Part shown: positions 1 through 55,360 of the stretch, piece after piece
Position numbering within the stretch: the stretch's first letter is position 1
How the letters are laid out: each line of letters begins with the position of its first letter
Source of the DNA: Syntrophales bacterium
GTDB taxonomy: Bacteria; Desulfobacterota; Syntrophia; Syntrophales; JACQWR01
DNA length: 55,360 bases
Assembly: GCA_035283845.1 (NCBI GenBank)
Contig: DATESZ010000264.1
Coordinates: 1-55,360 of the forward strand
Reading direction: 5' to 3'
Notes under the pieces: model-generated
Told to the model about the DNA's origin: nothing
Seen by the model: the letters and a program-made list of their open reading frames with translations, nothing else
The model's database searches: none
Position numbers and translations under genes: made by a program

Positions 1-141
1 CTATCCGCATACTTCCTCCTCTCCATTCAAAAATTATGCCACGTGCTAGGCAGAATTATCATATCTCAATATCACTAATTATGCCTATTGCGCTGTTGAA
101 CTCCACAAAAGACATGGTTCCTGCTTCATCCGCCGGCATTA
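1..141. repeat. Terminal direct repeat copy 1 (= 55220..55360); assembly overlap of a circular or circularly permuted genome
   Basis: nt 1-141 (ctatccgcatacttcc...catccgccggcatta) recur verbatim as the last 141 nt of the window. Confidence 0.95.
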
Positions 142-300
142 AAACACCACACGTCCGCAGGCTCTTTCCGAGGTTCCCCCGGTGGCTGAAATCAAGTTCT
201 GTTTCTGTAATCCGAATTTAAGGATATTCTGCGCTGCAAGATGGTCTCTGTCATGGGCTGCCCCGCACGTCTCACATGTCCACACGCGGTCAGATAGCGT
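95..300 (-). ncRNA. Candidate TnpB guide RNA (omega/reRNA) scaffold overlapping the tnpB 3' end
   Basis: Inference only. In characterised TnpB elements the RNA overlaps the 3' end of tnpB and stops at the element right end. Here the minus-strand sequence ...GTGGAGTTCAAC ends at nt 95. The 5' limit cannot be set by eye. Confidence 0.3.
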
Positions 301-1302
301 CAGCCGAGCATTCACCTTGCCACAGGTACACATACGGCTTGAAGGCTCAAAACGGCCTATCTCCAGATAGTTCTTGCCACTGTCTGCAAGTTTATACTGG
401 AGCATCCGGTAGAAATCTCCAAGCCCTAAATCAGAAATGCTCTGAGCAAGGCAGTGATTCTTCACCATGCCCTTGATGAAAAGGTCTTCACACACAACCG
501 TATCGAAGCGGTTGACTATCCCGCTTGTCGTCTTGTGTAAGAAATCCTTTCTCTGGTTTGCCACATGTTCATGATACCGCGCAAGTTTCAATACGGCTTT
601 GCGTCTATTGCCACTTCCTTTCACCTTCCGGCTTGCCCTACGCTGTAAAACCTTCAGCCTTCCGAGTGCCTGCTTCAGGTGCTTCGGATTTTCTATCTCC
701 GTTCCATCTGAAAGAACGGCAAACGTCTTGATGCCTGTGTCAATCCCGACCGCCGTTGCCTTGCGGATCGCCTTCTGCTTTGCCTTCTTGTCTTCTGCCT
801 CAACGGCAATACTCACGAAGAACTTGCCTGTTGCCGTCTTCTTAATCACTGCTGTCTTTATTGTTCCCTCGAATGTCCGGCTTATTCGTGTCGGTATCCA
901 TCCGAGCTTAGGAGCAAAGACCCTATTTTCATCAAACTTGACCTTTACATTTTGCGGAAAACCTACAGTATGCCGTTTGTCATGCTTGCGCTTGAACTTT
1001 GGGAATCCGTGCTTTTCCCTAAAGAAACGAGTGAAGGCTTTTTCCATATTCACAATAGACTGTTGGAGGCTCTGAGCAACAGACAGATTCAGCCATTCAT
1101 ATTCAGGTTTCTTCTTTATCTGCGTTAATTCTGCCATCAACGTGAAGGCACTCATGGTTTTTTTATCCTTCTGGTACGCCTCAATCCTTCGGGCAAGAGA
1201 CCAGTTATACACCCATCGGGCATTACCGAGCATCTGTTCAAGCTGCCCTGCCTGATGCTGGTTCGGATAGATTCTGTATTCGTAACCACGTATTTTTACC
1301 AT
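139..1302 (-). CDS. tnpB: TnpB RNA-guided endonuclease (IS605 OrfB family), 387 aa
   Basis: ORF track. RuvC triad motifs VGIDTG, VCEDL and DRDHLAAQNI, with a CxxC...CxxC zinc finger (CTCGK..CETCG) between the last two. Confidence 0.93.
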   Translation of the reverse strand: MVKIRGYEYRIYPNQHQAGQLEQMLGNARWVYNWSLARRIEAYQKDKKTMSAFTLMAELTQIKKKPEYEWLNLSVAQSLQQSIVNMEKAFTRFFREKHGFPKFKRKHDKRHTVGFPQNVKVKFDENRVFAPKLGWIPTRISRTFEGTIKTAVIKKTATGKFFVSIAVEAEDKKAKQKAIRKATAVGIDTGIKTFAVLSDGTEIENPKHLKQALGRLKVLQRRASRKVKGSGNRRKAVLKLARYHEHVANQRKDFLHKTTSGIVNRFDTVVCEDLFIKGMVKNHCLAQSISDLGLGDFYRMLQYKLADSGKNYLEIGRFEPSSRMCTCGKVNARLTLSDRVWTCETCGAAHDRDHLAAQNILKFGLQKQNLISATGGTSERACGRVVF

Positions 1303-1310
1303 GTTTAGAA

Positions 1311-1338
1311 TTTATCATAGTTCTCCAGAGAATGTCAA
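1311..1338 (-). promoter_or_regulatory. Possible sigma70-like promoter in front of tnpB
   Basis: Minus strand TTGACA (1338..1333), 16 nt, GATAAA (1316..1311). The -10 is weak and would give a nearly leaderless tnpB mRNA. Confidence 0.25.
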
Positions 1339-1366
1339 GTCTTTTTAGAAAATAAATAAATATGGG

Positions 1367-1425
1367 GTTCAACAAAGGTTTCGAGCGGACGGGGTGAAGC
1401 TCCGCCGCTCAAACCGGCGTTATCC
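1367..1425 (+). repeat. attC-like folded repeat a (59 nt)
   Basis: GTTCAAC-AAA-GGTTT[C]GAGCGG[A]CGG-ggtgaagct-CCGCCGCTCAAACC-GGC-GTTATCC. The TTA of the right core is the stop of 1420..1599. Confidence 0.75.
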
Positions 1426-1599
1426 TAATATCAACTGCCGATGTTTCCACGCATCGTCGGCAAGCCCTTCGGCGTCCTCTACTGGTAATTTCCGCAACCT
1501 GTCATGTTGTCCGGTCTGACACGCGTCATCATAAATATTCGCCGCATAGGTAGCTAAAAATGTTACCGTAAAGTGTTCTTTAAATTCTTTTTCGTCCAT
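1420..1599 (-). CDS. Hypothetical cassette protein, 59 aa
   Basis: Internal ATG of ORF 1420..1776 preceded by GGGGGGAAG. The longer ORF-track start would read through repeat b. Confidence 0.6.
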   Translation of the reverse strand: MDEKEFKEHFTVTFLATYAANIYDDACQTGQHDRLRKLPVEDAEGLADDAWKHRQLILG

Positions 1600-1618
1600 A
1601 ATCTTCCCCCCATTAAAA

Positions 1619-1705
1619 GGATAACAATTAAATGAAGCGGAGCGGAAAGTCGCTCGTCGCGCCTCATTCTTGGGCTTTGGCCGCCCGCTTATTCCTGCGT
1701 TGTGT
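1619..1705 (+). repeat. attC-like folded repeat b (87 nt)
   Basis: GGATAAC-AATTA-AAT[G]AAGCGG[A]GCGG...CCGCCCGCTTATT-CCTGC-GTTGTGT. About 88% identical to repeat e. Confidence 0.75.
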
Positions 1706-1783
1706 AAAATAAAACCATAAACTGAAAGATGCCCACAAAGTGAAACAAAAAATCCCAGCACCAAGAAAGGCACCATAAAAAAG

Positions 1784-2227
1784 ATGACGGATACGATTGT
1801 TGGAGCACTTATCGGGGTCGGCAGTGCTATTCTCGGCGCGATTGTTGGAGCTTGGATCGGTTATCGACTCTCCATTTCTTTGGTTCATGTCACTACTCGA
1901 CACAATGCTGCGTCCAATTTGAGGAAAGCTTTCTATGACGAACTTGCCATCTTGAATATGAGCAGCCTTAAAGATATTGATGCCTGTTCTATGCTTGAGG
2001 GTGCTTTCAAGAAACATATGATCGCTTTTTGGGAACTCAAATCCACCTTGCCGAAAAGCAAATGCGTTGCTTTCACCCAGGCATGGGAAGAGTATTATTG
2101 TTATCCAGGAACAGGGGACCATCATCTTGAACAATACGACACACTTACTGGAGGCTCGGAACAGCGTAAGGGGAAAAGAACGCTTGCAATTAAACGGATT
2201 GAACATATTCTCTCCTTTACTGAATAA
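1784..2227 (+). CDS. Hypothetical membrane-anchored protein, 147 aa; the only plus-strand gene in the array
   Basis: ORF track. N-terminal hydrophobic helix (IVGALIGVGSAILGAIVGAWIG). More protein-like than the antisense ORF 1664..2245. No clear SD. Confidence 0.5.
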   Translation: MTDTIVGALIGVGSAILGAIVGAWIGYRLSISLVHVTTRHNAASNLRKAFYDELAILNMSSLKDIDACSMLEGAFKKHMIAFWELKSTLPKSKCVAFTQAWEEYYCYPGTGDHHLEQYDTLTGGSEQRKGKRTLAIKRIEHILSFTE

Positions 2228-2239
2228 ATGAAAAAGACC

Positions 2240-2298
2240 ACACAACCAAGCACTACAGCGGACAGGCTGATCGCCTGCCGCTGACCTTTGCGTTATGT
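2240..2298 (+). repeat. attC-like folded repeat c (59 nt)
   Basis: ACACAAC-CAAGC-ACT[A]CAGCGG[A]CAGGC-tgatc-GCCTGCCGCTGACC-TTTGC-GTTATGT. The right core holds the stop of 2293..2496. Confidence 0.8.
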
Positions 2299-2496
2299 TT
2301 CAAAATCCTTCAAAGTCATATGTCCCTGGCATACAAAAACAATGACAGAGAAGAAACAACATTCCCAATACGTGGGTTGGAGTATGGCAAAACGAGCGGG
2401 TACGTTCCATAAATAGTAATAACCAAACCACAATAATCCGCCCGTGGCTGCCCACCAGAAAATACAGTACAAAGCAAATGCAAAATATTTTAACAT
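2293..2496 (-). CDS. Hypothetical small membrane protein, 67 aa
   Basis: ORF track. Two hydrophobic segments rich in W/Y/F. The start codon is the CAT of the left core of repeat d. Confidence 0.5.
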   Translation of the reverse strand: MLKYFAFALYCIFWWAATGGLLWFGYYYLWNVPARFAILQPTYWECCFFSVIVFVCQGHMTLKDFET

Positions 2497-2580
2497 AACA
2501 AGCTCACTGAACCCGACCGGAATTACGTCCGGTGCGTTTCAGCCAAATCCGTGGCCAGCGGGTTATCTCTGGCGTTATCT
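2493..2580 (+). repeat. attC-like folded repeat d (88 nt)
   Basis: ACATAAC...AACCCG-ACCGGaattacgtCCGGT...CGGGTT-ATCTCTGGC-GTTATCT. The central ~60 nt are identical to repeat g. Confidence 0.7.
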
Positions 2581-2581
2581 A

Positions 2582-2788
2582 TCACTCAAGTACCCGATAG
2601 TTTTTAAGTGGAATCCATCGGCCCTTGTCCTCGATCATACACCCACCGAAAAAAGTCCATTCATGTTGTTTCCCTATACGGCTTGCCTGGCCATCGCATT
2701 CCATTTTTCCCGCGATAGGGATTAGTGCAAGAATTGCAAGAATTGCGACCGCTATGACCACTTCGATAATTGTAAATCCTTTCATCAT
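2582..2788 (-). CDS. Prepilin-type N-terminal domain protein (pilin/pseudopilin-like), 68 aa
   Basis: MMKGFTIIEVVIAVAILAILA matches the G-F-T-L-I-E prepilin cleavage/methylation motif plus a hydrophobic helix. AAGGAG SD lies before the ATG at 2788. Confidence 0.7.
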   Translation of the reverse strand: MMKGFTIIEVVIAVAILAILALIPIAGKMECDGQASRIGKQHEWTFFGGCMIEDKGRWIPLKNYRVLE

Positions 2789-2809
2789 CCGTCTCCTTTT
2801 AAATTTAAA

Positions 2810-3283
<474 letters not shown>

Positions 3284-3302
3284 CTAACTCCTTAAAATAA
3301 AA

Positions 3303-3362
3303 GCATAACAATTAGTTGCAGCGGACAGGCTAATCGCCGCGCCGCTGACCTTTGCGTTAGCT
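3303..3362 (+). repeat. attC-like folded repeat f (60 nt)
   Basis: GCATAAC-AATTA-GTT[G]CAGCGG[A]CAGGC...CCGCTGACC-TTTGC-GTTAGCT. The right core holds the stop of 3357..3545. Confidence 0.8.
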
Positions 3363-3545
3363 TCCGTAGCATCTTTTCCTTGGCCCTTTGCATCCCATAC
3401 ACGGGTTCTCTCCCTTATTTACAAGTCCCATCACAATCATTCCACCCAATAAACACGTTTTGGGAACGTACCCTTGTCCGATTGCCATTTGCAGATTAAT
3501 ATCGTCGCTGTCTGCTTCTATTTGACTAAAATAATGTGGTTTCAT
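3357..3545 (-). CDS. Hypothetical cassette protein, 62 aa
   Basis: Internal ATG of ORF 3357..3575 preceded by AGGAGAG. Confidence 0.55.
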   Translation of the reverse strand: MKPHYFSQIEADSDDINLQMAIGQGYVPKTCLLGGMIVMGLVNKGENPCMGCKGPRKRCYGS

Positions 3546-3566
3546 TCGATCTCTCCTTTCAAAAAT

Positions 3567-3649
3567 AAAGAACAATTCAACCCCGACCGGAATTACGTCC
3601 GGTGCGTTTCAGCCAAATCCGTGGCCAGCGGGTTATCTCTGCGTTATAT
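3567..3649 (+). repeat. attC-like folded repeat g (83 nt)
   Basis: AAAGAAC-AATTC-AAC[C]CCG-ACCGGaattacgtCCGGT...CGGGTT-ATCTCTGC-GTTATAT. Confidence 0.75.
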
Positions 3650-3654
3650 CCCGA

Positions 3655-3873
3655 TCATTTAAAGTACCGCAAGAAGCAATCGTAGCAGCATTCCTTGTCT
3701 TCATAAATACCATCAAGGCCAAGAATTACATGTTTACCGCACTTGAAGCACTTCCCCGTTAGTGGCAACGGTTCCGTCCCGACATTTGAGAACATTGCAT
3801 TAAAGTGGTCGGATATTCTTAACCTTTCTGCCTTTCCTACTTCCGACTCTTCCCATTGTCCTTGTGTTGGCAT
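3655..3873 (-). CDS. Hypothetical zinc-ribbon protein, 72 aa
   Basis: ORF track. CFKCGKH...CCYDCF cysteine pairs. AGGAGG SD. Confidence 0.6.
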   Translation of the reverse strand: MPTQGQWEESEVGKAERLRISDHFNAMFSNVGTEPLPLTGKCFKCGKHVILGLDGIYEDKECCYDCFLRYFK

Positions 3874-3896
3874 ATTGAATTCCTCCTAAAATACTG

Positions 3897-3982
3897 ATTT
3901 AACCAGTCACTACAGCGAACGGGGATCACACGCTGCGGCTTCCATCATGCCCGTGGCCCCGCCGCTGACCTTAGCGTTAGCA
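3897..3982 (+). repeat. attC-like folded repeat h (86 nt)
   Basis: ATTTAAC-CAGTC-ACT[A]CAGCGa[A]CGGGG...CCCCGCCGCTGACC-TTAGC-GTTAGCA. The left core fits RYYYAAC exactly. The right core holds the stop of 3977..4219. Confidence 0.8.
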
Positions 3983-4219
3983 TTTAGGACATGAAACTCG
4001 TTTGTTGTACGTTTGCCAGCCCATAAATGTCTTGATGCTTTGCCAAGGGTGATGTTCTAATTTCTTAATAAGTTCCACATTACATCTTTGGCATTTAGTA
4101 TGAAAATTAAGGCCATCATAAAAACATTCACCAACAATATGACCAAGGGAAAAACATAAAAGAATGCTAACAATTTTATCCAGCGGACGGGTAATTTCGT
4201 CCTGTGGTTTTTCATTCAT
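3977..4219 (-). CDS. Hypothetical Cys-rich protein, 80 aa, with a repeat-encoded N-terminal leader
   Basis: ORF track. The only start codon and SD (GGAGG) lie inside repeat i. The first 17 codons (MNEKPQDEITRPLDKIV) are shared with 10081..10608. Confidence 0.5.
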   Translation of the reverse strand: MNEKPQDEITRPLDKIVSILLCFSLGHIVGECFYDGLNFHTKCQRCNVELIKKLEHHPWQSIKTFMGWQTYNKRVSCPKC

Positions 4220-4254
4220 GTTCTACCTCCCCGCCGATGATAACGGCGTTATAT
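4165..4254 (+). repeat. attC-like folded repeat i (90 nt)
   Basis: TGCTAAC-AATTT-TAT[C]CAGCGG[A]CGGG...CCCGCCGATGATA-ACGGC-GTTATAT. nt 4168..4224 are identical to 10557..10613 in repeat o. Confidence 0.75.
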
Positions 4255-4497
4255 TCTGATACACCTTACTGCCGTCTCCTGCCCCAACGGGAACTCAAAG
4301 CACGATGACCACTTAGTGCAGCATCTCCTCGTATGCGGAACTGAATGTAGACATGTGTATCCCGCCATTTTGAAACATTTGTCAGCGTTGATACACCTTA
4401 CATCGGGCTTTAGTTTAAACCTCCTCCCTTTTTTTATTACAACGGCTTCCCCGATTTCTCCTTTTTCACCCGCAACATAATTCCTGATATTCCCCAT
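4249..4497 (-). CDS. Hypothetical cassette protein, 82 aa
   Basis: Internal ATG of ORF 4249..4557 preceded by GGAGGGG. The stop lies in the right core of repeat i. Confidence 0.5.
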   Translation of the reverse strand: MGNIRNYVAGEKGEIGEAVVIKKGRRFKLKPDVRCINADKCFKMAGYTCLHSVPHTRRCCTKWSSCFEFPLGQETAVRCIRI

Positions 4498-4513
4498 AAC
4501 CCCTCCAAAAACC

Positions 4514-4599
4514 AGATGACAATTAAATGAAGGCGACGGGAAGTTACTCCGTCGCATTCAGACACGCTCACCGTCCCGCGCCTTATTACTGCGTTAGCA
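4514..4599 (+). repeat. attC-like folded repeat j (86 nt)
   Basis: AGATGAC-AATTA-AAT[G]AAGGCG[A]CGGGA...TCCCGCGCCTTATT-ACTGC-GTTAGCA. Same plan as b and e, with compensatory changes. Confidence 0.75.
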
Positions 4600-4953
4600 T
4601 CACCACTTGATTAATAAACCCCAAAATTCCGACTCGTGCGTCTTTTCAAACCACACTCCCATATTTGCAAAACAAGAAAACCCATCTGCGTGGGCCAGCG
4701 TTTCTTGTTCTTCTGCCGTGAGCCATCTTCCTGCCAGGCATACGCCTCTCCAGTTAAGCGTGATCTCCTGCACTGATTTACAAACGCACTCTCCGATTTT
4801 ACGACACGCCTTCGTTCTGAGGCCGGTATAGAGGTAGAGTTTATCCCCCGGTTTTGGGTTCCTCCCGTCCCGCCGTTTCGCCCGGATCGTTTGTGTTTTT
4901 AACCCGGCTTCAACCAATGGCGCAAATTGCTTTTTAAATCCTAATAATGGCAT
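4600..4953 (-). CDS. ASCH-domain-like protein, 117 aa
   Basis: ORF track. N-terminal GFKKQFAPLVEAGLKTQTIR...PGDKLYLY resembles the ASCH beta-barrel signature (from memory). G-rich SD. Confidence 0.55.
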   Translation of the reverse strand: MPLLGFKKQFAPLVEAGLKTQTIRAKRRDGRNPKPGDKLYLYTGLRTKACRKIGECVCKSVQEITLNWRGVCLAGRWLTAEEQETLAHADGFSCFANMGVWFEKTHESEFWGLLIKW

Positions 4954-4983
4954 CTCTCCCCCCTATGCAAAAGATAATAAAAA

Positions 4984-5046
4984 TGCTAACAAATCGCTCC
5001 AGCGGAGTGCCAAAGGACCGGCACCCGCTGACCTTTGGCGTTATGA
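4984..5046 (+). repeat. attC-like folded repeat k (63 nt)
   Basis: TGCTAAC-AAATC-GCT[C]CAGCGG[A]GTGCC-aaaggacc-GGCACCCGCTGACC-TTTGGC-GTTATGA. The right core holds the stop of 5041..5208. Confidence 0.8.
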
Positions 5047-5208
5047 TTCATCATCTAATGGACAATCCCCCGGCATACAACAGGCATGCTGCCTCTGTAT
5101 ATCCCCTCTCACCAAGAGCAAGCTGCATTCCCCATCAAGATTCTGCCGGGAGGGAAGAAAACAAGGGCACATGCCGCAACTTGTTATTTTATCAGGCAAC
5201 TTTTTCAT
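5041..5208 (-). CDS. Hypothetical Cys-rich miniprotein, 55 aa (below ORF-track cutoff)
   Basis: Hand translation: MKKLPDKITSCGMCPCFLPSRQNLDGECSLLLVRGDIQRQHACCMPGDCPLDDES. GGAGGAG SD 3 nt before the ATG at 5208. Confidence 0.45.
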   Translation of the reverse strand: MKKLPDKITSCGMCPCFLPSRQNLDGECSLLLVRGDIQRQHACCMPGDCPLDDES

Positions 5209-5227
5209 AACTCCTCCATAAATAAAG

Positions 5228-5287
5228 ACATAACAATGAAATCAAGGCGACGGATTTTACTCCGCCTGCTCTTTCGCTGATTCCTGA
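5228..5287 (+). repeat. Degenerate attC-like repeat l (left half only)
   Basis: ACATAAC-AATGA-AATCAAGGCGACGGA...CGCTGATT. No GTTA right core before the exonuclease gene. Confidence 0.4.
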
Positions 5288-5309
5288 TACAGGTGGCTAT
5301 AAAACGCTC

Positions 5310-5939
5310 TCAGGAAGTCATCATTTTTTCGTAAATTGCCATTGTCGTTTTGATGTCTCTCAAACAGTGGTTATCTATCGCCTCGTAGTCCCCCATTAAC
5401 CAGAGTTGGTAAATCTCCGATCCATTGCCGCCGCCGTGCTGAACGCCCAAGAAATCAGCACACGAGGCCAAAGAAACATAGTCTTTAAAATCTGCCGCCC
5501 AGACCTTCATCAAGTCCGTCGTTAGATGCGGGTTGCCCCTCGGTATGGCGTTCCTTATTCCCGTGAGGCCATATTTTATGGCTTTTCTCCATATCCACGG
5601 CATGTCAAACGTGATGATATTCCATCCCACCAAGTGCAGCGGTTCATGCCATGCGCCTGCTATTTTATCAAAAGCCCCGGCTAAAAGCTCCATCGTTTCC
5701 CGTTCGTTTGCCCCTCGGATGATTTGGGCTTCCCCGCCTTCAAGGCAGAGGCCAACACAGAAGATTTCCCCCTTCATGCTGTTAAGGCTCTGCTTTTGGT
5801 ATTCATTCTCGACATTGGCTTCTTGATATGCCCTGATGGTTTCCGGCTTGGACATTGTGCCGGGAGCTTTTATATCTTCAGGGAGTGGCCTGGTCGGGCC
5901 GGGGGTAGATTCTATGTCCAGGAATAATTTTGGTATCAT
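5310..5939 (-). CDS. DnaQ-like 3'-5' exonuclease (PolB-exonuclease-related family), 209 aa
   Basis: ORF track. LFLDIESTP Exo I motif. Start overlaps the ERF stop (ATGA). Confidence 0.7.
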   Translation of the reverse strand: MIPKLFLDIESTPGPTRPLPEDIKAPGTMSKPETIRAYQEANVENEYQKQSLNSMKGEIFCVGLCLEGGEAQIIRGANERETMELLAGAFDKIAGAWHEPLHLVGWNIITFDMPWIWRKAIKYGLTGIRNAIPRGNPHLTTDLMKVWAADFKDYVSLASCADFLGVQHGGGNGSEIYQLWLMGDYEAIDNHCLRDIKTTMAIYEKMMTS

Positions 5940-6676
5940 GGTTGACCTCCGATATTATCCGGGACATCCTGCGGTTCTACGATGGTGATCGACACAAGAT
6001 TGTTTCCGTATTGACCTTTGACAAACGCGACCTTGACGGGAACGATATTTGCCGCCGCGCCGGATGCAATGAGGCTTAGGTCTTTCTTGAAAGTCTGATA
6101 AATATTCCCGTCTTCGTCTGTTATCCCGTACTTGACATACGGTTTACCCTTGTTCGCTCCGGCGGTTGACACCCCCGGCTTTTCCTCTACTGACTTGATG
6201 TAAACGGTTTTGGTTTCCTCGTTTCCGGCAAGGGCTGTTTTTTCGGCAGGCGGCTTTGTCGTTTTATTGTCGCCCACTCCTGCGCTCGCCGCGTTTCCGT
6301 CATCATCCTCCGGTGCTATTCCCACAATGGATTGTAGAGAATAACGCCGCAGGTAGGTTATGCAGCTTCCGATGGCCTGCGGGTCGCTTTTAACCGGCCT
6401 TGCCACAAGCCGCCCTCGCATCCACTCGCCGGAAGAATGGCAAAGCGTAGTATCTATGCAGACCATCTCCGGGTGTTCTGGTAGGAAATCTGCCGTTTGC
6501 ACAACGCTTAGTCCGTTGTTGGCAAGCGGCTTCCGGCACGCATCCCATACAGACGCAAGGTCGGCGTAGGAGCTTTTAAAGAAGGGGTTTTGGCTATCCT
6601 TTACGGCCCCCTCCATTATCCCCTGTGCTTTCGCCAGGGCGTCTGCTAATTTCCCTATTGTCTCTGATTGGCTCAT
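5936..6676 (-). CDS. ERF-family single-strand annealing recombinase, 246 aa
   Basis: Internal ATG with AAGGAG SD. IGKLADALAKAQ...NPFFKSSYADLASVWDACR is the remembered ERF N-terminal signature. Confidence 0.8.
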   Translation of the reverse strand: MSQSETIGKLADALAKAQGIMEGAVKDSQNPFFKSSYADLASVWDACRKPLANNGLSVVQTADFLPEHPEMVCIDTTLCHSSGEWMRGRLVARPVKSDPQAIGSCITYLRRYSLQSIVGIAPEDDDGNAASAGVGDNKTTKPPAEKTALAGNEETKTVYIKSVEEKPGVSTAGANKGKPYVKYGITDEDGNIYQTFKKDLSLIASGAAANIVPVKVAFVKGQYGNNLVSITIVEPQDVPDNIGGQP

Positions 6677-6713
6677 CGAAAAAACTCCTTGCTGATTTTG
6701 TAGGCACCTTCTT

Positions 6714-7040
6714 TCATAATTTATTCCCCGCAAAGGCATTTAGTATTGATCTCATCGGTTCTGTCACATGGGCGTTTAATTTTCCCGGCTCCTCTCCCGC
6801 TTCCCACGGCTCGGAAGTGAGGCACATGAAGTTTACCCCGGCCGCTAAGATTTCGTACCGCGTGGGCCACGCCTCATCGTGGAAGGTTTTTCTGCAATCT
6901 CCCCGAGAAAACAGGCGGAACAATGCCTCGCTATCTAGGTGGATACTGAAGCTGCTCACCCCAATACACCCCTCGGCGTGCAGCTCCGCATATTTTTTCG
7001 TTAACTCCAATGCCTTCGATATAAACTCTTGTTTTCCCAT
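6714..7040 (-). CDS. Hypothetical protein, 108 aa
   Basis: ORF track. Contains the 34-nt segment (6789..6822, LTSEPWEAGEE) duplicated at 9757..9790. Confidence 0.6.
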   Translation of the reverse strand: MGKQEFISKALELTKKYAELHAEGCIGVSSFSIHLDSEALFRLFSRGDCRKTFHDEAWPTRYEILAAGVNFMCLTSEPWEAGEEPGKLNAHVTEPMRSILNAFAGNKL

Positions 7041-7060
7041 TTTCCGCCTCCCTCGTTAAA

Positions 7061-7748
7061 TTATTCCCCCGCCTTTGAGTAGTCGCTCAACAACAAGCTC
7101 GGCTGGAATGGCTTGCTCAGATGGGCGCCCTTTTTTAAATTATCTATTGCCCACAGTGGTTGTAAATTCTTTAGCGCCCACGCCCGCCTGAAATCTAAGT
7201 CATCCGGTGTCTCGAAGTTGAAGGCAGACAGCGGGATCTTATGATCAATATGCCATTCTCCCCTGTTTTCCCAAGTCATACCCGGCTTGAACTTCTTTGC
7301 CAGGTGCTTCATTAATTGATCTAAGGTAAAATCCACTAGCGACTCCCAGCGCCGACCGTTTTTGCTCCCGTCAAGCGATTCCCAGATAGAGCGGCGCATC
7401 CCTTCGTTAAGACTCCCTTTCGGGGTTGGCATTGGCCCATGCTTGGCAGCGTCCCCTGTGCGCTTCGGGGTTACGACTGTAGTATTCTTTGTGTCTTGCC
7501 AGGGTAATGTCGCGATTTTGCGTATAATATTTTTTGCGATGCCGACTCGCGGCGGCCGCGTGGTTTTTCCAGTAAACCCTTGACCAGATATTTATGCAAT
7601 CCTTGCATCTATTGCCGCTCCATGAGTAAAAATCACAGATTTTCTTTGTCCCTTTGCATTTTGAGCATCTTTTTTCTATCCCAATAGAAGGACTTGCATT
7701 TAGGACACCTTCGCACGTCTGAGCTTCTAGCAACCCACTCATGATCAC
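7061..7748 (-). pseudogene. HNH endonuclease split by a frameshift (ORFs 7407..7748 and 7061..7432)
   Basis: The N-terminal Cys-rich, Y/N-repeat part and the C-terminal WHIDHKIP...NLQPLWAIDNLKKG HNH part lie in different frames and overlap by 26 nt. In related phage HNH genes (from memory) these form one protein. Confidence 0.65.
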
Positions 7749-7816
7749 ACCTCTTGCATATGATTTTGGTAATTTTGATTTTCATGGGTTATATGTATGC
7801 TCCATAAGTAAGATTG

Positions 7817-8101
7817 TCAAGAGTTATTATAGTCGCATCCGTGAGCGGCGATCCCCTTTTCCTTCCGCCCCATCACCATGCAGTCTTCGGGGTGATATTC
7901 TGAGCGTTCCAGCTCGGCGCTCTGGCTGTCCAGTTTAAGCTCTTGCGAGTGGAAGAAATCGCCCGCAAAAACGATCAGATCAACGGCTTCCGCCTCTGCC
8001 GTTTCAACGATAAAGTTCAGGCACTTTTCGCATTCCTTAATATCTTTGTCCCGTAGGTGGGCGTCGGCAAAATGGAGTAGCTTCATGATATTATTACCCA
8101 C
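7817..8101 (-). pseudogene. Truncated calcineurin-like/SbcD-type metallophosphoesterase fused to a duplicated 25-aa tail
   Basis: MKLLHFADAHL and GDFFH motifs only. Homology ends after ~60 aa and continues into ERSEYHPEDCMVMGRKEKGIAAHGC, which is shared with 10081..10608. Confidence 0.55.
7835..7910. repeat. 76-bp dispersed direct repeat, copy 1 (copy 2 at 10105..10180)
   Basis: gcatccgtgagcggcgatcccc...ggggtgatattc[t/g]gagcgttcc, 75/76 identical. Confidence 0.9.
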
Positions 8102-8340
8102 CCTTCCTTTAACCCGTAAACAGGGCCTCTAAGAATGTAGTTTATGGGCATGTGCCAGATGTACCCCGTATATTCAAGAGGGGCTCCGGCTTTCATTTCC
8201 TCGCCGCTATATTTCGTCTCTTCGAGCTGTAGGTCATCCCCCACCTTAAAGCCTCTATCATCAAAGCGTATTTCAAACCGCTTGCCCATATCTGCCGTTG
8301 CCCGGAAGGCTTCTGTATCTGTCTTTAATATGTGTTTCAT
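8083..8340 (-). CDS. DUF3850/ASCH-like protein, 85 aa
   Basis: MKHILKTDTEAFRA...KRFEIRFDDRGFKVGD...YILRG...GLKEGWVIIS matches the remembered DUF3850 pattern. GGAGGTG SD. Confidence 0.7.
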   Translation of the reverse strand: MKHILKTDTEAFRATADMGKRFEIRFDDRGFKVGDDLQLEETKYSGEEMKAGAPLEYTGYIWHMPINYILRGPVYGLKEGWVIIS

Positions 8341-8344
8341 GGCT

Positions 8345-8932
8345 TCACCTCCACCCTTCTGCTCGGTTTCCAGGGATAAAAAATAACTCCCAAAAGGCCG
8401 TAAGTCTGATCTTCTCGTAATCGGCCCTGGCGGGCTTCTCGATCTTCTCGTAATCGGCCCTGGCAGGATTCTCGATCTTCTCGTAATCGGCCCTGGCAGG
8501 ATTCCTGATCTTCTCGTAATCGGCCCTGGCAGGATTCTCGATCTTCTCGTAATCGGCCCTGGCAGGATTCTCGATCTTCTCGTAATCGGCCCAGGCGGAC
8601 TTCCTGATCTTCTCGTAATCGGCCAAGGCGGAGGGAGATAAAAGCCCAAGCGGAATCCCCATCAGATAAAACTTTCCTGTCTTTATCGCCTCGGCAATCA
8701 CCACGGGAAATTTGCTAGGGGAAGAAAAATCTGTGCACTCTTTTTTCACCCCCTTGCCGTCCAACTCATAAAAGAAATCAATCGCTCCGTGTCCGACAAA
8801 ATCATCGGGCGTGGTGTGCTGCTGTAATTTTTTCCCTCGTTTAGAATTATAAATATCGTCATAGGTGAGGAAAAGGATTTCTGTGGCGCCGTCTGTTCGT
8901 CGCACCTCTTTCCAGCTGATAAATACGCACAT
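8345..8932 (-). CDS. Hypothetical protein with C-terminal ADYEKIENPAR tandem repeats, 195 aa
   Basis: ORF track. GGAGGG SD. About seven 11-aa repeats. Confidence 0.6.
   Translation of the reverse strand: MCVFISWKEVRRTDGATEILFLTYDDIYNSKRGKKLQQHTTPDDFVGHGAIDFFYELDGKGVKKECTDFSSPSKFPVVIAEAIKTGKFYLMGIPLGLLSPSALADYEKIRKSAWADYEKIENPARADYEKIENPARADYEKIRNPARADYEKIENPARADYEKIEKPARADYEKIRLTAFWELFFIPGNRAEGWR
8408..8630. repeat. 33-bp tandem repeat, ~6.7 copies
   Basis: Unit gatcttctcgtaatcggccctggcaggattctc starts at 8408, 8441, 8474, 8507, 8540, 8573 and 8606. Confidence 0.9.
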
Positions 8933-8935
8933 GGC

Positions 8936-9271
8936 TCATCCCTCCATAGCAAAAGGGACGTCCTGCCCGCCCGCAATGTCCTGGACGCGGAAAGGCTCCC
9001 CGGTTGATGTCCTAATCATCCCCTCAACGCTTGCCATCATGCGGCCGGATACGTTAGGGTCGCGCACAATCTGAGCGGGAAGCCAGTCCACCTTTGCCGC
9101 CTGAGCAAGCCGGTCGAGCCCTTGCTTGTGGATTCTTACCGGCTCCACGATCAGGGCGAACCCCGGCGCGATATCCGCGGGGCTGGTTCCCGTGGGGATG
9201 AGCATATGGCAGCCCTTGGACTCAAACTCCTTTAACCTCTGGTACGCTGTTTTCTGTGATTGATCTGTCAT
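8936..9271 (-). CDS. Hypothetical protein, 111 aa
   Basis: ORF track. GGGAGG SD. Confidence 0.65.
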   Translation of the reverse strand: MTDQSQKTAYQRLKEFESKGCHMLIPTGTSPADIAPGFALIVEPVRIHKQGLDRLAQAAKVDWLPAQIVRDPNVSGRMMASVEGMIRTSTGEPFRVQDIAGGQDVPFAMEG

Positions 9272-9273
9272 GA

Positions 9274-9426
9274 TAATAACCTCCCACCGGTTAGGTTGGG
9301 GAAGGCCCCGCTGCCTGCCCTAGAGCAGACAACGGGTGGGGATGGCCTTCCGTATTAGTCTTTGCGATCTCCCATTAACCGCGCTGGTCTTATGTAATGC
9401 CGCGTGCGGCATATCTCTCGTTATCT
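9274..9426 (+). repeat. Long composite attC-like repeat m (~153 nt)
   Basis: TAATAAC...CGGTTA/TAACCG, GGAAGGCC/GGCCTTCC and ATGCCGC/GCGGCAT stems...ATCTCTC-GTTATCT. The right core holds the stop of 9421..9573. Confidence 0.5.
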
Positions 9427-9573
9427 ACCATTACAAACGGATTCTTTCTGGGGACGTATTTTTAGAAGACGATCCACTGCTTCTGGTGTTAGGTACACTT
9501 CCTCCCCACTACAATCATAACATCCATCGAACTCGATATGTAAGTCTCCGTCTAAATCCCATTCTATTTTCAT
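9421..9573 (-). CDS. Hypothetical cassette protein, 50 aa
   Basis: Internal ATG of ORF 9421..9621 with GAGGA 8 nt upstream. Confidence 0.45.
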   Translation of the reverse strand: MKIEWDLDGDLHIEFDGCYDCSGEEVYLTPEAVDRLLKIRPQKESVCNGR

Positions 9574-9603
9574 GTTCTCATCCTCAAATCTCCTAAAATA
9601 ACA

Positions 9604-9669
9604 AGATAACAAAGCGCTCAAGACGGACGTGGCATACAGCCGCCACGCCGCTTAGATTGAGCGTTCCCT
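9604..9669 (+). repeat. attC-like folded repeat n (66 nt)
   Basis: AGATAAC-AAAGC-GCTCAAgaCGG[A]CGTGGC-atacagcc-GCCACGCCGcttagaTTGAGC-GTTCCCT. Confidence 0.65.
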
Positions 9670-9744
9670 ACCACCAATAACCAAATGCTCCGTTATTCCT
9701 ATATGCAACTTCGCGCCCTCCGCCGTTTCATGCGCTCTTCTAAA

Positions 9745-9921
9745 CTAAACATGGGTCTCCTCTCCCGCTTCCCACGGCTCGGAAGTGAGGAACGCCCGGA
9801 CGCCATCGATAAGCTCGTCCAAGTTGTTCGTGCTGATAACATTGGTATGGCCCGAATAGGCGTTGTACCTGCCGAAATTGTTATCCCGGCCCCCGTCGCT
9901 TATGGTTAGATTTTTAGTCAT
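9745..9921 (-). CDS. Hypothetical protein, 58 aa
   Basis: Internal ATG overlapping the stop of 9914..10081 (ATGACTAA). The C-terminus carries the duplicated LTSEPWEAGEE segment. Confidence 0.5.
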   Translation of the reverse strand: MTKNLTISDGGRDNNFGRYNAYSGHTNVISTNNLDELIDGVRAFLTSEPWEAGEETHV

Positions 9922-10081
9922 GGGTTTTCCCCAGCTTTTTAGTGGGCAACCTGCCCTTTCCGTCAATCTTACATTTGGGACATTTGCGCCGCCGTATTGC
10001 ATGCATGAGCGGATACTCTTCGCGACAAGCATAATTTCGGCACCGTACCCACTTTATATCAAAACAAGACACATACCACAT
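9914..10081 (-). CDS. Hypothetical zinc-ribbon protein, 55 aa
   Basis: Internal ATG overlapping the stop of 10081..10608 (TAATG). CRNYAC...CPKC. Confidence 0.5.
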   Translation of the reverse strand: MWYVSCFDIKWVRCRNYACREEYPLMHAIRRRKCPKCKIDGKGRLPTKKLGKTHD

Positions 10082-10608
10082 TATTCCCCTACCTCCTTGT
10101 ACTGGCATCCGTGAGCGGCGATCCCCTTTTCCTTCCGCCCCATCACCATGCAGTCTTCGGGGTGATATTCGGAGCGTTCCGGTTCGTAGTCATTCGCCCA
10201 CTTAAACGGTATTTCGTGTAGCTCTTTACCGCAATAACAGCAGAACCCCATGCCATTTTCAGAGGGTGTCCCCTCGATTATGCAATGGAGTTGACCGCAT
10301 TCTGTTGACCAGCTCCCCTCTTCGTCCGCTGTCCAGGAGCACCCCTGCCCCGGCCTATTTTCACCCATTTTAACCAGAGGTTCCTCTGTGTACTCTTTTT
10401 TTACGTAAAGCATGCCTGTCTTGTGATCTTCAATACACCAAGACTTTTTTGCTATATGCTTAGCTATTATCATTAAGGTTCTGATGTTATTGCTCACCCC
10501 CTGCCAGTGCCAATAAACAGAGTATGGCCCCTTGGTACGAAGCGAATAACGGGGCATAACAATTTTATCCAGCGGACGGGTAATTTCGTCCTGTGGTTTT
10601 TCATTCAT
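10081..10608 (-). CDS. Hypothetical protein, 175 aa, with a repeat-encoded leader and the duplicated C-terminal tail
   Basis: The ATG at 10608 with GGAAGGAAG SD lies inside repeat o. An alternative ATG lies in the GTTATG core (MPRYSL...). Confidence 0.55.
   Translation of the reverse strand: MNEKPQDEITRPLDKIVMPRYSLRTKGPYSVYWHWQGVSNNIRTLMIIAKHIAKKSWCIEDHKTGMLYVKKEYTEEPLVKMGENRPGQGCSWTADEEGSWSTECGQLHCIIEGTPSENGMGFCCYCGKELHEIPFKWANDYEPERSEYHPEDCMVMGRKEKGIAAHGCQYKEVGE
10105..10180. repeat. 76-bp dispersed direct repeat, copy 2
   Basis: 75/76 identical to 7835..7910. Confidence 0.9.
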
Positions 10609-10643
10609 GTTCTTCCTTCCCGCCGCTGACCTTTGCGTTATAT
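10554..10643 (+). repeat. attC-like folded repeat o (90 nt)
   Basis: GCATAAC-AATTT-TAT[C]CAGCGG[A]CGGG...CCCGCCGCTGACC-TTTGC-GTTATAT. Confidence 0.8.
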
Positions 10644-10858
10644 TACTGATGACCATCTAAACCTTCGTTCCAAGTATTAACCCCAGGATTTTCTACATCT
10701 CCGTTATTTCTTATATCGGCAAATGACCAATCTTCATCCCCGTCGACGTGTAGGGAAAAAGAAATTTCACCGTCTTTTGGTAATTCAGGATGATTGGTTT
10801 CCCGAAGTATTTTTTGGACTGCATCAGCTATTTCTCGTTTTTGTCTTACTGAAAACAT
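10643..10858 (-). CDS. Hypothetical acidic protein, 71 aa
   Basis: ORF track. GGGAGGTG SD. Confidence 0.65.
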   Translation of the reverse strand: MFSVRQKREIADAVQKILRETNHPELPKDGEISFSLHVDGDEDWSFADIRNNGDVENPGVNTWNEGLDGHQ

Positions 10859-10879
10859 GCGCCACCTCCCTTATAAAAA

Positions 10880-10942
10880 ATATAACCAGTCACTAAAGCG
10901 GCGTGAGGCTGTTTGCCACGCCGCTTACCTTGGGCGTTATGT
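10880..10942 (+). repeat. attC-like folded repeat p (63 nt)
   Basis: ATATAAC-CAGTC-ACT[A]AAGCGGCGTG-aggctgtttgc-CACGCCGCTTACC-TTGGGC-GTTATGT. Confidence 0.8.
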
Positions 10943-10953
10943 GACAAAATCCC

Positions 10954-11112
10954 TCACTCATATTCAGTGCAATCATGGTTCTCGTGTTTCGCGCAATATT
11001 CACAAAAACCTTCGCGCCCGCAAATATCGCAAGTGCTTGTGTCATCCGAGCCATCAGGGTTTTTTATCTGCTCGCAACATACATGACAAAAACCTCTATC
11101 TTCGTCTCTCAT
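10954..11112 (-). CDS. Hypothetical Cys-rich miniprotein, 52 aa
   Basis: Internal ATG of ORF 10954..11136 with GAGGGA SD. CHVCC...CDICG...CEYC. Confidence 0.5.
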   Translation of the reverse strand: MRDEDRGFCHVCCEQIKNPDGSDDTSTCDICGREGFCEYCAKHENHDCTEYE

Positions 11113-11132
11113 ATTTCCCTCTATAAATAAAA

Positions 11133-11221
11133 GCATAACCAGTCACTGAACCCGCCCGGGGAATTCCGGTCTGGGTTTTCCGTCAAGGCTTAGGCCCCGG
11201 CGGGTTATCTCTACGTTATAT
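11133..11221 (+). repeat. attC-like folded repeat q (89 nt)
   Basis: GCATAAC-CAGTC-ACTG-AACCCGCC[C]GGGG...CCCCGGCGGGTT-ATCTCTAC-GTTATAT. Confidence 0.75.
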
Positions 11222-11458
11222 TTAAAATTCATCAACCAGTTCATCAAATGGGCGTCCCGTGCGTATTGCTTCGGCGGATAGGTGGAGAAAAACGCGTGGG
11301 CTAAATTTACGAACCTTTTCATATCTTTCATTGCCCTTACGGATATCGTGCAGAACCATATAATCTAACGCCTTCAGGTGGTCAGCGTGGAGGACAACCG
11401 CATCGTCACGGTGTAGTTCCCATGCCTCGTATGTTTTAGCATTATATGGGTTACTCAT
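11222..11458 (-). CDS. Hypothetical protein, 78 aa
   Basis: ORF track. GGAGGA SD. Preferred over the overlapping ORF 11143..11331. Confidence 0.65.
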   Translation of the reverse strand: MSNPYNAKTYEAWELHRDDAVVLHADHLKALDYMVLHDIRKGNERYEKVRKFSPRVFLHLSAEAIRTGRPFDELVDEF

Positions 11459-11534
11459 TCCAGTCCTCCATTAAAAGAATAAGATCATCTTTTGTATATG
11501 GTTGTTTTTTACTTGGTTTTCTCCAAAAAACAGA

Positions 11535-11583
11535 AAACAACTTAATCCAGCCCGTGGCCCGGCGGGTTATCCTTGCGCTATAC
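11535..11583 (+). repeat. Short attC-like repeat r (49 nt)
   Basis: AAACAAC-TTAAT-CC-AGCCCG-tggcccgg-CGGGTT-ATCCTTGC-GCTATAC. The GCTA variant of the right core supplies the TAG stop of 11578..11763. Confidence 0.5.
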
Positions 11584-11763
11584 AGCACAAAATAAAATAC
11601 AATCCTTAGCGTCGGATTGGCTAATCTCTATCAATCCATACGATCCATCACCCTCGTCAAGCCACCCTTCACCTGAGCAAATAAAAATCCTCTGATCGCG
11701 GGTTTTAACGGCCTCATATTCCGTTCGATGTTTACAATCGCTGCATTTTGGTGTGGTTTTCAT
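11578..11763 (-). CDS. Hypothetical Cys-containing protein, 61 aa
   Basis: Internal ATG overlapping the stop of 11760..11918 (ATGA). Confidence 0.55.
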   Translation of the reverse strand: MKTTPKCSDCKHRTEYEAVKTRDQRIFICSGEGWLDEGDGSYGLIEISQSDAKDCILFCAV

Positions 11764-11918
11764 TTTCTCGTCCCCGGCATCTTGATCCAAACGATCTCTT
11801 CAAGGCAGTCGCAGCTCCCCTGCTGCCAGCGCCACAACGGCACGAGGAAGCCTGGCGTGTGCATCAGCGGTAATGTCTCTTTTTTCCTGCCTACCCACTC
11901 GATAAATTGTTTCAACAT
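11760..11918 (-). CDS. Hypothetical protein, 52 aa (first gene of the early-left operon)
   Basis: Internal ATG of ORF 11760..12098 with AGGGGGG SD. The upstream part of that ORF reads through repeat-like leader sequence. Confidence 0.45.
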   Translation of the reverse strand: MLKQFIEWVGRKKETLPLMHTPGFLVPLWRWQQGSCDCLEEIVWIKMPGTRK

Positions 11919-12065
11919 TTTGACCCCCCTAATTGCTTTTTGCCCACCTACCGCGTCCCGAAGGCACATTGCCCAGGTGAGCTCATCTGCCGACTGCTCG
12001 GCTACCCTTCCGTTTCCCGTAGGATCGGTTGGGCGGGTGTTACTTTTGTCTCTTTTGTGACTGCT

Positions 12066-12090
12066 CCGCCAGCTTATCCGCACGTTATAC
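12066..12090 (+). repeat. Right-half attC-like sequence s in the early-left leader
   Basis: CCGCCAGCTT-ATCCGCAC-GTTATAC resembles the right arms of d, g and q. No convincing left arm found. Confidence 0.3.
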
Positions 12091-12106
12091 TTTTTCATTC
12101 GTCCGC

Positions 12107-12135
12107 ATCATACACCCGTCAAATGTGTTTGTCAA
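12107..12135 (-). promoter_or_regulatory. Early-left promoter (PL-like)
   Basis: Minus strand TTGACA (12135..12130), 17 nt, TATGAT (12112..12107). Confidence 0.6.
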
Positions 12136-12177
12136 GCATTATTTTCATTTTATTATTGCTAATCGTAAAAATAATAA

Positions 12178-12205
12178 TTGACATATATATTGACTTGTGT
12201 ATAAT
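12178..12205 (+). promoter_or_regulatory. Early-right promoter (PR-like)
   Basis: TTGACA (12178..12183), 16 nt, TATAAT (12200..12205), 30 nt upstream of the HTH gene. Confidence 0.65.
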
Positions 12206-12235
12206 GGGCATAACTGGAAGAAAGGAGGAGTGAAT

Positions 12236-12442
12236 ATGGGTAATGCTTTTGAGGGGTTTACCACAGTTCAGAAGGTTAAGGCATTCATGGCTGCAAACGA
12301 CATGAATATGCAAGCGTTAGCTGATTATCTAAAAATTTCCATTGGAACGGTAAGCAACAGATTTGAGAAAAACGACTGGACGGTACCTGAGCTTAAATTG
12401 TTGGCCGAAAGGTTCGGGACTACAATAGTAGACCTTATTTAA
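12236..12442 (+). CDS. Cro/CI-type helix-turn-helix regulator, 68 aa
   Basis: ATG with AAGGAGG SD. MQALADYLKISIGTVSNRF is a typical HTH. Confidence 0.75.
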   Translation: MGNAFEGFTTVQKVKAFMAANDMNMQALADYLKISIGTVSNRFEKNDWTVPELKLLAERFGTTIVDLI

Positions 12443-12454
12443 TCGGGTGGCGTT

Positions 12455-12802
12455 ATGCGAAAAGAAGTACGCGAACGCATCCTATTAAAATGCAAAGGGA
12501 AGTGCGTCGAATGCGGTGCTGTTGAACACCCTGAAGTAGATCATATCATCCCATTAGCCCGAGGCGGAAGGCATGATGAAGATAACTTCCAAATCCTCTG
12601 CAAAAAATGCAATCTCAAAAAGGGAAAAGGGATAGATTATTCTAAGTATGTTAAAATGGGTAAATCTCCAGAATACATAGAGGTTAACCAATCAATACTT
12701 GAAACTGATTTTTTCCGCCGAGGTTCTAAATTTGTAGCGATGCAATTAGAGTCGTGGCACAGACAAAACAATGCTCTTTTTGAGGTTAATAATGGCGGTT
12801 GA
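12455..12802 (+). CDS. HNH endonuclease, 115 aa
   Basis: ORF track. CVECG...EVDHIIPLARGG...NFQILCKKCNLKKG. Confidence 0.85.
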   Translation: MRKEVRERILLKCKGKCVECGAVEHPEVDHIIPLARGGRHDEDNFQILCKKCNLKKGKGIDYSKYVKMGKSPEYIEVNQSILETDFFRRGSKFVAMQLESWHRQNNALFEVNNGG

Positions 12803-13550
12803 CGGATGGGTTAAAATCCATAGGATATTATCTCTTGACCAAATATGGACAGCCGAACCATTTACGCGAGGGCAGGCGTGGGTTGACTTGATCCTTTTAG
12901 CTAACCATGTTCCTGGGGCAATAAGGGCCAGGGGTGTCTATATTAATATAGACCGTGGACAGGTAGGTTGGTCTGAGGTGAAACTCGCTGAACGATGGAG
13001 GTGGTCAAGAGATAAAGTAAGAAGATGGTTGTCGGAATTGGAAAAAAAGGAGCACAAGATAATACAGCAGAAAAACAACGTAACCAGTTTAATTACAATA
13101 ATAAAATACGATTTGTATCAGTCCAGCGATACAGCAAACGATACAGCAAACGATACAGCAGAAAAACAGCAGAAAAACAGCAGACAAGACACTAACAAGA
13201 ATGTAAAGAATGTAAAGAATGTAAAGAATAAAACATATACGTCTGATTTTATCTCTTTTTGGGACTGCTATCCAAAGAAGGTTGCAAAAGATGCGGCATG
13301 GAAGTCATGGCAGAAAAGAAACGGCGAAAGGCCGGACATTGCCGTTCTTATTTCCGCAGTTGAAAACCAGAAGAAAAGCGAGCAATGGGCAAAAGACGGA
13401 GGCCAGTTTATCCCTCACCCAGCGAGTTGGTTAAACCAGGGCCGCTGGGACGATGAGGCCCCTGCACAAGAAAACAACAGTGCGCTCGATAGGAACGATC
13501 CCGTTTTTAAGTCCTGGTACTACGGAGATAAAAAAGATGAACATCAGTGA
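12792..13550 (+). CDS. Replication initiator-like protein (winged-helix N-domain), 252 aa
   Basis: ATG with GAGG SD. VGWSEVKLAERWRWSRDKVRRWLSELE. Contains internal iterons, as in lambda O. Confidence 0.6.
   Translation: MAVDGWVKIHRILSLDQIWTAEPFTRGQAWVDLILLANHVPGAIRARGVYINIDRGQVGWSEVKLAERWRWSRDKVRRWLSELEKKEHKIIQQKNNVTSLITIIKYDLYQSSDTANDTANDTAEKQQKNSRQDTNKNVKNVKNVKNKTYTSDFISFWDCYPKKVAKDAAWKSWQKRNGERPDIAVLISAVENQKKSEQWAKDGGQFIPHPASWLNQGRWDDEAPAQENNSALDRNDPVFKSWYYGDKKDEHQ
13128..13230. repeat. Iteron cluster (candidate origin) inside the replication gene
   Basis: gatacagcaaac x3 (13128, 13140, 13152), cagcagaaaaa x2-3 and aatgtaaaga x3, followed by an AT-rich stretch. Confidence 0.6.
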
Positions 13551-14064
13551 ATTGAGAAGTTTTCTTGACAGCTTAACGGGTTTTTTCGAGAAGAAACATC
13601 CGAGCGACAAGACCGTTGAGTTATGGTTTGATACCGCAAACGGGATACCGTCGGCGGAGATAAGGCAGATTTATCAGCGCATAACCAGAGAGTGCGAATC
13701 ATGGCCGCGCAACCTACCGGCAACCATGTGGGCGATCCACTACGATATTATTGCCAACCTTCACACCGCAGAGAAAACGTATAAATATTGCGATGCTGGA
13801 TGCAATGAGGGCCTTTTCCACATGAGGAAAAAGAACGAGTTGGGGTTTTACGGGCAGCACTGTGTTTTCCGCTGTGACACCTGTAAGCAGCGAACAGAGG
13901 GGGGCTTCCCGTGGGGTAACAAACACATGCTCATCCGGCAGGGACATGAATCCTTGCCAATTATGGAGGGAGCGGAAAATATTAAAAGTATCAGAGAATT
14001 AAAGGCGTTCATTCTGGTAAAATTCGGGGAAAGCGAACGGGCACCAGGCAGGGTTAGCCCATGA
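13537..14064 (+). CDS. Hypothetical replication-module protein, 175 aa
   Basis: Internal ATG overlapping the end of 12792..13550. Confidence 0.6.
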   Translation: MNISELRSFLDSLTGFFEKKHPSDKTVELWFDTANGIPSAEIRQIYQRITRECESWPRNLPATMWAIHYDIIANLHTAEKTYKYCDAGCNEGLFHMRKKNELGFYGQHCVFRCDTCKQRTEGGFPWGNKHMLIRQGHESLPIMEGAENIKSIRELKAFILVKFGESERAPGRVSP

Positions 14065-14127
14065 AGCTGCGATGCTTTTTGCCGGAGAGGGATCGGTGTT
14101 ATCAATACTAGAAAAGGAAGGCACTAA

Positions 14128-14364
14128 ATGTCAGTAGAACGTAGAATCCGTTGGCGGTTTGAAGGCGAATCCCCGTCATCAGTCATCAAAGGTTTTATTA
14201 AATTTGGGTATGGGAAACTTGCCACAGCCCAGATAATGGGAATCAACCCCCGTACACTAGGCAAACTCACAAGTAGGTATGGCCTACAGTTCAGGCCCTA
14301 TATTGAATTAAATTCATCATGTAAGGCACCTGGTCGGAAACCAAGAGAAAGGGGCCAGCAATGA
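14128..14364 (+). CDS. Hypothetical protein, 78 aa
   Basis: ORF track. GGAAGG SD. Confidence 0.6.
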   Translation: MSVERRIRWRFEGESPSSVIKGFIKFGYGKLATAQIMGINPRTLGKLTSRYGLQFRPYIELNSSCKAPGRKPRERGQQ

Positions 14365-14498
14365 ACATCGGCGACGTGATAAATTGCGACTATTGCCTAG
14401 GGGAAATCACCCTGGACGCGCTAGAGATAGCGGACGGTCTGGCGTGGTGTTTAAACTGTAGTAAATATACAGAGATACCGGAGGAGGAGGAAGAATGA
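14361..14498 (+). CDS. Hypothetical zinc-ribbon miniprotein, 45 aa
   Basis: Hand translation: MNIGDVINCDYCLGEITLDALEIADGLAWCLNCSKYTEIPEEEEE. ATGA overlaps at both ends. Confidence 0.45.
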   Translation: MNIGDVINCDYCLGEITLDALEIADGLAWCLNCSKYTEIPEEEEE

Positions 14499-15061
14499 AC
14501 ATCGAAACGATCAAACAATTTTGCTTTTGCGGTAAGGATGAAACGTGGCCACCATTGATGAAACCCTGGCAGCGTGACGGGTACATTTACGCCAGCGACG
14601 GAGAGGTTATGATCCGTGTGCCCGCGGGGGGAGTCAACGACCCGGTCGAGGATGAACCAAAAGCCCCCAGTGGAGCGTTTGTGTTTGATGCAACGCCGAT
14701 CCCCCCGACGTTTTACCCGATCCCCGACATTGAGCCACCGGCAGAGCAGCCACGAGAAAAAGAGGCGTGCGAGCGGTGCAGCGGCGAGGGGTTTGGTGAG
14801 TGCCCCACCTGCGGCCAGGTGGCACCGTGCGGCGAATGCGAAGGAACGGGAAAAGTAACACCAAAAAGGAACGTTAAACGAATAACCATCGGAGGCCGGG
14901 ATTTTGCCGCCGCGAAACTCTACCGCATAAAAACGCTGTTGCCGGGGGCGCACATCGGGCCGAATGAGCCGAGAAGGGGGGCAACCTCTTTGCCTGCCGC
15001 CCGGATAACATTTGACGGCGGCGAGGGCCTGATTATGCCGATGAAAGCGCAGAAGGGGTGA
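14495..15061 (+). CDS. Protein with a DnaJ-type CxxCxGxG zinc finger and clamp-like termini, 188 aa
   Basis: ORF track. CERCSGEGFGECPTCGQVAPCGECEGTGKV. YASDGEVMIRV and GLIMPM are reminiscent of beta-clamp motifs (weak, from memory). Confidence 0.6.
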   Translation: MNIETIKQFCFCGKDETWPPLMKPWQRDGYIYASDGEVMIRVPAGGVNDPVEDEPKAPSGAFVFDATPIPPTFYPIPDIEPPAEQPREKEACERCSGEGFGECPTCGQVAPCGECEGTGKVTPKRNVKRITIGGRDFAAAKLYRIKTLLPGAHIGPNEPRRGATSLPAARITFDGGEGLIMPMKAQKG

Positions 15062-15089
15062 ATAGAGAGAGAGACAGGAGGAAATACGA

Positions 15090-15293
15090 ATGGCCGGGAT
15101 ACCGCTTGCAGTAATTAAAAAGGCAACTACGTTTGCGCTGAACCACTACATCCGAGAAGGAGATGTCAACTTCGACGCCAAAAAGATATACTTTTACGCT
15201 CCAGACGGGGGCCTGATAGCCTGGGTGCGGCGGGATGCGACAAACGGCAGGAACAAAGGCAGCTATTGGGTTCTAAGCGGCAAAGAGTGTTGA
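15090..15293 (+). CDS. Hypothetical protein, 67 aa
   Basis: ORF track. AGGAGG SD. Confidence 0.6.
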   Translation: MAGIPLAVIKKATTFALNHYIREGDVNFDAKKIYFYAPDGGLIAWVRRDATNGRNKGSYWVLSGKEC

Positions 15294-15312
15294 ACTTTGG
15301 AGACGTGAAATT

Positions 15313-15501
15313 ATGACCGACTACACGGAGATACAGACAAAAGCGGTATGCACAGCCCCGGCAGATGACCAGCGAGACTGCACGGGGTTTAGGGCGACGA
15401 CGATCAGGAAGCGTTGCCGTCATTTGGAGTTTTATTCACGGGCTTGTGGCCGGCAGGAATGGGAGCGGGCGCACGGGCATAGCAAAAAGGAGGGGGAATG
15501 A
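15313..15501 (+). CDS. Hypothetical protein, 62 aa
   Basis: ORF track. Its end overlaps the next start (ATGA). Confidence 0.5.
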   Translation: MTDYTEIQTKAVCTAPADDQRDCTGFRATTIRKRCRHLEFYSRACGRQEWERAHGHSKKEGE

Positions 15502-15989
15502 TAATCGTAGGAATTGATCCCGGAATGAGCGGCGGAATTGCGGTGATGGCGTATGATGACATCCCCATCGCGTACAAGATGCCAGAAACCGAGCGGGATA
15601 TTTATGACATTCTTGAGGCAGTAGGATGCGAGGCAAGTGAACCCATCGCAGTTTTTCTTGAATCCGTCCATTCCATGCCGGGGCAAGGAGTGGCCTCGTC
15701 GTTTAAGTTTGGGAGGGGTTATGGCTTCTTGAGGGGTGCGATAACGGCGTTGAAATACCCGCTGTATGACGTAACGCCCCAGAAGTGGCAAAAGGCGCTG
15801 TCGTGCCTCACAAGGGGCGACAAGAACGTGTCCAAGCGGAAGGCGCAGCAACTTTTCCCTCGCTTAAAAATAACACATTGCGTTGCTGACGCACTTCTTA
15901 TCGCAGAATATGGACGCCGGGCTTTGTCTGTCAACCACGCCGCCGTGCCTGGCGTCACGATCAGGACGGGCGACACAACCGACATATGA
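15498..15989 (+). CDS. RuvC-like Holliday junction resolvase, 163 aa
   Basis: ORF track. MIIVGIDPGMSGGIAV N-terminal catalytic Asp motif and a C-terminal DALLIA motif. Confidence 0.8.
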   Translation: MIIVGIDPGMSGGIAVMAYDDIPIAYKMPETERDIYDILEAVGCEASEPIAVFLESVHSMPGQGVASSFKFGRGYGFLRGAITALKYPLYDVTPQKWQKALSCLTRGDKNVSKRKAQQLFPRLKITHCVADALLIAEYGRRALSVNHAAVPGVTIRTGDTTDI

Positions 15990-16049
15990 GGAGGAATTGT
16001 AAATGGATGATTTATTTATAAAAACGGCTGGAACGAATGGGGTTGTCTG

Positions 16050-16232
16050 ATGGCGGCGGCATATTGCAATAAATGCGGGCGGATTGTGGGCACGCTAACC
16101 GGGCGGCTGCTCAAAGGCTATGCGATTCTGTGCCCGGATTGCGCAACGGCATCCAAGCGGGCGTCAGGCAGGCCAAAAGACGACATGATGTTGGACTTTT
16201 TGAAGGACATTTTTTCAGGAGGGAAACGATGA
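16050..16232 (+). CDS. Hypothetical zinc-ribbon protein, 60 aa
   Basis: ORF track. CNKCGR...CPDC. Confidence 0.5.
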   Translation: MAAAYCNKCGRIVGTLTGRLLKGYAILCPDCATASKRASGRPKDDMMLDFLKDIFSGGKR

Positions 16233-16450
16233 GCATTTTATTGGGTCTGGCAGGGTGGATGTTGGCGGCGGTATTGTTGGTGGTCTTGGCGGTGATGTGG
16301 GAAAAAAGGAAAGAGGCCGAGGAAATGACGGATTGCCTCTGGGCAGCCCTTGACCGGGCGGAAGGGGAAATTGATTCCCTGGCGAAAAACCAAAGCGCGC
16401 CCAGGAACAAGCAAGGGCGATTCGTCGCTAAGCACAAAAAGGGAGGCTAA
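16229..16450 (+). CDS. Hypothetical membrane protein, 73 aa
   Basis: Internal ATG overlapping the previous stop (ATGA). N-terminal TM helix. Confidence 0.5.
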   Translation: MSILLGLAGWMLAAVLLVVLAVMWEKRKEAEEMTDCLWAALDRAEGEIDSLAKNQSAPRNKQGRFVAKHKKGG

Positions 16451-16451
16451 A

Positions 16452-16730
16452 TTGACGATAATTGCATGGGATTCGACATCCCCAAAATGCCGGGATGAAA
16501 AGGACGCCTGGGGCACTTTGATTGTAGCCGGGCGTGACGGGTGCTTTTTTTACGAGCGTTACGGCGTGCCGATCAAAGTCGAAGACCCGTTTATGGCATG
16601 GGGGGCGGGCAGAGAAGCCGCCCTGGGCGCTATGGAGATGGGAGCCGACGCGATTCGGGCCGTTGGGGTTGCGTCAAGGTGGGTCACGGGCTGCGGCCGG
16701 GGCTGCGACTGGTTTGAGGTTGATGGATGA
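16452..16730 (+). CDS. Hypothetical protein, 92 aa (TTG start)
   Basis: GGGAGG SD 5 nt before the TTG. The ORF-track ATG at 16350 would fully overlap the previous gene. Confidence 0.4.
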   Translation: MTIIAWDSTSPKCRDEKDAWGTLIVAGRDGCFFYERYGVPIKVEDPFMAWGAGREAALGAMEMGADAIRAVGVASRWVTGCGRGCDWFEVDG

Positions 16731-16888
16731 AATACCGATGCAAGCACTGTAAGACGGTTCTTGAGCGCGACTCAACAAAGCAGTGGGTAAAGTCCTACTG
16801 TGAGAAAACAGGCAGGACGATACATTTAAAAAAGGTTAAAGGTTCCTCCCCGGTAATAAAATCCCAAGGGGACTTTCCGCAAGGATAG
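16727..16888 (+). CDS. Hypothetical zinc-ribbon miniprotein, 53 aa
   Basis: Hand translation: MKYRCKHCKTVLERDSTKQWVKSYCEKTGRTIHLKK.... ATGA overlap with the previous gene. Confidence 0.45.
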   Translation: MKYRCKHCKTVLERDSTKQWVKSYCEKTGRTIHLKKVKGSSPVIKSQGDFPQG

Positions 16889-16907
16889 CCGGGGAGGTCA
16901 CTCACTA

Positions 16908-16938
16908 AATAGGCCCCCGCGTTAAGAGGGGGCCTATT
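16908..16938. terminator. Hairpin between convergent transcription units
   Basis: AATAGGCCCCC-gcgttaaga-GGGGGCCTATT, an 11-bp stem between the last plus-strand early gene and the minus-strand cluster. Confidence 0.6.
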
Positions 16939-16958
16939 CCTTTAGTTCAAAAACAATC

Positions 16959-17069
16959 TTATTCGCCGCTGACAATAATCGCCAGCAAGATCAATCCCAA
17001 AGTCACCCAAAAGGGCGCTAAAGCCACAAGCATAATGGCCAGCACGATAAAAATAGCAACTCCGCCCAT
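16959..17069 (-). CDS. Hypothetical 36-aa membrane peptide
   Basis: Hand translation: MGGVAIFIVLAIMLVALAPFWVTLGLILLAIIVSGE. Confidence 0.3.
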   Translation of the reverse strand: MGGVAIFIVLAIMLVALAPFWVTLGLILLAIIVSGE

Positions 17070-17070
17070 T

Positions 17071-17244
17071 TTACGCACCCGCCTTCCCGCCCGACGGCCC
17101 CAGCCGCACAAGCATTTCCCGAATCCGCGCGTTCTCATTGGCCAGCTGGTCGATTAGCTCCTGTTTGGCTCTGATGTTGTCCCTCATGGCCTCGTTCACC
17201 GCTCTGAGGGTCTCGATTTGCTCATCCCATTGATTGTTTATCAT
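17071..17244 (-). CDS. Hypothetical coiled-coil protein, 57 aa
   Basis: Hand translation: MINNQWDEQIETLRAVNEAMRDNIRAKQELIDQLANENARIREML.... ATGA overlap with 17241..17558. Confidence 0.4.
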   Translation of the reverse strand: MINNQWDEQIETLRAVNEAMRDNIRAKQELIDQLANENARIREMLVRLGPSGGKAGA

Positions 17245-17558
17245 GGCTTGACCTCCGCTTTGGCAACCGCCGCCTCTAGTGCCCGATATTCCCGATATGC
17301 CGTCCCCGTGGTGATCTCATTTTCAAGCGCCAATACCGCCCTGGCCGCATCAAAAAGGTCACGGCTTGCAGAAATTAGCCGGGCATTTGCCTCACATTCC
17401 GCTACCCGTTCCGCCCGTTCCGGCTCGGTCAAAAGAGCGTGCATTACCCAATAGGCACGCTTAGTGTCGCAGATAGTCCTCCCGTTACCCAACACAAGCC
17501 CCGTCTGCTCGCCCTCAATTTCGTGGATTTCCCACGGCCCGCATGTGATTTTGTCCAT
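17241..17558 (-). CDS. Hypothetical protein, 105 aa
   Basis: Internal ATG with GGGAGGGAGG SD. Confidence 0.6.
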   Translation of the reverse strand: MDKITCGPWEIHEIEGEQTGLVLGNGRTICDTKRAYWVMHALLTEPERAERVAECEANARLISASRDLFDAARAVLALENEITTGTAYREYRALEAAVAKAEVKP

Positions 17559-17580
17559 TACCTCCCTCCCTTTCAACTCG

Positions 17581-17919
17581 TTAAAAAACCCACAGAAAAA
17601 CATATGCCAGCGCCACAACTCCCAGGAGCAGAACCGCGCCCCCGGCAACGTCCCACCAGCTATACACCGGCAGCGGATCCAGATACGGATGCCGCCGGTT
17701 CGCTAGCTCATTTTTCGTCATTTTACAATCCTCCCTCATCACCGTTTTCGTGTAATCCGCCTGAGACAGACTATTTGCCGGGTAATGATACCCATCCATT
17801 TCATAGCCGTTTTTCTCTCGGACAAAATTGGATAACATTGGATTGCCGCCACAAAAAGCGGAAGCTGCTAATTTCTGCCGGTCGTGCATTATCCTCCAGT
17901 CCCTATATTGCATTTTCAT
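17581..17919 (-). CDS. Hypothetical protein with a C-terminal TM anchor, 112 aa
   Basis: Internal ATG with GGGGGGAGAG SD. Confidence 0.55.
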   Translation of the reverse strand: MKMQYRDWRIMHDRQKLAASAFCGGNPMLSNFVREKNGYEMDGYHYPANSLSQADYTKTVMREDCKMTKNELANRRHPYLDPLPVYSWWDVAGGAVLLLGVVALAYVFLWVF

Positions 17920-18026
17920 CTCTCCCCCCCTTTCCGGCGATAGGCTCGCCGGGGGCCATTGTAGGTTAGTCCTCTGCCTCCACGATTGCGCAGGTGTTGG
18001 CACTCGCCAGTCAGTATGTTAATTTA

Positions 18027-18275
18027 TTATTTTACCCCACCATATTTTTTAATATCATCAGTTGGAATATTGACGTTTCCCCTCCAACCGCTAACGTAAT
18101 ACGATTCGATAACATTTGGGTTGTCTGTGTAAAATTTTGTTAGCGCGGGACGCGGCGTTCCGGGGTTGACAACGGTAACGGTAACATTATTATCGCCTCT
18201 GCCCGCATTATTTGCATAATGCAAATGGATATCCGCGTTTTTCAATTCGATGACTTTTTTACTGTAGAATTTCAT
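18027..18275 (-). CDS. Hypothetical protein, 82 aa
   Basis: Internal ATG with AGGAGG SD. Confidence 0.6.
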   Translation of the reverse strand: MKFYSKKVIELKNADIHLHYANNAGRGDNNVTVTVVNPGTPRPALTKFYTDNPNVIESYYVSGWRGNVNIPTDDIKKYGGVK

Positions 18276-18473
18276 TTTGTAACCTCCTATTATAGTTATT
18301 GCCCTCTCGCCACGGCACCGTTGCCGCTGTGGGCCTATCCTGTTAAACACCTGCACCATTAGTATTGCAGGTACCGTGCCAACTACAGGCGTAAGGGGTA
18401 AGTAGCCGAAAACACAACCAAATCACCAACAACCCCCGCCACAAACTGTGTCGCAAAAAACACACCAAAGACG

Positions 18474-18640
18474 CCATAATGGAGTACCCAAAAGCACGAA
18501 AGCGCCTAACTATATAATCTCGCTAACAAATCAGGCCATCCATAATGGAGCACCGCCATTCCATAATGTAACAATAGAACGGGCGTTCGAAAAATGTGTT
18601 GACATAATGGAATATCCGTGCCATAATATACGTAATGGCA
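18474..18640. promoter_or_regulatory. Cluster of CCATAATGG-type repeats (candidate operators)
   Basis: CCATAATGGAG at 18474 and 18540, CCATAATGTA at 18561, ACATAATGGAA at 18602, CCATAATATA at 18621 and GTAATGGCA at 18632. Confidence 0.5.
18599..18627 (+). promoter_or_regulatory. Sigma70-like promoter overlapping the repeat cluster
   Basis: TTGACA (18599..18604), 17 nt, CATAAT (18622..18627). Confidence 0.5.
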
Positions 18641-18695
18641 AATCGATTCTGTGCCAATTACGACCCAGAAAACCCCCCAACACGAGCAGGGGCAC

Positions 18696-18932
18696 ATGAC
18701 GCACACCAGAATAACCATCCTCAAAAATTCTCTCACCCTCAAAATAGACGATACCAAATCAGACCTGCAGGCACTGGAACGCCTCGCCGATCAATTATCA
18801 GAATCAATCGGCTGCTGGTTAACGATCGAACGAGACACACAGTCATGTTGCCCCAGATGCGATGTAAAACACCGCCTATACGAGCGTCACGACCTCGAAC
18901 GGTGCCCCTATTGCCACAAAAAAATAGTGTGA
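18696..18932 (+). CDS. Hypothetical zinc-ribbon protein, 78 aa
   Basis: Internal ATG of ORF 18651..18932. CCPRC...CPYC. Confidence 0.5.
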   Translation: MTHTRITILKNSLTLKIDDTKSDLQALERLADQLSESIGCWLTIERDTQSCCPRCDVKHRLYERHDLERCPYCHKKIV

Positions 18933-19543
18933 CTCCAGGGCGCGCTCCTGGCGCCCGTCGGGAAAACTAACCAGAGACGCAGATCATATAATTCCGGCAC
19001 ACCACGCAACACAATCACCGATGCCAAAAACCCCAGAGGTAAGCAAAAAAACATGCCAACCGGGTGACCTCAGCCCGAACGGAAATAATAAACAATAGCG
19101 CCCCTTCACACCAAAAGAACACAAAAAAAAGAAAAGCGTCAATTATTTGACGGTCTAACCGACTCTATCCGACACAGGCAGGCCGGGTATGCAGGCCAAC
19201 GCCCGGCAGGCCTCCTGCCCCGTCAGCGCACCCGGCACAGGCCGCGACTGGTAAAGTTTGGGCAGAAGTTAGTGAGTTTAGCCTAATAGTTCTGGTTAGT
19301 TACTGCATCTGGCCCAGGCTTTTGAGTTATCAACAGGCGGGATGGGCGCCAGGTATTTCGGGATGCCCCCACCCCTACCCCCCATAGTCGGGTTTTCGCT
19401 CGATTTGGGCCCGGAATTATCGAATTACCGCTCCATATCGCGTGGGTCAAATTTCGTTAAAGTTATGTCTCCTCTGTTAGGATTGTGAGTTCTTTGGTGT
19501 TCGCCGCCATTCCGCCGCCCTACTTATTCCCCAGAAATAAACC

Positions 19544-19572
19544 TTGACAACCCGTAAAGTAAATGCTATTAC
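19544..19572 (+). promoter_or_regulatory. Sigma70-like promoter of the recombinase gene
   Basis: TTGACA (19544..19549), 17 nt, TATTAC (19567..19572). The ORF-track start at 19544 is this -35 box. Confidence 0.5.
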
Positions 19573-19591
19573 AGCCCAAAATGGAGCGCAT

Positions 19592-20188
19592 ATGACCAAG
19601 CATCAGCAATCGCTTAACCACCCCCAGAAGGGGTCTCGGATAACCGTTGACCCTATTAGAAGTCTCGAAGACATAAACGAGATCAAGCTGCTACTGAGGA
19701 ATGATCCGCTTTATCTTTGTCTTTTCACTCTAGGGATAAACACAGGATTGCGTGCTTCGGACTTACTCCATATTACGGCGGGGCAGGTCAAGGATTTATC
19801 CCCGATGGACGAGTTGTGTTTGAACAAGCGTAAGACCGGCAATGGTCGGAGGATGAATTTAAACTCGGCCTGTGTTGATGCGATACATTCTCTTTTGGCT
19901 AGCAGGGGGTATCTTGACGAAGAAGTCTTGTTTATTGGGCAGCGGGGGCCGTTGACTGTTTCGTCTGTGAATCGGTTGTGGAAAAGGTGGGCGAGGCAAT
20001 GTGGGATTCGGGGGAACTTCGGCAGTCATTCTGCCAGAAAGACTTTTGGCTATCATCAGCGCGCGACCTTTGGGGTGTGCCTGCCCGAGCTGATGCGGGT
20101 GTTTGGGCATTCAAGTGAACGGCAAACCCTTGCCTACATAGGCATCCAGGATGAGACGATAAAGAACATTTACGCAAACACACTATAA
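19592..20188 (+). CDS. Tyrosine recombinase, catalytic domain only, 198 aa
   Basis: ATG with GGAG SD. Catalytic motifs TGLRASDL (R), HSARKTF (HxxR), VFGHSS (H) and LAYIG (Y). No N-terminal core-binding domain of normal length. Confidence 0.85.
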   Translation: MTKHQQSLNHPQKGSRITVDPIRSLEDINEIKLLLRNDPLYLCLFTLGINTGLRASDLLHITAGQVKDLSPMDELCLNKRKTGNGRRMNLNSACVDAIHSLLASRGYLDEEVLFIGQRGPLTVSSVNRLWKRWARQCGIRGNFGSHSARKTFGYHQRATFGVCLPELMRVFGHSSERQTLAYIGIQDETIKNIYANTL

Positions 20189-20203
20189 AGGGGGGTAAAT
20201 TAG

Positions 20204-20482
20204 ATGAGTGGATTGAGCATGGTTATGTTTGGCGGTAATATGTTCATAATGGGGAAGCTTGAAGGGCAGAAGCTATTTAACCCAAGGCAATATGCTCTGG
20301 TGCAGACATCCCCTGGGCGGTTCCAGCACCACTTGTCTCCACCCCCTGCGGCCCCGGCATTTATACATCTTCCTAAAGATATTTTTTATTACCCCATTGC
20401 TGATGGCGAGCTTTCGGCTTTATACACTGAGGCGACCACCGGGATAAAGATTGCCAATCCTCTTATTGGGTTGGTCCGCTAA
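20204..20482 (+). CDS. Hypothetical protein, 92 aa
   Basis: ORF track. GGGGGG SD. Confidence 0.5.
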   Translation: MSGLSMVMFGGNMFIMGKLEGQKLFNPRQYALVQTSPGRFQHHLSPPPAAPAFIHLPKDIFYYPIADGELSALYTEATTGIKIANPLIGLVR

Positions 20483-21102
20483 TGGCCGTCTGTGGGGTAA
20501 AGGGCAAGATAGACAAGATCGTCATGGAGCAGAAGATCAAAGCTGGCGAATCCTACGCGGCGATTGGGGCTTATTTTGGTGTGGGCAGGGAGTCTGTGCG
20601 GATGGCTCACAAGAGGCTGGGGGGCGCGGTGGAGTCCACGCCGGAACTGATTGAGAAGTCAGAATTATCTAAAGGCAATCTTGACACTATAAATCAGCTT
20701 GTAAAAATCAATTCTGCCATCATGGATGAACTCGATCGCGCTCGAAGGCTTATTTTACGAGAGGACATAAAAGTAAAAGAGCGGGAGCGCCTTGAAGACC
20801 AGGTGGAACGCGACCCCACCCGGACGGATTTGGTAGAGAAACTAAAAGAGAAAGCCAATATTAATTTTTCTAATATTCTGAAGATTCAAGCCAGCGTGAT
20901 TGATATATCCGCTGAGGTCAGGAAGCAACTCGAATTGCAAATAAAGATCGCTGAGACGCTTTACAGTGCGACGATGGTGGCGCAGTTTCAAGAAGAGGTG
21001 TTAAACGCAATCGCGTCGGCGGACACAAATGTCAGAACCAGGATAATCGTTAAGCTCAAAGAACTTAGGACAATCCGGGGACTGATCCAGATAAAGAAAT
21101 AG
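20482..21102 (+). CDS. Probable small terminase subunit, 206 aa
   Basis: ORF track. N-terminal HTH-like segment plus a long coiled coil, directly upstream of the large terminase. Confidence 0.5.
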   Translation: MAVCGVKGKIDKIVMEQKIKAGESYAAIGAYFGVGRESVRMAHKRLGGAVESTPELIEKSELSKGNLDTINQLVKINSAIMDELDRARRLILREDIKVKERERLEDQVERDPTRTDLVEKLKEKANINFSNILKIQASVIDISAEVRKQLELQIKIAETLYSATMVAQFQEEVLNAIASADTNVRTRIIVKLKELRTIRGLIQIKK

Positions 21103-21108
21103 AGGATC

Positions 21109-22731
21109 ATGGCCGTTATAACCGAAGCACACAAGACCGACATGTTCGCTGAGTTGATAAATTCCATCGACCAGAAGTTCGGAGGCAGCAGCGAAACCTC
21201 CTCCGACTTGGGGCAGTGGGCCGTTAACAATGAGATTATGCTTGATGGCAAGAAGTTCACCTTCAAAAAGCACGAATACCTTATCGAGCCCTACAGCGAC
21301 AAACACCCCTACCAGGTAGAAATAAAAGCTACACAACTGGGTCTCACCTCAAAGGCCATGCTCAGGGTATTCCATACGGCACGGTATGGAGGCGACAGCT
21401 ACCGGGGCATTGGATACTACTTCCCGTCCAGAACCGACGTTACAGACCTCAGCAAGACCAGGATAGACCCGCTTATTGATGACAACCCCGAAACCATAGG
21501 GCAGTGGATGCGCGACACCAACGCCGCTAATGTGAAAAAGATATGGAATACGAACCTTTACCTTCGCGGCATGCGGTCTCGGGTCGGAGCAAAATCATCC
21601 CCGATGGACTTCGTGGTGTTTGATGAACTGGACGAAGCCCCCCCAAAAATGGTGGATATGATTCTCGAACGTATGGCGCATTCCGAAGAGGGGGAATTAC
21701 TCTACTTGTCCAACCCCACCCTTCCGGATTACGGTATCGATCGGCTTTTCCAGCTTTCCAACCAGATGTACTGGCTGATTAAGTGCCCAAAGTGCAATCA
21801 TTACACCGATCTGGTGGGAACCTTCCCGGAGTGCCTACTAATGGCAAGGGGCAGAGTTATAAGGGCCTGCGAGAAATGCCATGCAGAACTTGACCCTTCT
21901 AAGGGCGCATGGGTTGCCAAAAGACCCGACATAACCGATATACATGGTAGGCAATTCAGCCAACTTTACTCCCAGACTAAAATGACCAACCCGGAGAAGA
22001 TACTGCATACCTTCCAGACAACGAACAATCTGACCGATTTCTACAACCTTAAGCTCGGGATAGCCTACGTAGAGGCGCAGAACCGTCTCTCTGTTCAACA
22101 AGTGCTTGATTGTTGTGGCGACAGGGGCATTGCGTCGAGTTGCGACGAGGGCACATTCATGGGGGTGGATCAAGGCAACAACCTCCACGTGGTTATTGGC
22201 AAGCCTCATCCGAAACGTGCCGGCGAGGTAATCCATATCGGGGAATATCTTGGGAACAAGGGCAAGGAAGGCGGCTCATGGAAACAACTTGATGAATTGA
22301 TGGCTAGATTTAAAGTTATGCGTTGCGTGGTTGACGGGCTGCCAGAGACCAAACATGCCAGGGCGTTTGCGGAGAGGTTCCCTGGAAGGGTATTCTTATT
22401 GTTTGCCAACGTCCACCAGAAGGGATCGTATAGGTGGGATGAGCGGGCGCATCTGGTGAGTGCGAACATTACGGAAACACTTGATGCCAGCCATAGGTTG
22501 ATAGCGGATTGCGATATTATACTACCCAGAAAATCATCGGATGTTGTCCAGGAATTCGCGCGCCATTGCCATGCCGTAGCAAAAAAACTTGAGGAAGACG
22601 ACGAAACGGGATCAAGCAGATATGTTTACATACATCGGCTCGCCGGTCCTGACCACTACGTAATGGCCTTTGACTATATGGTCATGTGTCTTCTTGATGC
22701 TCCGGCGCTTATGTTCCCGGAGCTTTTGTAA
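21109..22731 (+). CDS. terL: Large terminase subunit (GpA-like), 540 aa
   Basis: ORF track. Walker B-like VVFDELDE, a CPKC zinc motif, and typical size and position. Confidence 0.85.
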   Translation: MAVITEAHKTDMFAELINSIDQKFGGSSETSSDLGQWAVNNEIMLDGKKFTFKKHEYLIEPYSDKHPYQVEIKATQLGLTSKAMLRVFHTARYGGDSYRGIGYYFPSRTDVTDLSKTRIDPLIDDNPETIGQWMRDTNAANVKKIWNTNLYLRGMRSRVGAKSSPMDFVVFDELDEAPPKMVDMILERMAHSEEGELLYLSNPTLPDYGIDRLFQLSNQMYWLIKCPKCNHYTDLVGTFPECLLMARGRVIRACEKCHAELDPSKGAWVAKRPDITDIHGRQFSQLYSQTKMTNPEKILHTFQTTNNLTDFYNLKLGIAYVEAQNRLSVQQVLDCCGDRGIASSCDEGTFMGVDQGNNLHVVIGKPHPKRAGEVIHIGEYLGNKGKEGGSWKQLDELMARFKVMRCVVDGLPETKHARAFAERFPGRVFLLFANVHQKGSYRWDERAHLVSANITETLDASHRLIADCDIILPRKSSDVVQEFARHCHAVAKKLEEDDETGSSRYVYIHRLAGPDHYVMAFDYMVMCLLDAPALMFPELL

Positions 22732-22768
22732 TAATGACCGACGAACCCAAAAAGGAAAGGGCAAGACC

Positions 22769-23152
22769 ATGATAACATTTACTACAATCAGGGTTGTAAA
22801 GTGCGATACGTGTGGAAGGTCAGTTAGTGGCCCTACAGTTAGCGGGGAGTGGAAAGTTGAATGGGATTTTGGCCTTGCTGCGGGGTGGACAAAAACAACA
22901 CACAATAAGGTTCTTTGCCCTGCCTGCAACACCTACGGAACGCTTGCGCCAGACACGATATGGAATATAAATCCTCCGAAACCACCACTAGGGGCCCAAC
23001 CGCATCAGATATGGATTGAAAAAAGGGTGGGGGAGTTATCGCGTGCAATCCATGATTATGTATCCACTGGCAACTATATAGAGGGCTTAGGCGTATGGTC
23101 GAAAGAATTAGCCGAATTGATACCGAGGATGATAGACAAGAATGACCGATGA
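22769..23152 (+). CDS. Hypothetical zinc-ribbon protein, 127 aa
   Basis: Internal ATG of ORF 22670..23152. CDTCG...CPAC. Confidence 0.55.
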   Translation: MITFTTIRVVKCDTCGRSVSGPTVSGEWKVEWDFGLAAGWTKTTHNKVLCPACNTYGTLAPDTIWNINPPKPPLGAQPHQIWIEKRVGELSRAIHDYVSTGNYIEGLGVWSKELAELIPRMIDKNDR

Positions 23153-23210
23153 CCCCAAAAAAGAAGTCCCAAAGCCCTCAACCAGCCCAGAACTTTTATA
23201 AGGAGACATT

Positions 23211-23570
23211 ATGTTTGATGACCGAGATAAATTAGACCAACATGGGTACACTACAGAAAAGGATACAAGGTGGAGGGATTTTCTTAAAGAACCCCCGGAA
23301 GCGGGACGGTTTTTCTTGGGAAGGTGGGTATGGGAAAACGAAAAAGATAAATGGTCAAAACAACATCTTATTGCTTTTGGGAAAAGAGAGGCAAACGGCT
23401 ATTGTGTTTATGATGAGCATCTGCAAAATAATTGGCAAACAAAATCATTGAGCTATTTCCCCTTTGAATGGGTGCCATCTCCATCCTCTGAGAAAGAATA
23501 TTTTGAACACCAAGAATGGATAAAAAAGTATAAAGAGGAAAGGAAACTTTCAAAGGCTAAATATGAGTGA
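23211..23570 (+). CDS. Hypothetical protein (DUF551-like?), 119 aa
   Basis: ORF track. AGGAG SD. Confidence 0.6.
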   Translation: MFDDRDKLDQHGYTTEKDTRWRDFLKEPPEAGRFFLGRWVWENEKDKWSKQHLIAFGKREANGYCVYDEHLQNNWQTKSLSYFPFEWVPSPSSEKEYFEHQEWIKKYKEERKLSKAKYE

Positions 23571-24135
23571 TCCTCAAAAACCCGAGCCCAAACGTCCGCC
23601 CACGCAATCTTTATGTGGCCTGAGTTGGGCGGACTCCGGCAACCCTTTCTTTTACTGCGTGGTGACAGAAAAGCACGATGGCCAGGAAAAATCCTTTGAC
23701 GAAGCGCTGCCGGTCATCGAGATAATTAACGAGGGCGAGGCAAAGACATTCAAGGACTTGACGGATCAGCTTGAATTGGTTCACAAACTTCACTGCAAGT
23801 CGGTTTATGTCATTCTCGACCAGCGATATTTGACGTTCATTCATAGCTTCAATCAGTGGCGCCGGGGGGGACGAATACCATTAGTGCTGAAACACACCAA
23901 ATCATCTTCATTTGAGGCGTCACTGCTCACGATTAAGGAATTGATAGGCGAAAAACGACTGATATTCCCGCCGGATTCAACAATAAAGTCACAATTAACG
24001 GCATTTTCTAAGACAAGTCTAAAAGATGCGGTTGATTTTTACGCGGTGCTGGCGTTGACGATGGTCATTGATGCGTTCGGGAAGCAAAAGGCGGTTGAAT
24101 CGGAAGAAAAACCTAACATGAGAGGGTGGTGGTGA
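23563..24135 (+). CDS. Hypothetical protein, 190 aa
   Basis: ORF track. Confidence 0.6.
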   Translation: MSDPQKPEPKRPPTQSLCGLSWADSGNPFFYCVVTEKHDGQEKSFDEALPVIEIINEGEAKTFKDLTDQLELVHKLHCKSVYVILDQRYLTFIHSFNQWRRGGRIPLVLKHTKSSSFEASLLTIKELIGEKRLIFPPDSTIKSQLTAFSKTSLKDAVDFYAVLALTMVIDAFGKQKAVESEEKPNMRGWW

Positions 24136-24136
24136 G

Positions 24137-24334
24137 ATGAGAAAGGAAACCAACGGGGAATATTGGATAAAACATAGCTCGGGAATGTGGACGATCGGGC
24201 ATGGGGATGAATCCGGCCAAATTGGATGGAAGACGAGGAATATGGGGCTTTGCCACGGAGAGCCCATGCCGCTTCGTAACGGCCCCCCTGATATTGTAAA
24301 AGAACTTATGAGACTTAATTATGGTGTGGTATGA
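24137..24334 (+). CDS. Hypothetical protein, 65 aa
   Basis: ORF track. Confidence 0.45.
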   Translation: MRKETNGEYWIKHSSGMWTIGHGDESGQIGWKTRNMGLCHGEPMPLRNGPPDIVKELMRLNYGVV

Positions 24335-24627
24335 GTAATCTTACCGAAAAGCAGTCGCTCTGCCTATCCTGCCAATATTGTTGCAAAACAATAGCCTTCC
24401 CGTTTGCCGCAGACCCGGTAAGCCTGGAATTTTATAAAGCCAGAGGGCTAAAGGTTATCCATTCGACTGAAACGGAAGAATCATGGGTCACCTTTCCTCA
24501 CGTTTGCCCGCATATTACCAAAGAAGGCTGTAATATTTATGTTAAAAGGCCATACGCCTGTATGGTATTCGATGGCAGCAAGCACCCGGTAAGCTCCAAC
24601 CAATGCCTGTGGCCAAGGAAAGATTAA
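24331..24627 (+). CDS. CxxCxxCC metal-cluster domain protein (YkgJ-like), 98 aa
   Basis: ORF track. CLSCQYCC motif. Confidence 0.6.
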   Translation: MSNLTEKQSLCLSCQYCCKTIAFPFAADPVSLEFYKARGLKVIHSTETEESWVTFPHVCPHITKEGCNIYVKRPYACMVFDGSKHPVSSNQCLWPRKD

Positions 24628-24763
24628 ATTAAATAGCGTCAAATTTTTGACGGTCTGCCCCCCCCTGCGAAAAAATAGTTGACAAATAAACAAAACCGTG
24701 CGCATATCGCACACCGTCGGATAATTGACGCGATATATGTCATAAAAAAGACGGGGATAACGC

Positions 24764-26896
24764 ATGAGAAACGACCTACTCCTGATTTTATCGCCATCAG
24801 ATGTGATGCAGGCCGCACAAGAAAAGGAGGCCGCGTCTCAAGAGGCTGAACAGCCCTCCGAACACTTTGTATCGGCCCTTTCACAACACATAATCCCCAA
24901 ATGGCAAGCGGCTCAACAGGCCAAAATAATCCCAGAAATGGAAATGTTGGCGTCTGTGCGGCAAAAACGCGGCGAGTACGATCCGCAGAAATTAGCCGAG
25001 ATACAAAACGTTGGCCAGCCCGAAATATTCATGAATGTCACCGATACGAAGGTCAGGAATGGCGTTGCCTGGATAAAGGACATCATCATCCAGCCAACTC
25101 AGCGGATAATTGCCGTTGATCCCACACCGCTGCCAGATTTACCGCAAGACATAAAAGAGCAGATCACCAGTTCCGTTGTCAGGCAGTATCTTGACATGGC
25201 TGTTTCTCAGGCGGCGCAGACAGGGCAACAAATATCTTCTGACCAGCTCCGTGCTTGGATGCAGCAGGAGTCGGACGCAGTAGGGGATCGCGTCCATAGT
25301 GAAATCGTTAAAAAAGCCAAAGCAATGGCCGAAGACATAACCGACCAGATAGACGATCACTTTAAAGAGGGGGGCTTTTACAAGGCGCTCAACCAGTGCA
25401 TCGATGATATTGTCGGGCTGAAGGCGGGGTTTATAAAGGGGCCGACCTTTCGGAAGGAAAGACTCAAGAAAACCTCGCAAGACCCTGCCACCGGCAAACT
25501 GGTACGGAACATTGAAACGAAAATCGTCCCTCAGTATGATCGCGTTTCCCCATTCGCGGTATTCCCGTCGCCACGAAGCACAACCGTTGATAATGGTTAT
25601 CTTTTTCTTGTTGGGTCAATCAGACCCCACCAGCTCCATGAGCTTATTGGTGTGCCAGGTTACGATGAGGCCGAAATAAGGGAAGTCCTGAAGGAGTTCC
25701 AAGAAAAGAAGCTTAACGACGAATGGCTCACGTTATCTCTGGAAGCCAAGGAAGGAATAGGGGAAGAGAACCCCGACCAGCCGTGGTCTGCCCCGGAAAA
25801 CATTCCTTACCTCGAACTGTGGGACGAACTTCCGGGCAAACTTCTTCTCGAATGGGGGATGACGGCGGAAGATATTCCCGATCCGGACGACGATTACGCC
25901 GTGTGCGTTTGGCAGATCGGAACCCATGTCATAAAGGCCATGCTGAATTATGACAGTCTCGGCAAGAAACCTATTTCCAAAATATCCTTTGAGAATGACA
26001 ACGATTCTTTTTGGGGCCGTGGAGTAGCCGAGATGATCGCAGATTGCCAGCAGGTTTGTAACGCCTGCGCTCGTTCGATACTGGCAAATATAGCGATGGG
26101 TGCCCTTCCGATGGTAGATTTGAACATCGACCGGCTTGAACCTGGCGCATCTCGGAAGATTTGGCCTGGGCGTGTATTCCCGACTACCGACGAACAGATG
26201 GCATCGGGCAGCAAGGCAGTAAACTTTTATCAGCCCCAGATGGTTACACAACAGTTACAGGCCGTTTACGATGCCTTCTCCCGCATAGCAGATGAGCATT
26301 CCGGCATTCCGGCGTATGCGCATGGAGGAGACGTAGGCGCCGGCGGAAACGCGAGCGGGCTTGCTCAGCTAATCGGGATGGCAACCCGTGGCATAAAAGC
26401 AGTGATTCGTAACATCGACCTTGACGGCATAGTGCCCTGCCTTGAGCGCCACTATGATTATTTGCTTGAAAACTTTGAGATTTATGGGTTGATGGGTGAT
26501 TACAAGGTATCCGCCAAGGGGACGGCGGCGCTGCTTGCTAAAGAGCAGCAGACCGCTCGCAAGAACGAGTTCCTTAATTATACCGCGAACCCTGTCGACA
26601 TCCAGATTATAGGGACTGAAAATCGCCGCAAGATTCTATTCTCGGTTGCTAAGGATTTGGGTATCGATATTGATGAAAATATCTTACCGCCGATTCCCCA
26701 GGGGGGGCCGACGCAACCACAACCTGGTACTCCTCTCCCCGGTATGGTTTCCAGCCCCCCCGCTCCCTCACCACAAACCTTGGATGCGGCAGGGAATCCG
26801 GCTCAAGGAGTTGACGACCGCCAGTTCAACGAGTCGCGGCCCCGGATGGAAGTAAGCAGCCCAGGCCAGGCGGGCGGCGCTGAGGGATACCAGTGA
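24764..26896 (+). CDS. Probable portal protein, 710 aa
   Basis: ORF track. Called from size and position between the terminase and scaffold/capsid genes. No motif-level proof. Confidence 0.7.
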   Translation: MRNDLLLILSPSDVMQAAQEKEAASQEAEQPSEHFVSALSQHIIPKWQAAQQAKIIPEMEMLASVRQKRGEYDPQKLAEIQNVGQPEIFMNVTDTKVRNGVAWIKDIIIQPTQRIIAVDPTPLPDLPQDIKEQITSSVVRQYLDMAVSQAAQTGQQISSDQLRAWMQQESDAVGDRVHSEIVKKAKAMAEDITDQIDDHFKEGGFYKALNQCIDDIVGLKAGFIKGPTFRKERLKKTSQDPATGKLVRNIETKIVPQYDRVSPFAVFPSPRSTTVDNGYLFLVGSIRPHQLHELIGVPGYDEAEIREVLKEFQEKKLNDEWLTLSLEAKEGIGEENPDQPWSAPENIPYLELWDELPGKLLLEWGMTAEDIPDPDDDYAVCVWQIGTHVIKAMLNYDSLGKKPISKISFENDNDSFWGRGVAEMIADCQQVCNACARSILANIAMGALPMVDLNIDRLEPGASRKIWPGRVFPTTDEQMASGSKAVNFYQPQMVTQQLQAVYDAFSRIADEHSGIPAYAHGGDVGAGGNASGLAQLIGMATRGIKAVIRNIDLDGIVPCLERHYDYLLENFEIYGLMGDYKVSAKGTAALLAKEQQTARKNEFLNYTANPVDIQIIGTENRRKILFSVAKDLGIDIDENILPPIPQGGPTQPQPGTPLPGMVSSPPAPSPQTLDAAGNPAQGVDDRQFNESRPRMEVSSPGQAGGAEGYQ

Positions 26897-27153
26897 TAGC
26901 GCCTTCAGAGCAAACGGCGAGGGCCATAGTGAATCTGGCCGGGAATCCTAATTGGGATACGATACTCAGATGGATAGACGAATCCGCCATACTGCAAAGC
27001 CTCAAGAATAACCACAACCGAGGCGAAGAGACCATTGTCATGCAGGGGCGCAACATGGAACTCGAAGACTTCTTGAAGATAGTGGCAAAAGCTAAAGCCG
27101 GAGACTACACGAGGAATGTGGAAGAGGCGAGAAGGATGGAGAACAAAAAATAA
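26893..27153 (+). CDS. Hypothetical protein, 86 aa
   Basis: ORF track. GTG start overlapping the portal stop. Confidence 0.55.
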   Translation: MIAPSEQTARAIVNLAGNPNWDTILRWIDESAILQSLKNNHNRGEETIVMQGRNMELEDFLKIVAKAKAGDYTRNVEEARRMENKK

Positions 27154-27169
27154 ACAGGAGGATGTTTCA

Positions 27170-27283
27170 ATGGTCAAGACGTTTAAGAAGAACGACAAGA
27201 TGGATAAAGGAATGCCGGACAAAATGATGGACAAGATGCACAAGGGCAAGAATATGCCACCTCCCAAAAAGGGGAAGAAGTAA
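27170..27283 (+). CDS. Lys-rich miniprotein, 37 aa
   Basis: Hand translation: MVKTFKKNDKMDKGMPDKMMDKMHKGKNMPPPKKGKK. AGGAGG SD. Confidence 0.4.
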   Translation: MVKTFKKNDKMDKGMPDKMMDKMHKGKNMPPPKKGKK

Positions 27284-27354
27284 CACATAAAATAAAGATT
27301 TAACCGAGTTCTTGAACCTTCCGGCCAGAAGGAGAGAGACGAAAGCAGTTTTTT

Positions 27355-27401
27355 AGGCGCACAGCAAGGTGCTTGCTCACTTTGCATGCGCCTTTTTTAT
27401 T
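27355..27401 (+). terminator. Intrinsic terminator
   Basis: AGGCGCA...(inner AGCAAG/CTTGCT)...TGCGCCT followed by TTTTTTATT. Confidence 0.65.
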
Positions 27402-27420
27402 GGCTCAGTTATCAAAGGCT

Positions 27421-27519
27421 GAAGCCCGTAAAAGTCGGATCAGCCTTTATAAGCAACGCGAAGCCCGTGAAGGTCGGATCGCAAAAATAAGCAGTTGTGA
27501 AGCCCGTAAAAGTCGGATC
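27421..27519 (+). repeat. Three phased copies of GAAGCCCGTRAARGTCGGATC (39-nt period)
   Basis: Copies at 27421, 27460 and 27499. The spacers share ATAAGCA. The cluster lies between the terminator and the scaffold-gene SD. Confidence 0.9.
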
Positions 27520-27534
27520 ACAGAAAGGAACAAA

Positions 27535-28557
27535 ATGAGCACTTACGAGGAATTGGAAAAAGCAGAGCAGGAAGCGGACGCGGCATTGGCGGCGATGAAC
27601 GCCGATGAACCCGCTATCGAAGCCAAACCGGAAGATGACAAGCCCGTAAAGCCGGATGTCGTTGATGAAGGTGTGGTGTCTGATGGCGTACTCGTCGCGG
27701 ATGATCCAGCGATTAAGGCAACCCCAGCCGAAGCGCCAGTCAAGAAAGACGATGACGGCATTGACTACAAGCAAAAGTTTCTTGTGGTTGACGGGATGCT
27801 GAAGGCCGACACCGCCCGGTTAAAAGCTGAAGCGGCGCAATGGAGGGAATACGCCACGGGGCTCCAGGAACGAATATCAGTTCTTGAAGACACCGTAAAG
27901 GCAAAATCTTCCGCCGTAGAGACACAGCCGGACGAAGAAGACTACGAGGTTGATGCTTTCGTAGCAGACAACCCAGGTGCCGCTAAGCTGCTCAAGAAAA
28001 TGGAGGCCAAGCACAAGGCCGAGCTTGCCAGTCTGCGGGACGAGATAAAGTCCGTGGATCAAAAGAGCGTTGCCACAAGCGCTGAGTTTAAGCAGACCAC
28101 CGCTATCAGCCAGTTCGATAGGGCAATGGCAGATGCCGGAGCTCTAGACTGGAGGGCGATCGACACCGACCCAGGTTTCACGGAATGGTTGAACCGCTCT
28201 CCTTACAATGTCAAGGTTCTTCAGGCAGCCGCAAGCGAGTTCGATGCGCCTACTGTTTCAGCGTTCTTCCTCGATTACAAGCGCTCATTGGAAACAAATG
28301 GTGGCGACCCGCCCACTGATAATGGGAACGGTAGCCAGAGCAAAATTGAAAAATTTACCGCGCCGCCACGTTCCGGAGGGGGTGGCCCTCCTCCGAAGAC
28401 AGCGGTGTCACCGGTTCTTACGAAAGAAAATTACGCCAAATTCTCCAAACAAGCCATGACGCCAGGTGCTTATAACCCGGCTCAGTGGGGCGGCAAAACA
28501 GTGGCACAGATGGACGCCATATTTGATGCTGCCATAGCAGGGAATGAATTAAGGTAA
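27535..28557 (+). CDS. Probable scaffolding protein, 340 aa
   Basis: Internal ATG with GAAAGGA SD. Acidic, Ala/Lys-rich and coiled-coil. Lies between the portal and capsid genes. Confidence 0.6.
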   Translation: MSTYEELEKAEQEADAALAAMNADEPAIEAKPEDDKPVKPDVVDEGVVSDGVLVADDPAIKATPAEAPVKKDDDGIDYKQKFLVVDGMLKADTARLKAEAAQWREYATGLQERISVLEDTVKAKSSAVETQPDEEDYEVDAFVADNPGAAKLLKKMEAKHKAELASLRDEIKSVDQKSVATSAEFKQTTAISQFDRAMADAGALDWRAIDTDPGFTEWLNRSPYNVKVLQAAASEFDAPTVSAFFLDYKRSLETNGGDPPTDNGNGSQSKIEKFTAPPRSGGGGPPPKTAVSPVLTKENYAKFSKQAMTPGAYNPAQWGGKTVAQMDAIFDAAIAGNELR

Positions 28558-28593
28558 TACTTCTTTACGTGAGGGCCTCAATAGGAGGTTTAT

Positions 28594-28740
28594 ATGGGTT
28601 TTTCACGAGCAGCAGGCTATCCAGACTTTTCCAGCGCGGGGACTAACAAGTTTATTCCCCAGGTATGGTCTTCGAAAATGGCCCGGAAGTATTATAACAA
28701 AACAGTTCTCACGTACATCGCCAATAACGATTACGAGGGT
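28594..28740 (+). CDS. Major capsid protein, exon 1 (49 codons)
   Basis: AGGAGG SD. MGFSRAAGYPDFSSAGTNKFIPQVWSSKMARKYYNKTVLTYIANNDYEG. Unspliced reading stops after 2 more codons. Confidence 0.7.
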
Positions 28741-29651
28741 GGAGTTTAATGATTTTGCCCTCTTTAAACGCCTTTAATTGCGAGAACACCCTGAGAGTCA
28801 AAACGACGATACCGTCCGGTAACGAGATGGCGAACCGTAAAACTGTTTTGAATTGGGCAATTCGCAGCCAAGGTGCCAAGAAATTGGCACAAGGTTCAAC
28901 GACTACTCCAAGTAACCTAACCCATATTGGTAGGGTTAACGGGGCACGAATGGGGCGGTTTTTTCGAGTTCTTGCGTGGCTTTTTGTCTGGGCCTCTTCC
29001 CTTCTTCCCACAGTGGTGGAGGCGAACATGCTCAGGAACAGTCATAATGGACAGGTTTTCGATTCGGTTGTCGGTTCTATCCCCATTAATATGGTGGACG
29101 ATTTCACCATCGAAAAGATACCTGCCAAGATAGTTTGCCATAACGAGTCTATGTTTCCTGACATAACCCTTGCTGTCTCTATCGGGATGGCTGGGCATAT
29201 AAACAGAAACATAGCCCCCGTGGGTGGTGATAAACCCAGGATGATATTTGTCTATAATCGTAAAACCGTTTTCTTGGGCAATCCCGACAATATGGTTGGC
29301 GTTTCTGTTGAGAATGATTCCAATTTCCTTGGAACTAAGCCCCGCTTGGGCAAGTATCTTGATGGTGCCCAGCGAAACAACTTCTCTTTGGTTACGTTCA
29401 ATCCCGAACTTCTTCATATAATTAAGAATGAGTCGCTTACTTACCCCATAATGATTGGCAAGTTTCAACAGCGATGGGTAAATAGCGTAGCTTGCTCTAA
29501 GTTCGTCAGCGGTAATGAAGAATTTCTTTTCAGCCATAATCGGATTGTATCACCGCATCTTTCTATTTGTCAAGAAGAAAAAACAAGAAATAGTCTGACC
29601 CTGTGTGAAAATACAGGAAAACAGGATAAAGAGCCTGTTGATAACACTTTG
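28741..29651 (+). mobile_element. Group-I-like intron (~911 nt) interrupting the capsid gene
   Basis: The 5' exon ends GAGGGU, which pairs with GCCCUC at 28757..28762 (P1 with a U.G at the splice site). The last intron nt is G. Removing the intron restores the reading frame and the ...DYEG|EIKAGGDTV... junction. Confidence 0.65.
28917..29537 (-). CDS. HNH homing endonuclease inside the intron, antisense to the capsid gene, 206 aa
   Basis: ORF track. HHINGDRTDNRIENL...PEHVRLH (HNH_3-type) plus an N-terminal HTH-like region. Confidence 0.8.
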   Translation of the reverse strand: MAEKKFFITADELRASYAIYPSLLKLANHYGVSKRLILNYMKKFGIERNQREVVSLGTIKILAQAGLSSKEIGIILNRNANHIVGIAQENGFTIIDKYHPGFITTHGGYVSVYMPSHPDRDSKGYVRKHRLVMANYLGRYLFDGEIVHHINGDRTDNRIENLSIMTVPEHVRLHHCGKKGRGPDKKPRKNSKKPPHSCPVNPTNMG

Positions 29652-30446
29652 GAAATCAAAGCCGGTGGCGATACAGTCATTGTCCGTGGCATTCCCGATA
29701 TTACCATCGGCAATTACTCGAAAGGCATGACTCTCGCCATTCAGCACCCTGAAGCACCCGCTGTAACCATGCTGATCGACAAAGGCAAGTATTACAATAT
29801 CTACCTGGATGATGTAGATGCCGTTCAGTCCGACTTGCCTCTTCTGAATAAGTTCACAGAAGCTGCGGCAAGAGACAATGCCATAGCCATCGACACCGAC
29901 GTGCTGGGCAATATCTACGCGGATGCTCATGCCGATAATATCGGTTCCACAGCGGGCGCAATCACGGGTGGATTCGACCTCGGTGCGTCCGGTGCCCCGA
30001 TCCAGATCACCAAGACCAACGTGCTTGACTACATTGTCGATTGCGGAACGGTACTGGGTGAAAACGAGGTGCAGGACGAAGATTGCTGGATGGTCATCAC
30101 CGAATGGATGGCTGGCATGATCCAGAAGAGCGATTTGAAAGATTCGGCCATGACCGGAGATGCAAAGTCGGTTCTTCGCACCAACCTCCTGGGCAAAGTA
30201 GGAAGGTTTGATCTCCTGAAGTCCAACCTCCTACCCACGGTGGCTTCTGGCACTGAATCTTCCGGCTTCCAGGCGTTCTACGTCCTGTTTGGCAACAAGG
30301 ATGCTCTCAGTTTTGCCAACCAGTTTACCAAGACGCAGAAATTGGATTCTGAGTTGACGTTTGCTCAGATTGTCCGGGGCCTCAACGTGTACGGGTACAA
30401 GGTCATCAACCCGCAGGGGCTGGGATACATGTACGTTCGTCAGTAA
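29652..30446 (+). CDS. Major capsid protein, exon 2 (264 codons)
   Basis: C-terminal part of ORF 28749..30446, starting at EIKAGGDTVIVRG. Followed by a strong hairpin. Confidence 0.7.
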   Translation, partial: EIKAGGDTVIVRGIPDITIGNYSKGMTLAIQHPEAPAVTMLIDKGKYYNIYLDDVDAVQSDLPLLNKFTEAAARDNAIAIDTDVLGNIYADAHADNIGSTAGAITGGFDLGASGAPIQITKTNVLDYIVDCGTVLGENEVQDEDCWMVITEWMAGMIQKSDLKDSAMTGDAKSVLRTNLLGKVGRFDLLKSNLLPTVASGTESSGFQAFYVLFGNKDALSFANQFTKTQKLDSELTFAQIVRGLNVYGYKVINPQGLGYMYVRQ

Positions 30447-30452
30447 CTAACG

Positions 30453-30478
30453 GAGGGGATTCGTCCCCTCTTTCCTTA
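30453..30478 (+). terminator. Hairpin/terminator after the capsid gene
   Basis: GGAGGGGA-ttcg-TCCCCTC followed by TTTCC. Confidence 0.5.
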
Positions 30479-30494
30479 AAGGAGGAAATAAACT

Positions 30495-31001
30495 ATGGCT
30501 CTTTTGATTGATTTCACAGGGGCGGCAACCGTTCATTCGGGAGCTACTTTTGCAAACAGTAACGTGACCGATATAGGAACACCGTATCATTCACCGGGCG
30601 GGGTATGGAGTATCGCTAAGGTAAGGCTGGATACGGCCAATGTCCCAGGGACTAAAACATCGACCGATGTTTACCAGATGATTGCAGTTCCGGCATATAC
30701 CTGGTGCCTTGGGTGTTGGTTCAAGGTCATCGAGGCGGAACTTACGGCAACTACGGCAACTATTGCTATCGGGGATGGAGACTCTACCGCTGGCTACCTG
30801 ACGGCGGTGCAGCCTTCTACCACGGTCGGTACGATTCACGCGCCCCTGTACGGCGGTTCGGAAGCGTTCAACGTCAAGGCTGGCCGCATGTATCCGGCGG
30901 CAGATACGATTGACGTGCTTGTCGGCACGGCGGCATTCACCTCCAGTAACGGGGTCTATGACATTTATGCGTTGTTGATGAGCTACAACGTGCCGTTTTA
31001 A
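30495..31001 (+). CDS. Hypothetical capsid-module protein, 168 aa
   Basis: ORF track. AAGGAGG SD. Confidence 0.65.
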   Translation: MALLIDFTGAATVHSGATFANSNVTDIGTPYHSPGGVWSIAKVRLDTANVPGTKTSTDVYQMIAVPAYTWCLGCWFKVIEAELTATTATIAIGDGDSTAGYLTAVQPSTTVGTIHAPLYGGSEAFNVKAGRMYPAADTIDVLVGTAAFTSSNGVYDIYALLMSYNVPF

Positions 31002-31064
31002 TCTGTAGGCGGGGGTCAGGCTTTTTGCTAATTCCCCCGCCGACTTACATTGGAGGAACAACTT

Positions 31065-31880
31065 ATGTCTCGCTATGAAAACTTTAATGTCGGCCAGCTT
31101 CACGTCGAAAAGATAGACACGGTTGGGGGTACGGCGGCAGGCGCAGGGAAGTCTCCCGACATCTGGGCGGATTGCCCGGCCTTGAACATGCTGGTTGATC
31201 CTACACTTGGCCATTTCATCGGAGATGATTTTGCCCAAGCAAACACCAACAGTTTTACTACGGCCTACGAATACACCCTGGCCGGTGCAAATGGCACGTT
31301 CACCCATCTTGCGGCTGATCCTAATGGAGTCGCAGTGCTGACCGCCCCTGGGACTGATAACGACGAGTGCAATGTCAACGCCGCTCTGGGAGTGGGGTGC
31401 ATTAAGCTCGACGCCACCACGAATTGGTGGTTTGAGACGCGGGTAAAGATCAGCCAAATAACCACGGCACAAGGTGTGTTTGTCGGCCTGATCACGGATG
31501 ACATCACGATGGGTGTTGACTTTATGACGGATAACACGATGGCCATGAAGGTTCAGGATGCTCTTGGATTCCAGATTGTCCACGCAACTGATACTGCCGC
31601 TATATGGCAATCGATGATGATTCTTACCGGCGGATCAAGAGTGGCACTTAACTCCACGTTTCTTACGGCGTCAACCGGGTGGCTCAAGCTTGGGATGAAG
31701 TGCGTTTCCGGGGTTGTGACCTTCTATAAGAACGGCGCGGCAAGTGGTACGACAACCACGGCAGCCACGAACTTCCCGCTGGATCAATACGTAGTTCCGG
31801 CGTTTGCCACCAAGTGCGGCACGGCGGCGGAGAACACGCTGTCGGTCGACTGGTGGTTTGCGGCCCAGCTGAGATCGTAA
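31065..31880 (+). CDS. Hypothetical virion protein, 271 aa
   Basis: ATG with GGAGGA SD. Confidence 0.65.
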   Translation: MSRYENFNVGQLHVEKIDTVGGTAAGAGKSPDIWADCPALNMLVDPTLGHFIGDDFAQANTNSFTTAYEYTLAGANGTFTHLAADPNGVAVLTAPGTDNDECNVNAALGVGCIKLDATTNWWFETRVKISQITTAQGVFVGLITDDITMGVDFMTDNTMAMKVQDALGFQIVHATDTAAIWQSMMILTGGSRVALNSTFLTASTGWLKLGMKCVSGVVTFYKNGAASGTTTTAATNFPLDQYVVPAFATKCGTAAENTLSVDWWFAAQLRS

Positions 31881-31886
31881 CTTATT

Positions 31887-31917
31887 GGGCGGTACGCTTC
31901 GGCCTCTGCCGCCCTTT
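31887..31917 (+). terminator. Possible terminator hairpin
   Basis: GGGCGG...CCGCCC followed by TTT. Confidence 0.35.
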
Positions 31918-31934
31918 AACCAGAAAGGATTTGT

Positions 31935-32393
31935 ATGGCACGAGAATACAGGATGCTTTTGAAAGAAGGGACATCCTCTCCCATTCATTGGTCTGAAATG
32001 TTATCCAAACGCCCCGACATGAAAGAAGTCATGATGACACACGACCAGATCATGAAAGCAAGTGGGAAATCGGCACCCATAAAGTCCCAGCCTATAGAAG
32101 TGGTCACCGCACTTTCTTTCAATGAGCAACGGAGACTCAAACACGAAGAATTAGTGGCGGCAAACAAGACTGCGGCACCTCGGTCTATTCCTGTGCCCTC
32201 AGCCCCCTCCGAGCGGCACCTGGACGGGAAGCCCGCAGAAAATCCTGTGGAGGTATCCTCTGCGGAGAAGACATTGGAGTCAGCCGAAGAAAAGGCGGCA
32301 CGAACCAAAAAAGCAAGAGCAGAAAACCTGAAAAAGGCGCATGCAAAATCTGCCGAGATTCGGAGATTGAAGGCAGAAGCCAAAGCTGCGTAA
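31935..32393 (+). CDS. Hypothetical Lys/Ala-rich protein, 152 aa
   Basis: ORF track. Confidence 0.6.
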   Translation: MAREYRMLLKEGTSSPIHWSEMLSKRPDMKEVMMTHDQIMKASGKSAPIKSQPIEVVTALSFNEQRRLKHEELVAANKTAAPRSIPVPSAPSERHLDGKPAENPVEVSSAEKTLESAEEKAARTKKARAENLKKAHAKSAEIRRLKAEAKAA

Positions 32394-32450
32394 CCGATGA
32401 CAACGAACGAGCGAAGATAAGGAAACATGGCGGGGTAGGAGGACAACCAC

Positions 32451-33353
32451 GTGAATCTGCAAGAAATTATCGATTATGAACGGAGTTCTGTACTTGACGA
32501 CGTAACTTTGCCGCAAGATTGGTTTGACGCGCAGCTCGTTTTATATGCCAATGAGGCCCAGAACATTATTTGCAGAGATGCCAGGATCCTCATAGACGCG
32601 ACAACCGCTGCGGTTTGCAACATTGCAACCGTAGCCGGGACGTTTGACTACGAATTGGCGTCATCCATCATTTATGTCACATCCGTAAAGTTGCTTTCCG
32701 AAGAGCTGCTTACGCTTGATGTTGCACCAACTCCTGCGGAATGGGCGGCAGGCGCGACTGTGACAGGCGGCACCAGCAACAAGACCTGTTACATAAAAGA
32801 AAAGCTTACATCCACAACCTATACCATCCAGAACAGAACCGGCGAGTTCACGCTTGGCGAAAGCCTCAGTGACGGCACGAATGCCGCCGATCAGGGCGCG
32901 ACATATCCCCTGGTGACCGACAGCTCGGAAAGCCCGTACCAACTCTCAAAGCGGACGCTCGTTGAAATGAACCGAATTTCTAATTGGAGATCAGGAACCA
33001 CGGGAAAGCCAACCAGCTACCTGCTCGATTATCGTTCGGGATATATTGCCCTATATCCTGCCCCCGATGCCGTTTACACCGTTAAATTGACCGTTATCCG
33101 TTATCCGATTACGGCTTTTTCTACCACGTCGATGTCGGGGCAGACCCCCGAGATAGCATCTCAGTATCACCATGCCTTGCTTGACGGCATTGCTTGGCAG
33201 GCGTTCTTGAAGAGAGGGGAGAATACCTACAATCCACAGAGAAGTGACTACTATTACAAATTATTCCGAAAAGCGATAAGCGACATGAAAATCACGCAGA
33301 ACATGCAACATGCGAACGAATCAACAATGAATCAGCATGCGGGATTCATGTAA
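32451..33353 (+). CDS. Structural paralog family member 1, 300 aa
   Basis: ORF track. GTG start with AGGAGG SD. Shares the ...Y..P.PDAVY.L...V... framework with 33372, 34910 and 36088. Confidence 0.7.
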   Translation: MNLQEIIDYERSSVLDDVTLPQDWFDAQLVLYANEAQNIICRDARILIDATTAAVCNIATVAGTFDYELASSIIYVTSVKLLSEELLTLDVAPTPAEWAAGATVTGGTSNKTCYIKEKLTSTTYTIQNRTGEFTLGESLSDGTNAADQGATYPLVTDSSESPYQLSKRTLVEMNRISNWRSGTTGKPTSYLLDYRSGYIALYPAPDAVYTVKLTVIRYPITAFSTTSMSGQTPEIASQYHHALLDGIAWQAFLKRGENTYNPQRSDYYYKLFRKAISDMKITQNMQHANESTMNQHAGFM

Positions 33354-33371
33354 TAAAAGGAGGATTTTACA

Positions 33372-34352
33372 GTGTCGGGTGTATGGCCACTACTTGATGC
33401 AGCGGACTTAGAACTGAGGGTTAGAACATATCTTAACGAGGTGGCGGCAGATTTTTACACGCAAGCCGAGATCTGGCGCTGGCTATCCATAGCCGCAAAG
33501 GACATAGCCCAAAAAACTCTTTGCGTCCGCCGGATTCTTGACGTCAAAACGACAAGCGCGGCTCGTAATGTGGCAACAAGGTGCTATAAGGTTCTGCACG
33601 TTGAGTATGTGCCATCGTCTGGTCGGGCGCAAATGCTCACCAAGATTGACCCCTTGAGAGCAGGGCATTACCCGACAAACGGGACGGCGCCTCAGTATTG
33701 GTATGAGTTTGGCTCTTATATCGGCATTGACCCTGTCCCTGATGCAGTCTATTACCTACGCCTTTATGTGGCAGATTTGCCGAAAATGCAGACTGTTTAT
33801 AACGGGATCGCCTTTGTAGAGGGCGGAGCTGCAAACCAATGGACTGATAGCGGGACAGGCTGGGCATGTTCTACTACGGCGACGCATTCGGGCACTGGGC
33901 CAGACACCTTGACAGCAAACACCGCTCTCGCCGCTGCCAATACCGACGTAACAATGGTTTTTACTGTTGATAGCATTGGGGCGACTGGAACTTTGAGCGT
34001 TTCTTGTGGAGCGGGGTCACAAGTAATAATCCCCGTCGCGGGGGTCCACATGCACTCTCGTCTTGCTACGACTCCATGGCAACCGGCATTAATTGCGACA
34101 AATGATGTTGTTATCAGCGGATTCTATGCTTATATCGAAAAGGACTATACCGTAGTTGGAGACCAGACCGAACTCCCCGCCGCCTATCAGCATCTCCTGG
34201 CCCTGTATGCCACCTATAGCGGCTTGACGAAAGATCGGAAATATGGCCCGGCGCAGATGCTGGAGTCGATCTATAATAACGAGCTGGCATATCTAAGGGC
34301 CAATATCGTGGAAGTGATCCCGGACGGGAGAGCCAGTCTAAAATATAGTTAG
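33372..34352 (+). CDS. Structural paralog family member 2, 326 aa
   Basis: ORF track. PQYWYEFGSYIGIDPVPDAVYYLRLYV. Confidence 0.7.
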   Translation: MSGVWPLLDAADLELRVRTYLNEVAADFYTQAEIWRWLSIAAKDIAQKTLCVRRILDVKTTSAARNVATRCYKVLHVEYVPSSGRAQMLTKIDPLRAGHYPTNGTAPQYWYEFGSYIGIDPVPDAVYYLRLYVADLPKMQTVYNGIAFVEGGAANQWTDSGTGWACSTTATHSGTGPDTLTANTALAAANTDVTMVFTVDSIGATGTLSVSCGAGSQVIIPVAGVHMHSRLATTPWQPALIATNDVVISGFYAYIEKDYTVVGDQTELPAAYQHLLALYATYSGLTKDRKYGPAQMLESIYNNELAYLRANIVEVIPDGRASLKYS

Positions 34353-34359
34353 GTGTAAA

Positions 34360-34653
34360 ATGCAAACACATTTTGTATCAAAAGAAAAACTTTATCCGTG
34401 GTTTGGATATGCCGAACCGGCCAATGACGCCATCTTTATCAGGGCAGACTTGCCTAAACGTGTCCAAGCTTCCGTGATTGCCCACGAGACGTATCATATC
34501 CACGATAAGTCCACGAATATATTTTGGCGAGAAGTGAAAGCCAACGCCTATAGTGCTTGGAAACAGCCGATAGGATTCCTGTACTCCTGTGTCTTGAGCC
34601 TAAACATGGACAGAATTAACGCGAATATCCAAAGGTTTAGAAAAAGGAAGTAA
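34360..34653 (+). CDS. Small HExxH protein (possible mini-metalloprotease), 97 aa
   Basis: ORF track. VIAHETYHIHD. Confidence 0.5.
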   Translation: MQTHFVSKEKLYPWFGYAEPANDAIFIRADLPKRVQASVIAHETYHIHDKSTNIFWREVKANAYSAWKQPIGFLYSCVLSLNMDRINANIQRFRKRK

Positions 34654-34896
34654 ATGTCTCTTTACGATGTAGCATCTATGGAGTCCATTGTACGCGCCCG
34701 GTTGCAAACACCGGCACAGGCCAACATGGATTCAGTAACAATCCTCGCTGCCCTGAATGACGGTTATCGGGATGTGGCAAGTAGGGCCTTCTGTATTGAG
34801 CATGAGGATACGGCATACGCGGTGGAAGGCAATAGGCTGGTGCCCTTTATCGGGCACCGGGTAACCTTTGTAGAATATGTCGTTGTGGGGGGCTAG
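34654..34896 (+). CDS. Structural paralog 3, detached N-terminal module, 80 aa
   Basis: ORF track. Aligns by eye to residues 1-85 of 36088..36762 and stops at VEYVVVGG. Confidence 0.55.
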   Translation: MSLYDVASMESIVRARLQTPAQANMDSVTILAALNDGYRDVASRAFCIEHEDTAYAVEGNRLVPFIGHRVTFVEYVVVGG

Positions 34897-34909
34897 TGTA
34901 GCATAAATT

Positions 34910-36091
34910 ATGGCAGTAGATGACTTTAACAGAGCTGATTCCAACGACCTCGGCGTTAACTGGACCGAATCAGACTATAGTACGCCCAACTCACTGCGTA
35001 TTTTGAACAATCGATTACGCATGGGGGAGGCGAACGGGATTGCCCACTATAACGGAACTTTTGCAGATGATCAATATGTCGAGGCTACAGTTACAGGCAT
35101 GCAATTCGGGGACGGCCAGACTGGGATTGCGGTACGCGTCAGTGGTTCGCAGGGTGGTTTTTCGGCGTATGCGGCGATTCTTTGGCCCGTTTCAGGCCGA
35201 GTCCGTCTATACAAATACGTGAGTGCGTGGATTGTTGCGGACGCACAGGTGGAATTGGCGAATGTTCCATATACTCTGCTAACTGATGGGGTACTGCAAT
35301 TTTCTACCGTGAAAATTGCAGCTATCGGAGCGACTATCAAGGTTTATATTGATAGTGTGGAGGTTATTAGCGTAAGCGACAACAGCATTGCGTCCGGTAA
35401 TCCTGGATTGATCGCCCGGAGTTCTTATTGGGTTGAGTTAGATGATTGGACAGGACAAAGCTTGTCTTATGATATTACAGCTGATGCTGTGACAAACGGA
35501 TCAATAACTCCTGCCGGCGTAACATCGGTGGTGGGGGGGGGAAGCCAAATGTATGCCATTACCCCCGATAGTGGCTATGGCATATTTGACGTTTTAATTG
35601 ACTCAGTATCTGTTGGGGCGGTGTCTTCGTATAATTTCACCAATGTCGCTGAAGCACATACAATATCCGCTACTTTTGGGCCCCTGATGGGTCAGAGAGC
35701 CCTCCTTAAGATTCGCCCAGAAAACTGCGGCCATATCACCATAAATGATAACAGTCCACAATACTGGTTTCAGCACGGCGACAATATCGTTATTGAACCC
35801 GTTCCGGATGCGGTTTATGCCCTAAAACTTTATGTGTCGGATTTCCCGGACGCGGCGCTTACCACGGGCGAACCCGATTCGCTCCCCGATGAGTTCCACT
35901 CGTGCATCGTTGACTTTGCCTGCTACGCACTCTCGATGAAACTCAAGAAGTGGAAGCAGGCGGCGAAGTATTATAACATATACGTCAAAAACTTGACGCA
36001 AAGGCGGAAGGATTACATAGACCGGAAAGCAGAAAAACGGGCAATTCACCAGATACCAAATAACATAAAATATGGAGGAACAAGGCAATGA
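34910..36091 (+). CDS. Structural paralog 3, inserted jelly-roll/Ig-like domains plus the C-terminal family module, 393 aa
   Basis: ORF track. The N-terminal ~250 aa are unrelated to the family. The C-terminal SPQYWFQHGDNIVIEPVPDAVYALKLYV... is the family module. Confidence 0.7.
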   Translation: MAVDDFNRADSNDLGVNWTESDYSTPNSLRILNNRLRMGEANGIAHYNGTFADDQYVEATVTGMQFGDGQTGIAVRVSGSQGGFSAYAAILWPVSGRVRLYKYVSAWIVADAQVELANVPYTLLTDGVLQFSTVKIAAIGATIKVYIDSVEVISVSDNSIASGNPGLIARSSYWVELDDWTGQSLSYDITADAVTNGSITPAGVTSVVGGGSQMYAITPDSGYGIFDVLIDSVSVGAVSSYNFTNVAEAHTISATFGPLMGQRALLKIRPENCGHITINDNSPQYWFQHGDNIVIEPVPDAVYALKLYVSDFPDAALTTGEPDSLPDEFHSCIVDFACYALSMKLKKWKQAAKYYNIYVKNLTQRRKDYIDRKAEKRAIHQIPNNIKYGGTRQ

Positions 36092-36762
36092 GCACTCTTA
36101 CGTTGGCAGTGATACGATCTCTCGTAAGGAGCGATTTAAACGAATCCGGAACCACGATCCTCAGCGATACGGAACTGAACGCAATTATAAATGACGGGAT
36201 GAAGGATGTTGCCGTCAAGGGGCTCTGTTATGAAAACAAGATAGCTTTCGACAACATTGCGACAACGCAGAAGATCGTTCCACTCTTGCAGGCCACCAAC
36301 CATATCCTCCGCGTGAACTTTGTGGAATATAAGACCGGCACAACCGAGGGGGGGCTTGGGATGCTGGGTGTACTTCCTCAGACCATAGGTCATTCAACTA
36401 TCAATGGTAACACGCCGCAATATTGGTTCCAGTGGGGAGATTTCCTGATTGTCGAACCGATTACCGATGCGGCCACCTACGATTTGGCGGTTTACGCCAC
36501 CTGCTATCCGGCTGCGGTGCTGAGTGCGGATGGCGAGATTCCTTCCAGTTTGCCAGTGGAGTTCCACGAGGATGTTTATCTTTTCGCTTTAGCCTTTGCT
36601 GCTCTAAAACTTAAACGGTGGGCCGATGCAGGGAACGCTTATAACCGATATATTTCAAGTGTCCAGAGAAAGCGGTATGAATATATCATGAAGTATCCGG
36701 ATGGCAGATCAACCCATGAACTGCCCGACAATGTAACGATGGAGAGTCCTAGAAATGGCTGA
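36088..36762 (+). CDS. Structural paralog family member 4 (minimal form), 224 aa
   Basis: ORF track. TPQYWFQWGDFLIVEPITDAATYDLAVYA. Confidence 0.7.
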   Translation: MSTLTLAVIRSLVRSDLNESGTTILSDTELNAIINDGMKDVAVKGLCYENKIAFDNIATTQKIVPLLQATNHILRVNFVEYKTGTTEGGLGMLGVLPQTIGHSTINGNTPQYWFQWGDFLIVEPITDAATYDLAVYATCYPAAVLSADGEIPSSLPVEFHEDVYLFALAFAALKLKRWADAGNAYNRYISSVQRKRYEYIMKYPDGRSTHELPDNVTMESPRNG

Positions 36763-39700
36763 AAAAGGAGCAGTGGATAGAGGACATAACCTCAATATCC
36801 CGCCGACAACTGTACCGCCGATCCAGCCTGCCGGAAATGAAAGGCAGGCCGACCTTAACGTCCCCGTTGTTGCGATCCCCACGATCCAGCCCGTGGAGAA
36901 CGTCCCTGAAAGTGACTTTACAGTCCCCTTGGTAGAGTTAAAAGAATCCCCCCTTGCTGAGGATGAGCGGGACACAGCGGTAAGCGTCCCCGTTGTCTTG
37001 ATAGGCCAAGCAAGCCCCGCCAATAATGAACCGCTTGAAAAGTACATCATCCCCCTTGACGGTAAATGGATACCATCCGCTGACGCTTCCCAGATCGGCA
37101 AGAACTTTACTACCCTGACCAATATGCGTTATGCTGATGGGCACCCTGAATCTATTCTTGGAATGACCAAAATAAACAGTACGGCCTTGACCACATACCT
37201 GAAGGCACGGACGGCATTCCACTTCCGCAAGTCACAGCCCGCTGAGTCTCATGTTTTGGTGCAAGCCCACAATACCGGATTGACGGCTTCAAGGATTATT
37301 CAGAGCATTACGGCGATCCCGTCGGCTGGTGATTTTGTTGGTGGGGCCGCAGCAACGACTCTATTTGATGAAACCGGCGATGTAGGAATTGGCCAGTTCT
37401 CTGATGCTCCAAACGGCCAGGTGGTTTACTGCAATAAAGTGGACTCTCTTATCTGGGGCGGGGATGAAATGCGAGTAGGTGCCCTTATCGCATCCTCGGC
37501 GGCATTGTCTGCGGCAGCCGATACTGCCACTAATCCCAAAAATTACACGGAGGTTATAAACAATACCAAGACGGACTCGGCGAATAGTGCCATTCTGGGC
37601 GGGGGGATTGATTCGTTCACAAAGGCGATATGGCATTTCGACGAGGCGCAAGGTGCTGTTTCGTTTGCCGATTCTTCGGGGAACGCGCATACCCTCACGG
37701 CTGCGGGAACGGCCATAACACAGGAAGGGTGGGGCAAGTTCGGCCCGTCTGGATTGTCCACCCCCGCCAGTGGTGATTACGCATCAGCCGCCGACTCTGC
37801 TGATTGGGCGATGGGAACAGGTGTTTTCACAATAGACTTCTGGCTTCGTATCGTGGCCCCCGCGACGGCGGGATTATGGCAGCAATATGTTGACGGGAAT
37901 AATAAGGTAATTTTTAAGGTTGACGTGGCCTCCGGCCCAACATGGAAATTATACTTTGCTATCGTAACGGCTGCATCCCAAACAGTTCTTATCGAGACCA
38001 GCACGGAGACCGTCAACTTGGGGTTCCATCACGTTGCTTTAATAAGAGGGTGGGGCGGGTCTGCAAACGCTTGGGCTATCACTATCGACGGAACAGCCTA
38101 CGGCACCACGACTGATGTAGATACTTGGCCGGACATCGCGGCTGGATTCGATGTTGGTAGATCAGCGAGCCAGACAGTCGGGGAGACGACCATGTCCTCT
38201 CTCGTCGGCGGCTATATAGATGAGTTCCGCGTTTCAAAGGGAATTGCGAGGTGGACGGCGAATTTCTCCCCGCCTGCTGCACCATCCGCGGCGGCCTACT
38301 ATACTTTTTTGATAGGCTCTACCCGCCCAGCGCAGGGGGCAAAGTTTTATATTCCCGTCCCCAATGGCACAGCCGATACGCTGACCGTCAAGGAGTTCAA
38401 TGGCAACACTTGGGTGACTCTCACCCACACCGACAACACCGACTCAGGCGGCGCATCTTTTGCCCTTACCGGCACTTCCGTAACTTGGCCGTCCACCTTA
38501 ACCACATCGAAGCCAAAGTATCTTGAAGGTTACTATTTATACTGGTATCAGTTTACCGTGACGGCAGGATCGGCAGAGATTTCCCACATGACCCTCGATT
38601 GCCCTTTCCAGCCCATTATCGACTTATGGGACGGCGTTTTCAGGCAAATCGTGTCTTTTTATGTTACCAAGACTGCGCCGCTCGATAATAGCATAAACGT
38701 CAGAGACGATGTTTACGCCTCTGATGATCCTGCGACTTACGCGGATGTGAGTTCACTGACCGCCCTTACTCAGTACCTTGAGCTAGGGTTTACTGAAAAG
38801 ACCACCGGAGTCATGCTCAACATTCCCTCGGAGTTTGCCCAAGTGGCGGCCACAGTAATGACCGTGGATTATTGGAACGGCACGGAATATGTCACGGTTG
38901 GTGCCATCTCCGACGGTACTTCTGCGGCGGGGGTGTCGTTTGCCCGTTCTGGTGTTGTCACCTGGAGCAATAACAGCATAAATGCAGAAACAAAAAAGAT
39001 AGTTGCCGGCGGCCACCGGCAAGTATATACCCCAAGCGGGAATATTGACGTCTATGCCACCATTGAATCCCCGTCTCTCTATTTTTACCGGATAAAGTTT
39101 TCCGTTGCCTTGGATCTCACGACGCGCCTTTATTATGTCGGCGGGATTCCGGTTAAAAAGGAAATCGCTGGTTACTCGTTCGGGATCCATGCCGCCGACA
39201 GGCTCTTGCTCGGATGCGATAACTACGAGAAGAAAAATGAGTTTCTTATCTCGGCTCAGAACCGACCGGACGTTTTCAATGGCCTAGACACAGATAGGAT
39301 TGAAATAGGTACCGAATCGCCGTTGACTTGCGCCGCTTCTCTCTCCGCTCAATATGCCTCGAATATTTACAATCTCATTCTGGTGTTCAAGCCAGAAGAA
39401 ACGTGGGTTATGAAATGGGAACAGACCGATAACGGGACGGTATGGGAGCGCTACCGAATATCCGCGAATATCGGGTGCCCGGCTCCGCAGACGCTCAAGA
39501 CCGTATCGGCCAGCTTTGGCGATGATCTTTCGCAATCCAAGTTAATCGCAATCTGGCGAGGCAATGACGGCATTTACGTTTCTAATGGCCAAGCCCCGCA
39601 ACTGGCGTCCAAAGACATTCTCAACGTGTTCGATCAGTACAAGACGCCACATGTCAATCTGGCCATGGTGCCCTATGAATCGGCGGGCATTGTTCAGTAT

Positions 39701-40534
39701 AACGGGATTCTTGAGTATCATTGGTGTTGGGCCACCGACCTCTACCAAATAAGCTTTACTGCCGGGGATAATGAACCAGCGGTTGGCTCAACTATTACGG
39801 GGAATACCAGCGCCGCCACGGGAGTAATTGACCACATCGGGACAATAACTGGTTCGTGGGCAGGTAACGATGCCGCTGGGATTTTCTATGTCAGGCCAAT
39901 TACCGGAACCTGGCAGGCGGAAACCATTAAGCAGGGGGCGACCACAATCGCAATATGCTCAGGGGCGGCGGCGTTAACTACCGACCTTTCCCATATAACG
40001 CTTGATAAGGAATTTGTCCTCGACCTCCACCGTTTCAAGTGGTACGAGGTTGACCGATCGTCGGGTAAATATCTCCAGTGCATCGTGAGCGTTGGGGATA
40101 CTTCCGGGAACCCCTACCCGTTCGGTTTCATCGACACCGGGTACATGGAACGGCTGGAATATGGGGCATCTTTCGATGGTGGCACGATAACCGCGACCAT
40201 GCAGGTAGGGGATCAGATACTTTCGGCAAACGATCCGTTGACCGAAACGGAAGTCATTATGGCAAACTTAATTTCCATTCCGCACACCACGACGACCACG
40301 GCAACCTTGACCAACTATATTGATGGCGCTACTTCTGGATCGGCAAATTCAATGTCGCTTGCCAATAGCACTCACAGGACGGCGAACACCATTACAACTA
40401 TCGCCTCGGTACCGGGGGTGCTCCACGGGTTTAAGCTGGTGTGGGCGTCAAGCACGGATGCGGTTAAATTTATTCCGATGATTTTGGCGGTTTTTTATCG
40501 GAAAACGAGGGATCATTTAAGAGGCGTTAGCTAA
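36755..40534 (+). CDS. Large virion/tail protein with a LamG-like domain, 1259 aa
   Basis: ORF track. YIDEFRVSKGIARWTANFSPP is typical of LamG/concanavalin-like jelly-roll ends (from memory). Confidence 0.7.
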   Translation: MAEKGAVDRGHNLNIPPTTVPPIQPAGNERQADLNVPVVAIPTIQPVENVPESDFTVPLVELKESPLAEDERDTAVSVPVVLIGQASPANNEPLEKYIIPLDGKWIPSADASQIGKNFTTLTNMRYADGHPESILGMTKINSTALTTYLKARTAFHFRKSQPAESHVLVQAHNTGLTASRIIQSITAIPSAGDFVGGAAATTLFDETGDVGIGQFSDAPNGQVVYCNKVDSLIWGGDEMRVGALIASSAALSAAADTATNPKNYTEVINNTKTDSANSAILGGGIDSFTKAIWHFDEAQGAVSFADSSGNAHTLTAAGTAITQEGWGKFGPSGLSTPASGDYASAADSADWAMGTGVFTIDFWLRIVAPATAGLWQQYVDGNNKVIFKVDVASGPTWKLYFAIVTAASQTVLIETSTETVNLGFHHVALIRGWGGSANAWAITIDGTAYGTTTDVDTWPDIAAGFDVGRSASQTVGETTMSSLVGGYIDEFRVSKGIARWTANFSPPAAPSAAAYYTFLIGSTRPAQGAKFYIPVPNGTADTLTVKEFNGNTWVTLTHTDNTDSGGASFALTGTSVTWPSTLTTSKPKYLEGYYLYWYQFTVTAGSAEISHMTLDCPFQPIIDLWDGVFRQIVSFYVTKTAPLDNSINVRDDVYASDDPATYADVSSLTALTQYLELGFTEKTTGVMLNIPSEFAQVAATVMTVDYWNGTEYVTVGAISDGTSAAGVSFARSGVVTWSNNSINAETKKIVAGGHRQVYTPSGNIDVYATIESPSLYFYRIKFSVALDLTTRLYYVGGIPVKKEIAGYSFGIHAADRLLLGCDNYEKKNEFLISAQNRPDVFNGLDTDRIEIGTESPLTCAASLSAQYASNIYNLILVFKPEETWVMKWEQTDNGTVWERYRISANIGCPAPQTLKTVSASFGDDLSQSKLIAIWRGNDGIYVSNGQAPQLASKDILNVFDQYKTPHVNLAMVPYESAGIVQYNGILEYHWCWATDLYQISFTAGDNEPAVGSTITGNTSAATGVIDHIGTITGSWAGNDAAGIFYVRPITGTWQAETIKQGATTIAICSGAAALTTDLSHITLDKEFVLDLHRFKWYEVDRSSGKYLQCIVSVGDTSGNPYPFGFIDTGYMERLEYGASFDGGTITATMQVGDQILSANDPLTETEVIMANLISIPHTTTTTATLTNYIDGATSGSANSMSLANSTHRTANTITTIASVPGVLHGFKLVWASSTDAVKFIPMILAVFYRKTRDHLRGVS

Positions 40535-40545
40535 AAGGAGAGATT

Positions 40546-41760
40546 ATGGCAGACATTTACTCGGCTTCACCCCAGATTGCTGGCGGCAGAAAATTTCAAA
40601 CCTACTTAAACCAATGGGGGGCCACTTCGGGCCGCGTTCCTTCGGCGACCATGCTGGATCAGATAATTCAGGGCGAGCTTGATGCCTCAAGCAGACGGAT
40701 GGCAGAGTCACGAAGACTTGCAGAAAAGCAACGGCAATTTGACATAAGCCAGAAGAATGCAGCAGATACGGCAGGCGCCAACAGGAGTGCTGGCTTAGTG
40801 GGGACAACCACCAACGCATTGACTACCGGAGCAACCTTGAGGGCCTTGACTAAGCTGCCGGGCGAGCCATTTAACCCCTGGGGCGCCGCACATGAAACTT
40901 GGAGCGCCACGCAGGGCCCTGCGGCAGCCGAGGGGATACTTAACGGAACGATACCGTCCACATTACCCTCGACAGTGGCGCCAACCGTCGCGGGGCCGAC
41001 GGTTCTTGCTTCTACCCAAGCACCTGCCACGACAGGGCTTGCAATGGCGCCCGCTACTGGTAATTTCGGCGTTGATACGGCGCTTGGCAATATGGCGACA
41101 CCTGAACTGGCGACGGGGGCGGGTGCCGAAACGGCAGGATTCGGCGCCACTACTATGCCCTACCTGGGGCCAGCCGCGGCAGGATATGCGGCTCCGGGGA
41201 TAGTGAATATGCTTGGGAAAAAGGTAGGCGGGTTCAGTAACCCCACCGAATCACTCGGCAAGAATCTCTCCCTTGGTCTTGTCCAGAACGAGAAGTCCGC
41301 AGATATGGTTGGAAGCACGGCGGTGGGCGCGGGCGCGGGCGCGTTAATTGGGGCGCAAATCGGGGCGGTTGGTGGCCCTGCGGGCGCCTTGGTGGGCGCG
41401 GGCGCAGGGCTCCTTTCAAGCGTTCTATCAGACACTTGGATTTGCACAGCGATAGAAACGCTTTGTGGCCTTTCTGCGAGCACGCTACAGGGGCTTTCCG
41501 ATCTTCGTCGGTACTCGGTTAAACACTACAAGGAAGAATCAAAGAAGTATTTTAAGAACGGGCATTTGCTTGTGACGGCGATAAACCAAGGGGAATTGCC
41601 AGATATGGTTTACGGGACGCTTAAGGAAACTCTCGTTAACGAATGCGTGAATCTGGTAAGCGGCGGAGATTTAGAGCTTGCCTATCAGCACTATAAGGAA
41701 GTAGTAGAAGCCCTTTGCAAACAATACGATGTTGACCTTTCCATGAAGGAGGAAAAATAA
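40546..41760 (+). CDS. Gly/Ala-rich virion protein, 404 aa
   Basis: ORF track. Confidence 0.65.
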   Translation: MADIYSASPQIAGGRKFQTYLNQWGATSGRVPSATMLDQIIQGELDASSRRMAESRRLAEKQRQFDISQKNAADTAGANRSAGLVGTTTNALTTGATLRALTKLPGEPFNPWGAAHETWSATQGPAAAEGILNGTIPSTLPSTVAPTVAGPTVLASTQAPATTGLAMAPATGNFGVDTALGNMATPELATGAGAETAGFGATTMPYLGPAAAGYAAPGIVNMLGKKVGGFSNPTESLGKNLSLGLVQNEKSADMVGSTAVGAGAGALIGAQIGAVGGPAGALVGAGAGLLSSVLSDTWICTAIETLCGLSASTLQGLSDLRRYSVKHYKEESKKYFKNGHLLVTAINQGELPDMVYGTLKETLVNECVNLVSGGDLELAYQHYKEVVEALCKQYDVDLSMKEEK

Positions 41761-41762
41761 CC

Positions 41763-42956
41763 ATGGCGAATTTTAGCAATACTTCACCTTGGATAGGAGC
41801 CGGACAAGGGATCGAGCAAGGTATCCAGAACGCCGGGGTTATTTCGGGACTTTTGCAGCGAAAAGAAGCGGCAGATCAAGAGGCGGCTCTAGCCCCGTTA
41901 CGAAGGAAGGCGCTTGAACAAGGTGTCGCGGCAAGCGGGATGGGATTAGAAGACGCGAGAAGGAAAGAGGCGGAGCTCAACCGCCCTGTTGATTATAAAT
42001 CTCATCCTCTCTTCCAGAACATGACTGATGAAGCCAAAGCAACGGAAGAAAGCAGGTTCCTAAGCTTTGGCCCCCCAACAGTTCGCACGATGCGAAGCTA
42101 TCTTAAGGATACTGGGTCCAACTTGCAAGGTTTTCAGAACCTGGCAGCCTCACAAAAGGCGATGATTGGGCAACAGTTACTGCCACTAACAGCAGAAATA
42201 ACAGCATTGCAGGCGGCGGGACAACCGGTACCGGACGAGAAGATGCAACTATTCCAGAACCTTTCAGCCAAAAGTCAATCAGTAGATTATCAAACACGGG
42301 CGGTAAAAATGAATGCCGCAGTTAAGGATGATCCGAACCTCTTAAAGAATGCAGGAATAGCGGCAGCAGTTCGCAGCCAGAACCCCGAACTTTACGAAAA
42401 AGCTATTGCTGAACTGCCCGGCATACAAAGAGAAGAAATCAAGGCAAGGGCAGCAGAAAAAAACCGGCTGGCAGGGATAGCAGCGACGGCTTTAGAGGGC
42501 GAGAAAAACCGACAGAATAGGCTTGATTCGGCGAAGGTAACGGCGGCGGGGAAAGCAGATACGGCATCCGAGAAAAAAACAGCGGCGGCGCAGAAGATAA
42601 CGGAAACCCAGATAACTGGATACATGGCCAGAAACGATGCAAAAATAAGAGAATATACGAGCCTCCTCAATAAGGCAAAGAAGAATGACCCCAATAAGCG
42701 AAACTATCAGCTTACGATAGATGGCTTTGTCGAGGCCAATGCAAAGGCTGGCGACACCCTCGCTCATGTTCGTGGTGGCGGCGGCGCATCGTGGAACGGC
42801 GGCACTGTGTCGCGGTCAGTGGGAGCGAAGCCATCGGGGGGCAATGTGTCTGTTCATCGAGCGAATGCCGCGGCACAAATATCGAAGCTTAAGAATCCGG
42901 CAGCGATACAGGCGGTAAAGGATATGTTCAAGAAGGAAACCGGGCAGGATTTATAA
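41763..42956 (+). CDS. Hypothetical internal virion protein, 397 aa
   Basis: ORF track. Confidence 0.65.
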   Translation: MANFSNTSPWIGAGQGIEQGIQNAGVISGLLQRKEAADQEAALAPLRRKALEQGVAASGMGLEDARRKEAELNRPVDYKSHPLFQNMTDEAKATEESRFLSFGPPTVRTMRSYLKDTGSNLQGFQNLAASQKAMIGQQLLPLTAEITALQAAGQPVPDEKMQLFQNLSAKSQSVDYQTRAVKMNAAVKDDPNLLKNAGIAAAVRSQNPELYEKAIAELPGIQREEIKARAAEKNRLAGIAATALEGEKNRQNRLDSAKVTAAGKADTASEKKTAAAQKITETQITGYMARNDAKIREYTSLLNKAKKNDPNKRNYQLTIDGFVEANAKAGDTLAHVRGGGGASWNGGTVSRSVGAKPSGGNVSVHRANAAAQISKLKNPAAIQAVKDMFKKETGQDL

Positions 42957-42958
42957 AA

Positions 42959-45900
42959 ATGGAAGCAAACCCTTACGCAGCGATTACCGATACCAATTAT
43001 GCAGCGGCAAACCCTTACGCCTTGATTAAGGATGAGGATTTTGCCATGCCTAAAAGCATTGGTGACGAAGCCTTGAACCTTGGGAAAACGGCGGTATCTC
43101 TTTCGACGCCGCTGGTTACTTTCCCAACCGAATTGATTAGCGGAGTGGTTGCGGGCTTCAAGGAAAAATATAAAGAAGGCATGTTGCCGAAAGGAACTGA
43201 ATCAGGAGCAGGAGCGGCATTTGCGAGAGGACGGGAAGAGTCCGCCCAAAAATCTGCCGATATGCTGAAGATGTATGAACCTGATCCGGGGAGTCTGGCA
43301 GCAAAATATATTCAAAACCCTGTATCCGCCCTTTTCGGCGAGGTGGCTAAAGAAGGCCAGCGATTTGGTAAGCATCTTGTTTCGACGTGGGGAATACAGC
43401 CTGAAGACCTCATGTGGGAGCTGGGCGGGGCTGTAGGCGAGCTAAAAGCCTTTGGAGTCTTAGGGGAAGCTGGCAAGGGGGTTAAGTCGGCAAAAGAAGC
43501 TGTTGTGCAGGCAGCGAGACGAGCGAAGGCCGGGCTAGAAGCCAGGCGGATAGAATCTTCCCTGGAATATACGCCTTCAGTTGAACCGCCTTTGCCTCCC
43601 GCTACAGGCGGCGTTTCGGCCCTTCCTATTAAAGTTCCGGCAACAAGACCAACGCCACGAGAAGAAATCGACCGGCTAAAAACAGAAGATTTACGAAGGG
43701 GTGCCGTAAAGGATAATCCCTATACGGACATAACTGACGAAAAGTTTACTGCCACCGATAAGGCAGTTGAGAACCCCTATGCTTCGATTACGGATGAATC
43801 CGTAAAGGCAGCACCGTCGGTTAATCTTCCCGAACCAGTCATTGAACCGGCCCCTGAACCCGCTATCGAGCCACAGCCGGTAACGATGAGGAGCATTGAC
43901 GATCTCCGCCGTGACTTTGTCGATTCGATGGATGTGCAGCCAGAACCAGCAAAGATTGAAACCGTAAGCGATACACAGCCATCTCGCCAGCCAGGCGCGG
44001 AAGGAGTTACTGCGGCGCCAATAGAGGCGGCGCCATCTGGCCCGCCTGCATCGAAGTTTTACAGAGACTACACCCCAGAAGACTTTATCAATACATCTTC
44101 GCGTGAGGAGTTAAGAAATACCGTTGACAACTTCCTCAGTATGGATGATAATCTTTTCCAGAAGATGTGGGACGGGGAAGTTCCCGGACACAGGAAGTTG
44201 TTCGCTTTCAATCAGAAGTATAGGGAGGCGCTTGAGCTTGCAGCGATCGACAAAGACCATTCCGCCGTCAAATCAATTATCGAACGGGTTAAACGGCAAG
44301 TTACCCCTGAAGAAGTCGAAGCCCTACAGAAAACCAAAAGAGAAATTGCTGCCTCCGAAGCTGAAGCTGCTTTACGTCCCCAAGAAATACCCGCTGATAT
44401 TGGAGTAAGGCCAGAAGAAGATTGGGGCGTGTTTCATGCTCTTGACTCTCGTGTGGTTAAAAACCCTTATCCTGAAGACCTCGCCTATATGGGCGAAAAT
44501 TTCAGAAAAAACAACCCCTCCGCCCCCGACGAGATAGCCATAAGGCACGCCTACGACGCACAGGGCAACAAGTACAGTTGGGAAGGGCACAACACCCTCG
44601 ACCAATTGCGGCCCCTTATCGAATCACGGTTTGCTGCAAATTTAACAGACAAAACTCCAGAATCATTGCGATACCCCGAAAGAGAGGTGGCGAAAGCACC
44701 ATCTCCTGCCGAAAGTTTCCCCAATAAAATAGAGCCCGAGCAGGCCGCGACCCCGATCCGGAAAGCAAAACCCCTCCGCATGGATGGAACAACGCGACCG
44801 GAGAAAGCAGTGCCCATCCCCCCTGCTGGCTTCGATTCCCTGCCCCAGTTAACCCGTGACAAGTTCAACGCGGCCTTTGAATCCAAAGATGCGGCAACCA
44901 TGCAGGGCTATCTTTACGCAGCCAACAAGAACCTCCGTACTGAATTTGAGAGTAGAACAGGGGTAAAGTTACCAAAGGCCGTCAAGGATATGCGAAAGAC
45001 GGTGAGTGATTATTTCAATGACGCAGACAGGGCGGCGGTTCAAAACGATATTTCCGCCAGATTAAAAGACCAAAATACCCGTGATGCCGAATTTGCAAGT
45101 CAAGGCCTTCGCCAACAGTTGTTCGCAGCGCCCGATGCCGAGAAAGCGGCAATAGTGTCAAGGATGACAAAAGAGCAGGCGGCGGATGCGCTCAAGCAGT
45201 TAGACGCGGCCCCCGGCGATGACATTGGGGCAAGAAAGGCAATCGGCGATACGTTCCCAGAATTGGCAGCGGCAGCAAGGCCAACACCAAAGCAGGCAGC
45301 TACCCCGGTCATTGAGCAAATAGCCCCCGCTGAGGTCAAGGTAATCCCCACAACAAAATCAGCCGAGGCCAACGTCGTCAGTCCGAAAGAACAAAGGGCA
45401 TACGTTCAAACAAAAGTTGACGGTTTGATTAAGGATGCGCGGCAACGGTGGAGAGACCAGAATGGCGGCGGAGGGGAGTTCACAGATAAAGAGATTGATG
45501 CCACTATGTCGAAAGGTTTTTATCGGGCAGAGATTCCGCCTGACGGAGCGCAGAAAGTTACGATTGACGTTCCGAACGATGGACAATATAGGGTCAACAA
45601 TGATCTAAAGTCTTTGCTGACGTTTCAGAAAAACCTTTCCAAAATGACGGAACCGACGCGAGATGCTTCTAAACCGCCCGGACTGCCATCCACCAAGCCA
45701 ACCGGTAAGACTCCTGCACAGTTCGAGGCTGAATACGAGGCTGAAAAAGCGGCATATAACGAAAAACGCGAGGGAGTAAAACAAGAGTACCTTGATTATC
45801 CGAACCGGATTGAGAGAGCCAAGCAAGAGGAGGCGAAATGGCAACAAATATATGCCGATGTGCGAGACAAGAAAATTACGCTTAAATCTTTGGCTCCTGA

Positions 45901-48900
45901 ATTTCGCGGGAAAACACCCTCCGGTTATGACGTCAACACACGGGTTTTAGAGAAGCAAATATCTGTCAAAAACATAGAACAACAGGTCAAGGATTTAGAA
46001 ATTGAAATCGCTAAAAATTGGAAGGGTCTTGATAAAGAATTAAAAGCGGCACCACGTACCATCGTTGACATTGCCAAAGACATCAGCACCGCCCTGGGCG
46101 AAAAAGGAACAGTAGGCAAACAGGAACTTACCGAAAAGCAGGTTGCTGCCCGTGCCCGATTAACGGAAGACATGCGGCAAATCAAAATGGCCGCGGATAA
46201 TGCTAAGGTATCGATCGAAGAACACCTGAAGAAGATTTACCCCGACCTGACTGATGCAGAGTTAAGCCATTTGATGCAGTTCGCGCCAAAGGCACCACCC
46301 AAGGCAGACGCTCCTACCAACCGGCAAGAGATCGTTGAACCTGGGGCTTCTCAGGGCAAAGGGCCGGAGATTCCGCGTAGTCAAGAGATTGCGGCGGAGT
46401 TGCCAAAAGAAGATGTAATCAGTCTTAAAAAACGCATTGTCGATCCTCAAGACCAGTCCATGGGGCTAAGCGAAGTTGAACGAGAAATTCTAAGGGCAGT
46501 CCCCACATACGAAGAAGGACGCAGGTTACTTGCATCAGGCAGACGTAACCCCAGGACGATTACGGCTGATGTTGTCGAAAACCATAGGATGATGACGCTT
46601 GAAGAAGCCGGGGTAGTTCTCGCCGACCGTGTAACTCTTGATAACCAGCGGATGCTTTTGGAAGCAGATATTGCGAAGGCGATAACTGACGGAGACACCG
46701 CAACGATTGGTGAAAAAAAGATTGCTCTCGAAATGACCAAACGAGACTTGCAGGTTAGTTCACAATCCCTTCAAAGCAATCGTGAACTCTGGAGCGCTAT
46801 TGGCAAGGTGATGCAGCTCGAAGCAAAGCGCGATTATTCTCTTGAGTCCATGATTCGCAAGGCGAAGATCGACACCGGCAAAGAAGTAACGCCTGAACAC
46901 AGGGCAATACTCGAAAAACACGCCAAAGAGATCGAGCGTCTTCAGTCCGAAATAGCGATGCGAGACGAGAAGATTTCTCAGGCTGAAATGATTAAGACCG
47001 TTGAAAAGCTGAAAAACACTGTTTCCAAGGAGCAGCGAGACGTAAAGAGATCGATTAAGAAAGAGGTCTTGGATGCAGAGATAAAAGGGCTTTACGCAGA
47101 ATTTAACTCTAAATTCGGTGCGACACGCCTTAACGCCAATATCCCATTAGATGCAATCCCGGTGTTAGGCAAGCTGGCAAAGGCTTATGTCGAGCGTGGC
47201 GTGATAACGGCGGAGGGCATTGTCGATGCCATTTACACCGAAGTAAAGAACCTTGGCCTTGAAGTAAGCAAGCGCGACATCAGGGATGCCATAAGCGGTT
47301 ACGGTACTACCAGAACCATGAATCAGGACGTTATTATTGCTCAGTTGCGCGAACTTAAGCGGCAGATGGCTTTGATTTCCGGTCTTGAGGATGCGCAAGG
47401 CGGCAAGTCTCCCACAAAGAGATTTCAGTCGGATGTTGAAACCCCGAGAGTGCGAGAGCTTAAAAAGCAAATTAAGCAGGCCATGAAAGAGAATGGGCTT
47501 GATACCAGCAAGATTCCGACAACTGAACAGCAGTGGAAAACATCTCTGGAAGCCACAAAGACGCGGCTGAGAAACCAGATAGAAGACCTTACCTCTGCGA
47601 TTTTGGGTAGAAAAGAACTTGCGAAGAAGAAGGGAATATCTGCTGTTGATGAAGAAACGGCAATTTTAAAGAGTTATTCTGAATCCCTCAAAAAGGTCTA
47701 TGACCAAGTGTTTGAAGACCCGAATCTTGAGGCGCAGAAAAAGGCACTGGCGGCGCAACGGGCAATCAGTATCGAACTGATCCGCCTTGATAAGCAGATT
47801 TCCGACTATATTAAGCGAACGGAAGAAAAAGATGTTGCATCCCGTGCAAGGAAGTTATCGCCTCCAAAGACCGAAGACATCCGGCTCATGCGAGAGGTCA
47901 GGGATACCGCAAAGCAGACTTTTGAGGACATGAAAAAAGAACTTCGGCCTAAGAAGTCACCTGATGAAATAGCCCTGCAATCCTATAAGACCAGAACGAA
48001 GAACAAGATTGCCGAACTGGAAGCCAAGCGAGAAAGCGGGGATTTCACCAAGAAAGAGCGCAAGCAGTTGGAGCTTGATAAAGAAGGAACCAACCTAAAG
48101 TTCAAGCTGTCGCAAGAACAAAAGTCATATTACGAAGCTGCGGAAAACTACCGCCTGGCTAACCGAGGCAGGGTCGAAAGGATTTGGGACGGGATAAAGG
48201 AAGTGGGCAACCTTTCGCGGGCGATCAAGACCAGTATGGATTTATCCGCTGTTTTAAGGCAGGGCGGCTTTATTGCCTTGGGTCACCCAGTGCGGGCATT
48301 AATGGCTTTTCCTGATATGTTTAAGGCATTGAAGTCCGAAGAGGGCCGCTTTGCTGTAGATCAAGAAATATTGGCAAGGCCGAATTACCAACTTTACGAG
48401 CAGTCAAAACTTTATCTTTCTGAGCATGGGCAGGTTTTATCTAGAATGGAAGAGGCGTATATGTCCCGTTTGGTAGATAAACTTGCGAAGGGCAGTGCCT
48501 GGAACCCCGGTCGGCTTGTTTTCAAAGGAGCCGCGGCTTCTGAACGGGCCTACACCACCTTCTTGAACAGACTGAGAGCGGATTCTTTCGATGCCATGTA
48601 TAAGAATCTTGCCATTGACGGGACACCGACAGAACTTGCCGCCATATCGAACTATGTCAACGTGGCTACGGGGCGGGGAAATATCGGGACAAACCGGCAG
48701 GGAATTATCAATTCTCTTACCACCATGAACAGCGTGTTCTTTGCGCCTCGGTATGTTTTAAGCCGATTCCAATTACTCGTGGGTCAACCCGCCCTTCGTG
48801 GAACCGCTCGAACGCGTATTATGGTAGCGAAGGAATACGGACGGTTCTTAGGGGGGCTTGCGGTGTTTTATGTTTTGGGTACGGCGGCAGGCGGGGACAT

Positions 48901-49360
48901 AGAGACTGACCCTCGCAGCACAGATTTCGGGAAGATAAGATTCGGCAACACGCGGCTTGATCCGATGTCAGGATTATCGCAGACGGCGGTAGTAACAAGC
49001 AAAATCGGCGCTTCCATAATAAACCGCATAGCGCCCGATACGTTTGAGGGCAACGTTAATACCGAAGGCGACATATCAGACCGCGACATTTCTTATGTCG
49101 GTGGGCGCTTTGTCAGGTCTAAGCTCAACCCAATAGTGGGCATCTCGTATGATTTGATGACCGGCCGGGCTTATCTAAATAAGGAAGTCGGACGCGGGGT
49201 GCCTATGGAAGAAAATCTATCATATGCCGCAGGGCAGCTTGTCCCTCTGGCGCTCAGTGACATTTTCGCAGTAATGGAAGAGCAAGGCGTTCCAGCAGGT
49301 ACGGCCTTTGCCATGCTTTCAATATTCGGGATGGGATTGCAGACTTATAATAACGAGTAA
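42959..49360 (+). CDS. Giant virion protein (ejection/internal-protein-like), 2133 aa
   Basis: ORF track. Long coiled coils and C-terminal hydrophobic segments. No polymerase or lysozyme motif seen. Confidence 0.75.
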   Translation: MEANPYAAITDTNYAAANPYALIKDEDFAMPKSIGDEALNLGKTAVSLSTPLVTFPTELISGVVAGFKEKYKEGMLPKGTESGAGAAFARGREESAQKSADMLKMYEPDPGSLAAKYIQNPVSALFGEVAKEGQRFGKHLVSTWGIQPEDLMWELGGAVGELKAFGVLGEAGKGVKSAKEAVVQAARRAKAGLEARRIESSLEYTPSVEPPLPPATGGVSALPIKVPATRPTPREEIDRLKTEDLRRGAVKDNPYTDITDEKFTATDKAVENPYASITDESVKAAPSVNLPEPVIEPAPEPAIEPQPVTMRSIDDLRRDFVDSMDVQPEPAKIETVSDTQPSRQPGAEGVTAAPIEAAPSGPPASKFYRDYTPEDFINTSSREELRNTVDNFLSMDDNLFQKMWDGEVPGHRKLFAFNQKYREALELAAIDKDHSAVKSIIERVKRQVTPEEVEALQKTKREIAASEAEAALRPQEIPADIGVRPEEDWGVFHALDSRVVKNPYPEDLAYMGENFRKNNPSAPDEIAIRHAYDAQGNKYSWEGHNTLDQLRPLIESRFAANLTDKTPESLRYPEREVAKAPSPAESFPNKIEPEQAATPIRKAKPLRMDGTTRPEKAVPIPPAGFDSLPQLTRDKFNAAFESKDAATMQGYLYAANKNLRTEFESRTGVKLPKAVKDMRKTVSDYFNDADRAAVQNDISARLKDQNTRDAEFASQGLRQQLFAAPDAEKAAIVSRMTKEQAADALKQLDAAPGDDIGARKAIGDTFPELAAAARPTPKQAATPVIEQIAPAEVKVIPTTKSAEANVVSPKEQRAYVQTKVDGLIKDARQRWRDQNGGGGEFTDKEIDATMSKGFYRAEIPPDGAQKVTIDVPNDGQYRVNNDLKSLLTFQKNLSKMTEPTRDASKPPGLPSTKPTGKTPAQFEAEYEAEKAAYNEKREGVKQEYLDYPNRIERAKQEEAKWQQIYADVRDKKITLKSLAPEFRGKTPSGYDVNTRVLEKQISVKNIEQQVKDLEIEIAKNWKGLDKELKAAPRTIVDIAKDISTALGEKGTVGKQELTEKQVAARARLTEDMRQIKMAADNAKVSIEEHLKKIYPDLTDAELSHLMQFAPKAPPKADAPTNRQEIVEPGASQGKGPEIPRSQEIAAELPKEDVISLKKRIVDPQDQSMGLSEVEREILRAVPTYEEGRRLLASGRRNPRTITADVVENHRMMTLEEAGVVLADRVTLDNQRMLLEADIAKAITDGDTATIGEKKIALEMTKRDLQVSSQSLQSNRELWSAIGKVMQLEAKRDYSLESMIRKAKIDTGKEVTPEHRAILEKHAKEIERLQSEIAMRDEKISQAEMIKTVEKLKNTVSKEQRDVKRSIKKEVLDAEIKGLYAEFNSKFGATRLNANIPLDAIPVLGKLAKAYVERGVITAEGIVDAIYTEVKNLGLEVSKRDIRDAISGYGTTRTMNQDVIIAQLRELKRQMALISGLEDAQGGKSPTKRFQSDVETPRVRELKKQIKQAMKENGLDTSKIPTTEQQWKTSLEATKTRLRNQIEDLTSAILGRKELAKKKGISAVDEETAILKSYSESLKKVYDQVFEDPNLEAQKKALAAQRAISIELIRLDKQISDYIKRTEEKDVASRARKLSPPKTEDIRLMREVRDTAKQTFEDMKKELRPKKSPDEIALQSYKTRTKNKIAELEAKRESGDFTKKERKQLELDKEGTNLKFKLSQEQKSYYEAAENYRLANRGRVERIWDGIKEVGNLSRAIKTSMDLSAVLRQGGFIALGHPVRALMAFPDMFKALKSEEGRFAVDQEILARPNYQLYEQSKLYLSEHGQVLSRMEEAYMSRLVDKLAKGSAWNPGRLVFKGAAASERAYTTFLNRLRADSFDAMYKNLAIDGTPTELAAISNYVNVATGRGNIGTNRQGIINSLTTMNSVFFAPRYVLSRFQLLVGQPALRGTARTRIMVAKEYGRFLGGLAVFYVLGTAAGGDIETDPRSTDFGKIRFGNTRLDPMSGLSQTAVVTSKIGASIINRIAPDTFEGNVNTEGDISDRDISYVGGRFVRSKLNPIVGISYDLMTGRAYLNKEVGRGVPMEENLSYAAGQLVPLALSDIFAVMEEQGVPAGTAFAMLSIFGMGLQTYNNE

Positions 49361-49423
49361 CAAAAACATTGTCTTAAAGCAATAACTGTGCGAAAATCGC
49401 ACACCTTAAGGAGGTAATGGAAA

Positions 49424-49990
49424 ATGGGCGTATATAAGCAATTTGGCCCTAACCCTTTTCAGATAGTTAATAATGTATGCTTTCTTGGGTTAACAGATAA
49501 AAAAGGGCATATTAAGCATTGCACAGTTATTGATGCTGAAGACTATCCGAAAGTATCTAATATTCGATGGGGGAGCACAACGACACTTGATGGGCGGCAC
49601 TATGTAAGGAGCTCTAAGCATCGCGTATCTTTACATCGTTTTATTGTTGGTCTAAAAAAACAGGAAACGCTCGATCATAAGAACCGTAATCCTCTGGATA
49701 ATAGAAAGGATAATCTTAGATTATGCCCAATCGAAACTCAGAACCATTGGAATACAGGGCCAAACCGAGATAGCTTGCACGGTTTTAAGGGCGTTTGGTA
49801 TCACAAAGAGAGAGATAGATATGTAGCAAGAATTGTTTGCAATGGGGTCAAGCATTGGATTGGATCGTATAAAACCAAAGAAGAGGCGGCATTAGCATTT
49901 AATGATGCCGCTATAAAATATCAAGGCGAATTTGCCTATCTTAACAATATTCCTATTATGGAGGTAAATCATGGGCGCATCAGTATGTAG
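49424..49990 (+). CDS. Free-standing HNH-AP2 homing endonuclease, 188 aa
   Basis: ORF track. LDHKNRNPLDNRKDNL (HNH) plus an AP2-like FKGVWYHKERDRYVARI...WIGSYKTKEEAALAFN. Confidence 0.8.
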   Translation: MGVYKQFGPNPFQIVNNVCFLGLTDKKGHIKHCTVIDAEDYPKVSNIRWGSTTTLDGRHYVRSSKHRVSLHRFIVGLKKQETLDHKNRNPLDNRKDNLRLCPIETQNHWNTGPNRDSLHGFKGVWYHKERDRYVARIVCNGVKHWIGSYKTKEEAALAFNDAAIKYQGEFAYLNNIPIMEVNHGRISM

Positions 49991-50336
49991 TTCGAGCACA
50001 GGTACAGTCACCGGCACAGATCCTGATTTTGTACTCACCCAGAAAATCAACAATCCCCAGGGCGTGGTTCTTCTGGTCAAATACACCAGAACTGCGGCGT
50101 CTGACCTCACGATTACCATTGATAAAATTTTCCGGCCAGTCCATGCGACCGATCTTTACCGGATGACCTCACTAACCGGAACGGCGTTAGGGGCATGGGC
50201 TATGGTGATTTCGGCAACAGGTAACTATGAAATCCCAATACCCATTATCGAGCCGGTCAAAACCATTGTCGTTAACCTGACGGTAGGGGCCGCTGCGCAG
50301 GGCAACGCGATTGTCTGCAATGTGGTAGAGAGCTAA
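49971..50336 (+). CDS. Hypothetical virion protein, 121 aa
   Basis: ORF track. Confidence 0.55.
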   Translation: MGASVCSSSTGTVTGTDPDFVLTQKINNPQGVVLLVKYTRTAASDLTITIDKIFRPVHATDLYRMTSLTGTALGAWAMVISATGNYEIPIPIIEPVKTIVVNLTVGAAAQGNAIVCNVVES

Positions 50337-50347
50337 AGGAGGCTGTA

Positions 50348-52141
50348 ATGATAAAAAACTTCAAAGGCTTCATAAATGAAGTCCAAAGAAAAATAGGAAC
50401 ATTGGGCGCGCAGGATGCCGATAACGTGGCCATCACGGGAGGCACAATCTCCGGCGCAGTCATAACCGACCAATTCACCACTTCGACAGACCCCGCATCG
50501 AGTGCTGCGGTGACGACAGCAATCGTTGATGCCTACAACGGGGTAGTGATTACCCTGACCGGTGCGGGGAACGCTCAGACAATTGCAGCTCCTTCAGCGG
50601 CGACGGTGAAGAGGTTCCAGGTATTCAACAATGATACCTCAACCAATTCGATTGCAATTAATGGGATTACGCTTCAACCGGGCAAGGGACAGTCTTTTGT
50701 ATATGATGGTTCTGCCTGGGGGCCTATAGATATAGGCATAACTGCAATCCCCGTTCCCGAAACACAAGGTGGAACGGGTCAGAGTAGCATGGCAGCCAAG
50801 AACCCTCCCATTGATGCTGACCTTGCCGTTTACCGTGACAGCGCAGCCTCTGATGCATTGGTCACTTCTACCTGGACACAAGTAAAGGCGTTTCTTAAGA
50901 CCTATTTTGATAGCATTTACGATGCTGCTGGTACAGCCGCAGGTAAAATCGCCTCATCCATCTCCGACGGAGACACCACCCACGCCCCGGACGGCAATTC
51001 TGTCTTTGATGCACTGGCACTGAAGGCCCCATTAGCGAGTCCCACATTTACAACTCAGATTACCACGCCTGTAGTTTATGGCTCCTCTGCCGCCGATGGA
51101 GATATTACAATTGAGGGGACATCATCTGCAACGAAGACGACCAGTTATGTGATTTTACAACCGACAAGCGGCAACGTCGGCATCGGGACGACTCTGCCAG
51201 CGGCGATTTTACATATAAACAACGATTTTAGTGCCGCTACATATGAGAGATTATTACAGGGTAGGTCATCGGGGAATAATAGTTTTGGAATTGGTGTCGG
51301 CGGTAATGATACTTACATATCAGCCGCAGGAGCTGGGGGTATGCATTTTGCGACCAACAGCAACTTAGGTGTAACTGGAACTTCCGTGCCCACTAATGTC
51401 ACAATGTCAATTTTAAATACCGGCAACGTCGGCATCGGGACGACCGACTTAGATGGCACTCCCGCAGCTGGCCAAGTCACAATCAAGGGCACCACTAATG
51501 ACGGCGCCACACAAGTTCAGGTTTGGCGCGACTCCGACGAAGCTAATGTCGCTAACCTCAACACCAATGGCGACTTCTACTCGGCAGGAGATGTTTCAGC
51601 CTTAACATTCACTGATCGTACTCCCGTGTTTGATGGCGATGCAATCTCAGCAATCAACGCTATCAAGTCAATAGACGGCGAACTGGATCATAATTCACTG
51701 CATCCATTTTTGCAGAAGACAATCATCCGACGGAACAATAAATTCGTAACTGAAGTTCCAATCGAAGACGCCCTTGAAACTGTGACAATTGAGGAAGATG
51801 AAACGGAAGAGGTTCATGTTTTTAATGAAAAAGGGGTTGATACAGTTACGCAGGAGCCTATCATCCTTTCCTCTGAGATGGTGCAGGATGGATTCAAGAT
51901 CGAAAAGGGAGATATCGTCCCGAATATGATCGAAGAGAAAATCATCAAGAAAACCACAAAGGAAATCACTCGACAAAGAACAGATGTGAAGTTTGATTCT
52001 GAGACGGGTAAATTCTATTTGCGTGAAGTGGACATTATCGAGACTCCTGGACGTAACATCGGTGCTACCGTATCCATATTGATCAAAGCGGTGCAGGAGT
52101 TGACAGCAGAGATTGAGAGATTGAAGAAAGCGAAGAAATAA
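50348..52141 (+). CDS. Tail fibre/spike protein, 597 aa
   Basis: ORF track. Gly/Thr/Ser-rich beta-type repeats (GNVGIGTT twice) and a charged C-terminal domain. Confidence 0.65.
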   Translation: MIKNFKGFINEVQRKIGTLGAQDADNVAITGGTISGAVITDQFTTSTDPASSAAVTTAIVDAYNGVVITLTGAGNAQTIAAPSAATVKRFQVFNNDTSTNSIAINGITLQPGKGQSFVYDGSAWGPIDIGITAIPVPETQGGTGQSSMAAKNPPIDADLAVYRDSAASDALVTSTWTQVKAFLKTYFDSIYDAAGTAAGKIASSISDGDTTHAPDGNSVFDALALKAPLASPTFTTQITTPVVYGSSAADGDITIEGTSSATKTTSYVILQPTSGNVGIGTTLPAAILHINNDFSAATYERLLQGRSSGNNSFGIGVGGNDTYISAAGAGGMHFATNSNLGVTGTSVPTNVTMSILNTGNVGIGTTDLDGTPAAGQVTIKGTTNDGATQVQVWRDSDEANVANLNTNGDFYSAGDVSALTFTDRTPVFDGDAISAINAIKSIDGELDHNSLHPFLQKTIIRRNNKFVTEVPIEDALETVTIEEDETEEVHVFNEKGVDTVTQEPIILSSEMVQDGFKIEKGDIVPNMIEEKIIKKTTKEITRQRTDVKFDSETGKFYLREVDIIETPGRNIGATVSILIKAVQELTAEIERLKKAKK

Positions 52142-52428
52142 TGAACCAATACGATCACTGGCTGGGCAAGCTATTCGGCAGATTATTCGGCAAGGGCAAG
52201 GGCAGGCCGTATGCTGTGACATTAGGACAGACAACCTACTATTCCTGTTCCTACGAAAGAACCTCCCTTCGATGGCGGTATCACGAAGCGTGTCACCGGG
52301 AACAATGGGCTAGAGAGGGTAGGCTGAAATTCCTTATATGTTATATTTACGAATGGATTAGACATGGTAATCTCAACAAGTACGAAGTAGAAGCACGAAA
52401 AGCAGAGGTGAATATACGTTATGCTTAG
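52141..52428 (+). CDS. Small HExxH protein (DUF4157-like?), 95 aa
   Basis: ORF track. YHEACHREQW. Confidence 0.5.
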   Translation: MNQYDHWLGKLFGRLFGKGKGRPYAVTLGQTTYYSCSYERTSLRWRYHEACHREQWAREGRLKFLICYIYEWIRHGNLNKYEVEARKAEVNIRYA

Positions 52429-52627
52429 TTTTGATTTAGCTAAAGGGGGGTGTATGTTTGAGAACACAAATCTTTATAGTTGGTACGAAGAATCATTAAG
52501 TGGTGGTACTATGCAAGTGAAGGCAAGGGCGGCAGAACCGCCCACATGCAAAGCATCCCCCTGGTCATCAAGGGTCTGTGAATTAGGAACAAAATCGTGT
52601 GATGTACGGCACTCTAAAGGAGGAAGC

Positions 52628-53023
52628 GTGAAATACTCCCGCTGGATAGGCCTGATAATTGCATGTCTCTTGCTCTCCGCCTGCGCAACAATACAGGAAG
52701 CAAACAAGAAAGGCACCTGGACGCACGCCGACACAACTGTTCTCGTAGTTGGCACTATAGTCTCTGCTATGGATTGGAGCCAGACCCTGCACATAGCAGA
52801 CTACCCTAATGACCACAGGGAAATGAACACGCTCATGGGAGGGAACGGACATCCCTCCCGTGGCCAGGTGAATACTTATTTCGCTCTTAATTTATTTGTC
52901 CTACAGCCCATCGTCCTCTACTTCTGCCCGCCGAACTGGAGACGATACATCATAGGGGGCAATGCAGCAGTTGAGGGCACAATGGTCTTGCATAATCAGG
53001 GAAAGGGGATTCACCCGTTTTGA
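52628..53023 (+). CDS. Lipoprotein, 131 aa (GTG start; an in-frame upstream extension from 52454 is possible)
   Basis: AAGGAGG SD 5 nt before the GTG. VKYSRWIGLIIACLLLSAC is a signal peptide with a lipobox. Confidence 0.55.
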   Translation: MKYSRWIGLIIACLLLSACATIQEANKKGTWTHADTTVLVVGTIVSAMDWSQTLHIADYPNDHREMNTLMGGNGHPSRGQVNTYFALNLFVLQPIVLYFCPPNWRRYIIGGNAAVEGTMVLHNQGKGIHPF

Positions 53024-53069
53024 ACTGAGTAAATAAAATTGAGTTCGGCCAATCAAATCAGAGGAGGAC

Positions 53070-53486
53070 ATGCCGGTGGTAGATGTAGAAGTTGTTTTAA
53101 CAGGAGTAGGGGTTGTCATCAGTAACGGGATATTTTTTAAAATCTCTGCTTTCTTTGTAAAACGGTGGATGGATCAGAAGGATGCAAGCGAGGCGCGGGC
53201 CAAGCTTGATCTCGAGAAATCCGCGCAGAGGGTGGCGGCTGAATTAGAGCGAACAGCAGGGAAACTTGCTGTTGATTTAAAAGACTCCGTTGCGGAACAC
53301 AGGCAGGAAATTAAAGATATGACGAAGAAACTGGACGGCTCCCTAGGTGAAATTTTTAACCAACTTAGAATTGCAAACGGGAGAACGGCGAAGATTGAGG
53401 GCGGAGTCATAGAGGCGAAAAAGGGAATAGAGAAAATAGAAGCAGTTTGTGCCGAGAGACATAAGGGGAATGGGGATGGATCATAA
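53070..53486 (+). CDS. N-terminally anchored coiled-coil protein (i-spanin-like?), 138 aa
   Basis: ORF track. One N-terminal TM helix followed by a charged helical region. Confidence 0.55.
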   Translation: MPVVDVEVVLTGVGVVISNGIFFKISAFFVKRWMDQKDASEARAKLDLEKSAQRVAAELERTAGKLAVDLKDSVAEHRQEIKDMTKKLDGSLGEIFNQLRIANGRTAKIEGGVIEAKKGIEKIEAVCAERHKGNGDGS

Positions 53487-53625
53487 CTGCCCCCGCTGCC
53501 AGAGTGACCGCATAGGCCATAACATCGGCATGTATTTTGTAGCCTACGAGTGCCACGATTGTAAGCATCAATGGATTGAGAGACTTGAAATCAAGAATGA
53601 TAAGGAGGCTTCGGTATGTGGCTGA
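53476..53625 (+). CDS. Zinc-ribbon miniprotein, 49 aa
   Basis: Hand translation: MDHNCPRCQSDRIGHNIGMYFVAYECHDCKHQWIERLEIKNDKEASVCG. Confidence 0.4.
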   Translation: MDHNCPRCQSDRIGHNIGMYFVAYECHDCKHQWIERLEIKNDKEASVCG

Positions 53626-53795
53626 ATAATATACACGCAAACCAACCATCACCCCCGGATGGATTTGGTGGCGCCATGTGTTCGTGTGCGGAATGTACAA
53701 AGGCAAGATGTAAATCAATAAAAATTTCAGTGTTAGAAATATTGCAGGAAGCGAATGGGATAAAGGAGGCGACCGATGTCACGGGATACAAGTAA
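53616..53795 (+). CDS. Hypothetical miniprotein, 59 aa
   Basis: Hand translation: MWLNNIHANQPSPPDGFGGAMCSCAECTKARCKS.... AAGGAGG SD. Confidence 0.4.
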   Translation: MWLNNIHANQPSPPDGFGGAMCSCAECTKARCKSIKISVLEILQEANGIKEATDVTGYK

Positions 53796-54267
53796 AGCGA
53801 CACCTTTTCTACGGGAGTTTTCCGCTCTGCTGATAGCCAAGGCTAAATCTGATCTTGATCTCAAGGTAATTGTGACCTCAGTTGATCGGGATTATAAAGA
53901 GCAAATGGCCCTCTTCGCCCAGGGGAGGCAATCGCTGGCCGAGGTAAACTTGTTGCGAAAGGCGGCAAAGATGGCGCCGATCACAGCAAAAGAGAACACC
54001 CGCAAGGTCACATGGACAATGGCCTCGAAGCACATTATCAACCTGGATGATAGGTTCCCGGAGAACAACCTGTCTCGTGCGATTGACTTCGGCATCCTCG
54101 ACAAAAACGGACATTACATGGGTAGCATCAAGGCTGATGTAAACAAGGATAACATTGCTGATTACGTCCAGCTTGGGGAACTTGGCGAAGCAATCGGCGC
54201 AGGCAGGATAAAGTGGGGCGGGAGATGGAAAAGCCCCGATATGCCACATTTCGAGGAAATCGGTTAA
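53776..54267 (+). CDS. Peptidase M15-type endolysin, 163 aa
   Basis: ORF track. AAGGAGG SD. SKHI...AIDFGI...GGRWKSPDMPHFE metal-ligand pattern. Confidence 0.75.
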   Translation: MSRDTSKATPFLREFSALLIAKAKSDLDLKVIVTSVDRDYKEQMALFAQGRQSLAEVNLLRKAAKMAPITAKENTRKVTWTMASKHIINLDDRFPENNLSRAIDFGILDKNGHYMGSIKADVNKDNIADYVQLGELGEAIGAGRIKWGGRWKSPDMPHFEEIG

Positions 54268-54278
54268 AGGAGGGATAA

Positions 54279-54884
54279 ATGCCAGAAGAGAATAGTAAAT
54301 CAATTTTCCAAAAGATTGGGGACGCTGTCGTCAACTTCGCGCCGGGGATAGCGGGAATTCTCGCAGCAACAGGTGTGGGTGCTCCTGCGTCGGGGGCAGT
54401 AATAGCTCTCTCCGCCTTGGGCAAAAGCTTCGGCCTGGGCACTCAGGCAACGCCTGCGGACATTCTGAAGGTTGTCACAACTGACCCCGAAATTCAGCTA
54501 AAAGCAATGCAAGCTGAAAATAGCTTTACCTTGGCTATGCGACAGGCTGACCTCGATGAGATAAAAGCCGGCCTGGGTGACATCCAAAGTGCCCGGCAGA
54601 GAGATACTGCCATCAGATCAACCGGGCAGTTAAATGTCCGGGCGGACGTGATGCTGGCAGGCACATATGTCAGTATCATTGCCATTATTGTTGTCCTGGC
54701 GTTTACTGGGATCGGAGCAAACCTCTTGGTGGCCGGTTGCTTGACTACCCTTGTCGGTACGCTGGTTAAGTATATAGGAACTGCCTTTGACTTTGAGTTT
54801 GGGTCAAGCAGGGGGAGCATACAAAAGACCGAGATTGCCGCTGATACCGCAAAGGAATTGGCAAGGGTGGCCGCGGGTCAATAG
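54279..54884 (+). CDS. Holin-like membrane protein (3-TM GTA-type holin family?), 201 aa
   Basis: ORF track. Hydrophobic segments at both ends. Adjacent to the endolysin. Confidence 0.5.
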   Translation: MPEENSKSIFQKIGDAVVNFAPGIAGILAATGVGAPASGAVIALSALGKSFGLGTQATPADILKVVTTDPEIQLKAMQAENSFTLAMRQADLDEIKAGLGDIQSARQRDTAIRSTGQLNVRADVMLAGTYVSIIAIIVVLAFTGIGANLLVAGCLTTLVGTLVKYIGTAFDFEFGSSRGSIQKTEIAADTAKELARVAAGQ

Positions 54885-54920
54885 ACAAAGGACAATCAAT
54901 CCTACGAGCCATTGCCTCCA

Positions 54921-55097
54921 TCAAGCCCGTGCGAGATGGGAGTAGTTTTCATCGGCAGCGACCGCTTTCCGTCTGGCATATTCAGCATCGAGCATAGCCT
55001 TCCTTGCCCGATCCTCAAACGTCCAGTGGTCTATATGGTTTATCCTGTTAATCTCGGCTCCGATTTCCTCCAGAGACATTTTTGTAAAGTCCATCAT
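54921..55097 (-). CDS. Hypothetical protein, 58 aa (last gene of the wrapped early-left operon)
   Basis: Hand translation: MMDFTKMSLEEIGAEINRINHIDHWTFEDRARKAMLDAEYARRKAVAADENYSHLARA. AGGAGGA upstream. Confidence 0.4.
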   Translation of the reverse strand: MMDFTKMSLEEIGAEINRINHIDHWTFEDRARKAMLDAEYARRKAVAADENYSHLARA

Positions 55098-55133
55098 TGC
55101 CTGCCCGTCCTCCTGCGAAAATTACTACTTCCA

Positions 55134-55229
55134 TTACCACCACCCCAAACTCTTCCCGGCCATCCCCCACAACCAAGCTCCAACTAGGGCCAAAAGAACC
55201 ACCCAGACAATATCCGCATCTATCCGCAT
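55134..55229 (-). CDS. Hypothetical 31-aa membrane peptide
   Basis: Hand translation: MRIDADIVWVVLLALVGAWLWGMAGKSLGWW. GGAGAGGAGGAAG directly upstream. Competes with ORF 55048..55245. Confidence 0.3.
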   Translation of the reverse strand: MRIDADIVWVVLLALVGAWLWGMAGKSLGWW

Positions 55230-55360
55230 ACTTCCTCCTCTCCATTCAAAAATTATGCCACGTGCTAGGCAGAATTATCATATCTCAATATCACTAATTA
55301 TGCCTATTGCGCTGTTGAACTCCACAAAAGACATGGTTCCTGCTTCATCCGCCGGCATTA
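55220..55360. repeat. Terminal direct repeat copy 2 (= 1..141)
   Basis: Verbatim repeat of nt 1-141. Confidence 0.95.

Follow-up and report, generated by a model that had tools for sequence, protein, structure and literature searches.

TnpB is the RNA-guided nuclease from which Cas12 descends. Its known mobilising partners are Y1 and serine transposases (IS200/IS605 and IS607), and in the IS605 family it cuts the empty site, so that the element is kept or copied. The TnpB studied here belongs to the same family as those of ISDra2 (structures 8bf8, 8exa and 8h1j) and of IS1341-type elements, and it has the same length, catalytic triad and zinc finger. As in these elements, the 3′ part of tnpB and the guide-RNA scaffold share sequence, the scaffold stops at the right end of the element, the flank beyond that end corresponds to the guide, and the left end is preceded by a short motif on its 5′ side. 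By analogy, the same role, empty-site cutting, would be expected. In contrast to ISDra2, a Y1 TnpA is lacking from both the element and the phage that carries it, the left end has a variable hairpin of attC-like type in place of a copy of the right-end hairpin, and the right end pairs with a box beside this left hairpin. TAAC is the likely TAM, whereas that of ISDra2 is TTGAT.

The other system to be compared is the integron cassette. Clusters of attC sites without an integrase (CALINs) occur in phage genomes (Qi et al. 2023, PMC9892861), and the text of that paper never mentions TnpB. The unit described here has several traits in common with integron cassettes and phage CALINs: inverse core boxes (....AAC and GTT....), a hairpin whose structure is conserved but whose sequence is not, boundaries at AA^C (^ marks the joint), first bases of the cassette that complement the far box of its own site, and arrays of single-gene units with no adjoining integrase. 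The cargo is different, as it consists of an RNA-guided nuclease and its guide RNA. A literature search found no paper describing TnpB with its guide RNA as the cargo of an integron-like cassette.

Selfish elements tied to attC arrays have been described. Elements of the IS1111-attC group and group IIC-attC introns use enzymes and ends of their own to insert into or beside attC sites, whereas the unit described here has cassette ends and a single attC-like site. The IS200/605 element ISHahl1 was found beside a CALIN in a study that also notes a clustering of elements using single-stranded hairpins (PMC7923331). As a further difference, ISHahl1 has a tnpA and hairpins at both ends. Toxin–antitoxin cassettes, which stabilise chromosomal integron arrays, follow the same logic as the one proposed below: loss is punished. 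For the tnpB unit, the punishment would consist in TnpB cutting the junction left vacant, directed by its guide RNA.

The window (the whole stretch of DNA that was analysed, 55,360 nt) is a circular phage contig with a terminal overlap of 141 bp and a unit length of 55,219 bp. The genome bin in which the contig was placed is presumably the host, which the binning itself does not prove. The features discussed in the following are listed in Table 1.

Table 1. Positions of the tnpB unit, of the related hairpin sites and of further phage genes in the window.
Feature	Position	Strand	Details
Whole mobile unit	95..1419	-	~1.32 kb; order: hairpin site, promoter, tnpB, guide-RNA scaffold, terminal heptamer
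tnpB	139..1302	-	387 aa; RuvC triad and zinc finger intact
Omega-RNA (guide-RNA) scaffold	95..229	-	135 nt; overlaps tnpB 3′ end; ends GGAGTTCAAC
Terminal heptamer	95..101	-	GTTCAAC; last scaffold bases and cassette end box
Putative guide	75..94	-	AGCGCAATAGGCATAATTAG; flank directly past the unit
Promoter-like site inside the unit	1309..1338	-	TTGACA, 18 nt, TG-TAAATT
attC-like hairpin site	1367..1425	-	59 nt; 5′ end of the unit
Closing heptamer of hairpin site	1367..1373	-	GTTGAAC; exact reverse complement of GTTCAAC (terminal heptamer)
First heptamer of hairpin site	1419..1425	-	Belongs to the preceding cassette; contains its stop codon TAA and the likely TAM TAAC
Other 13 array sites (5)	1619-1705, 2240-2298, 2493-2580, 2810-2896, 3303-3362	-
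Other 13 array sites (4)	3897-3982, 4166-4254, 4514-4599, 4985-5046	-
Other 13 array sites (4)	9608-9665, 10554-10643, 10880-10942, 11133-11221	-
Small genes 3′ of tnpB	55134..10 and 54921..55097	as tnpB	Across the circular junction
3′-5′ exonuclease-like protein	5310..5939	-	PHROGs E 6.4e-11
Erf-like single-strand annealing protein	5936..6739	-	PHROGs E 1.6e-41
Small tyrosine recombinase	19544..20188	+	214 aa; PF00589 58.7 bits, cut-off 27.1

The tnpB product matched the Pfam domains HTH_OrfB_IS605, OrfB_IS605 and Cas12f1-like_TNB (63, 104 and 58 bits) and the NCBIfam model guided_TnpB (323 bits, cut-off 100), and the TnpB architecture of HTH/WED, RuvC and zinc finger was above the curated thresholds of both collections. 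Residues 1–367 matched the three ISDra2 TnpB structures (E 9e-71). The motifs GIDTG, CEDL and HDRDHLAAQNI aligned with the catalytic motifs of the solved ISDra2-like nuclease 9yyg, and the zinc finger (CxCG...CxxCG) was in register in the structure alignment. Judged from its sequence, the product is an intact TnpB, close to that of ISDra2, in line with the original prediction. Between the tnpB copies in phages, dN/dS was 0.058–0.073 at a dS of 0.76–0.96, and all catalytic motifs were kept. The copies are thus under strong purifying selection, which speaks against the suggestion of a recently stranded insertion sequence.

At the 3′ end of tnpB, a structured RNA had been predicted, and it was found. 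The alignment of the scaffold region of 12 relatives (alignment A1) supported 25 base pairs in five helices, with 99% of cells paired. Compensatory changes were present in 13 of the 25 pairs, a value reached by 0 of 500 shuffles. Slid controls stayed at 37–50%. The structured guide-RNA scaffold is therefore real. Neither positions 1..1500 nor the whole window matched a guide-RNA family in Rfam, and the sole match was a group I intron elsewhere. DNA homology to at least 10 relatives stopped exactly after ...GGAGTTCAAC, at window nt 95, where the right end had been placed. Because of this boundary, the sequence proposed as the guide, the complement of 75..94, is the correct adjacent sequence. 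From what is known of TnpB biology, it would be transcribed as the guide.

The 16-nt core of the guide (up to three mismatches) matched the bin no more often than a reversed control did. The idea of an anti-host use was dropped for this reason. The guide had also been expected to match alleles free of the element. The exact 20-nt guide was absent from IMG/VR, and JGI metagenome contigs did not contain the empty-site pattern (5′ flank, 0–12 nt, 3′ flank). GenBank phages gave no megablast match to window positions 1..3000, and a search for sister phages via the neighbouring proteins returned distant relatives only (L113, methylase homologues), so there was no element-free allele to compare. Exact-protein look-ups of TnpB and both neighbours led to no phage but this one (55 kb; 100% identity over 7.1 kb). 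At the tnpB locus, its assemblies were all identical; they represent one identical population, and no gain or loss was seen among them.

Copies of the unit with 84–95% DNA identity were found at at least 10 different places in unrelated phages. A canonical tnpA–tnpB element in related phages had been named as the sign of ordinary transposition; the copies never occurred with a tnpA. No Y1 gene was found on the six viral contigs with close copies. The predicted lack of a TnpA in the phage held as well: a profile search with Y1_Tnp (PF01797) gave 0 matches on the phage contig. The six matches in the bin were all on other contigs, and nine were found in the Zambryskiibacteriota bin containing relative L033.

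The guide region (3′ flank) differed in every phage, with at least 10 different 3′ flanks. The 5′ flank of the unit was TAAC in 10 copies, TAAT in three and TAAA in one, while the unit's own end always read CAA. As the 5′ flank is always TAA(C/T/A) and the own end always CAA, the TAM of this TnpB is likely to be TAAC and not TTGAAC. The TTGAAC-like TAM proposed originally has to be given up, as the TTGAAC at 96..101 is the complement of the element's own terminal box. In this phage and in L008, L009, L181 and L182, the DNA 3′ of the right end was a promoter or a gene start with no hairpin site. These five insertions are into a plain ...TAAC position and fit an attI-like or secondary site and Y1 targeting of 4 nt equally well.

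Both boundaries of the unit were sharp in at least 10 relatives. Homology to L009 covered window positions 95..1416, and homology to L008, L010 and L015 extended to nt 95. The hairpin site at the 5′ end reads GGATAAC GCCGGTTT GAGCGGCGGAGC TTCAC CCCGTCCGCTC GAAACCTTT GTTGAAC. A naive scan for AAC...GTT hairpins was too noisy outside the early region and was replaced by a covariance model (R1), of which this site was the best match (71.6 bits). R1 found 14 sites in the window, 10 of which had not been seeds. All were on the minus strand and within 1367–5046 or 9608–11221, where they box the small genes of the phage early region. In each, inverse core boxes (RYYYAAC ... GTTRRRY) flank an imperfect hairpin of variable sequence, and the stems of the sites covary. 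A search with TIGR02249 found no integron integrase on the phage contig. With 14 co-oriented attC-type sites and no such integrase, the array qualifies as a CALIN. The original prediction had missed that the ends of the unit match this array. It had placed tnpB at the distal end of the early operon. As two small genes on the same strand follow across the circular junction, tnpB is the last cassette but not the last gene of the operon.

The surroundings of 164 more distant TnpB genes (853 kb) gave a single weak match to R1. Elsewhere in the bin, there were three weak matches; as R1 is nearly absent there, no link between the phage sites and the bin's own integrons is proposed. In the non-seed relatives L175, L179, L183, L184 and L186, an R1 site lay directly 5′ of tnpB. 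Further R1 sites were nearby in L175, L178, L010 and L183, and the next R1 site began with the TnpB end heptamer in L175, L179 and L010. The 5′-end hairpins differed between copies whose tnpB was 85–95% identical.

The two end boxes of the unit, GTTCAAC and GTTGAAC, pair at seven of seven positions in this phage and in L008, L175, L178 and L179. Elsewhere, the pairing was kept by compensatory change (GTCCAAC/GTTGGAC in L184 and GCCCAA/TTGGGC in L186). The same heptamer rule links nine of 14 successive array units when the better of two box registrations is taken, and seven of 14 at 7/7 with each registration alone; in a permutation test on one of these registrations, the observed match was reached by 0 of 20,000 permutations. 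The site at the circular junction folds at −19.9 kcal/mol (z −5.75) and the integrated hybrid at −13.7. In the computed fold of the tnpB-sense strand, two bases of the 3′ arm stay unpaired; they may correspond to the extrahelical bases that lie on one arm only of attC sites and set their polarity. The joints of the unit coincide with AA^C in the 5′ box, where a canonical bottom strand would have them. tnpB and the other cassette genes are encoded by the strand corresponding to the bottom strand, and the hairpin is upstream of its gene. In integron cassettes, the arrangement is the opposite, with the ORF on the top strand and upstream of the attC site.

No counterpart of the left hairpin (GAGCGGCGGAGC...CCCCGTCCGCTC) was found at the right end of the unit. 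In the 47%-identical elements of Methanosarcina, both ends share the arm CCCCTTCCTC. The end of the unit (...AGTTCAAC) resembles the ancestral IS end (...AGTTCAC), and because of this resemblance, the end box may be partly inherited and not adapted. Taken as sequence, the ends of the unit are most likely those of the phage's attC-like cassette array and not IS200/IS605 ends.

We consider it probable that the unit is a self-contained mobile cassette, built like the members of the array and moved in trans by a recombinase, with TnpB as a drive or addiction function. In a circular unit, the end box GTTCAAC would pair with GTTGAAC, which would complete one attC-like site; the joint of the circle would read ...GGAGTTCAA^CGCCGGTTTGAGCGG. 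A site-specific recombinase acting in trans would excise and insert the cassette at AA^C of such boxes. Candidate movers are the small tyrosine recombinase of the phage and the two full integron integrases of the bin (C174 and C41; 431 and 415 bits, TIGR02249 cut-off 265), if the latter act on the phage sites. The tnpB cassette would be the terminal one, adjoining non-cassette DNA, and in a canonical integron this is the position of the newest cassette.

The promoter-like site agrees with the consensus at 10 of 12 positions, has a TG extension and is conserved in L009. This internal promoter would drive tnpB, and the scaffold would be extended by 16–20 nt into the flank (AGCGCAATAGGCATAA...). 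The TnpB complex would then cut TAAC followed by that flank, which is the junction expected in a cassette-free phage or after excision and would read GGATAAC^AGCGCAATAGG. The occupied site is proposed to escape cutting, as the end of the cassette puts CAAC there in place of TAAC. With an occupied copy as template, recombinational repair would restore or spread the cassette, and the Erf-like and exonuclease-like proteins of the phage (5310..6739) are candidates for this repair. Most probably, TnpB would drive or retain the cassette by cutting the unoccupied junction.

An ordinary TnpB-only IS200/IS605 element (IS1341 type), moved in trans by a Y1 TnpA of the host and inserting 3′ of TAAC, would explain part of the data, but we regard it as unlikely. 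TnpB and its guide RNA descend from such elements, a 4-nt motif is 5′ of the left end in 14 of 14 copies, a hairpin partner 3′ of the unit is missing from about half of the insertions, and the Y1_Tnp genes of the bin could supply the enzyme. Frequent landing in the TAAC boxes of hairpin sites would follow from the boxes being abundant and single-stranded. Of the hallmarks of IS200/IS605 elements, the unit has the short 5′ target motif and the many sites, but not a TnpA of its own or like hairpins at the ends; the viral contigs with close copies are equally without a Y1 gene, and the Methanosarcina relatives do have a hairpin common to both ends. Moreover, left hairpins vary between near-identical tnpB copies, and the same hairpin family boxes unrelated genes. 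The last heptamer pairs, with compensatory changes, with a heptamer 1.3 kb away, a rule that other cassettes follow too; we know of no need for such pairing in IS200/IS605 transposition. This element type was down-weighted on the end-box, array and covariation tests.

Two readings in which the unit no longer moves appear very improbable. One is that the phage has domesticated the nuclease, its guide being fixed and directed at the host, at a defence island or at competing phages. The strong purifying selection, the intact catalytic motifs and the one stable site in all assemblies of the phage would suit it, the last being uninformative as these assemblies are one identical population. However, the guide region is whatever flanks the unit, its core fared no better in the bin than the reversed control, and a sharp-ended unit at so many unrelated places is not a fixed phage gene. 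Of the originally suggested domestication, a homing-type role remains as the best functional guess. The other, equally improbable, is a relic, that is, a cassette or IS fixed by the loss of its partner site and retained by chance or on account of its promoter. In this phage, no recognisable site follows on the 3′ side, which may make re-excision inefficient; against this stand the dN/dS of ~0.06 and an RNA scaffold conserved with covariation across the copies.

The mobile-cassette reading has a wider version, to which we give an even chance. In this version, a TnpB/omega-RNA clade would have exchanged its IS200/IS605 ends for integron-type cassette ends, and a tyrosine recombinase that works on folded attC-like sites would be a third kind of mobilising partner. 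The terminal heptamer would have a triple role as the end of the guide-RNA scaffold, the recombination core box and a TAAC/CAAC switch (T versus C at position −4), with TAAC as the cuttable empty site and CAAC as the protected occupied site. The resulting drive or addiction cassette would sit at the insertion point of phage cassette arrays.

Two predictions follow: a TAAC TAM with CAAC immune, and recombinase-dependent circles with a GTTCAAC...GTTGAAC site. The locus is also a source of a compact nuclease that is close to ISDra2 TnpB and has a new, predicted TAM. If the reading is true, one sequence would be both the end of a TnpB guide RNA and an attC-type core box. Two systems that work on folded single-stranded DNA would thereby be connected, integron-like cassettes would have a homing or retention device of their own, and the transposase-free spread of stand-alone tnpB among unrelated phages would become easier to explain.

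The window is an entire contig of a 3.2-Mb metagenome bin. Sequence comparison revealed an exact 141-bp overlap (window 1-141 = 55220-55360). Because the first 141 bases recur at the contig end, the genome is circular (or circularly assembled), its size is 55,219 bp, and any feature close to nt 1 carries on at 55219. Tailed-phage genes were present (terminase large subunit, portal/adaptor, major head, tail proteins, an Erf-like annealing protein and an exonuclease-like protein), and every assembly of this phage was identical over the 7.1 kb compared. Besides the tnpB unit, the phage has a second homing-type element, a group I intron with an HNH endonuclease ORF. Its location is either immediately ahead of the major head protein gene or within it (PHROG match, residues 303-561 of ORF 28749-30446).

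Features discussed in the text (window coordinates, unless a bin contig, C174 or C41, is named)
Feature	Position	Strand	Description
tnpB	139..1302	(-)	387-aa TnpB
Promoter-like site within the unit	1338..1309		TTGACA, 18 nt, TG-TAAATT
Preceding cassette	1619-1705 (site)	(-)	Site plus 59-aa gene; its end box GGATAAC contains the gene's stop codon
Small gene after tnpB unit	55134..10	(-)	31-aa hydrophobic peptide, or overlapping 65-aa call
Small gene after tnpB unit	54921..55097	(-)	58-aa protein
Tyrosine recombinase	19544..20188	(+)	214 aa; PF00589, 58.7 bits; between early region and terminase
Group I intron	28722-29617	(+)	Rfam RF00028, 53.3 bits
HNH endonuclease ORF	28917-29537	(-)	Within the group I intron, opposite strand; PF13392, 48.9 bits
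Integron integrase	C174:2256-3200		Full-length; TIGR02249; 431 / 415 bits for the C174 and C41 pair, cut-off 265
Integron integrase	C41:901-1854		Full-length; TIGR02249; 431 / 415 bits for the C174 and C41 pair, cut-off 265

TnpB matched the Pfam families HTH_OrfB_IS605, OrfB_IS605 and Cas12f1-like_TNB and scored 323 bits with NCBIfam guided_TnpB (cut-off 100). Residues 1-367 matched ISDra2 TnpB structures (E 9e-71), and the catalytic motifs and zinc finger were in register with 9yyg, an ISDra2-like solved nuclease. The original prediction of an intact stand-alone TnpB was thus borne out. Its suggestion of a recently stranded IS was not: among phage-borne tnpB copies, dS was 0.76-0.96 and dN/dS 0.058-0.073, and the catalytic motifs were all retained. 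Therefore, tnpB is neither decaying nor freshly stranded.

Close relatives of the unit came from IMG/VR contigs and metagenomes (loci L008, L009, L010, L015, L175 and L178-L184), with a DNA identity of 84-95% and a protein identity of 86-95%. A further TnpB relative, L033, was found in a Zambryskiibacteriota bin. Homology with every close relative ceased after ...GGAGTTCAAC at window nt 95, and the DNA beyond was different at each locus. This confirms the right end and the 20-nt guide (complement of 75..94) of the original prediction. In the 5' direction, L009 was homologous as far as ~nt 1416, the hairpin 1383..1412 included. The pairs W/L033 (W being the window's own copy), L010/L183 and L008/L178 have the 5' hairpin in common, whereas the DNA preceding it differs, so the hairpin travels with tnpB. 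The 5' flank was TAA in all 14 independent copies, followed by C (10), T (3) or A (1).

Six viral contigs with close copies, among them a contig that has terminal repeats and another that is rated complete, contained no homologue of this phage's terminase. The flanks of these relatives had nothing in common with this phage, even in protein comparison. Hence, the tnpB unit has spread among phages that are unrelated. An empty site was found neither with the exact guide in IMG/VR nor with the 5'-flank/3'-flank pattern in JGI metagenome contigs.

The attC-like 5' hairpin was searched for with a covariance model seeded with four window sites and five TnpB 5' sites. The model found 14 sites in the window (10 of them non-seed), all on the minus strand and all within 1367-5046 or 9608-11221. 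The top-scoring match was the TnpB site. The site just 5' of tnpB was also detected in the non-seed copies L175, L179, L183, L184 and L186, and additional sites were nearby in L175, L178, L010 and L183. In L175, L179 and L010, a site opened exactly with the TnpB end heptamer. Only one weak match occurred in 853 kb surrounding 164 more distant TnpB genes, so the association is specific to this TnpB clade. There were almost no matches elsewhere in the bin; the only sizeable one outside the phage contig was C156:1024-1086 (42.7 bits).

The last heptamer of the unit is the reverse complement of the heptamer closing its 5' hairpin site. The pair GTTCAAC/GTTGAAC matched 7/7 in W, L008, L175, L178 and L179. 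The changed boxes of L184 (GTCCAAC/GTTGGAC) and L186 (GCCCAA/TTGGGC) are still complementary, so compensatory changes have preserved the pairing over a distance of 1.3 kb. Along the array, the closing heptamer of one site was the exact reverse complement of the opening heptamer of the next in 9 of 14 successive pairs, taking the better of two box registrations per pair (each registration alone: 7 of 14 at 7/7). The odd pairs GTTGTGT/ACACAAC and GTTATCC/GGATAAC were among the matches. With one registration, none of 20,000 permutations equalled the observed value. This heptamer rule argues that every unit (hairpin, gene, end box) is a circularisable cassette, the tnpB unit included. Within an integrated site, the two boxes agreed at AAC/GTT only. 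When reconstituted, the circular-junction site folded at -19.9 kcal/mol (z -5.75) and the integrated hybrid site at -13.7 kcal/mol (z -2.85); the 3' arm of the folded site had two unpaired bases. By these tests, the ends of the tnpB unit appear to be cassette ends and not IS200/IS605 ends.

One copy, L015 / L199 (IMGVR_UViG_3300031707_004158), comprised TnpB residues 204-386 only and had the same right end and 3' flank as L008, where the copy is full. It illustrates a cassette that is truncated at the 5' end yet retains the guide-RNA end. L033 (Zambryskiibacteriota MAG JANLIM010000019.1) is an 86%-identical TnpB copy on a 2.6-kb contig, and the second hairpin arm is missing from its 5' site. 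Its candidate-phyla-radiation bin (about 0.6 Mb) had nine Y1_Tnp matches. Several relatives (L182, L183) originated from 0.1-um groundwater filtrates.

The GGATAAC preceding the unit belongs to the previous cassette as its end box. The DNA past nt 95 is not a site (fold z about -0.8); promoter-like hexamers occur in it, and two small genes that cross the circular junction start there. These genes have a strong ribosome-binding site and are convergent with the lysis module. With the preceding cassette on the 5' side and non-site DNA after nt 95, tnpB is the terminal cassette, adjoining non-cassette DNA. In canonical integrons, this terminal position is where the most recent insertion sits. On the plus strand, the layout (G|TTGAAC, cargo, attC, G|TTATCC) is that of a textbook cassette, except that the cargo is reversed.

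The guide-RNA scaffold was aligned over the last ~135 nt of the unit in 12 relatives. It comprised five helices with 25 pairs, 13 of them with compensatory changes, and 99% of cells were paired. None of 500 shuffles attained the observed pairing/covariation, and sliding the partner columns as a control lowered pairing to 37-50%. The original prediction had hinged on a structured 3' RNA, and such an RNA is present. No Rfam family matched the scaffold in a search of the window. The guide core had no matches in the bin beyond chance, which makes the suggested anti-host role unlikely. In L175, a site of the GAGCGGCGG...CCGTCCGCTC type (2852-2913) starts directly after the TnpB right end, its first box being the TnpB end heptamer, so the arm of the neighbouring hairpin site would serve as guide in that copy.

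The 214-aa phage recombinase is a candidate cassette recombinase or minimal integrase. The bin also encodes two full-length integron integrases, with fragments on contigs C158 and C82, and none of 14 control genomes exceeded the TIGR02249 cut-off. The phage contig was binned with these integrases, binning being no proof of host. Roughly half of the insertions (W, L008, L009, L181, L182) lacked a partner hairpin 3' of the unit. This arrangement is compatible with an attI-like or secondary site and likewise with 4-nt targeting by a Y1 enzyme, which would move the unit as an IS200/IS605-type element. Y1_Tnp had six matches in the bin, all on other contigs; as first noted, the phage contig itself had none, nor did any of the six viral contigs with close copies. 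We consider movement by a Y1 enzyme improbable: in the phage clade, no hairpin resembling that of the left end occurs at the right end, and the left hairpins vary between copies with tnpB 85-95% identical. In contrast, Methanosarcina elements (47% identical) are a normal TnpB-only IS of 1400 bp (two copies 99% identical) with the hairpin arm CCCCTTCCTC at both ends and a right end of ...AGTTCAC.

Protein and RNA make up a standard TnpB system that is close to ISDra2. Its packaging corresponds to that of integron cassettes and phage CALINs (Qi et al. 2023, PMC9892861; TnpB is not mentioned there), but gene orientation sets the tnpB unit apart, and the moving enzyme is only a candidate here. Full-text literature searches gave no description of TnpB as a cassette. 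The sole match joining the terms, PMC7923331, concerned an ordinary IS605 element beside a CALIN.

For the cassette reading, we infer TAAC as TAM, cutting, a recombinase and homing as most likely. The internal promoter would drive tnpB, and the scaffold would continue past the right end, with the flank as its guide. The TnpB complex would then cut TAAC plus flank sequence, i.e. the junction of a cassette-free genome or the junction left by excision. Position -4 was T in 14 of 14 5' flanks and C in 12 of 12 right ends examined. The occupied site would be spared because the cassette end reads CAAC, not TAAC. Repair from occupied genome copies would copy or restore the cassette.

Follow-up and report, generated by a model that had tools for sequence, protein, structure and literature searches.

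The window, by which we mean the whole 55,360-nt stretch of DNA analysed here, contains a tnpB gene on its minus strand, bordered on one side by the last repeat of an attC-like array (about 16 sites between 1367 and 11585) and on the other by an imperfect hairpin (Table 1). A pair of heptamers, GTTGAAC and GTTCAAC as read on the plus strand, stands on either side of the gene. The left and right ends are named on the strand of tnpB, and a slash marks a junction throughout. The window is circularly redundant, with 1-141 identical to 55220-55360, so the flank to the left of the locus as drawn carries on at 55219.

Table 1. Coordinates of the features at the tnpB locus in the window.
Feature	Coordinates	Strand	Basis or remarks
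Imperfect 12-bp hairpin in the right flank, outside the element	47-87	.	Absent from all other copies
Predicted 20-nt omega-RNA guide region, AGCGCAATAGGCATAATTAG	75-94	-	Predicted from the TnpB/reRNA paradigm
tnpB element	95-1366	-	Left end with promoter, intact TnpB gene, right end encoding the omega-RNA scaffold
Right-end terminal heptamer GTTCAAC (plus strand GTTGAAC), exact reverse complement of the left-flank heptamer	95-101	-	Conservation between copies
Right end and predicted omega-RNA scaffold, overlapping the tnpB 3' end; all predicted stems in the last 94 nt (95-188)	95-213	-	RNAalifold
tnpB, 387 aa, RNA-guided endonuclease of the ISDra2-like clade	139-1302	-	Pfam, NCBIfam, structure alignment
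Left end, 64 nt, non-coding, A/T-rich, hairpin-free, with outward sigma-70-like promoter for tnpB	1303-1366	-	Promoter match and DNA fold
3' core box of hairpin 'a', GTTGAAC (plus strand GTTCAAC), putative target/TAM TTGAAC, directly 5' of the left end	1367-1373	-	Same heptamer before the left end of other copies
attC-like hairpin repeat 'a', last site of the array	1367-1426	-	DNA fold and covariance model

TnpB and its predicted omega-RNA

The tnpB product matched the Pfam families HTH_OrfB_IS605, OrfB_IS605 and Cas12f1-like_TNB, scored 323 bits against the NCBIfam model guided_TnpB (cut-off 100), and aligned over its full length to the ISDra2 TnpB structures 8EXA and 8H1J (E = 9e-71). Its zinc-finger cysteines and RuvC triad (D188, E272, D353) aligned with those of ISDra2 TnpB, and the triad is intact. 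The promoter (TTGACA-18-TAAATT with a TG, 1338->1309 on the minus strand) agrees at 10 of 12 positions. RNAalifold predicted 16 base pairs in the omega-RNA, and 15 of these showed compensatory changes among 15 clade members.

According to the TnpB/reRNA paradigm, the guide corresponds to roughly 16 nt past the right end, and the TAM of ISDra2 TnpB is TTGAT (PMC8612924). By analogy, the DNA at 75-94 would not only supply the guide but would also be the target in a tnpB-free genome. The fetched sequences matched this guide only at its own locus. Second-site matches were likewise found for none of the guides of all copies except that of the relative L138, which matched a gene 1.6 kb downstream in L001.

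Boundaries of the element

Relatives of tnpB retrieved at E ≤ 1e-100 comprised 1,609 proteins, and copies in other contigs are referred to here by L numbers where they must be told apart. Homology to L001, L002, L003 and L008 ends exactly at window base 95, and about 15 different right flanks come after ...GTTCAAC/ among the copies compared. On the left side, the flanks of L138 and L001 are 100% identical as far as GTTGAAC/, and their left ends differ beyond this point. Elements with identical TnpB proteins (L162-171) are joined to four different left flanks at TGTTGAAC/. The element, whose sole gene is tnpB, is thus a discrete unit with base-precise ends, about eight left and about 15 right flank types, and no target duplication. 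Element sizes among the copies range from 1259 to 1287 bp, and in L166-168 the assemblies end exactly at the right end, as with a repeated unit. Identity between copies is 78-89% for the element bodies, about 52-63% for the hairpins and 38-59% for the right flanks. We considered the hairpin as a part of the element and rejected this, its identity being at background level compared with that of the element bodies.

From these comparisons, 95-1366 (1,272 bp) is probably an IS1341-like, tnpB-only element of the IS200/IS605 family, located directly 3' of GTTGAAC on its own strand and with TTGAAC as its likely target or TAM. The preliminary description of this DNA had proposed an IS200/IS605-type insertion 3' of TTGAAC at the foot of the folded hairpin, and the essentials of that reading hold, since 95-1366 is discrete and its left end abuts TTGAAC. 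All of the sequence elements on which it was built (hairpin, spacer, heptamers and tnpB) were found in place. The other reading offered there, with tnpB as the cargo of a cassette, is unsupported, since neither flank is tied to the element: copies with identical TnpB adjoin unrelated hairpins and unrelated right flanks.

Hairpins at the two flanks

Hairpin 'a' reads 5'-GGATAAC-GCCGG-stem/loop/stem-CCTTT-GTTGAAC-3' on the minus strand and folds as DNA with -13.5 kcal/mol (z = -2.9). A covariance model of 14 other sites in the window, with hairpin 'a' left out, scored it at 30.8 bits (E = 6e-5) and also recognised flanking hairpins of other copies, at 27.7 (L003), 23.6 (L001), 23.3 (L157) and 23.4 (L159) bits. 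The end of each of these five matches coincides with the left junction. In the 64-67% lineages (L005, L162-181) the hairpins are missed by the model and were assessed by folding alone; across copies, the flank DNA folds with -8 to -16 kcal/mol. Some of the hairpins are related to one another (78% identity between REF and L002, 70% between L001 and L157). In other phage contigs, hairpins of about eight types carry a related element at the same point, which bears out, and extends beyond this phage, the association of an RNA-guided nuclease with a hairpin recombination-type site that was called unusual at the outset. Two related copies, L004 and L161, have no obvious flanking hairpin.

The hairpin in the right flank has the arms TAGGCAGAATTA (47-58) and TAATTATGCCTA (76-87), complementary at 11 of 12 bases, and the spacer TTGCGCT (88-94). 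Its DNA fold is modest (-6.9 kcal/mol, z = -1.75, with 9 of 200 shuffles equally good), and it was not detected by the covariance model. Because it is missing from all other copies, it belongs to the flank and not to the element; the right flanks of most copies are not hairpins. Hairpin and spacer had been likened to the right half of another site, a likeness that did not hold: they are flank DNA that came to lie next to the right end through the insertion and that coincides with the predicted guide target. Weak promoter-like matches for the next gene on the minus strand (87->58 and 62->33) overlap the hairpin as well.

The two heptamers

By itself the heptamer pair is within chance: the 55,219-bp unit contains 13 instances of the two heptamers and, counting both strands, 40 of TTGAAC. 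It is the recurrence across copies that gives the pair significance. GTTGAAC directly precedes the left end in L001, L005, L157, L159 and L162-171, nearly all copies have (T)GTTGAAC/ just before it, and the variants are GTTGAAAC (L003), ATTGAGC (L002) and GTTGTAC (L172-181). The preliminary description had made its proposal depend on whether the heptamer match would reappear at other copies, and it reappears in about eight hairpin contexts. In the alignments (G)TTGAAC falls on the hairpin's own 3' box, which may at the same time serve as the TAM.

The right end of every close copy is ...GGAGTTCAAC/, and among the phage copies the terminus is conserved as ...GGAGTTCAAC/ or ...GCGTTCAAC/. Distant TnpA-carrying relatives from archaea and cyanobacteria have the right terminus GTAGTTCAC/. 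Judging from these termini, the heptamer at 95-101 is the element's own right-end and omega-RNA terminus, inherited from TnpA-associated relatives, and not the second recombination core for which it had been taken. The flank heptamer is conserved within surroundings that are not, and it co-varies with the right-end terminus: one lineage (L172-181) has the compensated pair GTTGTAC/...GTACAAC/, and the complementarity is thus kept. Reverse complementarity between flank heptamer and right end was unexpected, as IS200/IS605 elements are not known to have it. We rejected the idea that it is general in the clade, as canonical relatives of the TnpA type do not have it. The sole complementarity match among the latter, in L050, is internal to the L050 left end.

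End structures and the missing transposase

Neither end of the element has a stable subterminal hairpin, with folds of -1.0 kcal/mol (z = +1.2) for the left end and -0.5 kcal/mol for the terminal 31 nt of the right end, where a vestigial hairpin of 3-4 bp is left. Canonical relatives keep hairpins at both ends. The left-end sequence varies between sub-lineages as much as the flank does, which seems unlike a functional transposon end. A TnpA of the clade, which scores 132 bits against NF033573, was used as a tblastn query and placed TnpA beside distant relatives, and it gave no TnpA in the window, nor for any of the close phage copies. With no left-end hairpin and a right-end hairpin of 3-4 bp, classical peel-and-paste is not obviously possible. 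The phage lineage is therefore unexpected in three traits, namely that it is without TnpA, without a left-end hairpin, and inserted next to a heptamer that is the reverse complement of its right terminus.

Other mobility genes were sought in the window. HUH/Y1 matches were absent, and a Rfam search gave no group II intron. The Pfam scan of the 20 larger ORFs yielded no integron integrase and a sole tyrosine recombinase (19544-20188, 214 aa) with weak Xer-like matches far below the cut-offs. The element is neither of the DEDD transposase type nor a group IIC intron with a reverse transcriptase, and its likeness to attC-targeting elements is functional only.

Prevalence and searches for an empty site

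The phage was seen in more than 50 samples (ERZ27254862 and JGI 3300002105 among them), and tnpB was always present. The tnpB-free junction given in the preliminary description, ...TTGCGCT/GTTCAACAAAGG..., was also derived here, and the exact predicted sequence is absent from the metagenome contigs searched. Viral contigs searched with the left flank of L001, the right flanks of L001 and L031, and the core of hairpin 'a' returned occupied copies or nothing, and an exact-protein look-up of both neighbour genes returned tnpB-carrying contigs only. Nothing in the GenBank phage collection resembles 1-3000, and no close relative of the entire phage is present in IMG/VR.

The upstream 59-aa gene does have homologues in tnpB-free contexts (L151-156 and L148). 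We rejected these as empty sites, since hairpin 'a' itself is replaced there, as in a cassette exchange; in two of them (L151 and L156), it is at the 5' box of site 'a' that neighbouring modules are swapped. The slot of tnpB is taken by an HNH endonuclease gene in the relative L138. Because no empty site was found in the viral or metagenome collections, the TAM assignment stays an inference, and GTTGAAC could still be a terminal repeat of the element and not flank.

A proposed mechanism and its alternatives

The TnpB element of this 55-kb phage genome lies, to the base, at the foot of a repeat that forms an integron-like hairpin. Relatives in other phages lie in the same position, and the lineage seems to use the core motif of the repeat as its landing signal. 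It has come to rest at hairpin feet in phage early regions again and again; we propose that its TAM overlaps the core-box consensus GTTRRRY and that an insertion between two cassette-like modules does no harm. Part of the hairpin association could also reflect survivorship, with only intergenic insertions lasting in phages. Once in place, the omega-RNA would take the adjacent flank AGCGCAATAGGCATAATTAG as its guide, and TnpB would cut tnpB-free sibling genomes at TTGAAC plus guide, after which the element would be copied in via recombination. The outcome would be a homing-endonuclease-like drive during co-infection. This model predicts the tnpB-free junction ...GCCTATTGCGCT/GTTCAACAAAGG..., while excision of the IS type would give the donor joint CTATTGCGCT/GTTCAACAAAGG and the single-strand circle junction GGAGTTCAAC/CCCATATTTA.

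A bolder version can be offered as a speculation that we hold to be possible but rather doubtful. In it, the phage TnpB lineage would have moved from TnpA-dependent peel-and-paste to a form of mobility or maintenance tied to attC-like hairpins. It would have shed its own left-end hairpin and let the resident hairpin, together with Watson-Crick pairing between right terminus and core heptamer, set its position. The TAM would then equal the recombination core, and the nuclease would police cassette junctions and spread itself, or cargo that replaces it (for instance an omega-RNA on its own or an HNH gene), in co-infecting phage populations.

The hairpin might also take a direct part in movement, either as the left-end structure or through target choice by pairing of GTTCAAC with single-stranded GTTGAAC, with a Y1/HUH or other hairpin-specific enzyme acting in trans. 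Such hybrid mobility would fit the loss, in the phage copies, of the left-end hairpin of canonical relatives, the 'hairpin, short spacer, GTT(G/C)AAC/' geometry common to both junctions, and the complementarity of flank heptamer and right terminus with its compensatory change in L172-181; the tnpB strand is moreover the hairpin strand with unpaired extra bases on the 3' arm. Target choice by base pairing has a precedent in IS608, for which Guynet et al. are said to have reported in 2009 that the target is read by pairing with an internal transposon sequence. We nevertheless regard this explanation as unlikely, as a 7-nt pairing is weak, the compensatory change is a single independent event, L004 and L161 have no obvious hairpin, and the window offers no candidate enzyme (no HUH/Y1 match, and among the 20 ORFs scanned a lone tyrosine recombinase, Xer-like and below family cut-offs). 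An integron-type cassette, with the heptamers as R-box cores (G/TTGAAC and GTTCAA/C) and tnpB moved with its hairpin by a hairpin-specific tyrosine recombinase, accounts for another part of the data. The heptamers fit GTTRRRY and RYYYAAC perfectly, site 'a' is attC-like, and the first bases of a cassette are expected to complement the inner core of its own attC, as in the complementarity and covariation observed. The swapping of modules in L151 and L156 (5' box of site 'a'), the relatedness of some hairpins, and the right-end terminus plus flank of L003, a bona fide family site (36.5 bits), point the same way, and attC clusters in phages have been documented (PMC9892861). The attC does not travel with the gene, however: identical or near-identical TnpB proteins stand beside unrelated left hairpins and unrelated right sequences, combined independently. 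The left exchange point, exemplified by L138 and L001, lies after GTTGAAC on the outer side of the core and not at a hairpin crossover box. With the supposed core at 95-101 being an ancestral terminus found in TnpA-associated elements of array-less hosts, right flanks that are mostly not hairpins, and no integron integrase among the ORFs scanned, we consider the cassette very unlikely.

It is highly improbable, in our view, that tnpB is simply an immobile, domesticated phage gene whose varied flanks stem from ordinary mosaic recombination and whose heptamer symmetry has no function. The presence of tnpB in all observed copies of the phage, its strong promoter, and the lack of both TnpA and end hairpins agree with a fixed gene, and in L162-171 the left and right flanks assort independently, as they would via recombination through the shared 1.3-kb segment. 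Random recombination would not, however, produce base-exact breakpoints at GTTGAAC/ and GTTCAAC/ in about eight left and about 15 right contexts, nor does it explain a heptamer that is conserved amid non-conserved surroundings and co-varies, or assemblies that stop like a repeated unit exactly at the right end (L166-168).

Relation to known systems

An IS200/IS605-type tnpB-only element, the reading we prefer, has its closest parallels in ISDra2-type elements and the IS1341 group/OMEGA systems. The TnpB architecture, catalytic residues and full-length alignment are alike, as is the derivation of the omega-RNA from the tnpB 3' end plus the right end, with the guide from the flank (PMC8612924). 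Also shared with ISDra2-type elements are a precise right boundary with no target duplication and, 5' of the left end, a short invariant motif that begins with TTGA as does the ISDra2 TAM TTGAT. In contrast to these, the element here has no TnpA, no left-end hairpin and a vestigial right-end hairpin; its left end, which differs from one sub-lineage to the next, consists of little besides a promoter; its target heptamer reverse-complements the right terminus and co-varies with it; and its insertions lie consistently at the feet of attC-like hairpins in phage genomes.

Mobile elements at attC-type hairpins have been described before. Group IIC-attC introns insert site- and orientation-specifically in or next to attC hairpins, by way of conserved cores and single-stranded folding (PMC3001079), and IS1111-attC insertion sequences are mentioned as attC-targeting elements (PMC11187229). 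Whereas the former use a retro-homing ribozyme with reverse transcriptase and the latter a DEDD transposase with seekRNA, the element here has an RNA-guided RuvC nuclease, and the attC-like repeats lie in phage early regions and not in bacterial integrons. In another case, a cluster of attC sites without an integrase had an IS200/IS605 element next to its terminal attC, and the authors noted the clustering of elements that require ssDNA (PMC7923331). That case was a single observation of a complete IS with both end hairpins and TnpA, for which a recurrent, base-precise relation to the attC core was not reported. Free-standing homing endonuclease genes of phages (T4 Seg/Mob; intronless homing) provide a third comparison, being nuclease genes between conserved modules that are expected to cut a competitor lacking them and to be copied in at co-infection (reviewed in PMC13565253). 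Their target recognition is protein-based, whereas here it would be RNA-guided (TAM plus 16-20 nt), with homing as a putative function.

Significance

TnpB elements are the ancestors of Cas12, and it has still to be explained how tnpB-only copies, which are very abundant, spread in the absence of a transposase. The lineage described here is a tractable case, with recent copies, identical TnpB proteins, base-precise ends in many phage contexts, and co-varying target and end motifs. It links IS200/IS605 elements with integron-type hairpin sites, both of them systems that work on folded ssDNA. For genome editing, too, a compact TnpB of 387 aa with a short omega-RNA scaffold (about 94-119 nt) and a putative 6-nt TAM may be of interest. 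Our results suggest that RNA-guided nucleases use the attC-like arrays of phage early regions as landing pads. Should the proposed homing be true, these nucleases would be RNA-programmable homing endonucleases that shape phage competition.

Boundaries of the tnpB element

Close relatives of the window's TnpB (86-93% protein identity) were drawn from IMG/VR, JGI, ENA and Logan contigs, and in every one of them nucleotide homology to the window stopped precisely at base 95. On the tnpB strand, every close copy terminates in ...GAACCATGTCTTTTGTGGAGTTCAAC, after which about 15 unrelated sequences follow. Across 15 clade members, the last 120 nt of the element share one conserved fold in which 15 of 16 pairs covary, and are the predicted omega-RNA scaffold. 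Distant relatives (Methanosarcina, cyanobacteria, other phages), many with a Y1 TnpA adjoining tnpB, terminate in ...GAAGCC-stem-TCTTTAG-stem-GGTAGTTCAC. By this comparison, the right-end GTTGAAC is the reverse complement of an ancestral right-end/omega-RNA terminus. The preliminary description had taken it for a core of a recombination site, but the heptamer does not belong to the cores of the phage array. The hairpin read there as half of another site is flank: it is absent from all other copies and folds only modestly. The positions given for the heptamers, hairpin, spacer and tnpB were all borne out by the sequence.

The two heptamers total 13 occurrences in the genome; the pair alone therefore proves nothing, and recurrence in other copies is the test. 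GTTGAAC does recur directly before the left end (tnpB strand), being found in the window, L001, L005, L157, L159 and the ten L162-L171 contigs, with GTTGAAAC in L003, ATTGAGC in L002 and GTTGTAC in L172-L181 (L-numbers denote other contigs with related elements, sites or flanks). The flanks of L138 and L001 are 100% identical through GTTGAAC and then continue into two distinct left-end types. The L162-L171 contigs encode identical TnpB behind four different left flanks, which diverge just before TGTTGAAC. These left and right breakpoints delimit a unit that is discrete at both ends, 1,272 bp long in the window and 1,259-1,287 bp in other copies. Left (A-D) and right (1-4) flanks of the L162-L171 Logan contigs were combined as A-1, A-2, B-3, C-3, C-4 and D-1, so that each junction acts as an exchange point independent of the other. 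Three of these contigs stop exactly at the element's right end.

Coordinates of features in the window
Feature	Position	Strand	Remarks
Terminal redundancy	1-141 and 55220-55360		Exact, 141 nt
Hairpin outside right end	47-87		
Element	95-1366		Right end at 95
Right-end heptamer	95-101		GTTGAAC
tnpB	139-1302	minus	Complete TnpB; three Pfam domains; strong NCBIfam TnpB match
tnpB promoter region	1302-1338	minus	TTGACA-18-TAAATT; -10 ends 7 nt before ATG; Shine-Dalgarno absent
Hairpin site a	1367-1426	minus	Outer box 1367-1373
Hairpin repeat array	1367-11585		About 16 repeats
Tandem 33-nt repeats	8373-8669		7-9 copies (CTGATCTTCTCGTAATCGGCCCTGGCAGGATTC); overlap minus-strand ORFs
Motif with palindrome GCGTCAAnnnnTTGACGGTCT	19115-19156 and 24615-24656		Two copies flanking tyrosine recombinase region
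Short tyrosine recombinase	19544-20188	plus	214 aa; Xer-like matches weak
Group I intron	28722-29617	plus	Rfam RF00028; 53.3 bits; E 9e-11; ORFs overlap its coordinates

The tnpB product aligned over its full length with ISDra2 TnpB structures (E 9e-71), and RuvC residues D188, E272 and D353 as well as the zinc-finger cysteines are present. The tnpB promoter lies in the left end, and the mRNA translated into TnpB may be leaderless.

Hairpin sites and the phage genome

The terminal redundancy shows that the assembly is circular or circularly permuted; the tnpB locus falls at the artificial start of the contig, which is spanned by the following minus-strand gene (ATG at 10). The window looks like a 55.2-kb phage. 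Its plus strand has a terminase, genes of a lysis region and long ORFs of structural type, and its minus strand has an early block of small genes, including ERF recombinase, exonuclease and Dam-like genes. The same phage is present in more than 50 public assemblies, all with tnpB. Interspersed in the early block are hairpin repeats of the form ATAACGC - stem/variable loop/stem - TTGTTAT (minus strand), which are like integron attC sites in that the outer boxes pair, the spacers stay unpaired, some bases are extra-helical and the loops vary; attC clusters have been described from phage genomes (PMC9892861). The small genes between repeats are antisense relative to the orientation that cassettes usually have. 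Relatives L151 and L156 retain the upstream gene, and their homology ends at site a's 5' box; cassette-like exchange thus does take place in the window's array. Across array relatives (L151, L156, L148, L157), what comes after a given gene is another site or no site, with the break between ATAAC and GC of the box. These swaps suggest cassette-type shuffling in phages.

Apart from L004 and L161, all lineages with nucleotide identity of 64% or more have a strong hairpin (-8 to -16 kcal/mol) beside the left end, and its 3' arm forms the left flank. A covariance model trained on 14 window repeats, site a left out, scored site a at 30.8 bits and the left-flank hairpins of L003, L001, L157 and L159 at 23-28 bits, each match ending at the junction. 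The hairpins do not belong to the element, because element bodies are far more alike (78-89% identity) than hairpins (52-63%); right flanks share 38-59%, and related hairpins are shared only between the window and L002 and between L001 and L157. In L003, TCAAC provides the 5' box of a family site (36.5 bits) that the right-end terminus makes up together with its flank, and right flanks of several other copies are also hairpins, so elements often lie between two hairpin sites. Survivorship of intergenic insertions may inflate the association with hairpins.

Several variants were seen. L138 (Ga0315284_10720913, reverse strand 128-1044) has a window-type left end at the very hairpin foot where L001 has tnpB. 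Ribbon-helix-helix-like and HNH endonuclease-like ORFs replace the tnpB gene, the final 229 nt (omega-RNA) are retained, and the right end joins a point that TTAAC precedes, 1.6 kb downstream in L001. Stand-alone omega-RNA scaffolds in L031 (5407-5499), L026, L028, L141 and L142 (94 nt) and L034 (9416-9548) and L145 (134 nt) lie directly behind a sigma-70-like promoter (TTGACAACCGAATCTTTCTGCATGTAACATTA/CATAATCAAAGCC...GGAGTTCAAC/ATTGTTTCATTGAGAACTAT), with tnpB absent from the fetched parts of those contigs; each could be a guide-RNA gene standing alone or what a precise deletion left behind. L159 has its full element at the 3' foot of a hairpin whose 5' box (TAACAG) adjoins, at about 215-290, what is left of another, dissimilar TnpB-type right end (...GGAAGCCCCTGAATTTATTCAGGGGAAGTTTAC).

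Insertion and site choice

Of the two readings offered in the preliminary description, an IS200/IS605-type, tnpB-only element situated 3' of TTGAAC, its putative TAM, fits best. Cassette cargo is not borne out in its main prediction, as neither hairpin nor right flank travels with tnpB. The TAM of ISDra2 is TTGAT (PMC8612924); here we infer the TAM assignment, mobilising enzyme and homing function. The omega-RNA guide would be AGCGCAATAGGCATAATTAG (window 94-75), and the donor copy would be protected because its right end reads TTCAAC in place of TTGAAC. Our empty junction is the one predicted earlier; no empty site was found among viral and metagenome contigs by neighbour-gene look-ups or searches with the junction, flanks and hairpin a core.

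The element belongs with TnpB/omega-RNA systems but lacks two family features, end hairpins and TnpA. TnpA was absent from the window and close phage copies, and folding gave no hairpin at the phage left end, which is as variable as flank and essentially a promoter; canonical relatives retain a left-end hairpin mirroring that at the right. In its mode of action it resembles group IIC-attC introns and IS1111-attC elements, which target attC (PMC3001079, PMC11187229), but it is unrelated to them. A single case of an IS200/IS605 element beside the terminal attC of a CALIN is on record (PMC7923331), and we found no publication in which a TnpB lineage is tied to attC-like cores repeatedly and to the base.

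The main rival to plain TAM-directed insertion is a hairpin-assisted or pairing-based way of choosing or keeping the site in the phage tnpB lineage. The right-end terminus and the flank heptamer are exact reverse complements of each other, a relation not seen in canonical relatives; L172-L181 preserve it through a double change (GTTGTAC/GTACAAC), although this is one compensatory event only. Together, the missing TnpA, the atypical ends and the heptamer complementarity suggest that the site is chosen or kept in a modified manner.

What the first reader, a model, noticed from the sequence alone, without database searches (positions are those of the whole stretch)
1367..5287. attC-like folded repeats box single small genes in a phage early operon (block 1, 12 sites)
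Between 1.37 and 5.29 kb every intergenic gap holds one 59-90 nt imperfect inverted repeat built to a fixed plan. Written on the + strand, the plan is as follows. First comes a core ending in AAC (GTTCAAC, ATTTAAC, GCATAAC, GATAAC). Next is a 3-5 nt unpaired spacer (AATTA or CAGTC), then a short helix interrupted by unpaired bases, then a variable stem-loop. After the complementary arm comes a 5-8 nt spacer ending in GC, then a core GTTAT or GTTAG. Three copies are 59-60 nt long. The stop codon of the gene to the right is usually the TTA of the right-hand core (2293, 2891, 3357, 3977, 4249, 5041). This is the R''-L''...L'-R' plan of integron attC sites. Copy f (GCATAACAATTAGTTGCAGCGGAC...CCGCTGACCTTTGCGTTAG) also resembles, from memory, the class-1 aadA attC (GCCTAACAATTCGTTCAAGCCGAC...GGCTTAACTCAAGCGTTAGAT). 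Each interval holds exactly one 55-147 aa ORF, which is the layout of a cassette array, but here it sits inside a phage operon. I know of no described phage-borne array of this kind.
Basis: partly seen in the sequence, partly recalled or inferred. Interest (0 to 1): 0.92.

Follow-up and report, generated by a model that had tools for sequence, protein, structure and literature searches.

The report
Integron-type gene cassettes inside a phage
A 55-kb phage carries about 16 genuine integron-type recombination sites (attC) that box single small early genes, but almost all the genes lie on the opposite strand from bacterial cassettes, which suggests phages keep their own cassette pool on the host's integron machinery.

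Summary
Two covariance models built only from bona fide attC sites each hit 12 sites in the window. One used 16 sites; the other used 12 class-1 plasmid sites. All hits are on the + strand and lie exactly in the reported gaps (E 2e-7 to 0.05). About 2 Mb of control phage DNA gave almost nothing.

The sites carry the hallmark of G|TT crossover. The outer bases of each R'' pair with the R' of the preceding site, not with their own R'.

One cassette (1784-2227, + strand) has a homologue in a canonical integron array. The homology begins at G|TTGTGT and ends in its attC.

Related viral contigs hold the same attC types. Near-identical backbones carry different cassette sets that diverge right after GTT.

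New points:
- 10 of 11 genes in block 1 lie on the attC bottom strand. Across viral arrays the count is 48-49 bottom to 2-3 top; in bacterial arrays it is 1 to 13.
- The stop codon TAA is usually the reverse complement of the G|TTA core.
- A second block lies at 9.4-11.6 kb.

The phage has no IntI, so this is a CALIN, probably served by a host (Syntrophales?) integrase. Phage CALINs were already described in 2023, so this is a new variant of a known kind.

The parts
1367..1425 (+). attC site a (59 nt). The + strand is the attC top strand. First site of block 1, next to the TnpB element.
   Evidence: R1 36.3 bits, E 2.5e-6. R2 33.9 bits. The fold has bulges on the 5' arm spaced as in aadA attC.
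1619..1705 (+). attC site b (87 nt). Its R' is GTTGTGT.
   Evidence: R1 29.6 bits, R2 29.0 bits. 88% identical to site e (D8). Its R'' GGATAAC is the exact complement of the R' of site a.
1700..2292 (+). The one canonical-polarity cassette. It runs from TTGTGT through a 5' UTR and gene 1784-2227 (+, 147 aa, N-terminal TM helix) to attC c.
   Evidence: A 62% identical homologue, P0002, lies in the canonical array L251. Nucleotide homology covers 1692-2263, starts at G|TTGTGT and ends in the attC. The neighbours are unrelated.
2240..2298 (+). attC site c (59 nt).
   Evidence: R1 24.2 bits, R2 20.8 bits. Its R'' ACACAAC is the complement of the R' of site b.
2493..2580 (+). attC site d (88 nt).
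   Evidence: R1 27.2 bits, R2 25.1 bits. Its core 2512-2571 is identical to that of site g (D12).
2810..2896 (+). attC site e (87 nt).
   Evidence: R1 32.8 bits on + against 13.5 bits on -. R2 30.8 bits.
3303..3362 (+). attC site f (60 nt).
   Evidence: R1 32.7 bits, R2 30.7 bits. Close to the VIM-2 attC GCATAACATGAAGTTGCAGCCGAC....
3567..3649 (+). attC site g, degenerate: the left core and L'' are eroded.
   Evidence: No model hit. The 60-nt centre is 100% identical to site d. The R' GTTATAT is intact.
3897..3982 (+). attC site h (86 nt), weak.
   Evidence: R1 10.7 bits, E 3.6. The plan is visible in the sequence. The R' GTTAGCA is the complement of the R'' of site i.
4165..4254 (+). attC site i (90 nt). 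It contains the ATG and the first 18 codons of gene 3977-4219.
   Evidence: R1 25.6 bits, R2 27.1 bits. 91% identical to site o in block 2 (D10).
4514..4599 (+). attC site j (86 nt). Its R'' is AGATGAC.
   Evidence: R1 19.7 bits, R2 21.3 bits. The same type recurs several times in viral contig L091.
4984..5046 (+). attC site k (63 nt), the best-scoring site.
   Evidence: R1 36.9 bits, R2 38.9 bits, E 2e-7. Near-identical type in L103 6035-6096.
5228..5290 (+). Site l: a truncated attC (R'', spacer, L'' and part of the stem; no R'). It abuts the stop of the exonuclease gene.
   Evidence: Sequence. Member of repeat family D2. No model hit.
1420..5208 (-). Ten single small cassette genes on the attC bottom strand: 1420-1599, 2293-2496, 2582-2788, 2891-3280, 3357-3545, 3655-3873, 3977-4219, 4249-4497, 4600-4953, 5041-5208. 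Each follows a U-rich tract and a GGAG-type ribosome-binding site.
   Evidence: ORF lists and gene calls in L150. Seven stops are the reverse complement of G|TTA. Families: a Dam-like fragment, an N_methyl pilin-like protein and an ASCH-like protein (phrog_8581); the rest match none.
9373..11585 (+). Block 2 of the same array type, in the same operon. Sites: m 9373-9425 (weak entry-type site), n 9604-9669, o 10554-10643, p 10880-10942, q 11133-11221, r ~11530-11585 (right half only).
   Evidence: R1/R2 scores: o 25.8/26.6, p 28.5/24.2, q 20.2/17.5 bits; n 14 bits, E 0.3-0.6. The R'' of n is the complement of the R' of m.
12107..12135 (-). PL-like early promoter (TTGACA, 17 nt, TATGAT). It would drive the leftward operon holding both blocks. 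It faces a perfect-consensus PR-like promoter at 12178-12205 (+).
   Evidence: Consensus scan. All genes from 12098 down to 1420 are on the - strand, except 1784-2227.
5310..6739 (-). Backbone recombination genes between the two blocks: an exonuclease (5310-5939) and an ERF single-strand annealing protein (5936-6739).
   Evidence: Pfam DNA_pol_B_exo2/RNase_H_2 and ERF.
139..1302 (-). TnpB (IS200/IS605 family) at the top-strand 5' end of block 1. It sits where an intI would lie in a complete integron, but it is not an integrase.
   Evidence: Pfam OrfB_IS605 and NCBIfam guided_TnpB, 323 bits.
19544..20188 (+). Short (214 aa) Xer-like tyrosine recombinase. It is the only recombinase in the window and is not an IntI.
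   Evidence: Catalytic domain only. The best NCBIfam match is XerA at 56 bits against a cut-off of 220, and there is no insertion relative to XerA. None of 80 viral loci encoding relatives has an attC hit.

Best explanation
The repeats are genuine integron-type attC sites, and each interval is a gene cassette. Together they form a two-block cluster of attC sites lacking an integrase (a CALIN), embedded in the leftward early operon of a circular ~55.2-kb SU10-like phage.

Shown:
- The sites have the sequence and folded structure of attC. The + strand is the top strand.
- The units carry the mark of crossover at G|TT.
- At least one unit is shared with a canonical integron array.
- Related phages with near-identical backbones differ by whole sets of such units.

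Inferred:
- Cassettes are inserted and excised when the - strand (the bottom strand) folds as single-stranded DNA and is cut at AA|C by an integron integrase. The host would supply this enzyme in trans, because the phage encodes none. The host is probably in the Syntrophales, whose chromosomal integrons carry almost the same attC type.
- The cassettes have no promoter and are read through from the PL-like promoter.

Unlike bacterial cassettes, the phage cassettes carry their gene on the attC bottom strand. The stop codon lies at the first base of the cassette, and the attC lies upstream of the gene in the mRNA. As a result the phage operon expresses them, whereas a host integron promoter would not.
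For: (1) Models R1 and R2 each give the same 12 hits in the window. R1 was built from 16 bona fide attC sites; R2 from 12 class-1 plasmid sites only. Scores are 17.5-38.9 bits and all hits are on the + strand. The reverse strand scores at most 13.5 bits, and no other hit has E<0.3.

(2) Specificity: one marginal hit in 0.88 Mb and none in 1.16 Mb of other phage loci.

(3) Fold: the pattern is 3-5 bp, bulge, 6 bp, bulge, variable stem on the 5' arm of the + strand. Real attC top strands fold the same way.

(4) Covariation over 58 phage sites: the L/stem helix is 90.7% paired, and 6 of 9 pairs show compensatory changes. Slid controls reach at most 42%. There is practically no G-T wobble.

(5) Crossover signature: the outer 4 nt of R''(n) pair with those of R'(n-1). 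The match is perfect in 37 of 49 adjacent pairs, mean 3.57 of 4. Against the site's own R' the mean is 2.08, and the permuted value is 2.15. None of 10000 permutations reaches the observed total. For the window alone, 8 of 12 are perfect. Class-1 control arrays behave the same.

(6) The cassette 1700-2292 is homologous (73.7% over 578 nt) to a cassette in the canonical array L251. The homology runs from G|TTGTGT into the attC, and the neighbours differ.

(7) L088 and L093 are 99.9% identical over 7.1 kb. They then carry 2 versus 5 unrelated cassettes, and divergence starts right after ...GGTTA. L104 and L162 diverge right after ...GCGCTGTT.

(8) Host link: a 100% identical copy of a window protein is deposited as 'Syntrophales bacterium'. 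A Smithella MAG with an intI fragment has a canonical array whose attC differs by 1 of 49 nt from a phage attC in L088.
Against: - No IntI is encoded in the window or seen in the stored parts of the other array-bearing viral contigs.
- More than 50 assemblies of this phage are 99.9% identical, with no cassette gain or loss. Turnover is therefore slow, or the sampled population is clonal.
- Hairpin cores and genes assort independently. Sites d and g share an identical core but have different flanks. L086 and L088 share an identical last hairpin but have different genes to its left. This fits homologous recombination or conversion between attC copies as well as integrase action.
- Several sites are eroded (g, h, l, m, r).
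- Homologues of cassette gene 4600-4953 in other phages sit in ordinary tight operons without attC.
- No recombination has been observed directly.
Confidence: 0.78

Rival explanations
1. The sites descend from attC but now serve mainly as short portable homology patches. The phage's own ERF and exonuclease system, or gene conversion, recombines between near-identical hairpin cores. Genes are shuffled by homologous recombination, not by an integron integrase.
For: - ERF and an exonuclease lie between the two blocks.
- A few hairpin types recur with up to 100% identity next to unrelated genes: d/g, i/o, b/e, and the last sites of L086 and L088.
- No integrase is present.
Against: - Homologous recombination does not explain why the 4 outer bases on the two sides of each gene are complementary.
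- It does not explain why junctions fall right after GTT next to non-attC entry elements.
- It does not explain why the shared cassette ends at G|TT.
- It may well act in addition to the integrase.
Confidence: 0.3
2. The array is a fossil. A stretch of a host chromosomal integron was captured once by illegitimate recombination. The sites are no longer recombined and persist only as spacers between genes.
For: - The array is invariant in more than 50 assemblies.
- Sites g, h, l, m and r are eroded.
- There is no integrase.
- Qi et al. 2023 describe prophages that carry captured fragments of chromosomal integrons.
Against: - A captured bacterial array would carry top-strand genes. Here 10 of 11 are bottom-strand, and several gene families are typical phage early genes.
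- There are two separate blocks in one operon.
- Many viral contigs share the polarity and the attC types but have different genes, and near-identical backbones differ in cassette content.
Confidence: 0.12
3. The hairpins work at the RNA level as leaky terminators, RNase processing sites or mRNA stabilisers between cistrons of the early transcript. Their likeness to attC would then be incidental or secondary.
For: - On the - strand each hairpin precedes a U-rich tract and a ribosome-binding site.
- A few partial terminator-like matches fall inside sites.
- attC sites are said to be weak terminators (text of PMC9892861).
Against: - The stem pairs are strictly Watson-Crick, with almost no G-U.
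- The terminator scan does not pick up the sites systematically.
- An RNA role explains neither the trans-cassette complementarity, nor the exact attC architecture with bulges, nor the cassette sharing.
- A secondary RNA role is not excluded.
Confidence: 0.1
4. The sites are substrates of a phage-borne enzyme. Candidates are the 214-aa Xer-like recombinase or the IS200/IS605 machinery linked to TnpB. Under this reading they are not substrates of an integron integrase.
For: - A tyrosine recombinase related to the Xer/IntI branch is encoded at 19544-20188.
- A TnpB gene abuts site a.
- IS200/IS605 transposition also uses folded single strands (general knowledge).
Against: - None of 80 viral loci (1.16 Mb) that encode relatives of the recombinase has an attC hit within 10 kb.
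- The enzyme lacks an N-terminal domain and the IntI-specific insertion.
- No TnpA is present.
- The other array-bearing contigs show no homologue in their stored parts.
Confidence: 0.07

Closest known systems
Clusters of attC sites lacking an integrase (CALINs) in phage genomes (Qi, Rajabal, Ghaly, Tetu, Gillings 2023, PMC9892861)
   Same: - attC sites in virulent and temperate phages without intI.
- Small cassettes, several of them DNA methyltransferases.
- Five of six tested phage sites recombined with IntI1 at G|TT, and the bottom strand worked better than the top.
- In Pseudoalteromonas phage H101, one of their phages, the class-1-only model places the top strand on + while every annotated gene is on -. 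That is the polarity seen here.
   Different: - Most of their phages have only 2-4 sites. Here there are 16-18, in two blocks inside one early operon.
- Reversed gene polarity was not reported.
- TJE1 has normal polarity.
- Their 16-site case is a prophage carrying a piece of a Vibrio chromosomal integron.
Sedentary chromosomal integron arrays (for example Vibrio VCR arrays; here the Smithella MAG array L116)
   Same: - Long arrays of single-gene, promoterless cassettes.
- A few homogeneous attC types.
- The same R''(n)-R'(n-1) signature.
- Nearly the same attC sequence: 1 mismatch in 49 nt between L116 and phage contig L088.
   Different: - They have intI, attI and Pc at the top-strand 5' end.
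- Their genes are on the top strand: 13 of 14 scored bacterial cassettes, against 2-3 of about 50 in phage arrays.
- Their genes are larger: median 209 aa against 77 aa.
Inverted cassettes in chromosomal integrons (mostly toxin-antitoxin cassettes with their own promoter; Richard et al. 2024, PMC13108822, seen as title and abstract only, rest from general knowledge)
   Same: The gene lies on the strand opposite to the usual one relative to its attC.
   Different: - In those arrays inverted cassettes are a minority scattered among normal cassettes, and they have their own promoters.
- Here inversion is the rule and expression comes from an external phage promoter.
PeSL 'mobile regulatory cassettes' in T4-type phages (Arbiol et al. 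2010; recalled from memory, not checked here)
   Same: Repeated stem-loops box single small early genes in plastic regions of phage genomes. They are thought to promote modular shuffling.
   Different: - PeSLs combine an early promoter with a stem-loop and act through homologous recombination.
- The sites here have no promoter motif.
- The sites here have full attC architecture and G|TT boundaries.

Membership tests
Integron attC recombination site | Inverse core R'' (RYYYAAC) and core R' (G|TTRRRY) at the two ends | tested here: met
   AAC and GTT are invariant in all 58 aligned phage sites. In the window the left cores are GTTCAAC, GGATAAC, ACACAAC, GCATAAC and TGCTAAC, and the right cores are GTTAT and GTTAG. 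The left core is eroded in g and j, and l has no R'.
Integron attC recombination site | L''/L' imperfect inverted repeat with extrahelical bases on one arm only, next to L'', plus an unpaired central spacer and a variable terminal structure (Nivina et al. 2016, PMC5027507) | tested here: met
   Single-strand DNA folds give a bulge, 6 bp, then a bulge on the + strand 5' arm, the same as aadA1, VIM-2, cmlA1 and TJE1 attC top strands. The spacers of 5 nt are unpaired. Total length varies from 59 to 90 nt.
Integron attC recombination site | Significant match to a sequence-plus-structure model of known attC sites (the IntegronFinder criterion) | tested here: met
   The IntegronFinder model itself was not available. 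Proxy models R1 and R2 were built from independent bona fide sites. Each gives 12 hits at E 2e-7 to 0.05, on one strand only. Controls are nearly empty.
Integron gene cassette | Unit bounded by G|TT crossovers, so that R'' of a cassette pairs with the TTRRRY at its own 5' end (the apparent R' of the preceding site) | tested here: met
   37 of 49 adjacent pairs are perfect, mean 3.57 of 4, against 2.08 for the site's own R'. None of 10000 permutations reaches this. Class-1 controls behave the same.
Integron gene cassette | The same cassette is found in different arrays with different neighbours | tested here: met
   Window 1692-2263 matches L251 471-1038 (73.7%). The match runs from G|TTGTGT to the attC and the flanks are unrelated. 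This was shown for one cassette only. No such pair was found for a bottom-strand cassette.
Integron gene cassette | Promoterless ORF on the attC top strand, upstream of its attC | tested here: not met
   10 of 11 genes in block 1 are on the bottom strand. The same holds for 48 of 60 cassettes in viral arrays (2 top, 10 ambiguous). Bacterial controls give 13 top to 1 bottom. Fisher p 4e-10, computed on the 49:3 viral tally, which also counts phage TJE1.
Complete integron | intI gene with adjacent attI and Pc at the top-strand 5' end of the array | tested here: not met
   That position holds TnpB in block 1 and a backbone gene in block 2. No IntI was found: the 10 larger proteins scanned against Pfam include only one tyrosine recombinase, the 214-aa Xer-like protein (NCBIfam), and tblastn with IntI1 finds nothing in the window.
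CALIN (cluster of attC sites lacking an integron integrase; Cury et al. 2016) | At least two attC sites close together with no intI nearby | tested here: met
   There are 9 significant sites within 3.7 kb and 3 within 0.7 kb. No intI occurs in the 55-kb circular genome.
Integron attC recombination site | Recombined as a folded bottom strand by an integron integrase | not testable with these tools
   This needs an attC x attI conjugation assay. Indirect support: phage H101 sites of the same polarity recombined with IntI1, and the bottom strand did better than the top.
Intrinsic transcription terminator | GC-rich hairpin directly followed by a U run on the transcribed strand | tested here: inconclusive
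   U-rich tracts follow the sites on the - strand, but 10-12 nt beyond the main stem. The consensus scan picks up only fragments of some sites.

The most novel reading that the evidence does not exclude
Some phage lineages, here probably phages of Syntrophales, keep their own pool of integron cassettes. These are made from ordinary small phage early genes and have the gene on the attC bottom strand. They would be shuffled by the host's integron integrase.

The reversed polarity could do three things:
- Place the recombinogenic strand on the non-template strand of the early operon, which is possibly also the lagging-strand template.
- Let the phage promoter express the cassettes.
- Keep phage cassettes silent if a host integron captures them, and keep host cassettes silent in the phage.

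Host integrons are now known to store anti-phage defence genes. Both sides of the arms race would then run on one recombination platform.

The same gene family occurs both with and without attC flanks, which could also give a handle on how cassettes are born.
Probability: 0.35. Interest if true: 0.9.

Novelty: new variant of a known kind. Interest (0 to 1): 0.75.

Why it matters
Integrons are regarded as bacterial devices, and phage-borne attC clusters have been reported only as a few short cases. This case shows a large, well-ordered array built into a phage early operon, and it recurs in many uncultivated phage contigs with one consistent twist: the genes are on the other strand.

If a host integrase moves these cassettes, phages would use the host's gene-capture system to vary their accessory early genes. 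That is the gene class in which anti-defence functions are usually found.

Polarity would separate the phage and host cassette pools at the level of expression, while still allowing physical exchange. One host-type cassette does sit antisense in the array.

How cassettes originate is an open question in the integron field. It becomes more approachable here because cassette genes have close homologues in plain phage operons without attC.

Tried and rejected
- A megablast of 1-12500 against deposited phages found nothing.
- Rfam has no attC family. Its only hit in the window is a group I intron.
- My first hand-made hairpin scanner was too strict, and after loosening it was too unspecific below a score of 16.
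- A plain MAFFT alignment of attC sites misplaced the right arms. I therefore masked the variable centre with N and padded the 5-nt spacers.
- The genome-collection scan with an 18-mer attC motif returned about as many matches as chance predicts (54 found, roughly 70 expected). Only about 10 of them proved to be real arrays.
- ERF relatives, including the closest at 71% identity, carry no attC.
- The metagenome scan with the exonuclease found one distant relative only.
- Exact-protein look-ups returned only clonal copies of this phage, so there is no within-lineage cassette polymorphism.
- The phage Xer-like recombinase as the cognate enzyme was rejected on co-occurrence.
- The integrase near an attC in L159 is an ordinary phage integrase.
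- I tried to decide which flanking hairpin travels with a bottom-strand gene:
  - The only homologous gene pairs had different hairpins on both sides.
  - The L161/L163 difference is an illegitimate deletion.
  - Homologues of gene 4600-4953 have no attC at all.
- The - strand ORF 1664-2206, which some gene callers pick, was set aside as non-protein-like. The overlapping + strand ORF has real homologues.

Full report
**What the window is.** The window is a complete, circularly permuted phage genome. Its first 141 bases repeat at its end. Near-identical contigs of 55.26-55.49 kb occur in more than 50 metagenome assemblies. It encodes a GpA-type large terminase, an SU10-type portal and adaptors, an M15 peptidase, ERF and an exonuclease, an HNH protein (gene call), a TnpB, and a 214-aa tyrosine recombinase. 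A perfect-consensus promoter at 12178-12205 (+) faces a near-consensus one at 12135-12107 (-). Everything from 12098 down to 1420 is on the - strand, except one gene.

**The observation.** Every gap between 1367 and about 5290 holds one imperfect inverted repeat built to the stated plan. Nine sites are clean (a, b, c, d, e, f, i, j, k). Three are weaker:
- g has an eroded left end, but its 60-nt centre is identical to that of d.
- h is weak.
- l is a left half only.

A second block of the same elements lies at 9373-11585 in the same operon.

**Independent membership test.** The IntegronFinder model was not available, so I built proxies.
- I took 11 attC sites from class-1 integron arrays on three plasmids. 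These were the cassettes aacA4, arr-3, dfrA27, estX, psp, aadA2, cmlA1, aadA1, qacL, aadB and VIM-2.
- I added aadA7 and four phage sites from the supplement of Qi et al. 2023, where strands are labelled and five of six phage sites recombined with IntI1.
- The variable centre was masked, and the R and L pairings of aadA were given as the structure.

This model, R1, scored every position of the window. It gives 12 hits with E<=0.025, all on the + strand and all at the sites named above. Nothing else has E<0.4, and the reverse strand of the same sites reaches at most 13.5 bits. Model R2, built from the 12 plasmid sites only, gives the same 12 hits (E 2e-7 to 0.047).

Controls:
- One marginal hit in 0.88 Mb of ERF-encoding phage loci.
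- None in 1.16 Mb of loci encoding relatives of the phage recombinase.
- None in 35 kb around homologues of one cassette gene.

**Structure.** Folded as single-stranded DNA, the short sites show 3-5 bp, a bulge, 6 bp, a bulge, then a variable stem. The bulges are on the 5' arm of the + strand. The top strands of aadA1, VIM-2, cmlA1 and TJE1 attC fold the same way. The - strand therefore has its extrahelical bases on the 3' arm next to L''. That is the definition of the recombinogenic bottom strand (PMC5027507).

Over 58 distinct phage sites aligned to R1:
- The L/stem helix is 90.7% paired.
- Six of nine pairs show changes on both sides.
- Slid controls reach at most 42% pairing.
- There is almost no G-T wobble, which points to a constraint on DNA and not on RNA.

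The outer three pairs of the R helix are poorly paired. This is expected if the outer bases of R' belong to the next cassette.

**Crossover signature.** In an array, the TTRRRY after G belongs to the next cassette. R'' of site n should therefore pair with R' of site n-1, not with its own R'. That is what is seen:
- In the window the outer four bases match perfectly in 8 of 12 adjacent pairs.
- Over 49 adjacent pairs in all phage arrays the mean is 3.57 of 4, with 37 perfect.
- Against the site's own R' the mean is 2.08, and after permutation it is 2.15. None of 10000 permutations reaches the observed total.
- Class-1 arrays used as positive controls show the same pattern.

The signature is symmetric. 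It shows that crossovers occur at the conserved triplets, but it does not by itself say on which strand.

**Polarity.** With the + strand as top, canonical cassettes would carry + strand genes upstream of each site. Instead, 10 of 11 genes in block 1 and all genes in block 2 are on the - strand. In 7 of 11 the stop codon TAA is the reverse complement of the TTA in G|TTA, so the ORF ends at the first base of the cassette.

The same holds in other viral contigs. These were found by exact scans for three attC motifs from this window: L085, L086, L088, L090, L091, L093-L095 and L158-L162. It also holds in a MAG contig, L103/L104, that shares phage genes with the window.

| Set of arrays | Bottom strand | Top strand | Ambiguous |
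|---|---|---|---|
| Viral arrays (60 cassettes) | 48 | 2 | 10 |
| Bacterial arrays (class-1 plasmids, Smithella, Methylococcaceae, Thiodiazotropha and others) | 1 | 13 | 2 |

With phage TJE1 included, the viral tally is 49 to 3, and Fisher p = 4e-10 was computed on that version. The single bacterial bottom-strand case is an artefact of my interval rule. Median ORF size is 77 aa in the viral arrays and 209 aa in the bacterial ones.

These viral contigs were found through motifs of this window, so they are not an unbiased sample. Pseudoalteromonas phage H101 is unrelated. With the class-1-only model it also has top-strand hits on + and all annotated genes on -. Phage TJE1 is canonical.

**The exception settles the parse.** The one + strand gene (1784-2227, 147 aa) has a 62% identical homologue on a Logan contig, L251. 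There it sits in a canonical array: four co-oriented attC hits, all genes on the top strand, and an AAA_15/AAA_21 ATPase as neighbour. Nucleotide homology is 73.7% over 578 nt. It starts at G|TTGTGT of the preceding site, which has the same six bases in both. It runs through the 5' UTR, the gene and R'' ACACAAC into the L'' arm, and then stops. The preceding site and the following cassette are unrelated.

This is one cassette in two arrays, bounded as the top-strand parse predicts. It also shows that the phage array exchanges with the ordinary cassette pool, and that attC, not expression, sets the orientation of insertion. In the phage this cassette is antisense to the operon.

**Turnover in relatives.** L088 and L093 are 99.9% identical over 7.1 kb. 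They then hold 456 nt (2 cassettes) versus 2845 nt (5 cassettes) without similarity, and then are 98.7% identical again.
- The left junction falls right after ...CAATGGTTA, at the end of a 45-nt element that is not an attC.
- The right junction lies in or at the end of the last attC.

L104 and L162 share a backbone at 95.9% that ends ...TTGCGCTGTT. Unrelated cassettes follow. In both pairs the shared element lies on the top-strand 5' side of the junction. This fits the top-strand parse and not the opposite one.

L086 and L088 share an identical last hairpin but differ in the gene and the R'' outer bases to its left. This may reflect the homogeneity of attC types, or homologous recombination inside the hairpins.

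This phage itself shows no cassette polymorphism in the assemblies available. Only a 33-nt tandem repeat varies in copy number.

**Which enzyme.** No IntI is present. The 214-aa recombinase has only a catalytic domain. It aligns to XerA without an insertion and scores far below every family cut-off. Viral contigs that encode its relatives, including eight at 41-53% identity, have no attC within 10 kb. I therefore infer that a host integrase acts in trans.

Host hints:
- A protein of this phage is deposited with 100% identity under 'Syntrophales bacterium'.
- A Smithella (Syntrophales) MAG has an intI fragment next to a canonical array.
- One attC of that array differs at 1 of 49 positions from the last attC of phage contig L088, and it resembles site k of the window.

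These are hints, not proof.

**Cassette content.** Most products match no family. Three do:
- One is a Dam-like methyltransferase fragment.
- One has a pilin-type N-terminal methylation motif.
- One is ASCH-like.

The ASCH-like family has more than 300 homologues. The six contexts examined at 56-84% identity are ordinary tightly packed phage or prophage operons without attC. At least some phage cassettes are therefore ordinary phage early genes that acquired attC flanks. They were not imported from bacterial integrons.

**Comparison and novelty.** The elements pass every structural and sequence test for attC. They also pass the boundary and sharing tests for cassettes. They fail two features of a complete integron, having no intI or attI and no top-strand genes. 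The array is therefore a CALIN.

Phage CALINs are known (PMC9892861), so the kind is not new. Further full-text searches found no report of reversed polarity or of large operon-embedded arrays. What appears new:
- The size and order of the array inside an early operon.
- The systematic reversal of gene polarity, with the stop codon at the cassette boundary.
- The recurrence of this design across many viral contigs.
- The direct link to a host-type attC and to a canonical cassette.

**Caveats.**
- The models are proxies with rough E-values.
- The viral comparison set is ascertained by motif.
- The host and the acting enzyme are inferred.
- No recombination event has been observed.
- I could not show which hairpin travels with a bottom-strand gene.

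Noticed in passing
window 28722-29617 (+): Rfam group I intron hit (RF00028; 53.3 bits against a gathering score of 50; full-length model match). It overlaps the start of the 565-aa ORF 28749-30446 in the structural region. That ORF has no Pfam match.
   Followed up: no
window 8373-8669, within ORF 8345-8932 (-): A 33-nt tandem repeat of about 9 copies inside an early gene. Copy number is the only difference between otherwise 99.9% identical assemblies: gene products of 162, 173, 195 and 239 aa, and contig lengths of 55261-55492.
   Followed up: partly
window 1-141 and 55220-55360: The first 141 bases repeat at the end of the window (k=141 assembly overlap). Other assemblies are circular permutations, so the genome is circular or terminally redundant at about 55.2 kb.
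   Followed up: yes
window 139-1302 (-): A TnpB gene (IS200/IS605 family RNA-guided nuclease, 387 aa) without TnpA. It sits between the end of the late operon and attC site a.
   Followed up: partly
window 4165-4254 and 10554-10643: The 90-nt attC type i/o contains an ATG followed by codons for MNEKPQDEITRPLDKIV on the - strand. In site i this is in frame with the 80-aa gene 3977-4219 and forms its N-terminus. The right arm of i (CCGCCGATGATAACGGC) differs from that of o (CCGCCGCTGACCTTTGC).
   Followed up: partly
window 7827-7916 vs 10097-10186; 6789-6825 vs 9757-9793: Near-identical segments (93% over 90 nt and 97% over 37 nt) shared between backbone genes and genes of block 2. This suggests paralogous C-terminal modules or recent recombination between the regions.
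   Followed up: no
L093 7091-7135 and 7334-7378; L088 ~12842-12885: A 45-nt element, TTTTGCATTATCAGGGCAAAATGG(T/C)TTGTTAATCAATGGTTA, is not an attC but ends in GGTTA. It marks the top-strand 5' boundary of the cassette array and occurs twice in L093, around one small gene. It could be an attI-like entry site. A comparable element ending in GCGCTGTT bounds the arrays in L104 and L162.
   Followed up: partly
window 19544-20188 (+): A tyrosine recombinase of only 214 aa (catalytic domain, TTG start, no recognisable N-terminal DNA-binding domain) just upstream of the terminase genes. Relatives at 30-53% identity are common in large viral contigs.
   Followed up: partly
window 9272-9372: About 100 nt of GC-rich, apparently structured non-coding sequence lies between backbone gene 8936-9271 and the first site (m) of block 2.
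   Followed up: no
L258 (reverse complement) ~560-870: A non-coding stretch of about 300 nt that looks structured lies next to an 84% identical homologue of cassette gene 4600-4953 on a JGI contig. No attC is present there.
   Followed up: no

Follow-up and report, generated by a model that had tools for sequence, protein, structure and literature searches.

The window, that is, the whole stretch of 55,360 nt (~55 kb) that was analysed, is an entire circular phage genome with a terminal overlap of 141 nt. Between 1.37 and 11.2 kb it harbours 15 intact attC-type sites in two blocks (11 plus 4), with the top strand on + in 15 of 15. The array is located within a leftward early operon in the left arm of the phage genome. 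Sites were scored by two covariance models: R1, derived from 14 window sites (S7 was left out of training), and R2, derived from 10 short canonical attCs that were oriented by their genes or intI (long canonical attCs, which MAFFT misaligned, were left out). The intact sites, plus two remnants, are as follows.

1367..1425, + strand: S1, leftmost attC-type site (R1 45.2 bits; R2 55.8 bits on + versus 14.8 on −)
1619..1705, + strand: S2, attC-type site with R′ = GTTGTGT (R1 82.5 bits)
2240..2298, + strand: S3, attC-type site, called repeat c in the initial annotation (R1 52.7, R2 44.0 bits)
2493..2580, + strand: S4, attC-type site (R1 66.7 bits; 60 identical nt in common with S7)
2810..2896, + strand: S5, attC-type site (R1 86.1 bits; 88% identity with S2)
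3303..3362, + strand: S6, attC-type site (R1 53.7, R2 36.6 bits)
3563..3649, + strand: S7, attC-type site with shortened 5′ spacer (R1 56.6 bits, outside the training alignment)
3897..3982, + strand: S8, attC-type site (R1 66.3 bits)
4165..4254, + strand: S9, attC-type site (R1 75.7 bits; 91% identity with S14)
4514..4599, + strand: S10, attC-type site with R″ GAC in place of AAC (R1 75.2 bits; shift profile +1/+2)
4984..5046, + strand: S11, attC-type site (R1 46.7, R2 44.3 bits)
5229..5290, + strand: S12, relic half-site that keeps R″, L″ and stem, its 3′ arm being gone (sequence reading; no R1 match)
9604..9669, + strand: S13, attC-type site that opens the second block (R1 45.6, R2 29.0 bits)
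10554..10643, + strand: S14, attC-type site, paralogue of S9 (R1 81.3 bits)
10880..10942, + strand: S15, attC-type site (R1 47.6, R2 31.8 bits)
11133..11221, + strand: S16, attC-type site (R1 59.7 bits)
11528..11583, + strand: S17, degenerate, a 3′ half only that resembles the 3′ halves of S4, S7 and S16 (R1 12 bits, E = 1.7; repeat family D3)

On the + strand these imperfect hairpins follow the consensus xxTAAC-(9 nt)-NAGCGG-A-stem...stem-CCGCTN-(8 nt)-GTTAT. AAC (R″) is found in 14 of the 15 sites (S10 has GAC) and GTT (R′) in all 15; the end cores by which attCs are recognized, RYYYAAC (R″) and GTTRRRY (R′), are present. The L box (6 bp, positions 10–15 after AAC) pairs at a shift of +1 and the next helix (positions 17–21) at +2, thus two bases, at positions 9 and 16 after AAC, are bulged on the 5′ arm of the + strand. 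Extrahelical bases on the AAC arm are a mark of the top strand (Nivina et al. 2016; PMC5027507). The same bulge geometry is found on the top strand of estX and of Methylococcaceae and Smithella attCs; the window shift profile is identical to those of estX, L097 and L099, and class 1 and Vibrio attCs likewise shift towards the 5′ arm. The sites therefore have the hairpin architecture of attC, with L″ and L′ boxes, an unpaired central spacer and the extrahelical bases of the AAC arm on the top strand. They show a negative GC skew on +, a property shared by class 1 sites; the difference in folding energy between the strands is nil (−0.03 kcal/mol), which counts against the reading favoured below. 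Because + is the top strand of all 15 sites, the − strand, which is the coding, mRNA-like one, is by its predicted fold also the strand with the geometry of a recombinogenic bottom strand (an AAC 5′ arm with the extrahelical bases opposite).

Across the 55-kb window R1 gave 15 strong matches (45–86 bits), all on +, and none outside 1.37–11.2 kb. R2 placed the six short window sites on + at 29–56 bits, the best − strand score being 14.8 bits; for the long sites it gave only weak partial matches, on +, because the R2 model is short. In phages P1 MH445380 (class 1 attCs, 7 of 7) and TJE1 (its three attCs), R1 in turn made its detections on the coding strand; it also detected Smithella and delta-proteobacterial attCs on the canonical top strand, pointing away from intI. 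Covariance models with a strand call thus identify the window sites as attCs. The initial annotation had seen extra bases on the + strand 5′ arm with most ORFs on −, and the bulges at 9 and 16 and the calls of both models agree with it; the possibility it had raised that an attC model would score the − strand as top strand is contradicted by R2 (29–56 bits on + versus ≤14.8 on −). Its alternative of a REP-like repeat family is not borne out, as R1 found none in the remaining 44 kb of the phage genome, and those matches from genome collections that were followed further proved to be attCs, with intI beside two of them. A REP-like repeat or an intrinsic terminator was rejected on the lack of copies elsewhere and on the position of the GC stem, ~15 nt from the U-rich leader. 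The array is a CALIN as defined by IntegronFinder, that is, at least two attCs on one strand, <4 kb apart, with intI not nearby (PMC4889954).

The genes of the array lie on the opposite strand: ~14 small ORFs with GGAGG-type ribosome-binding sites are on −, and public gene calls on identical contigs concur. The genes and predicted signals are listed below.

1420..5208, − strand: first block of ORFs, at 1420-1599, 2293-2496 (absent from public gene calls), 2582-2788 (prepilin-like N-terminus), 2891-3280 (Dam-like methyltransferase fragment), 3357-3545, 3655-3873, 3977-4219, 4249-4497, 4600-4953 (phrog_8581) and 5041-5208 (ORF list, upstream GGAGG motifs, public gene calls, family matches)
1700..2292, + strand: the canonical cassette, in which a 5′ leader and an ORF are followed by the cassette's attC (S3), as far as the G in G|TTA
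1784-2227, + strand: ORF of 147 aa with an N-terminal hydrophobic segment (codon usage)
5310..9271, − strand: site-free early genes that separate the two blocks, among them the four listed next (Pfam and PHROGs matches; R1 match absent)
5310-5939, − strand: 3′-5′ exonuclease (Pfam/PHROGs match)
5936-6676, − strand: ERF annealing protein (Pfam/PHROGs match)
7061-7432, − strand: endonuclease VII-like protein (Pfam/PHROGs match)
8345-8932, − strand: repeat-containing ORF among the site-free early genes
9421..11458, − strand: second block of ORFs, at 9421-9573, 10081-10608, 10643-10858, 10954-11112 and 11222-11458
12135-12107, − strand: predicted leftward sigma-70-type promoter, TTGACA-17-TATGAT (consensus scan, 11/12)
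12178-12205, + strand: predicted rightward sigma-70-type promoter, perfect (consensus scan, 12/12)
12771..13550, + strand: replication initiator / DnaD-like loader (PHROGs phrog_270, phrog_2514)

Six or seven of the − strand ORFs (those at 1420, 2293, 2891, 3357, 3977, 4249 and 5041) stop at the TAA within R′, the complement of TTA in G|TTA; the initial annotation had described this overlap of ORF stops with the right-hand core. The variable centre of S9, read on −, encodes the ribosome-binding site, the start codon and the first 17 codons of ORF 3977-4219, and the N-terminus MNEKPQDEITRPLDKIV is common to the ORFs of S9 and S14. When 13 testable window intervals were examined by a coverage test, 8 held a bottom-strand ORF, none a top-strand ORF and 5 were ambiguous; the usual order of a cassette, a top-strand ORF followed by attC, is absent from the array except at 1700–2292. 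From the predicted promoter at 12107..12135, transcription would run along − through the entire array, and this consensus TTGACA-17-TATGAT at the far end is consistent with the earlier proposal that the array is read ‘backwards' from a promoter at 12.1 kb. On such an mRNA each site is followed by a U-rich leader and then by a ribosome-binding site. In the composition profile of the genome, cumulative GC skew reaches its minimum near 12 kb; together with the initiator gene this suggests that replication forks leave the region near 12 kb, although transcription alone could produce the same skew, which counts against a fork direction derived from it.

The one canonical cassette (1700–2292) was delimited by homology. 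Codon usage prefers its ORF (1784-2227, +) over an overlapping − strand ORF, and the cassette aligns with that of a canonical array elsewhere (L141) at 67–80 matches per 100 alignment columns. The limits of this homology are G|TTGTGT, within the R′ that precedes the cassette, and GTTA of the cassette's own attC, past which it does not extend; TTGTGT of the S2 R′ belongs to this cassette, and GTTGTGT also precedes the homologous cassette in L141. Bounded as it is by both crossover points, the homology upholds the view that the + strand gene followed by S3 is the sole canonical cassette. Its protein is identical to a 147-aa product filed under a Syntrophales MAG.

Reversed polarity was also found in other viral contigs. 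Two independent samples, when pooled, contained 56 cassettes with a bottom-strand ORF versus 7 with a top-strand ORF: 39 versus 4 cassettes (20 versus 1 loci) in the first, from IMG/VR, and 17 versus 3 cassettes (14 versus 3 loci) in the second, which does not overlap it. Of the 38 independent viral loci that could be decided, 34 thus have reversed polarity, whereas the canonical control arrays showed 12 top-strand versus 1 bottom-strand, and strand calls in 32 loci were confirmed by R2. The viral arrays adjoin phage replication/recombination genes that share their strand with the cassette ORFs, and the cassette genes include typical phage early genes, not bacterial cassette cargo. The R′ TAA is used as a stop by 39 ORFs and ~6 ORFs read on into the site; since frame statistics explain part of such sharing, these are reported as bare counts only. 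The reversed layout therefore looks common in viral contigs, as judged from gene and site orientation; no description of reversed cassette polarity was found in the literature. Homologues of one cassette gene are found in ordinary operons without sites in other phages, which counts against the favoured reading, and phage P12002L gave no significant model match. For the array itself, near and distant BLAST searches of GenBank phages found nothing, and a search for relatives of the ERF protein among viral and metagenome sequences brought up distant or short ones only (L107, the one checked, is without sites).

No IntI homologue was found when the complete circular genome was searched by tblastn with IntI1 and Vibrio IntIA, which corroborates the absence of IntI that had been read from the window. 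No intI adjoins the array, nor is there an attI plus Pc at an intI-proximal end reading the top strand: the sole strong promoters, at 12.1 kb, are at the opposite end and read the bottom strand, and no attI is recognizable in the window, a weak test as attI sites are not conserved. As had been stated, the window yielded a single tyrosine recombinase, a 198-aa protein with the catalytic domain only.

19592-20188, + strand: tyrosine recombinase of 198 aa, catalytic domain of phage-integrase type (Pfam PF00589)

It belongs to a common phage integrase family (phrog_216 at 1.6e-38), its best NCBIfam match reaches 56 bits versus a cut-off of 220, with scores far under the Xer cut-offs, and no integron-integrase family is among its matches. 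Taking an integron integrase as a protein of ~320 aa with an N-terminal core-binding domain, an IntI-specific insertion and a family-model match, the 198-aa protein is not one, and it is judged unlikely to be the enzyme for the window sites.

The same site type adjoins intI in one Smithella MAG and in one delta-proteobacterial MAG. Faced with a choice between a host integrase and a new recombinase/site pairing, which the initial annotation had left undecided, the comparison favours the former acting in trans, and the latter lacks support given the ordinary IntI-type attC scores, the intI-adjoining relatives and the junctions at R′ described below. The host is probably a Syntrophales-type bacterium carrying an integron, as hinted by the identical 147-aa protein in a Syntrophales MAG and by the 5′ arm of S11, which agrees at 21 of 22 positions with one attC from the integron of Smithella sp. 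UBA2180 (L099); both MAG binning and attC similarity are weak pointers to a host, and the 3′ arm motif is shared by several phyla. The observation of a backwards attC array without IntI is therefore confirmed, and its interpretation is supported. The reading that we consider likely, with real room for doubt, is that IntI supplied by the host acts in trans on this phage cluster of attCs, whose cassettes have reversed polarity.

By this mechanism, host IntI would act in trans, folding the − strand and cutting it at AA|C, which in many cassettes would fall directly after the TAA stop codon. The mobile unit along − would consist of C, attC, U-rich leader, ribosome-binding site, ORF and TAA, and at G|TT the array could shed cassettes, acquire them and trade them with other arrays. 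Since attC sets the polarity of insertion, an ordinary bacterial cassette would come to lie against the direction of phage transcription, which is the position of the 147-aa gene, whereas phage-type cassettes would be expressed. The preferred reason for the reversal is that, if forks and transcription both leave ~12 kb, reversed cassettes would keep their genes co-directional with both. The bottom strands would thereby be on the lagging-strand template, the configuration described as hyper-recombinogenic for the inverted Vibrio cholerae integron; attCs so placed are stated to fold, and cassettes to be excised, more readily (Richard et al. 2024, Sci Adv; PMC13108822).

Recombination junctions were sought among related contigs, with homology breakpoints judged by eye on pairs, since BLAST extends through the family consensus. 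In L135, a 2.5-kb environmental contig from another sample with the same phage sequence, the body of S3 is joined to the DNA that follows S15; the junction lies after GCGTTATGT, inside the shared GTTATGT core, with 9 shared nt. Being one contig with 9 shared bases, it would also allow a microhomology event. L009 and L088 have everything to the right of G|TTATGC in common, and their attCs and left flanks differ. These junctions point to a crossover between G and TT of R′, in which TTRRRY would move with the downstream cassette. Other breakpoints are elsewhere, which counts against the favoured reading: S9 and S14 are alike in the 5′ arm and centre and differ in the 3′ arm, with a breakpoint not at R′; L053 and L066 diverge within the 3′ arm; and L051 and L059 break inside a neighbouring ORF. 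Metagenome assembly across repeats could be the source of some of the off-R′ breakpoints. The pair L019/L052, which differs outside the sites, was set aside as uninformative. An origin of the array from empty cassettes inserted at TAA-C stops (GWT-type attG) is not borne out, there being no GTTRRRY relic on the left side of any R″.

Such breakpoints within sites or neighbouring ORFs would suit a different role, in which the hairpins act mainly as portable homology, the phage's own annealing and exonuclease proteins (ERF, RecE-like) swapping modules by way of short stretches in common, or stabilize or process the polycistronic early mRNA, and attC ancestry is incidental. The ERF and exonuclease genes in mid-array, the RecE-like and SbcD-like genes that flank other arrays, the U-rich leader plus ribosome-binding site after each site, and the ORF starts encoded by S9 and S14 all point the same way. 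Neither swapping nor RNA processing, however, needs AAC...GTT cores, fixed bulges and uniform polarity, yet these are kept in dozens of unrelated viral contigs; the L135 junction fell in a 9-nt core even though other site pairs share 50–60 identical nt; and the ends of the canonical cassette are the exact crossover points of IntI. We regard this explanation as unlikely.

It is also rather improbable that the sites are served by another recombinase, either the 198-aa protein or an unrecognized one, whose strand or arm preference is opposite to that of IntI so that −, read as ORF then site with the crossover at the far end, is the functional ‘top' strand. The genome does lack IntI and does encode a tyrosine recombinase, the − strand layout mimics a canonical cassette (a stop in TAAC followed by a hairpin), and the S9/S14 homology ends exactly at the + strand R″. 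The 198-aa protein is, however, a phrog_216 catalytic domain far below the Xer cut-offs, and the flanks that were retrieved around the other viral arrays contain no homologue of it; the window sites score as ordinary attCs, of a type that lies beside intI in bacterial MAGs, and the clean junctions fall in R′, not R″.

Dozens of public contigs of the phage are 99.9–100% identical where compared. Cassette turnover was sought among these copies and none was found, the variation consisting only of the copy number of a 33-bp tandem repeat and a few point differences; with cassettes so invariant, a point against the favoured reading, either recombination is rare or variants are lost. This invariance, and the decay of S12, S17 and the 5′ end of S7, would fit an inert fragment of a bacterial integron, captured once and carried passively with a polarity of no functional meaning, but that is very unlikely given 15 structurally complete sites, compact ORFs with ribosome-binding sites co-directional with the early promoter, cargo that includes typical phage early genes, and the same polarity in 34 of 38 viral loci, which random capture would not yield.

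Read as a phage attC cluster served by a host IntI, the array can be compared with known cassette systems. With canonical class 1 and Vibrio cassettes it shares the R″/R′ cores, the unpaired spacer, the L boxes, the variable loop, two extrahelical bases 6 bp apart and boundaries at G|TT, and the covariance models cross-detect both ways. Unlike canonical integrons, it lacks intI, a recognizable attI and a Pc on the attI side; transcription would enter from the opposite end and read the bottom strand, and the strand recombined by IntI is the one that carries the ORF. Inverted cassettes of chromosomal integrons are mostly toxin-antitoxin cassettes with their own promoters and form a minority within canonical arrays. 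Their ORFs are on the attC bottom strand, as in the window (the first cassette of the delta-proteobacterial integron L106 also holds a bottom-strand ORF), whereas in the window reversal is the rule and the cassettes are apparently promoterless, read through from one predicted phage promoter. The inverted Vibrio cholerae integron (PMC13108822) shares lagging-template bottom strands with the window if forks leave ~12 kb. That case, however, was made in the laboratory by inverting an entire array with respect to replication, whereas here the genes are co-directional with transcription and probably with replication, and only the polarity of the sites relative to the genes is reversed. Phage attC clusters that likewise have cassettes in phage genomes without intI have been reported, and experiments showed that IntI1 recombines such phage-borne attCs at G|TTRRRY, using mostly the bottom strand (Qi et al. 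2023, Front Microbiol; PMC9892861). The figures of that paper show 2–4 sites per cluster, versus 15 sites with ~14 bottom-strand ORFs in an early operon here; it gives the usual layout for TJE1 and PH101 (the TJE1 ORFs were confirmed here on the attC top strand), and no mention of reversed polarity was found in it.

A broader proposal, which we hold only tentatively, is that phage early regions widely carry a polarity-reversed cassette system, a phage-specific pool shuffled by host integrase and incompatible in expression with the bacterial pool. If this is true, IntI would fold and cut the coding strand, often directly after the stop codon, and accessory, probably counter-defence, phage genes could be shuffled rapidly; phage cassettes placed in a host integron would stay silent, and so would host cassettes carried by the phage, of which the 147-aa gene seems to be an example. 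Since ordinary phage genes are found with attCs on their flanks in some cases and lacking them in others, such arrays could show cassettes in the making, and thus bear on the unsolved origin of cassettes. In integrons, the integrase recombines the bottom strand, and the gene enters on the top strand, where it is readable from Pc. The present natural system reverses this rule of orientation. If it holds, there would be a large cassette pool of the phages' own, misread by surveys that assume the usual gene orientation; host integrases may drive the exchange of phage accessory genes; and the link between attC polarity, replication and transcription would become testable in a small genome.

The window is a complete phage genome, circularly assembled, with a 141-base overlap between its ends (55,360 bases). 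Many samples from ENA, JGI and Logan contained near-copies of 55.3–55.6 kb, at 99.9–100% identity where compared, and no similar sequence was found among GenBank phages. Terminase and SU10-like portal and adaptors are encoded in the right-hand 35 kb, and two promoters diverge at 12.1–12.2 kb, with the replication initiator gene next on the right and, on the left, a minus-strand early region of ERF, a 3′–5′ exonuclease and many small ORFs. The promoters and the tyrosine recombinase are as follows:

12135–12107, minus strand: leftward promoter, TTGACA-17-TATGAT, consensus match
12178–12205, plus strand: rightward promoter, perfect consensus match
19592–20188, plus strand: tyrosine recombinase, 198 aa, with the only Phage_integrase domain found in the genome (catalytic domain only, without N-terminal domain)

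Fifteen hairpin sites of 59–90 nt each were found within 1367–11221 (numbered S1–S17 from the left, S12 and S17 being relics), arranged in two blocks (1.37–5.05 kb and 9.6–11.2 kb) that flank the ERF/exonuclease module, with two or three decayed half-sites at the block edges. On the plus strand, each site reads xxTAAC, a 9-nt spacer, a 6-bp box (mostly NAGCGG), a single bulged base, a stem with variable loop, the complementary box, an 8-nt spacer and GTTAT. Trained on 14 of the sites, a covariance model (R1) recovered these and also the fifteenth, all 15 on the plus strand, and none outside the array region in the whole 55-kb genome. The variable centre of S9 (4165–4254) and S14 (10554–10643) encodes a ribosome-binding site, an ATG and 17 codons common to two otherwise different ORFs; the two sites are alike in 5′ arm and centre and differ in the 3′ arm, for which canonical IntI exchange gives no explanation.

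The strand of the sites was judged by four ORF-independent tests (bulges, R1 on canonical attCs, a model from ten canonical attCs only (R2) on the window, and base composition), with references whose strand is fixed by gene orientation or intI: the class 1 array estX-psp-aadA2-cmlA1-aadA1-qacH (phage P1 MH445380), the Vibrio anguillarum repeats beside intIA, a Methylococcaceae MAG and a Smithella MAG. In the reference attCs the extra bases sit on the 5′-AAC arm, and the bulges on the window's plus strand, at positions 9 and 16 past AAC, exactly match those of estX and the two MAG sites; extrahelical bases are known to lie on the AAC arm in the top strand and on the opposite arm in the recombined bottom strand (Nivina et al. 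2016, PMC5027507). R1 detected 7 of 7 class 1 attCs and three attCs of phage TJE1, all on the coding strand, and placed the Smithella and delta-proteobacterial integron attCs on the strand reading away from intI. Site GC skew is negative on the plus strand, as in class 1 sites. R2 scored six short sites on the plus strand at 29–56 bits, the best minus-strand score being 14.8 bits. As the four tests agree, the plus strand is the attC top strand, and the outcome that would have undone the initial annotation, a top strand on minus, was not obtained.

Around 14 small ORFs with GGAGG-type ribosome-binding sites, one for each inter-site interval, lie on the minus strand, in agreement with public gene calls from identical contigs; phage-family matches among them are a Dam-like methyltransferase fragment, a prepilin-type N-terminus and phrog_8581. 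Other phages and prophages carry homologues of this phrog_8581 gene in tight operons, where no attC site was found. In six array ORFs (seven counting an uncalled 67-aa ORF), the stop is a TAA complementary to the TTA of G|TTA. The array is therefore read 'backwards', with the bulged arm of each site on the far side from its ORF, as the initial annotation had it; the 12.1-kb promoter is suitably placed for minus-strand reading. The flipped sites and missing IntI are confirmed as an observation, and the interpretation of a backwards array is supported.

Queries with IntI1 and IntIA (tblastn) found nothing in the window, though the same queries detected a full IntI in a delta-proteobacterial MAG integron (L106) and a partial one in the integron of Smithella sp. 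UBA2180. A scan of the large structural ORFs found no further recombinase, which leaves the 198-aa protein as the only tyrosine recombinase found, as first noted. It falls within a common family of phage integrases; its scores are well below the Xer cut-offs, and none of its matches was to an integron-integrase family. Its gene precedes the terminase region of a genome that otherwise resembles an SU10-like podovirus, and neither a prophage copy nor an attachment site was seen for it.

Comparison with other contigs fits recombination at the canonical point. The sole plus-strand array ORF (1784–2227; preferred by codon usage to an overlapping minus-strand ORF of some gene callers) encodes a 147-aa protein with a 62% identical homologue in contig L141, where all ORFs are on the top strand, each followed by an attC. 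Nucleotide homology (67–80 matches per 100 alignment columns) runs from G|TTGTGT of the preceding, unrelated site through leader, ORF and own attC to GTTA. By these limits the gene is a canonical cassette, bearing out its proposed status as the only one in that orientation; S2 is the only site ending GTTG because TTGTGT belongs to the following cassette. Further cassettes of L141 (Logan SRR27370448, 1–4022) encode a 496-aa AAA_15/AAA_21 ATPase and a 427-aa protein, a content resembling anti-phage defence cargo.

In a 2.5-kb contig from a different JGI sample (L135; 3300025009, Ga0209416_1012738), phage sequence continues to the body of S3, then GCGTTATGT, then DNA past S15, equalling window 55143–2298 fused to 10943–11075. 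The junction has only 9 nt in common, versus 50–60 identical nt in other site pairs, and reads as the deletion product expected of S3 × S15 recombination in the R′ core (GTT end). This variant lacks 2299–10942 (ERF and exonuclease included), has a further 5-nt deletion (1540–1544), and could be either a viable mutant or part of a defective subpopulation. Between two near-identical viral contigs (L009 and L088), leftward identity ends at G|TTATGC, beyond which attCs and flanks differ. Some other breakpoints are less tidy, away from a clean core junction, and may have come about through different recombination routes or through assembly across repeats.

Seven tandem 33-bp repeats (8373–8669, minus strand; inside ORF 8345–8932) encode 11-residue repeats (ADYEKIENPAR-like), and their number varies among otherwise identical contigs across samples, making this the phage's main variable locus. 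Two dispersed direct-repeat pairs (7827–7916/10097–10186, 93% identical; 6789–6825/9757–9793, 97% identical) encode C-terminal segments (…ERSEYHPEDCMVMGRKEKGIAAHGC, …TSEPWEAGEE) common to otherwise differing minus-strand ORFs, and may be traces of earlier module fusion. A TnpB/OrfB gene (IS200/IS605 family; 139–1302, minus strand; domains HTH_OrfB, OrfB_IS605 and Cas12f1-like TNB), without TnpA, lies directly left of S1, by attC polarity the content position of the first cassette.

IMG/VR was sampled by two pattern scans (at least about 200 stretches), and the longest ORF per strand was compared between adjacent sites. In the first set R1 found 155 sites, mostly several per contig and nearly all same-strand within a contig, and R2 gave the same strand calls; second-set strands were taken from nhmmer profiles, with zero disagreements with the covariance model. 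Bottom-strand versus top-strand cassettes numbered 39 and 4 (loci 20 and 1) in the first set (28 non-redundant loci) and 17 and 3 (loci 14 and 3) among the matches listed for the second set, which shares none with the first, many intervals being ambiguous, so that these counts are lower bounds on what was classified. Control arrays gave top/bottom counts of 5/0 (class 1), 2/0 (TJE1), 4/1 (Vibrio) and 1/0 (Smithella). The viral arrays adjoin phage primase, helicase, RecE-like, SbcD-like and PhoH genes, which share the strand of the cassette ORFs. On present sampling, the reversed form seems to be the prevalent one among viral contigs. An endonuclease VII-like gene (window 7061–7432, minus strand) and an SbcD-like gene (contig L012, 6253–7146) adjoin hairpin-site arrays, and such structure-specific nucleases could process extruded hairpins. 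In one viral contig (L053 8697–10070; also L066), the array begins directly past phage-type integrase and AlpA-like excisionase genes, with a GTTAGGT core at the first cassette's left edge, so this array is located at a prophage end.

Searching one genome per species for the exact pattern gave 12 loci spanning Verrucomicrobiota, Acidobacteriota, Methylococcaceae, Cyanobacteria, Smithella, delta-proteobacterial MAGs and others, 7 of which match R1 as attC sites, two with adjacent intI. L106 (reverse-complement 6002–7711) encodes a full-length IntI 46% identical to IntI1; its first cassette holds two convergent small ORFs, one per strand, and an attC of the same subtype as S3 and S6. The 147-aa protein has an identical copy deposited under a Syntrophales MAG, and one Smithella attC agrees with the 5′ arm of S11 in 21 of 22 positions, which makes a host of Syntrophales type, itself carrying an integron, plausible.

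The array is a CALIN (an attC cluster lacking integrase), and its sites are most likely ordinary IntI substrates. A host-supplied integrase would fold the minus strand and cut at AA|C, the cut base following the stop codon in many cassettes, and the exchanged unit would be attC, leader, ribosome-binding site, ORF and TAA. Insertion orientation would be set by site polarity rather than gene orientation; a standard bacterial cassette would therefore end up antisense to early transcription, which is how the 147-aa gene lies, and reversed cassettes would be expressed. Three candidate reasons for the reversed polarity were considered. In the first, a likely replication origin is placed near 12–13 kb by the minimum of the cumulative GC skew together with the initiator gene. 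Reversed cassettes would then keep genes co-directional with transcription and replication, with bottom strands exposed on the lagging-strand template, a placement that favours attC folding and excision (Richard et al. 2024, PMC13108822). In the second, reversal would render host and phage cassette pools mutually silent. Cassettes might, alternatively, arise through insertion at stop codons: on the opposite strand TAA-C becomes GTTA, a match to the GWT consensus for genomic sites given by Loot et al., and no left-junction relics of such insertion were found in the window.

Phage CALINs have been described, with IntI1 shown to recombine phage attCs and the TJE1 and PH101 cassettes given as the usual layout (Qi et al. 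2023, PMC9892861). The canonical polarity of TJE1 was confirmed here, whereas the window array is reversed. No description of attC arrays with bottom-strand genes was found in the literature searched, which covered few subscription journals.
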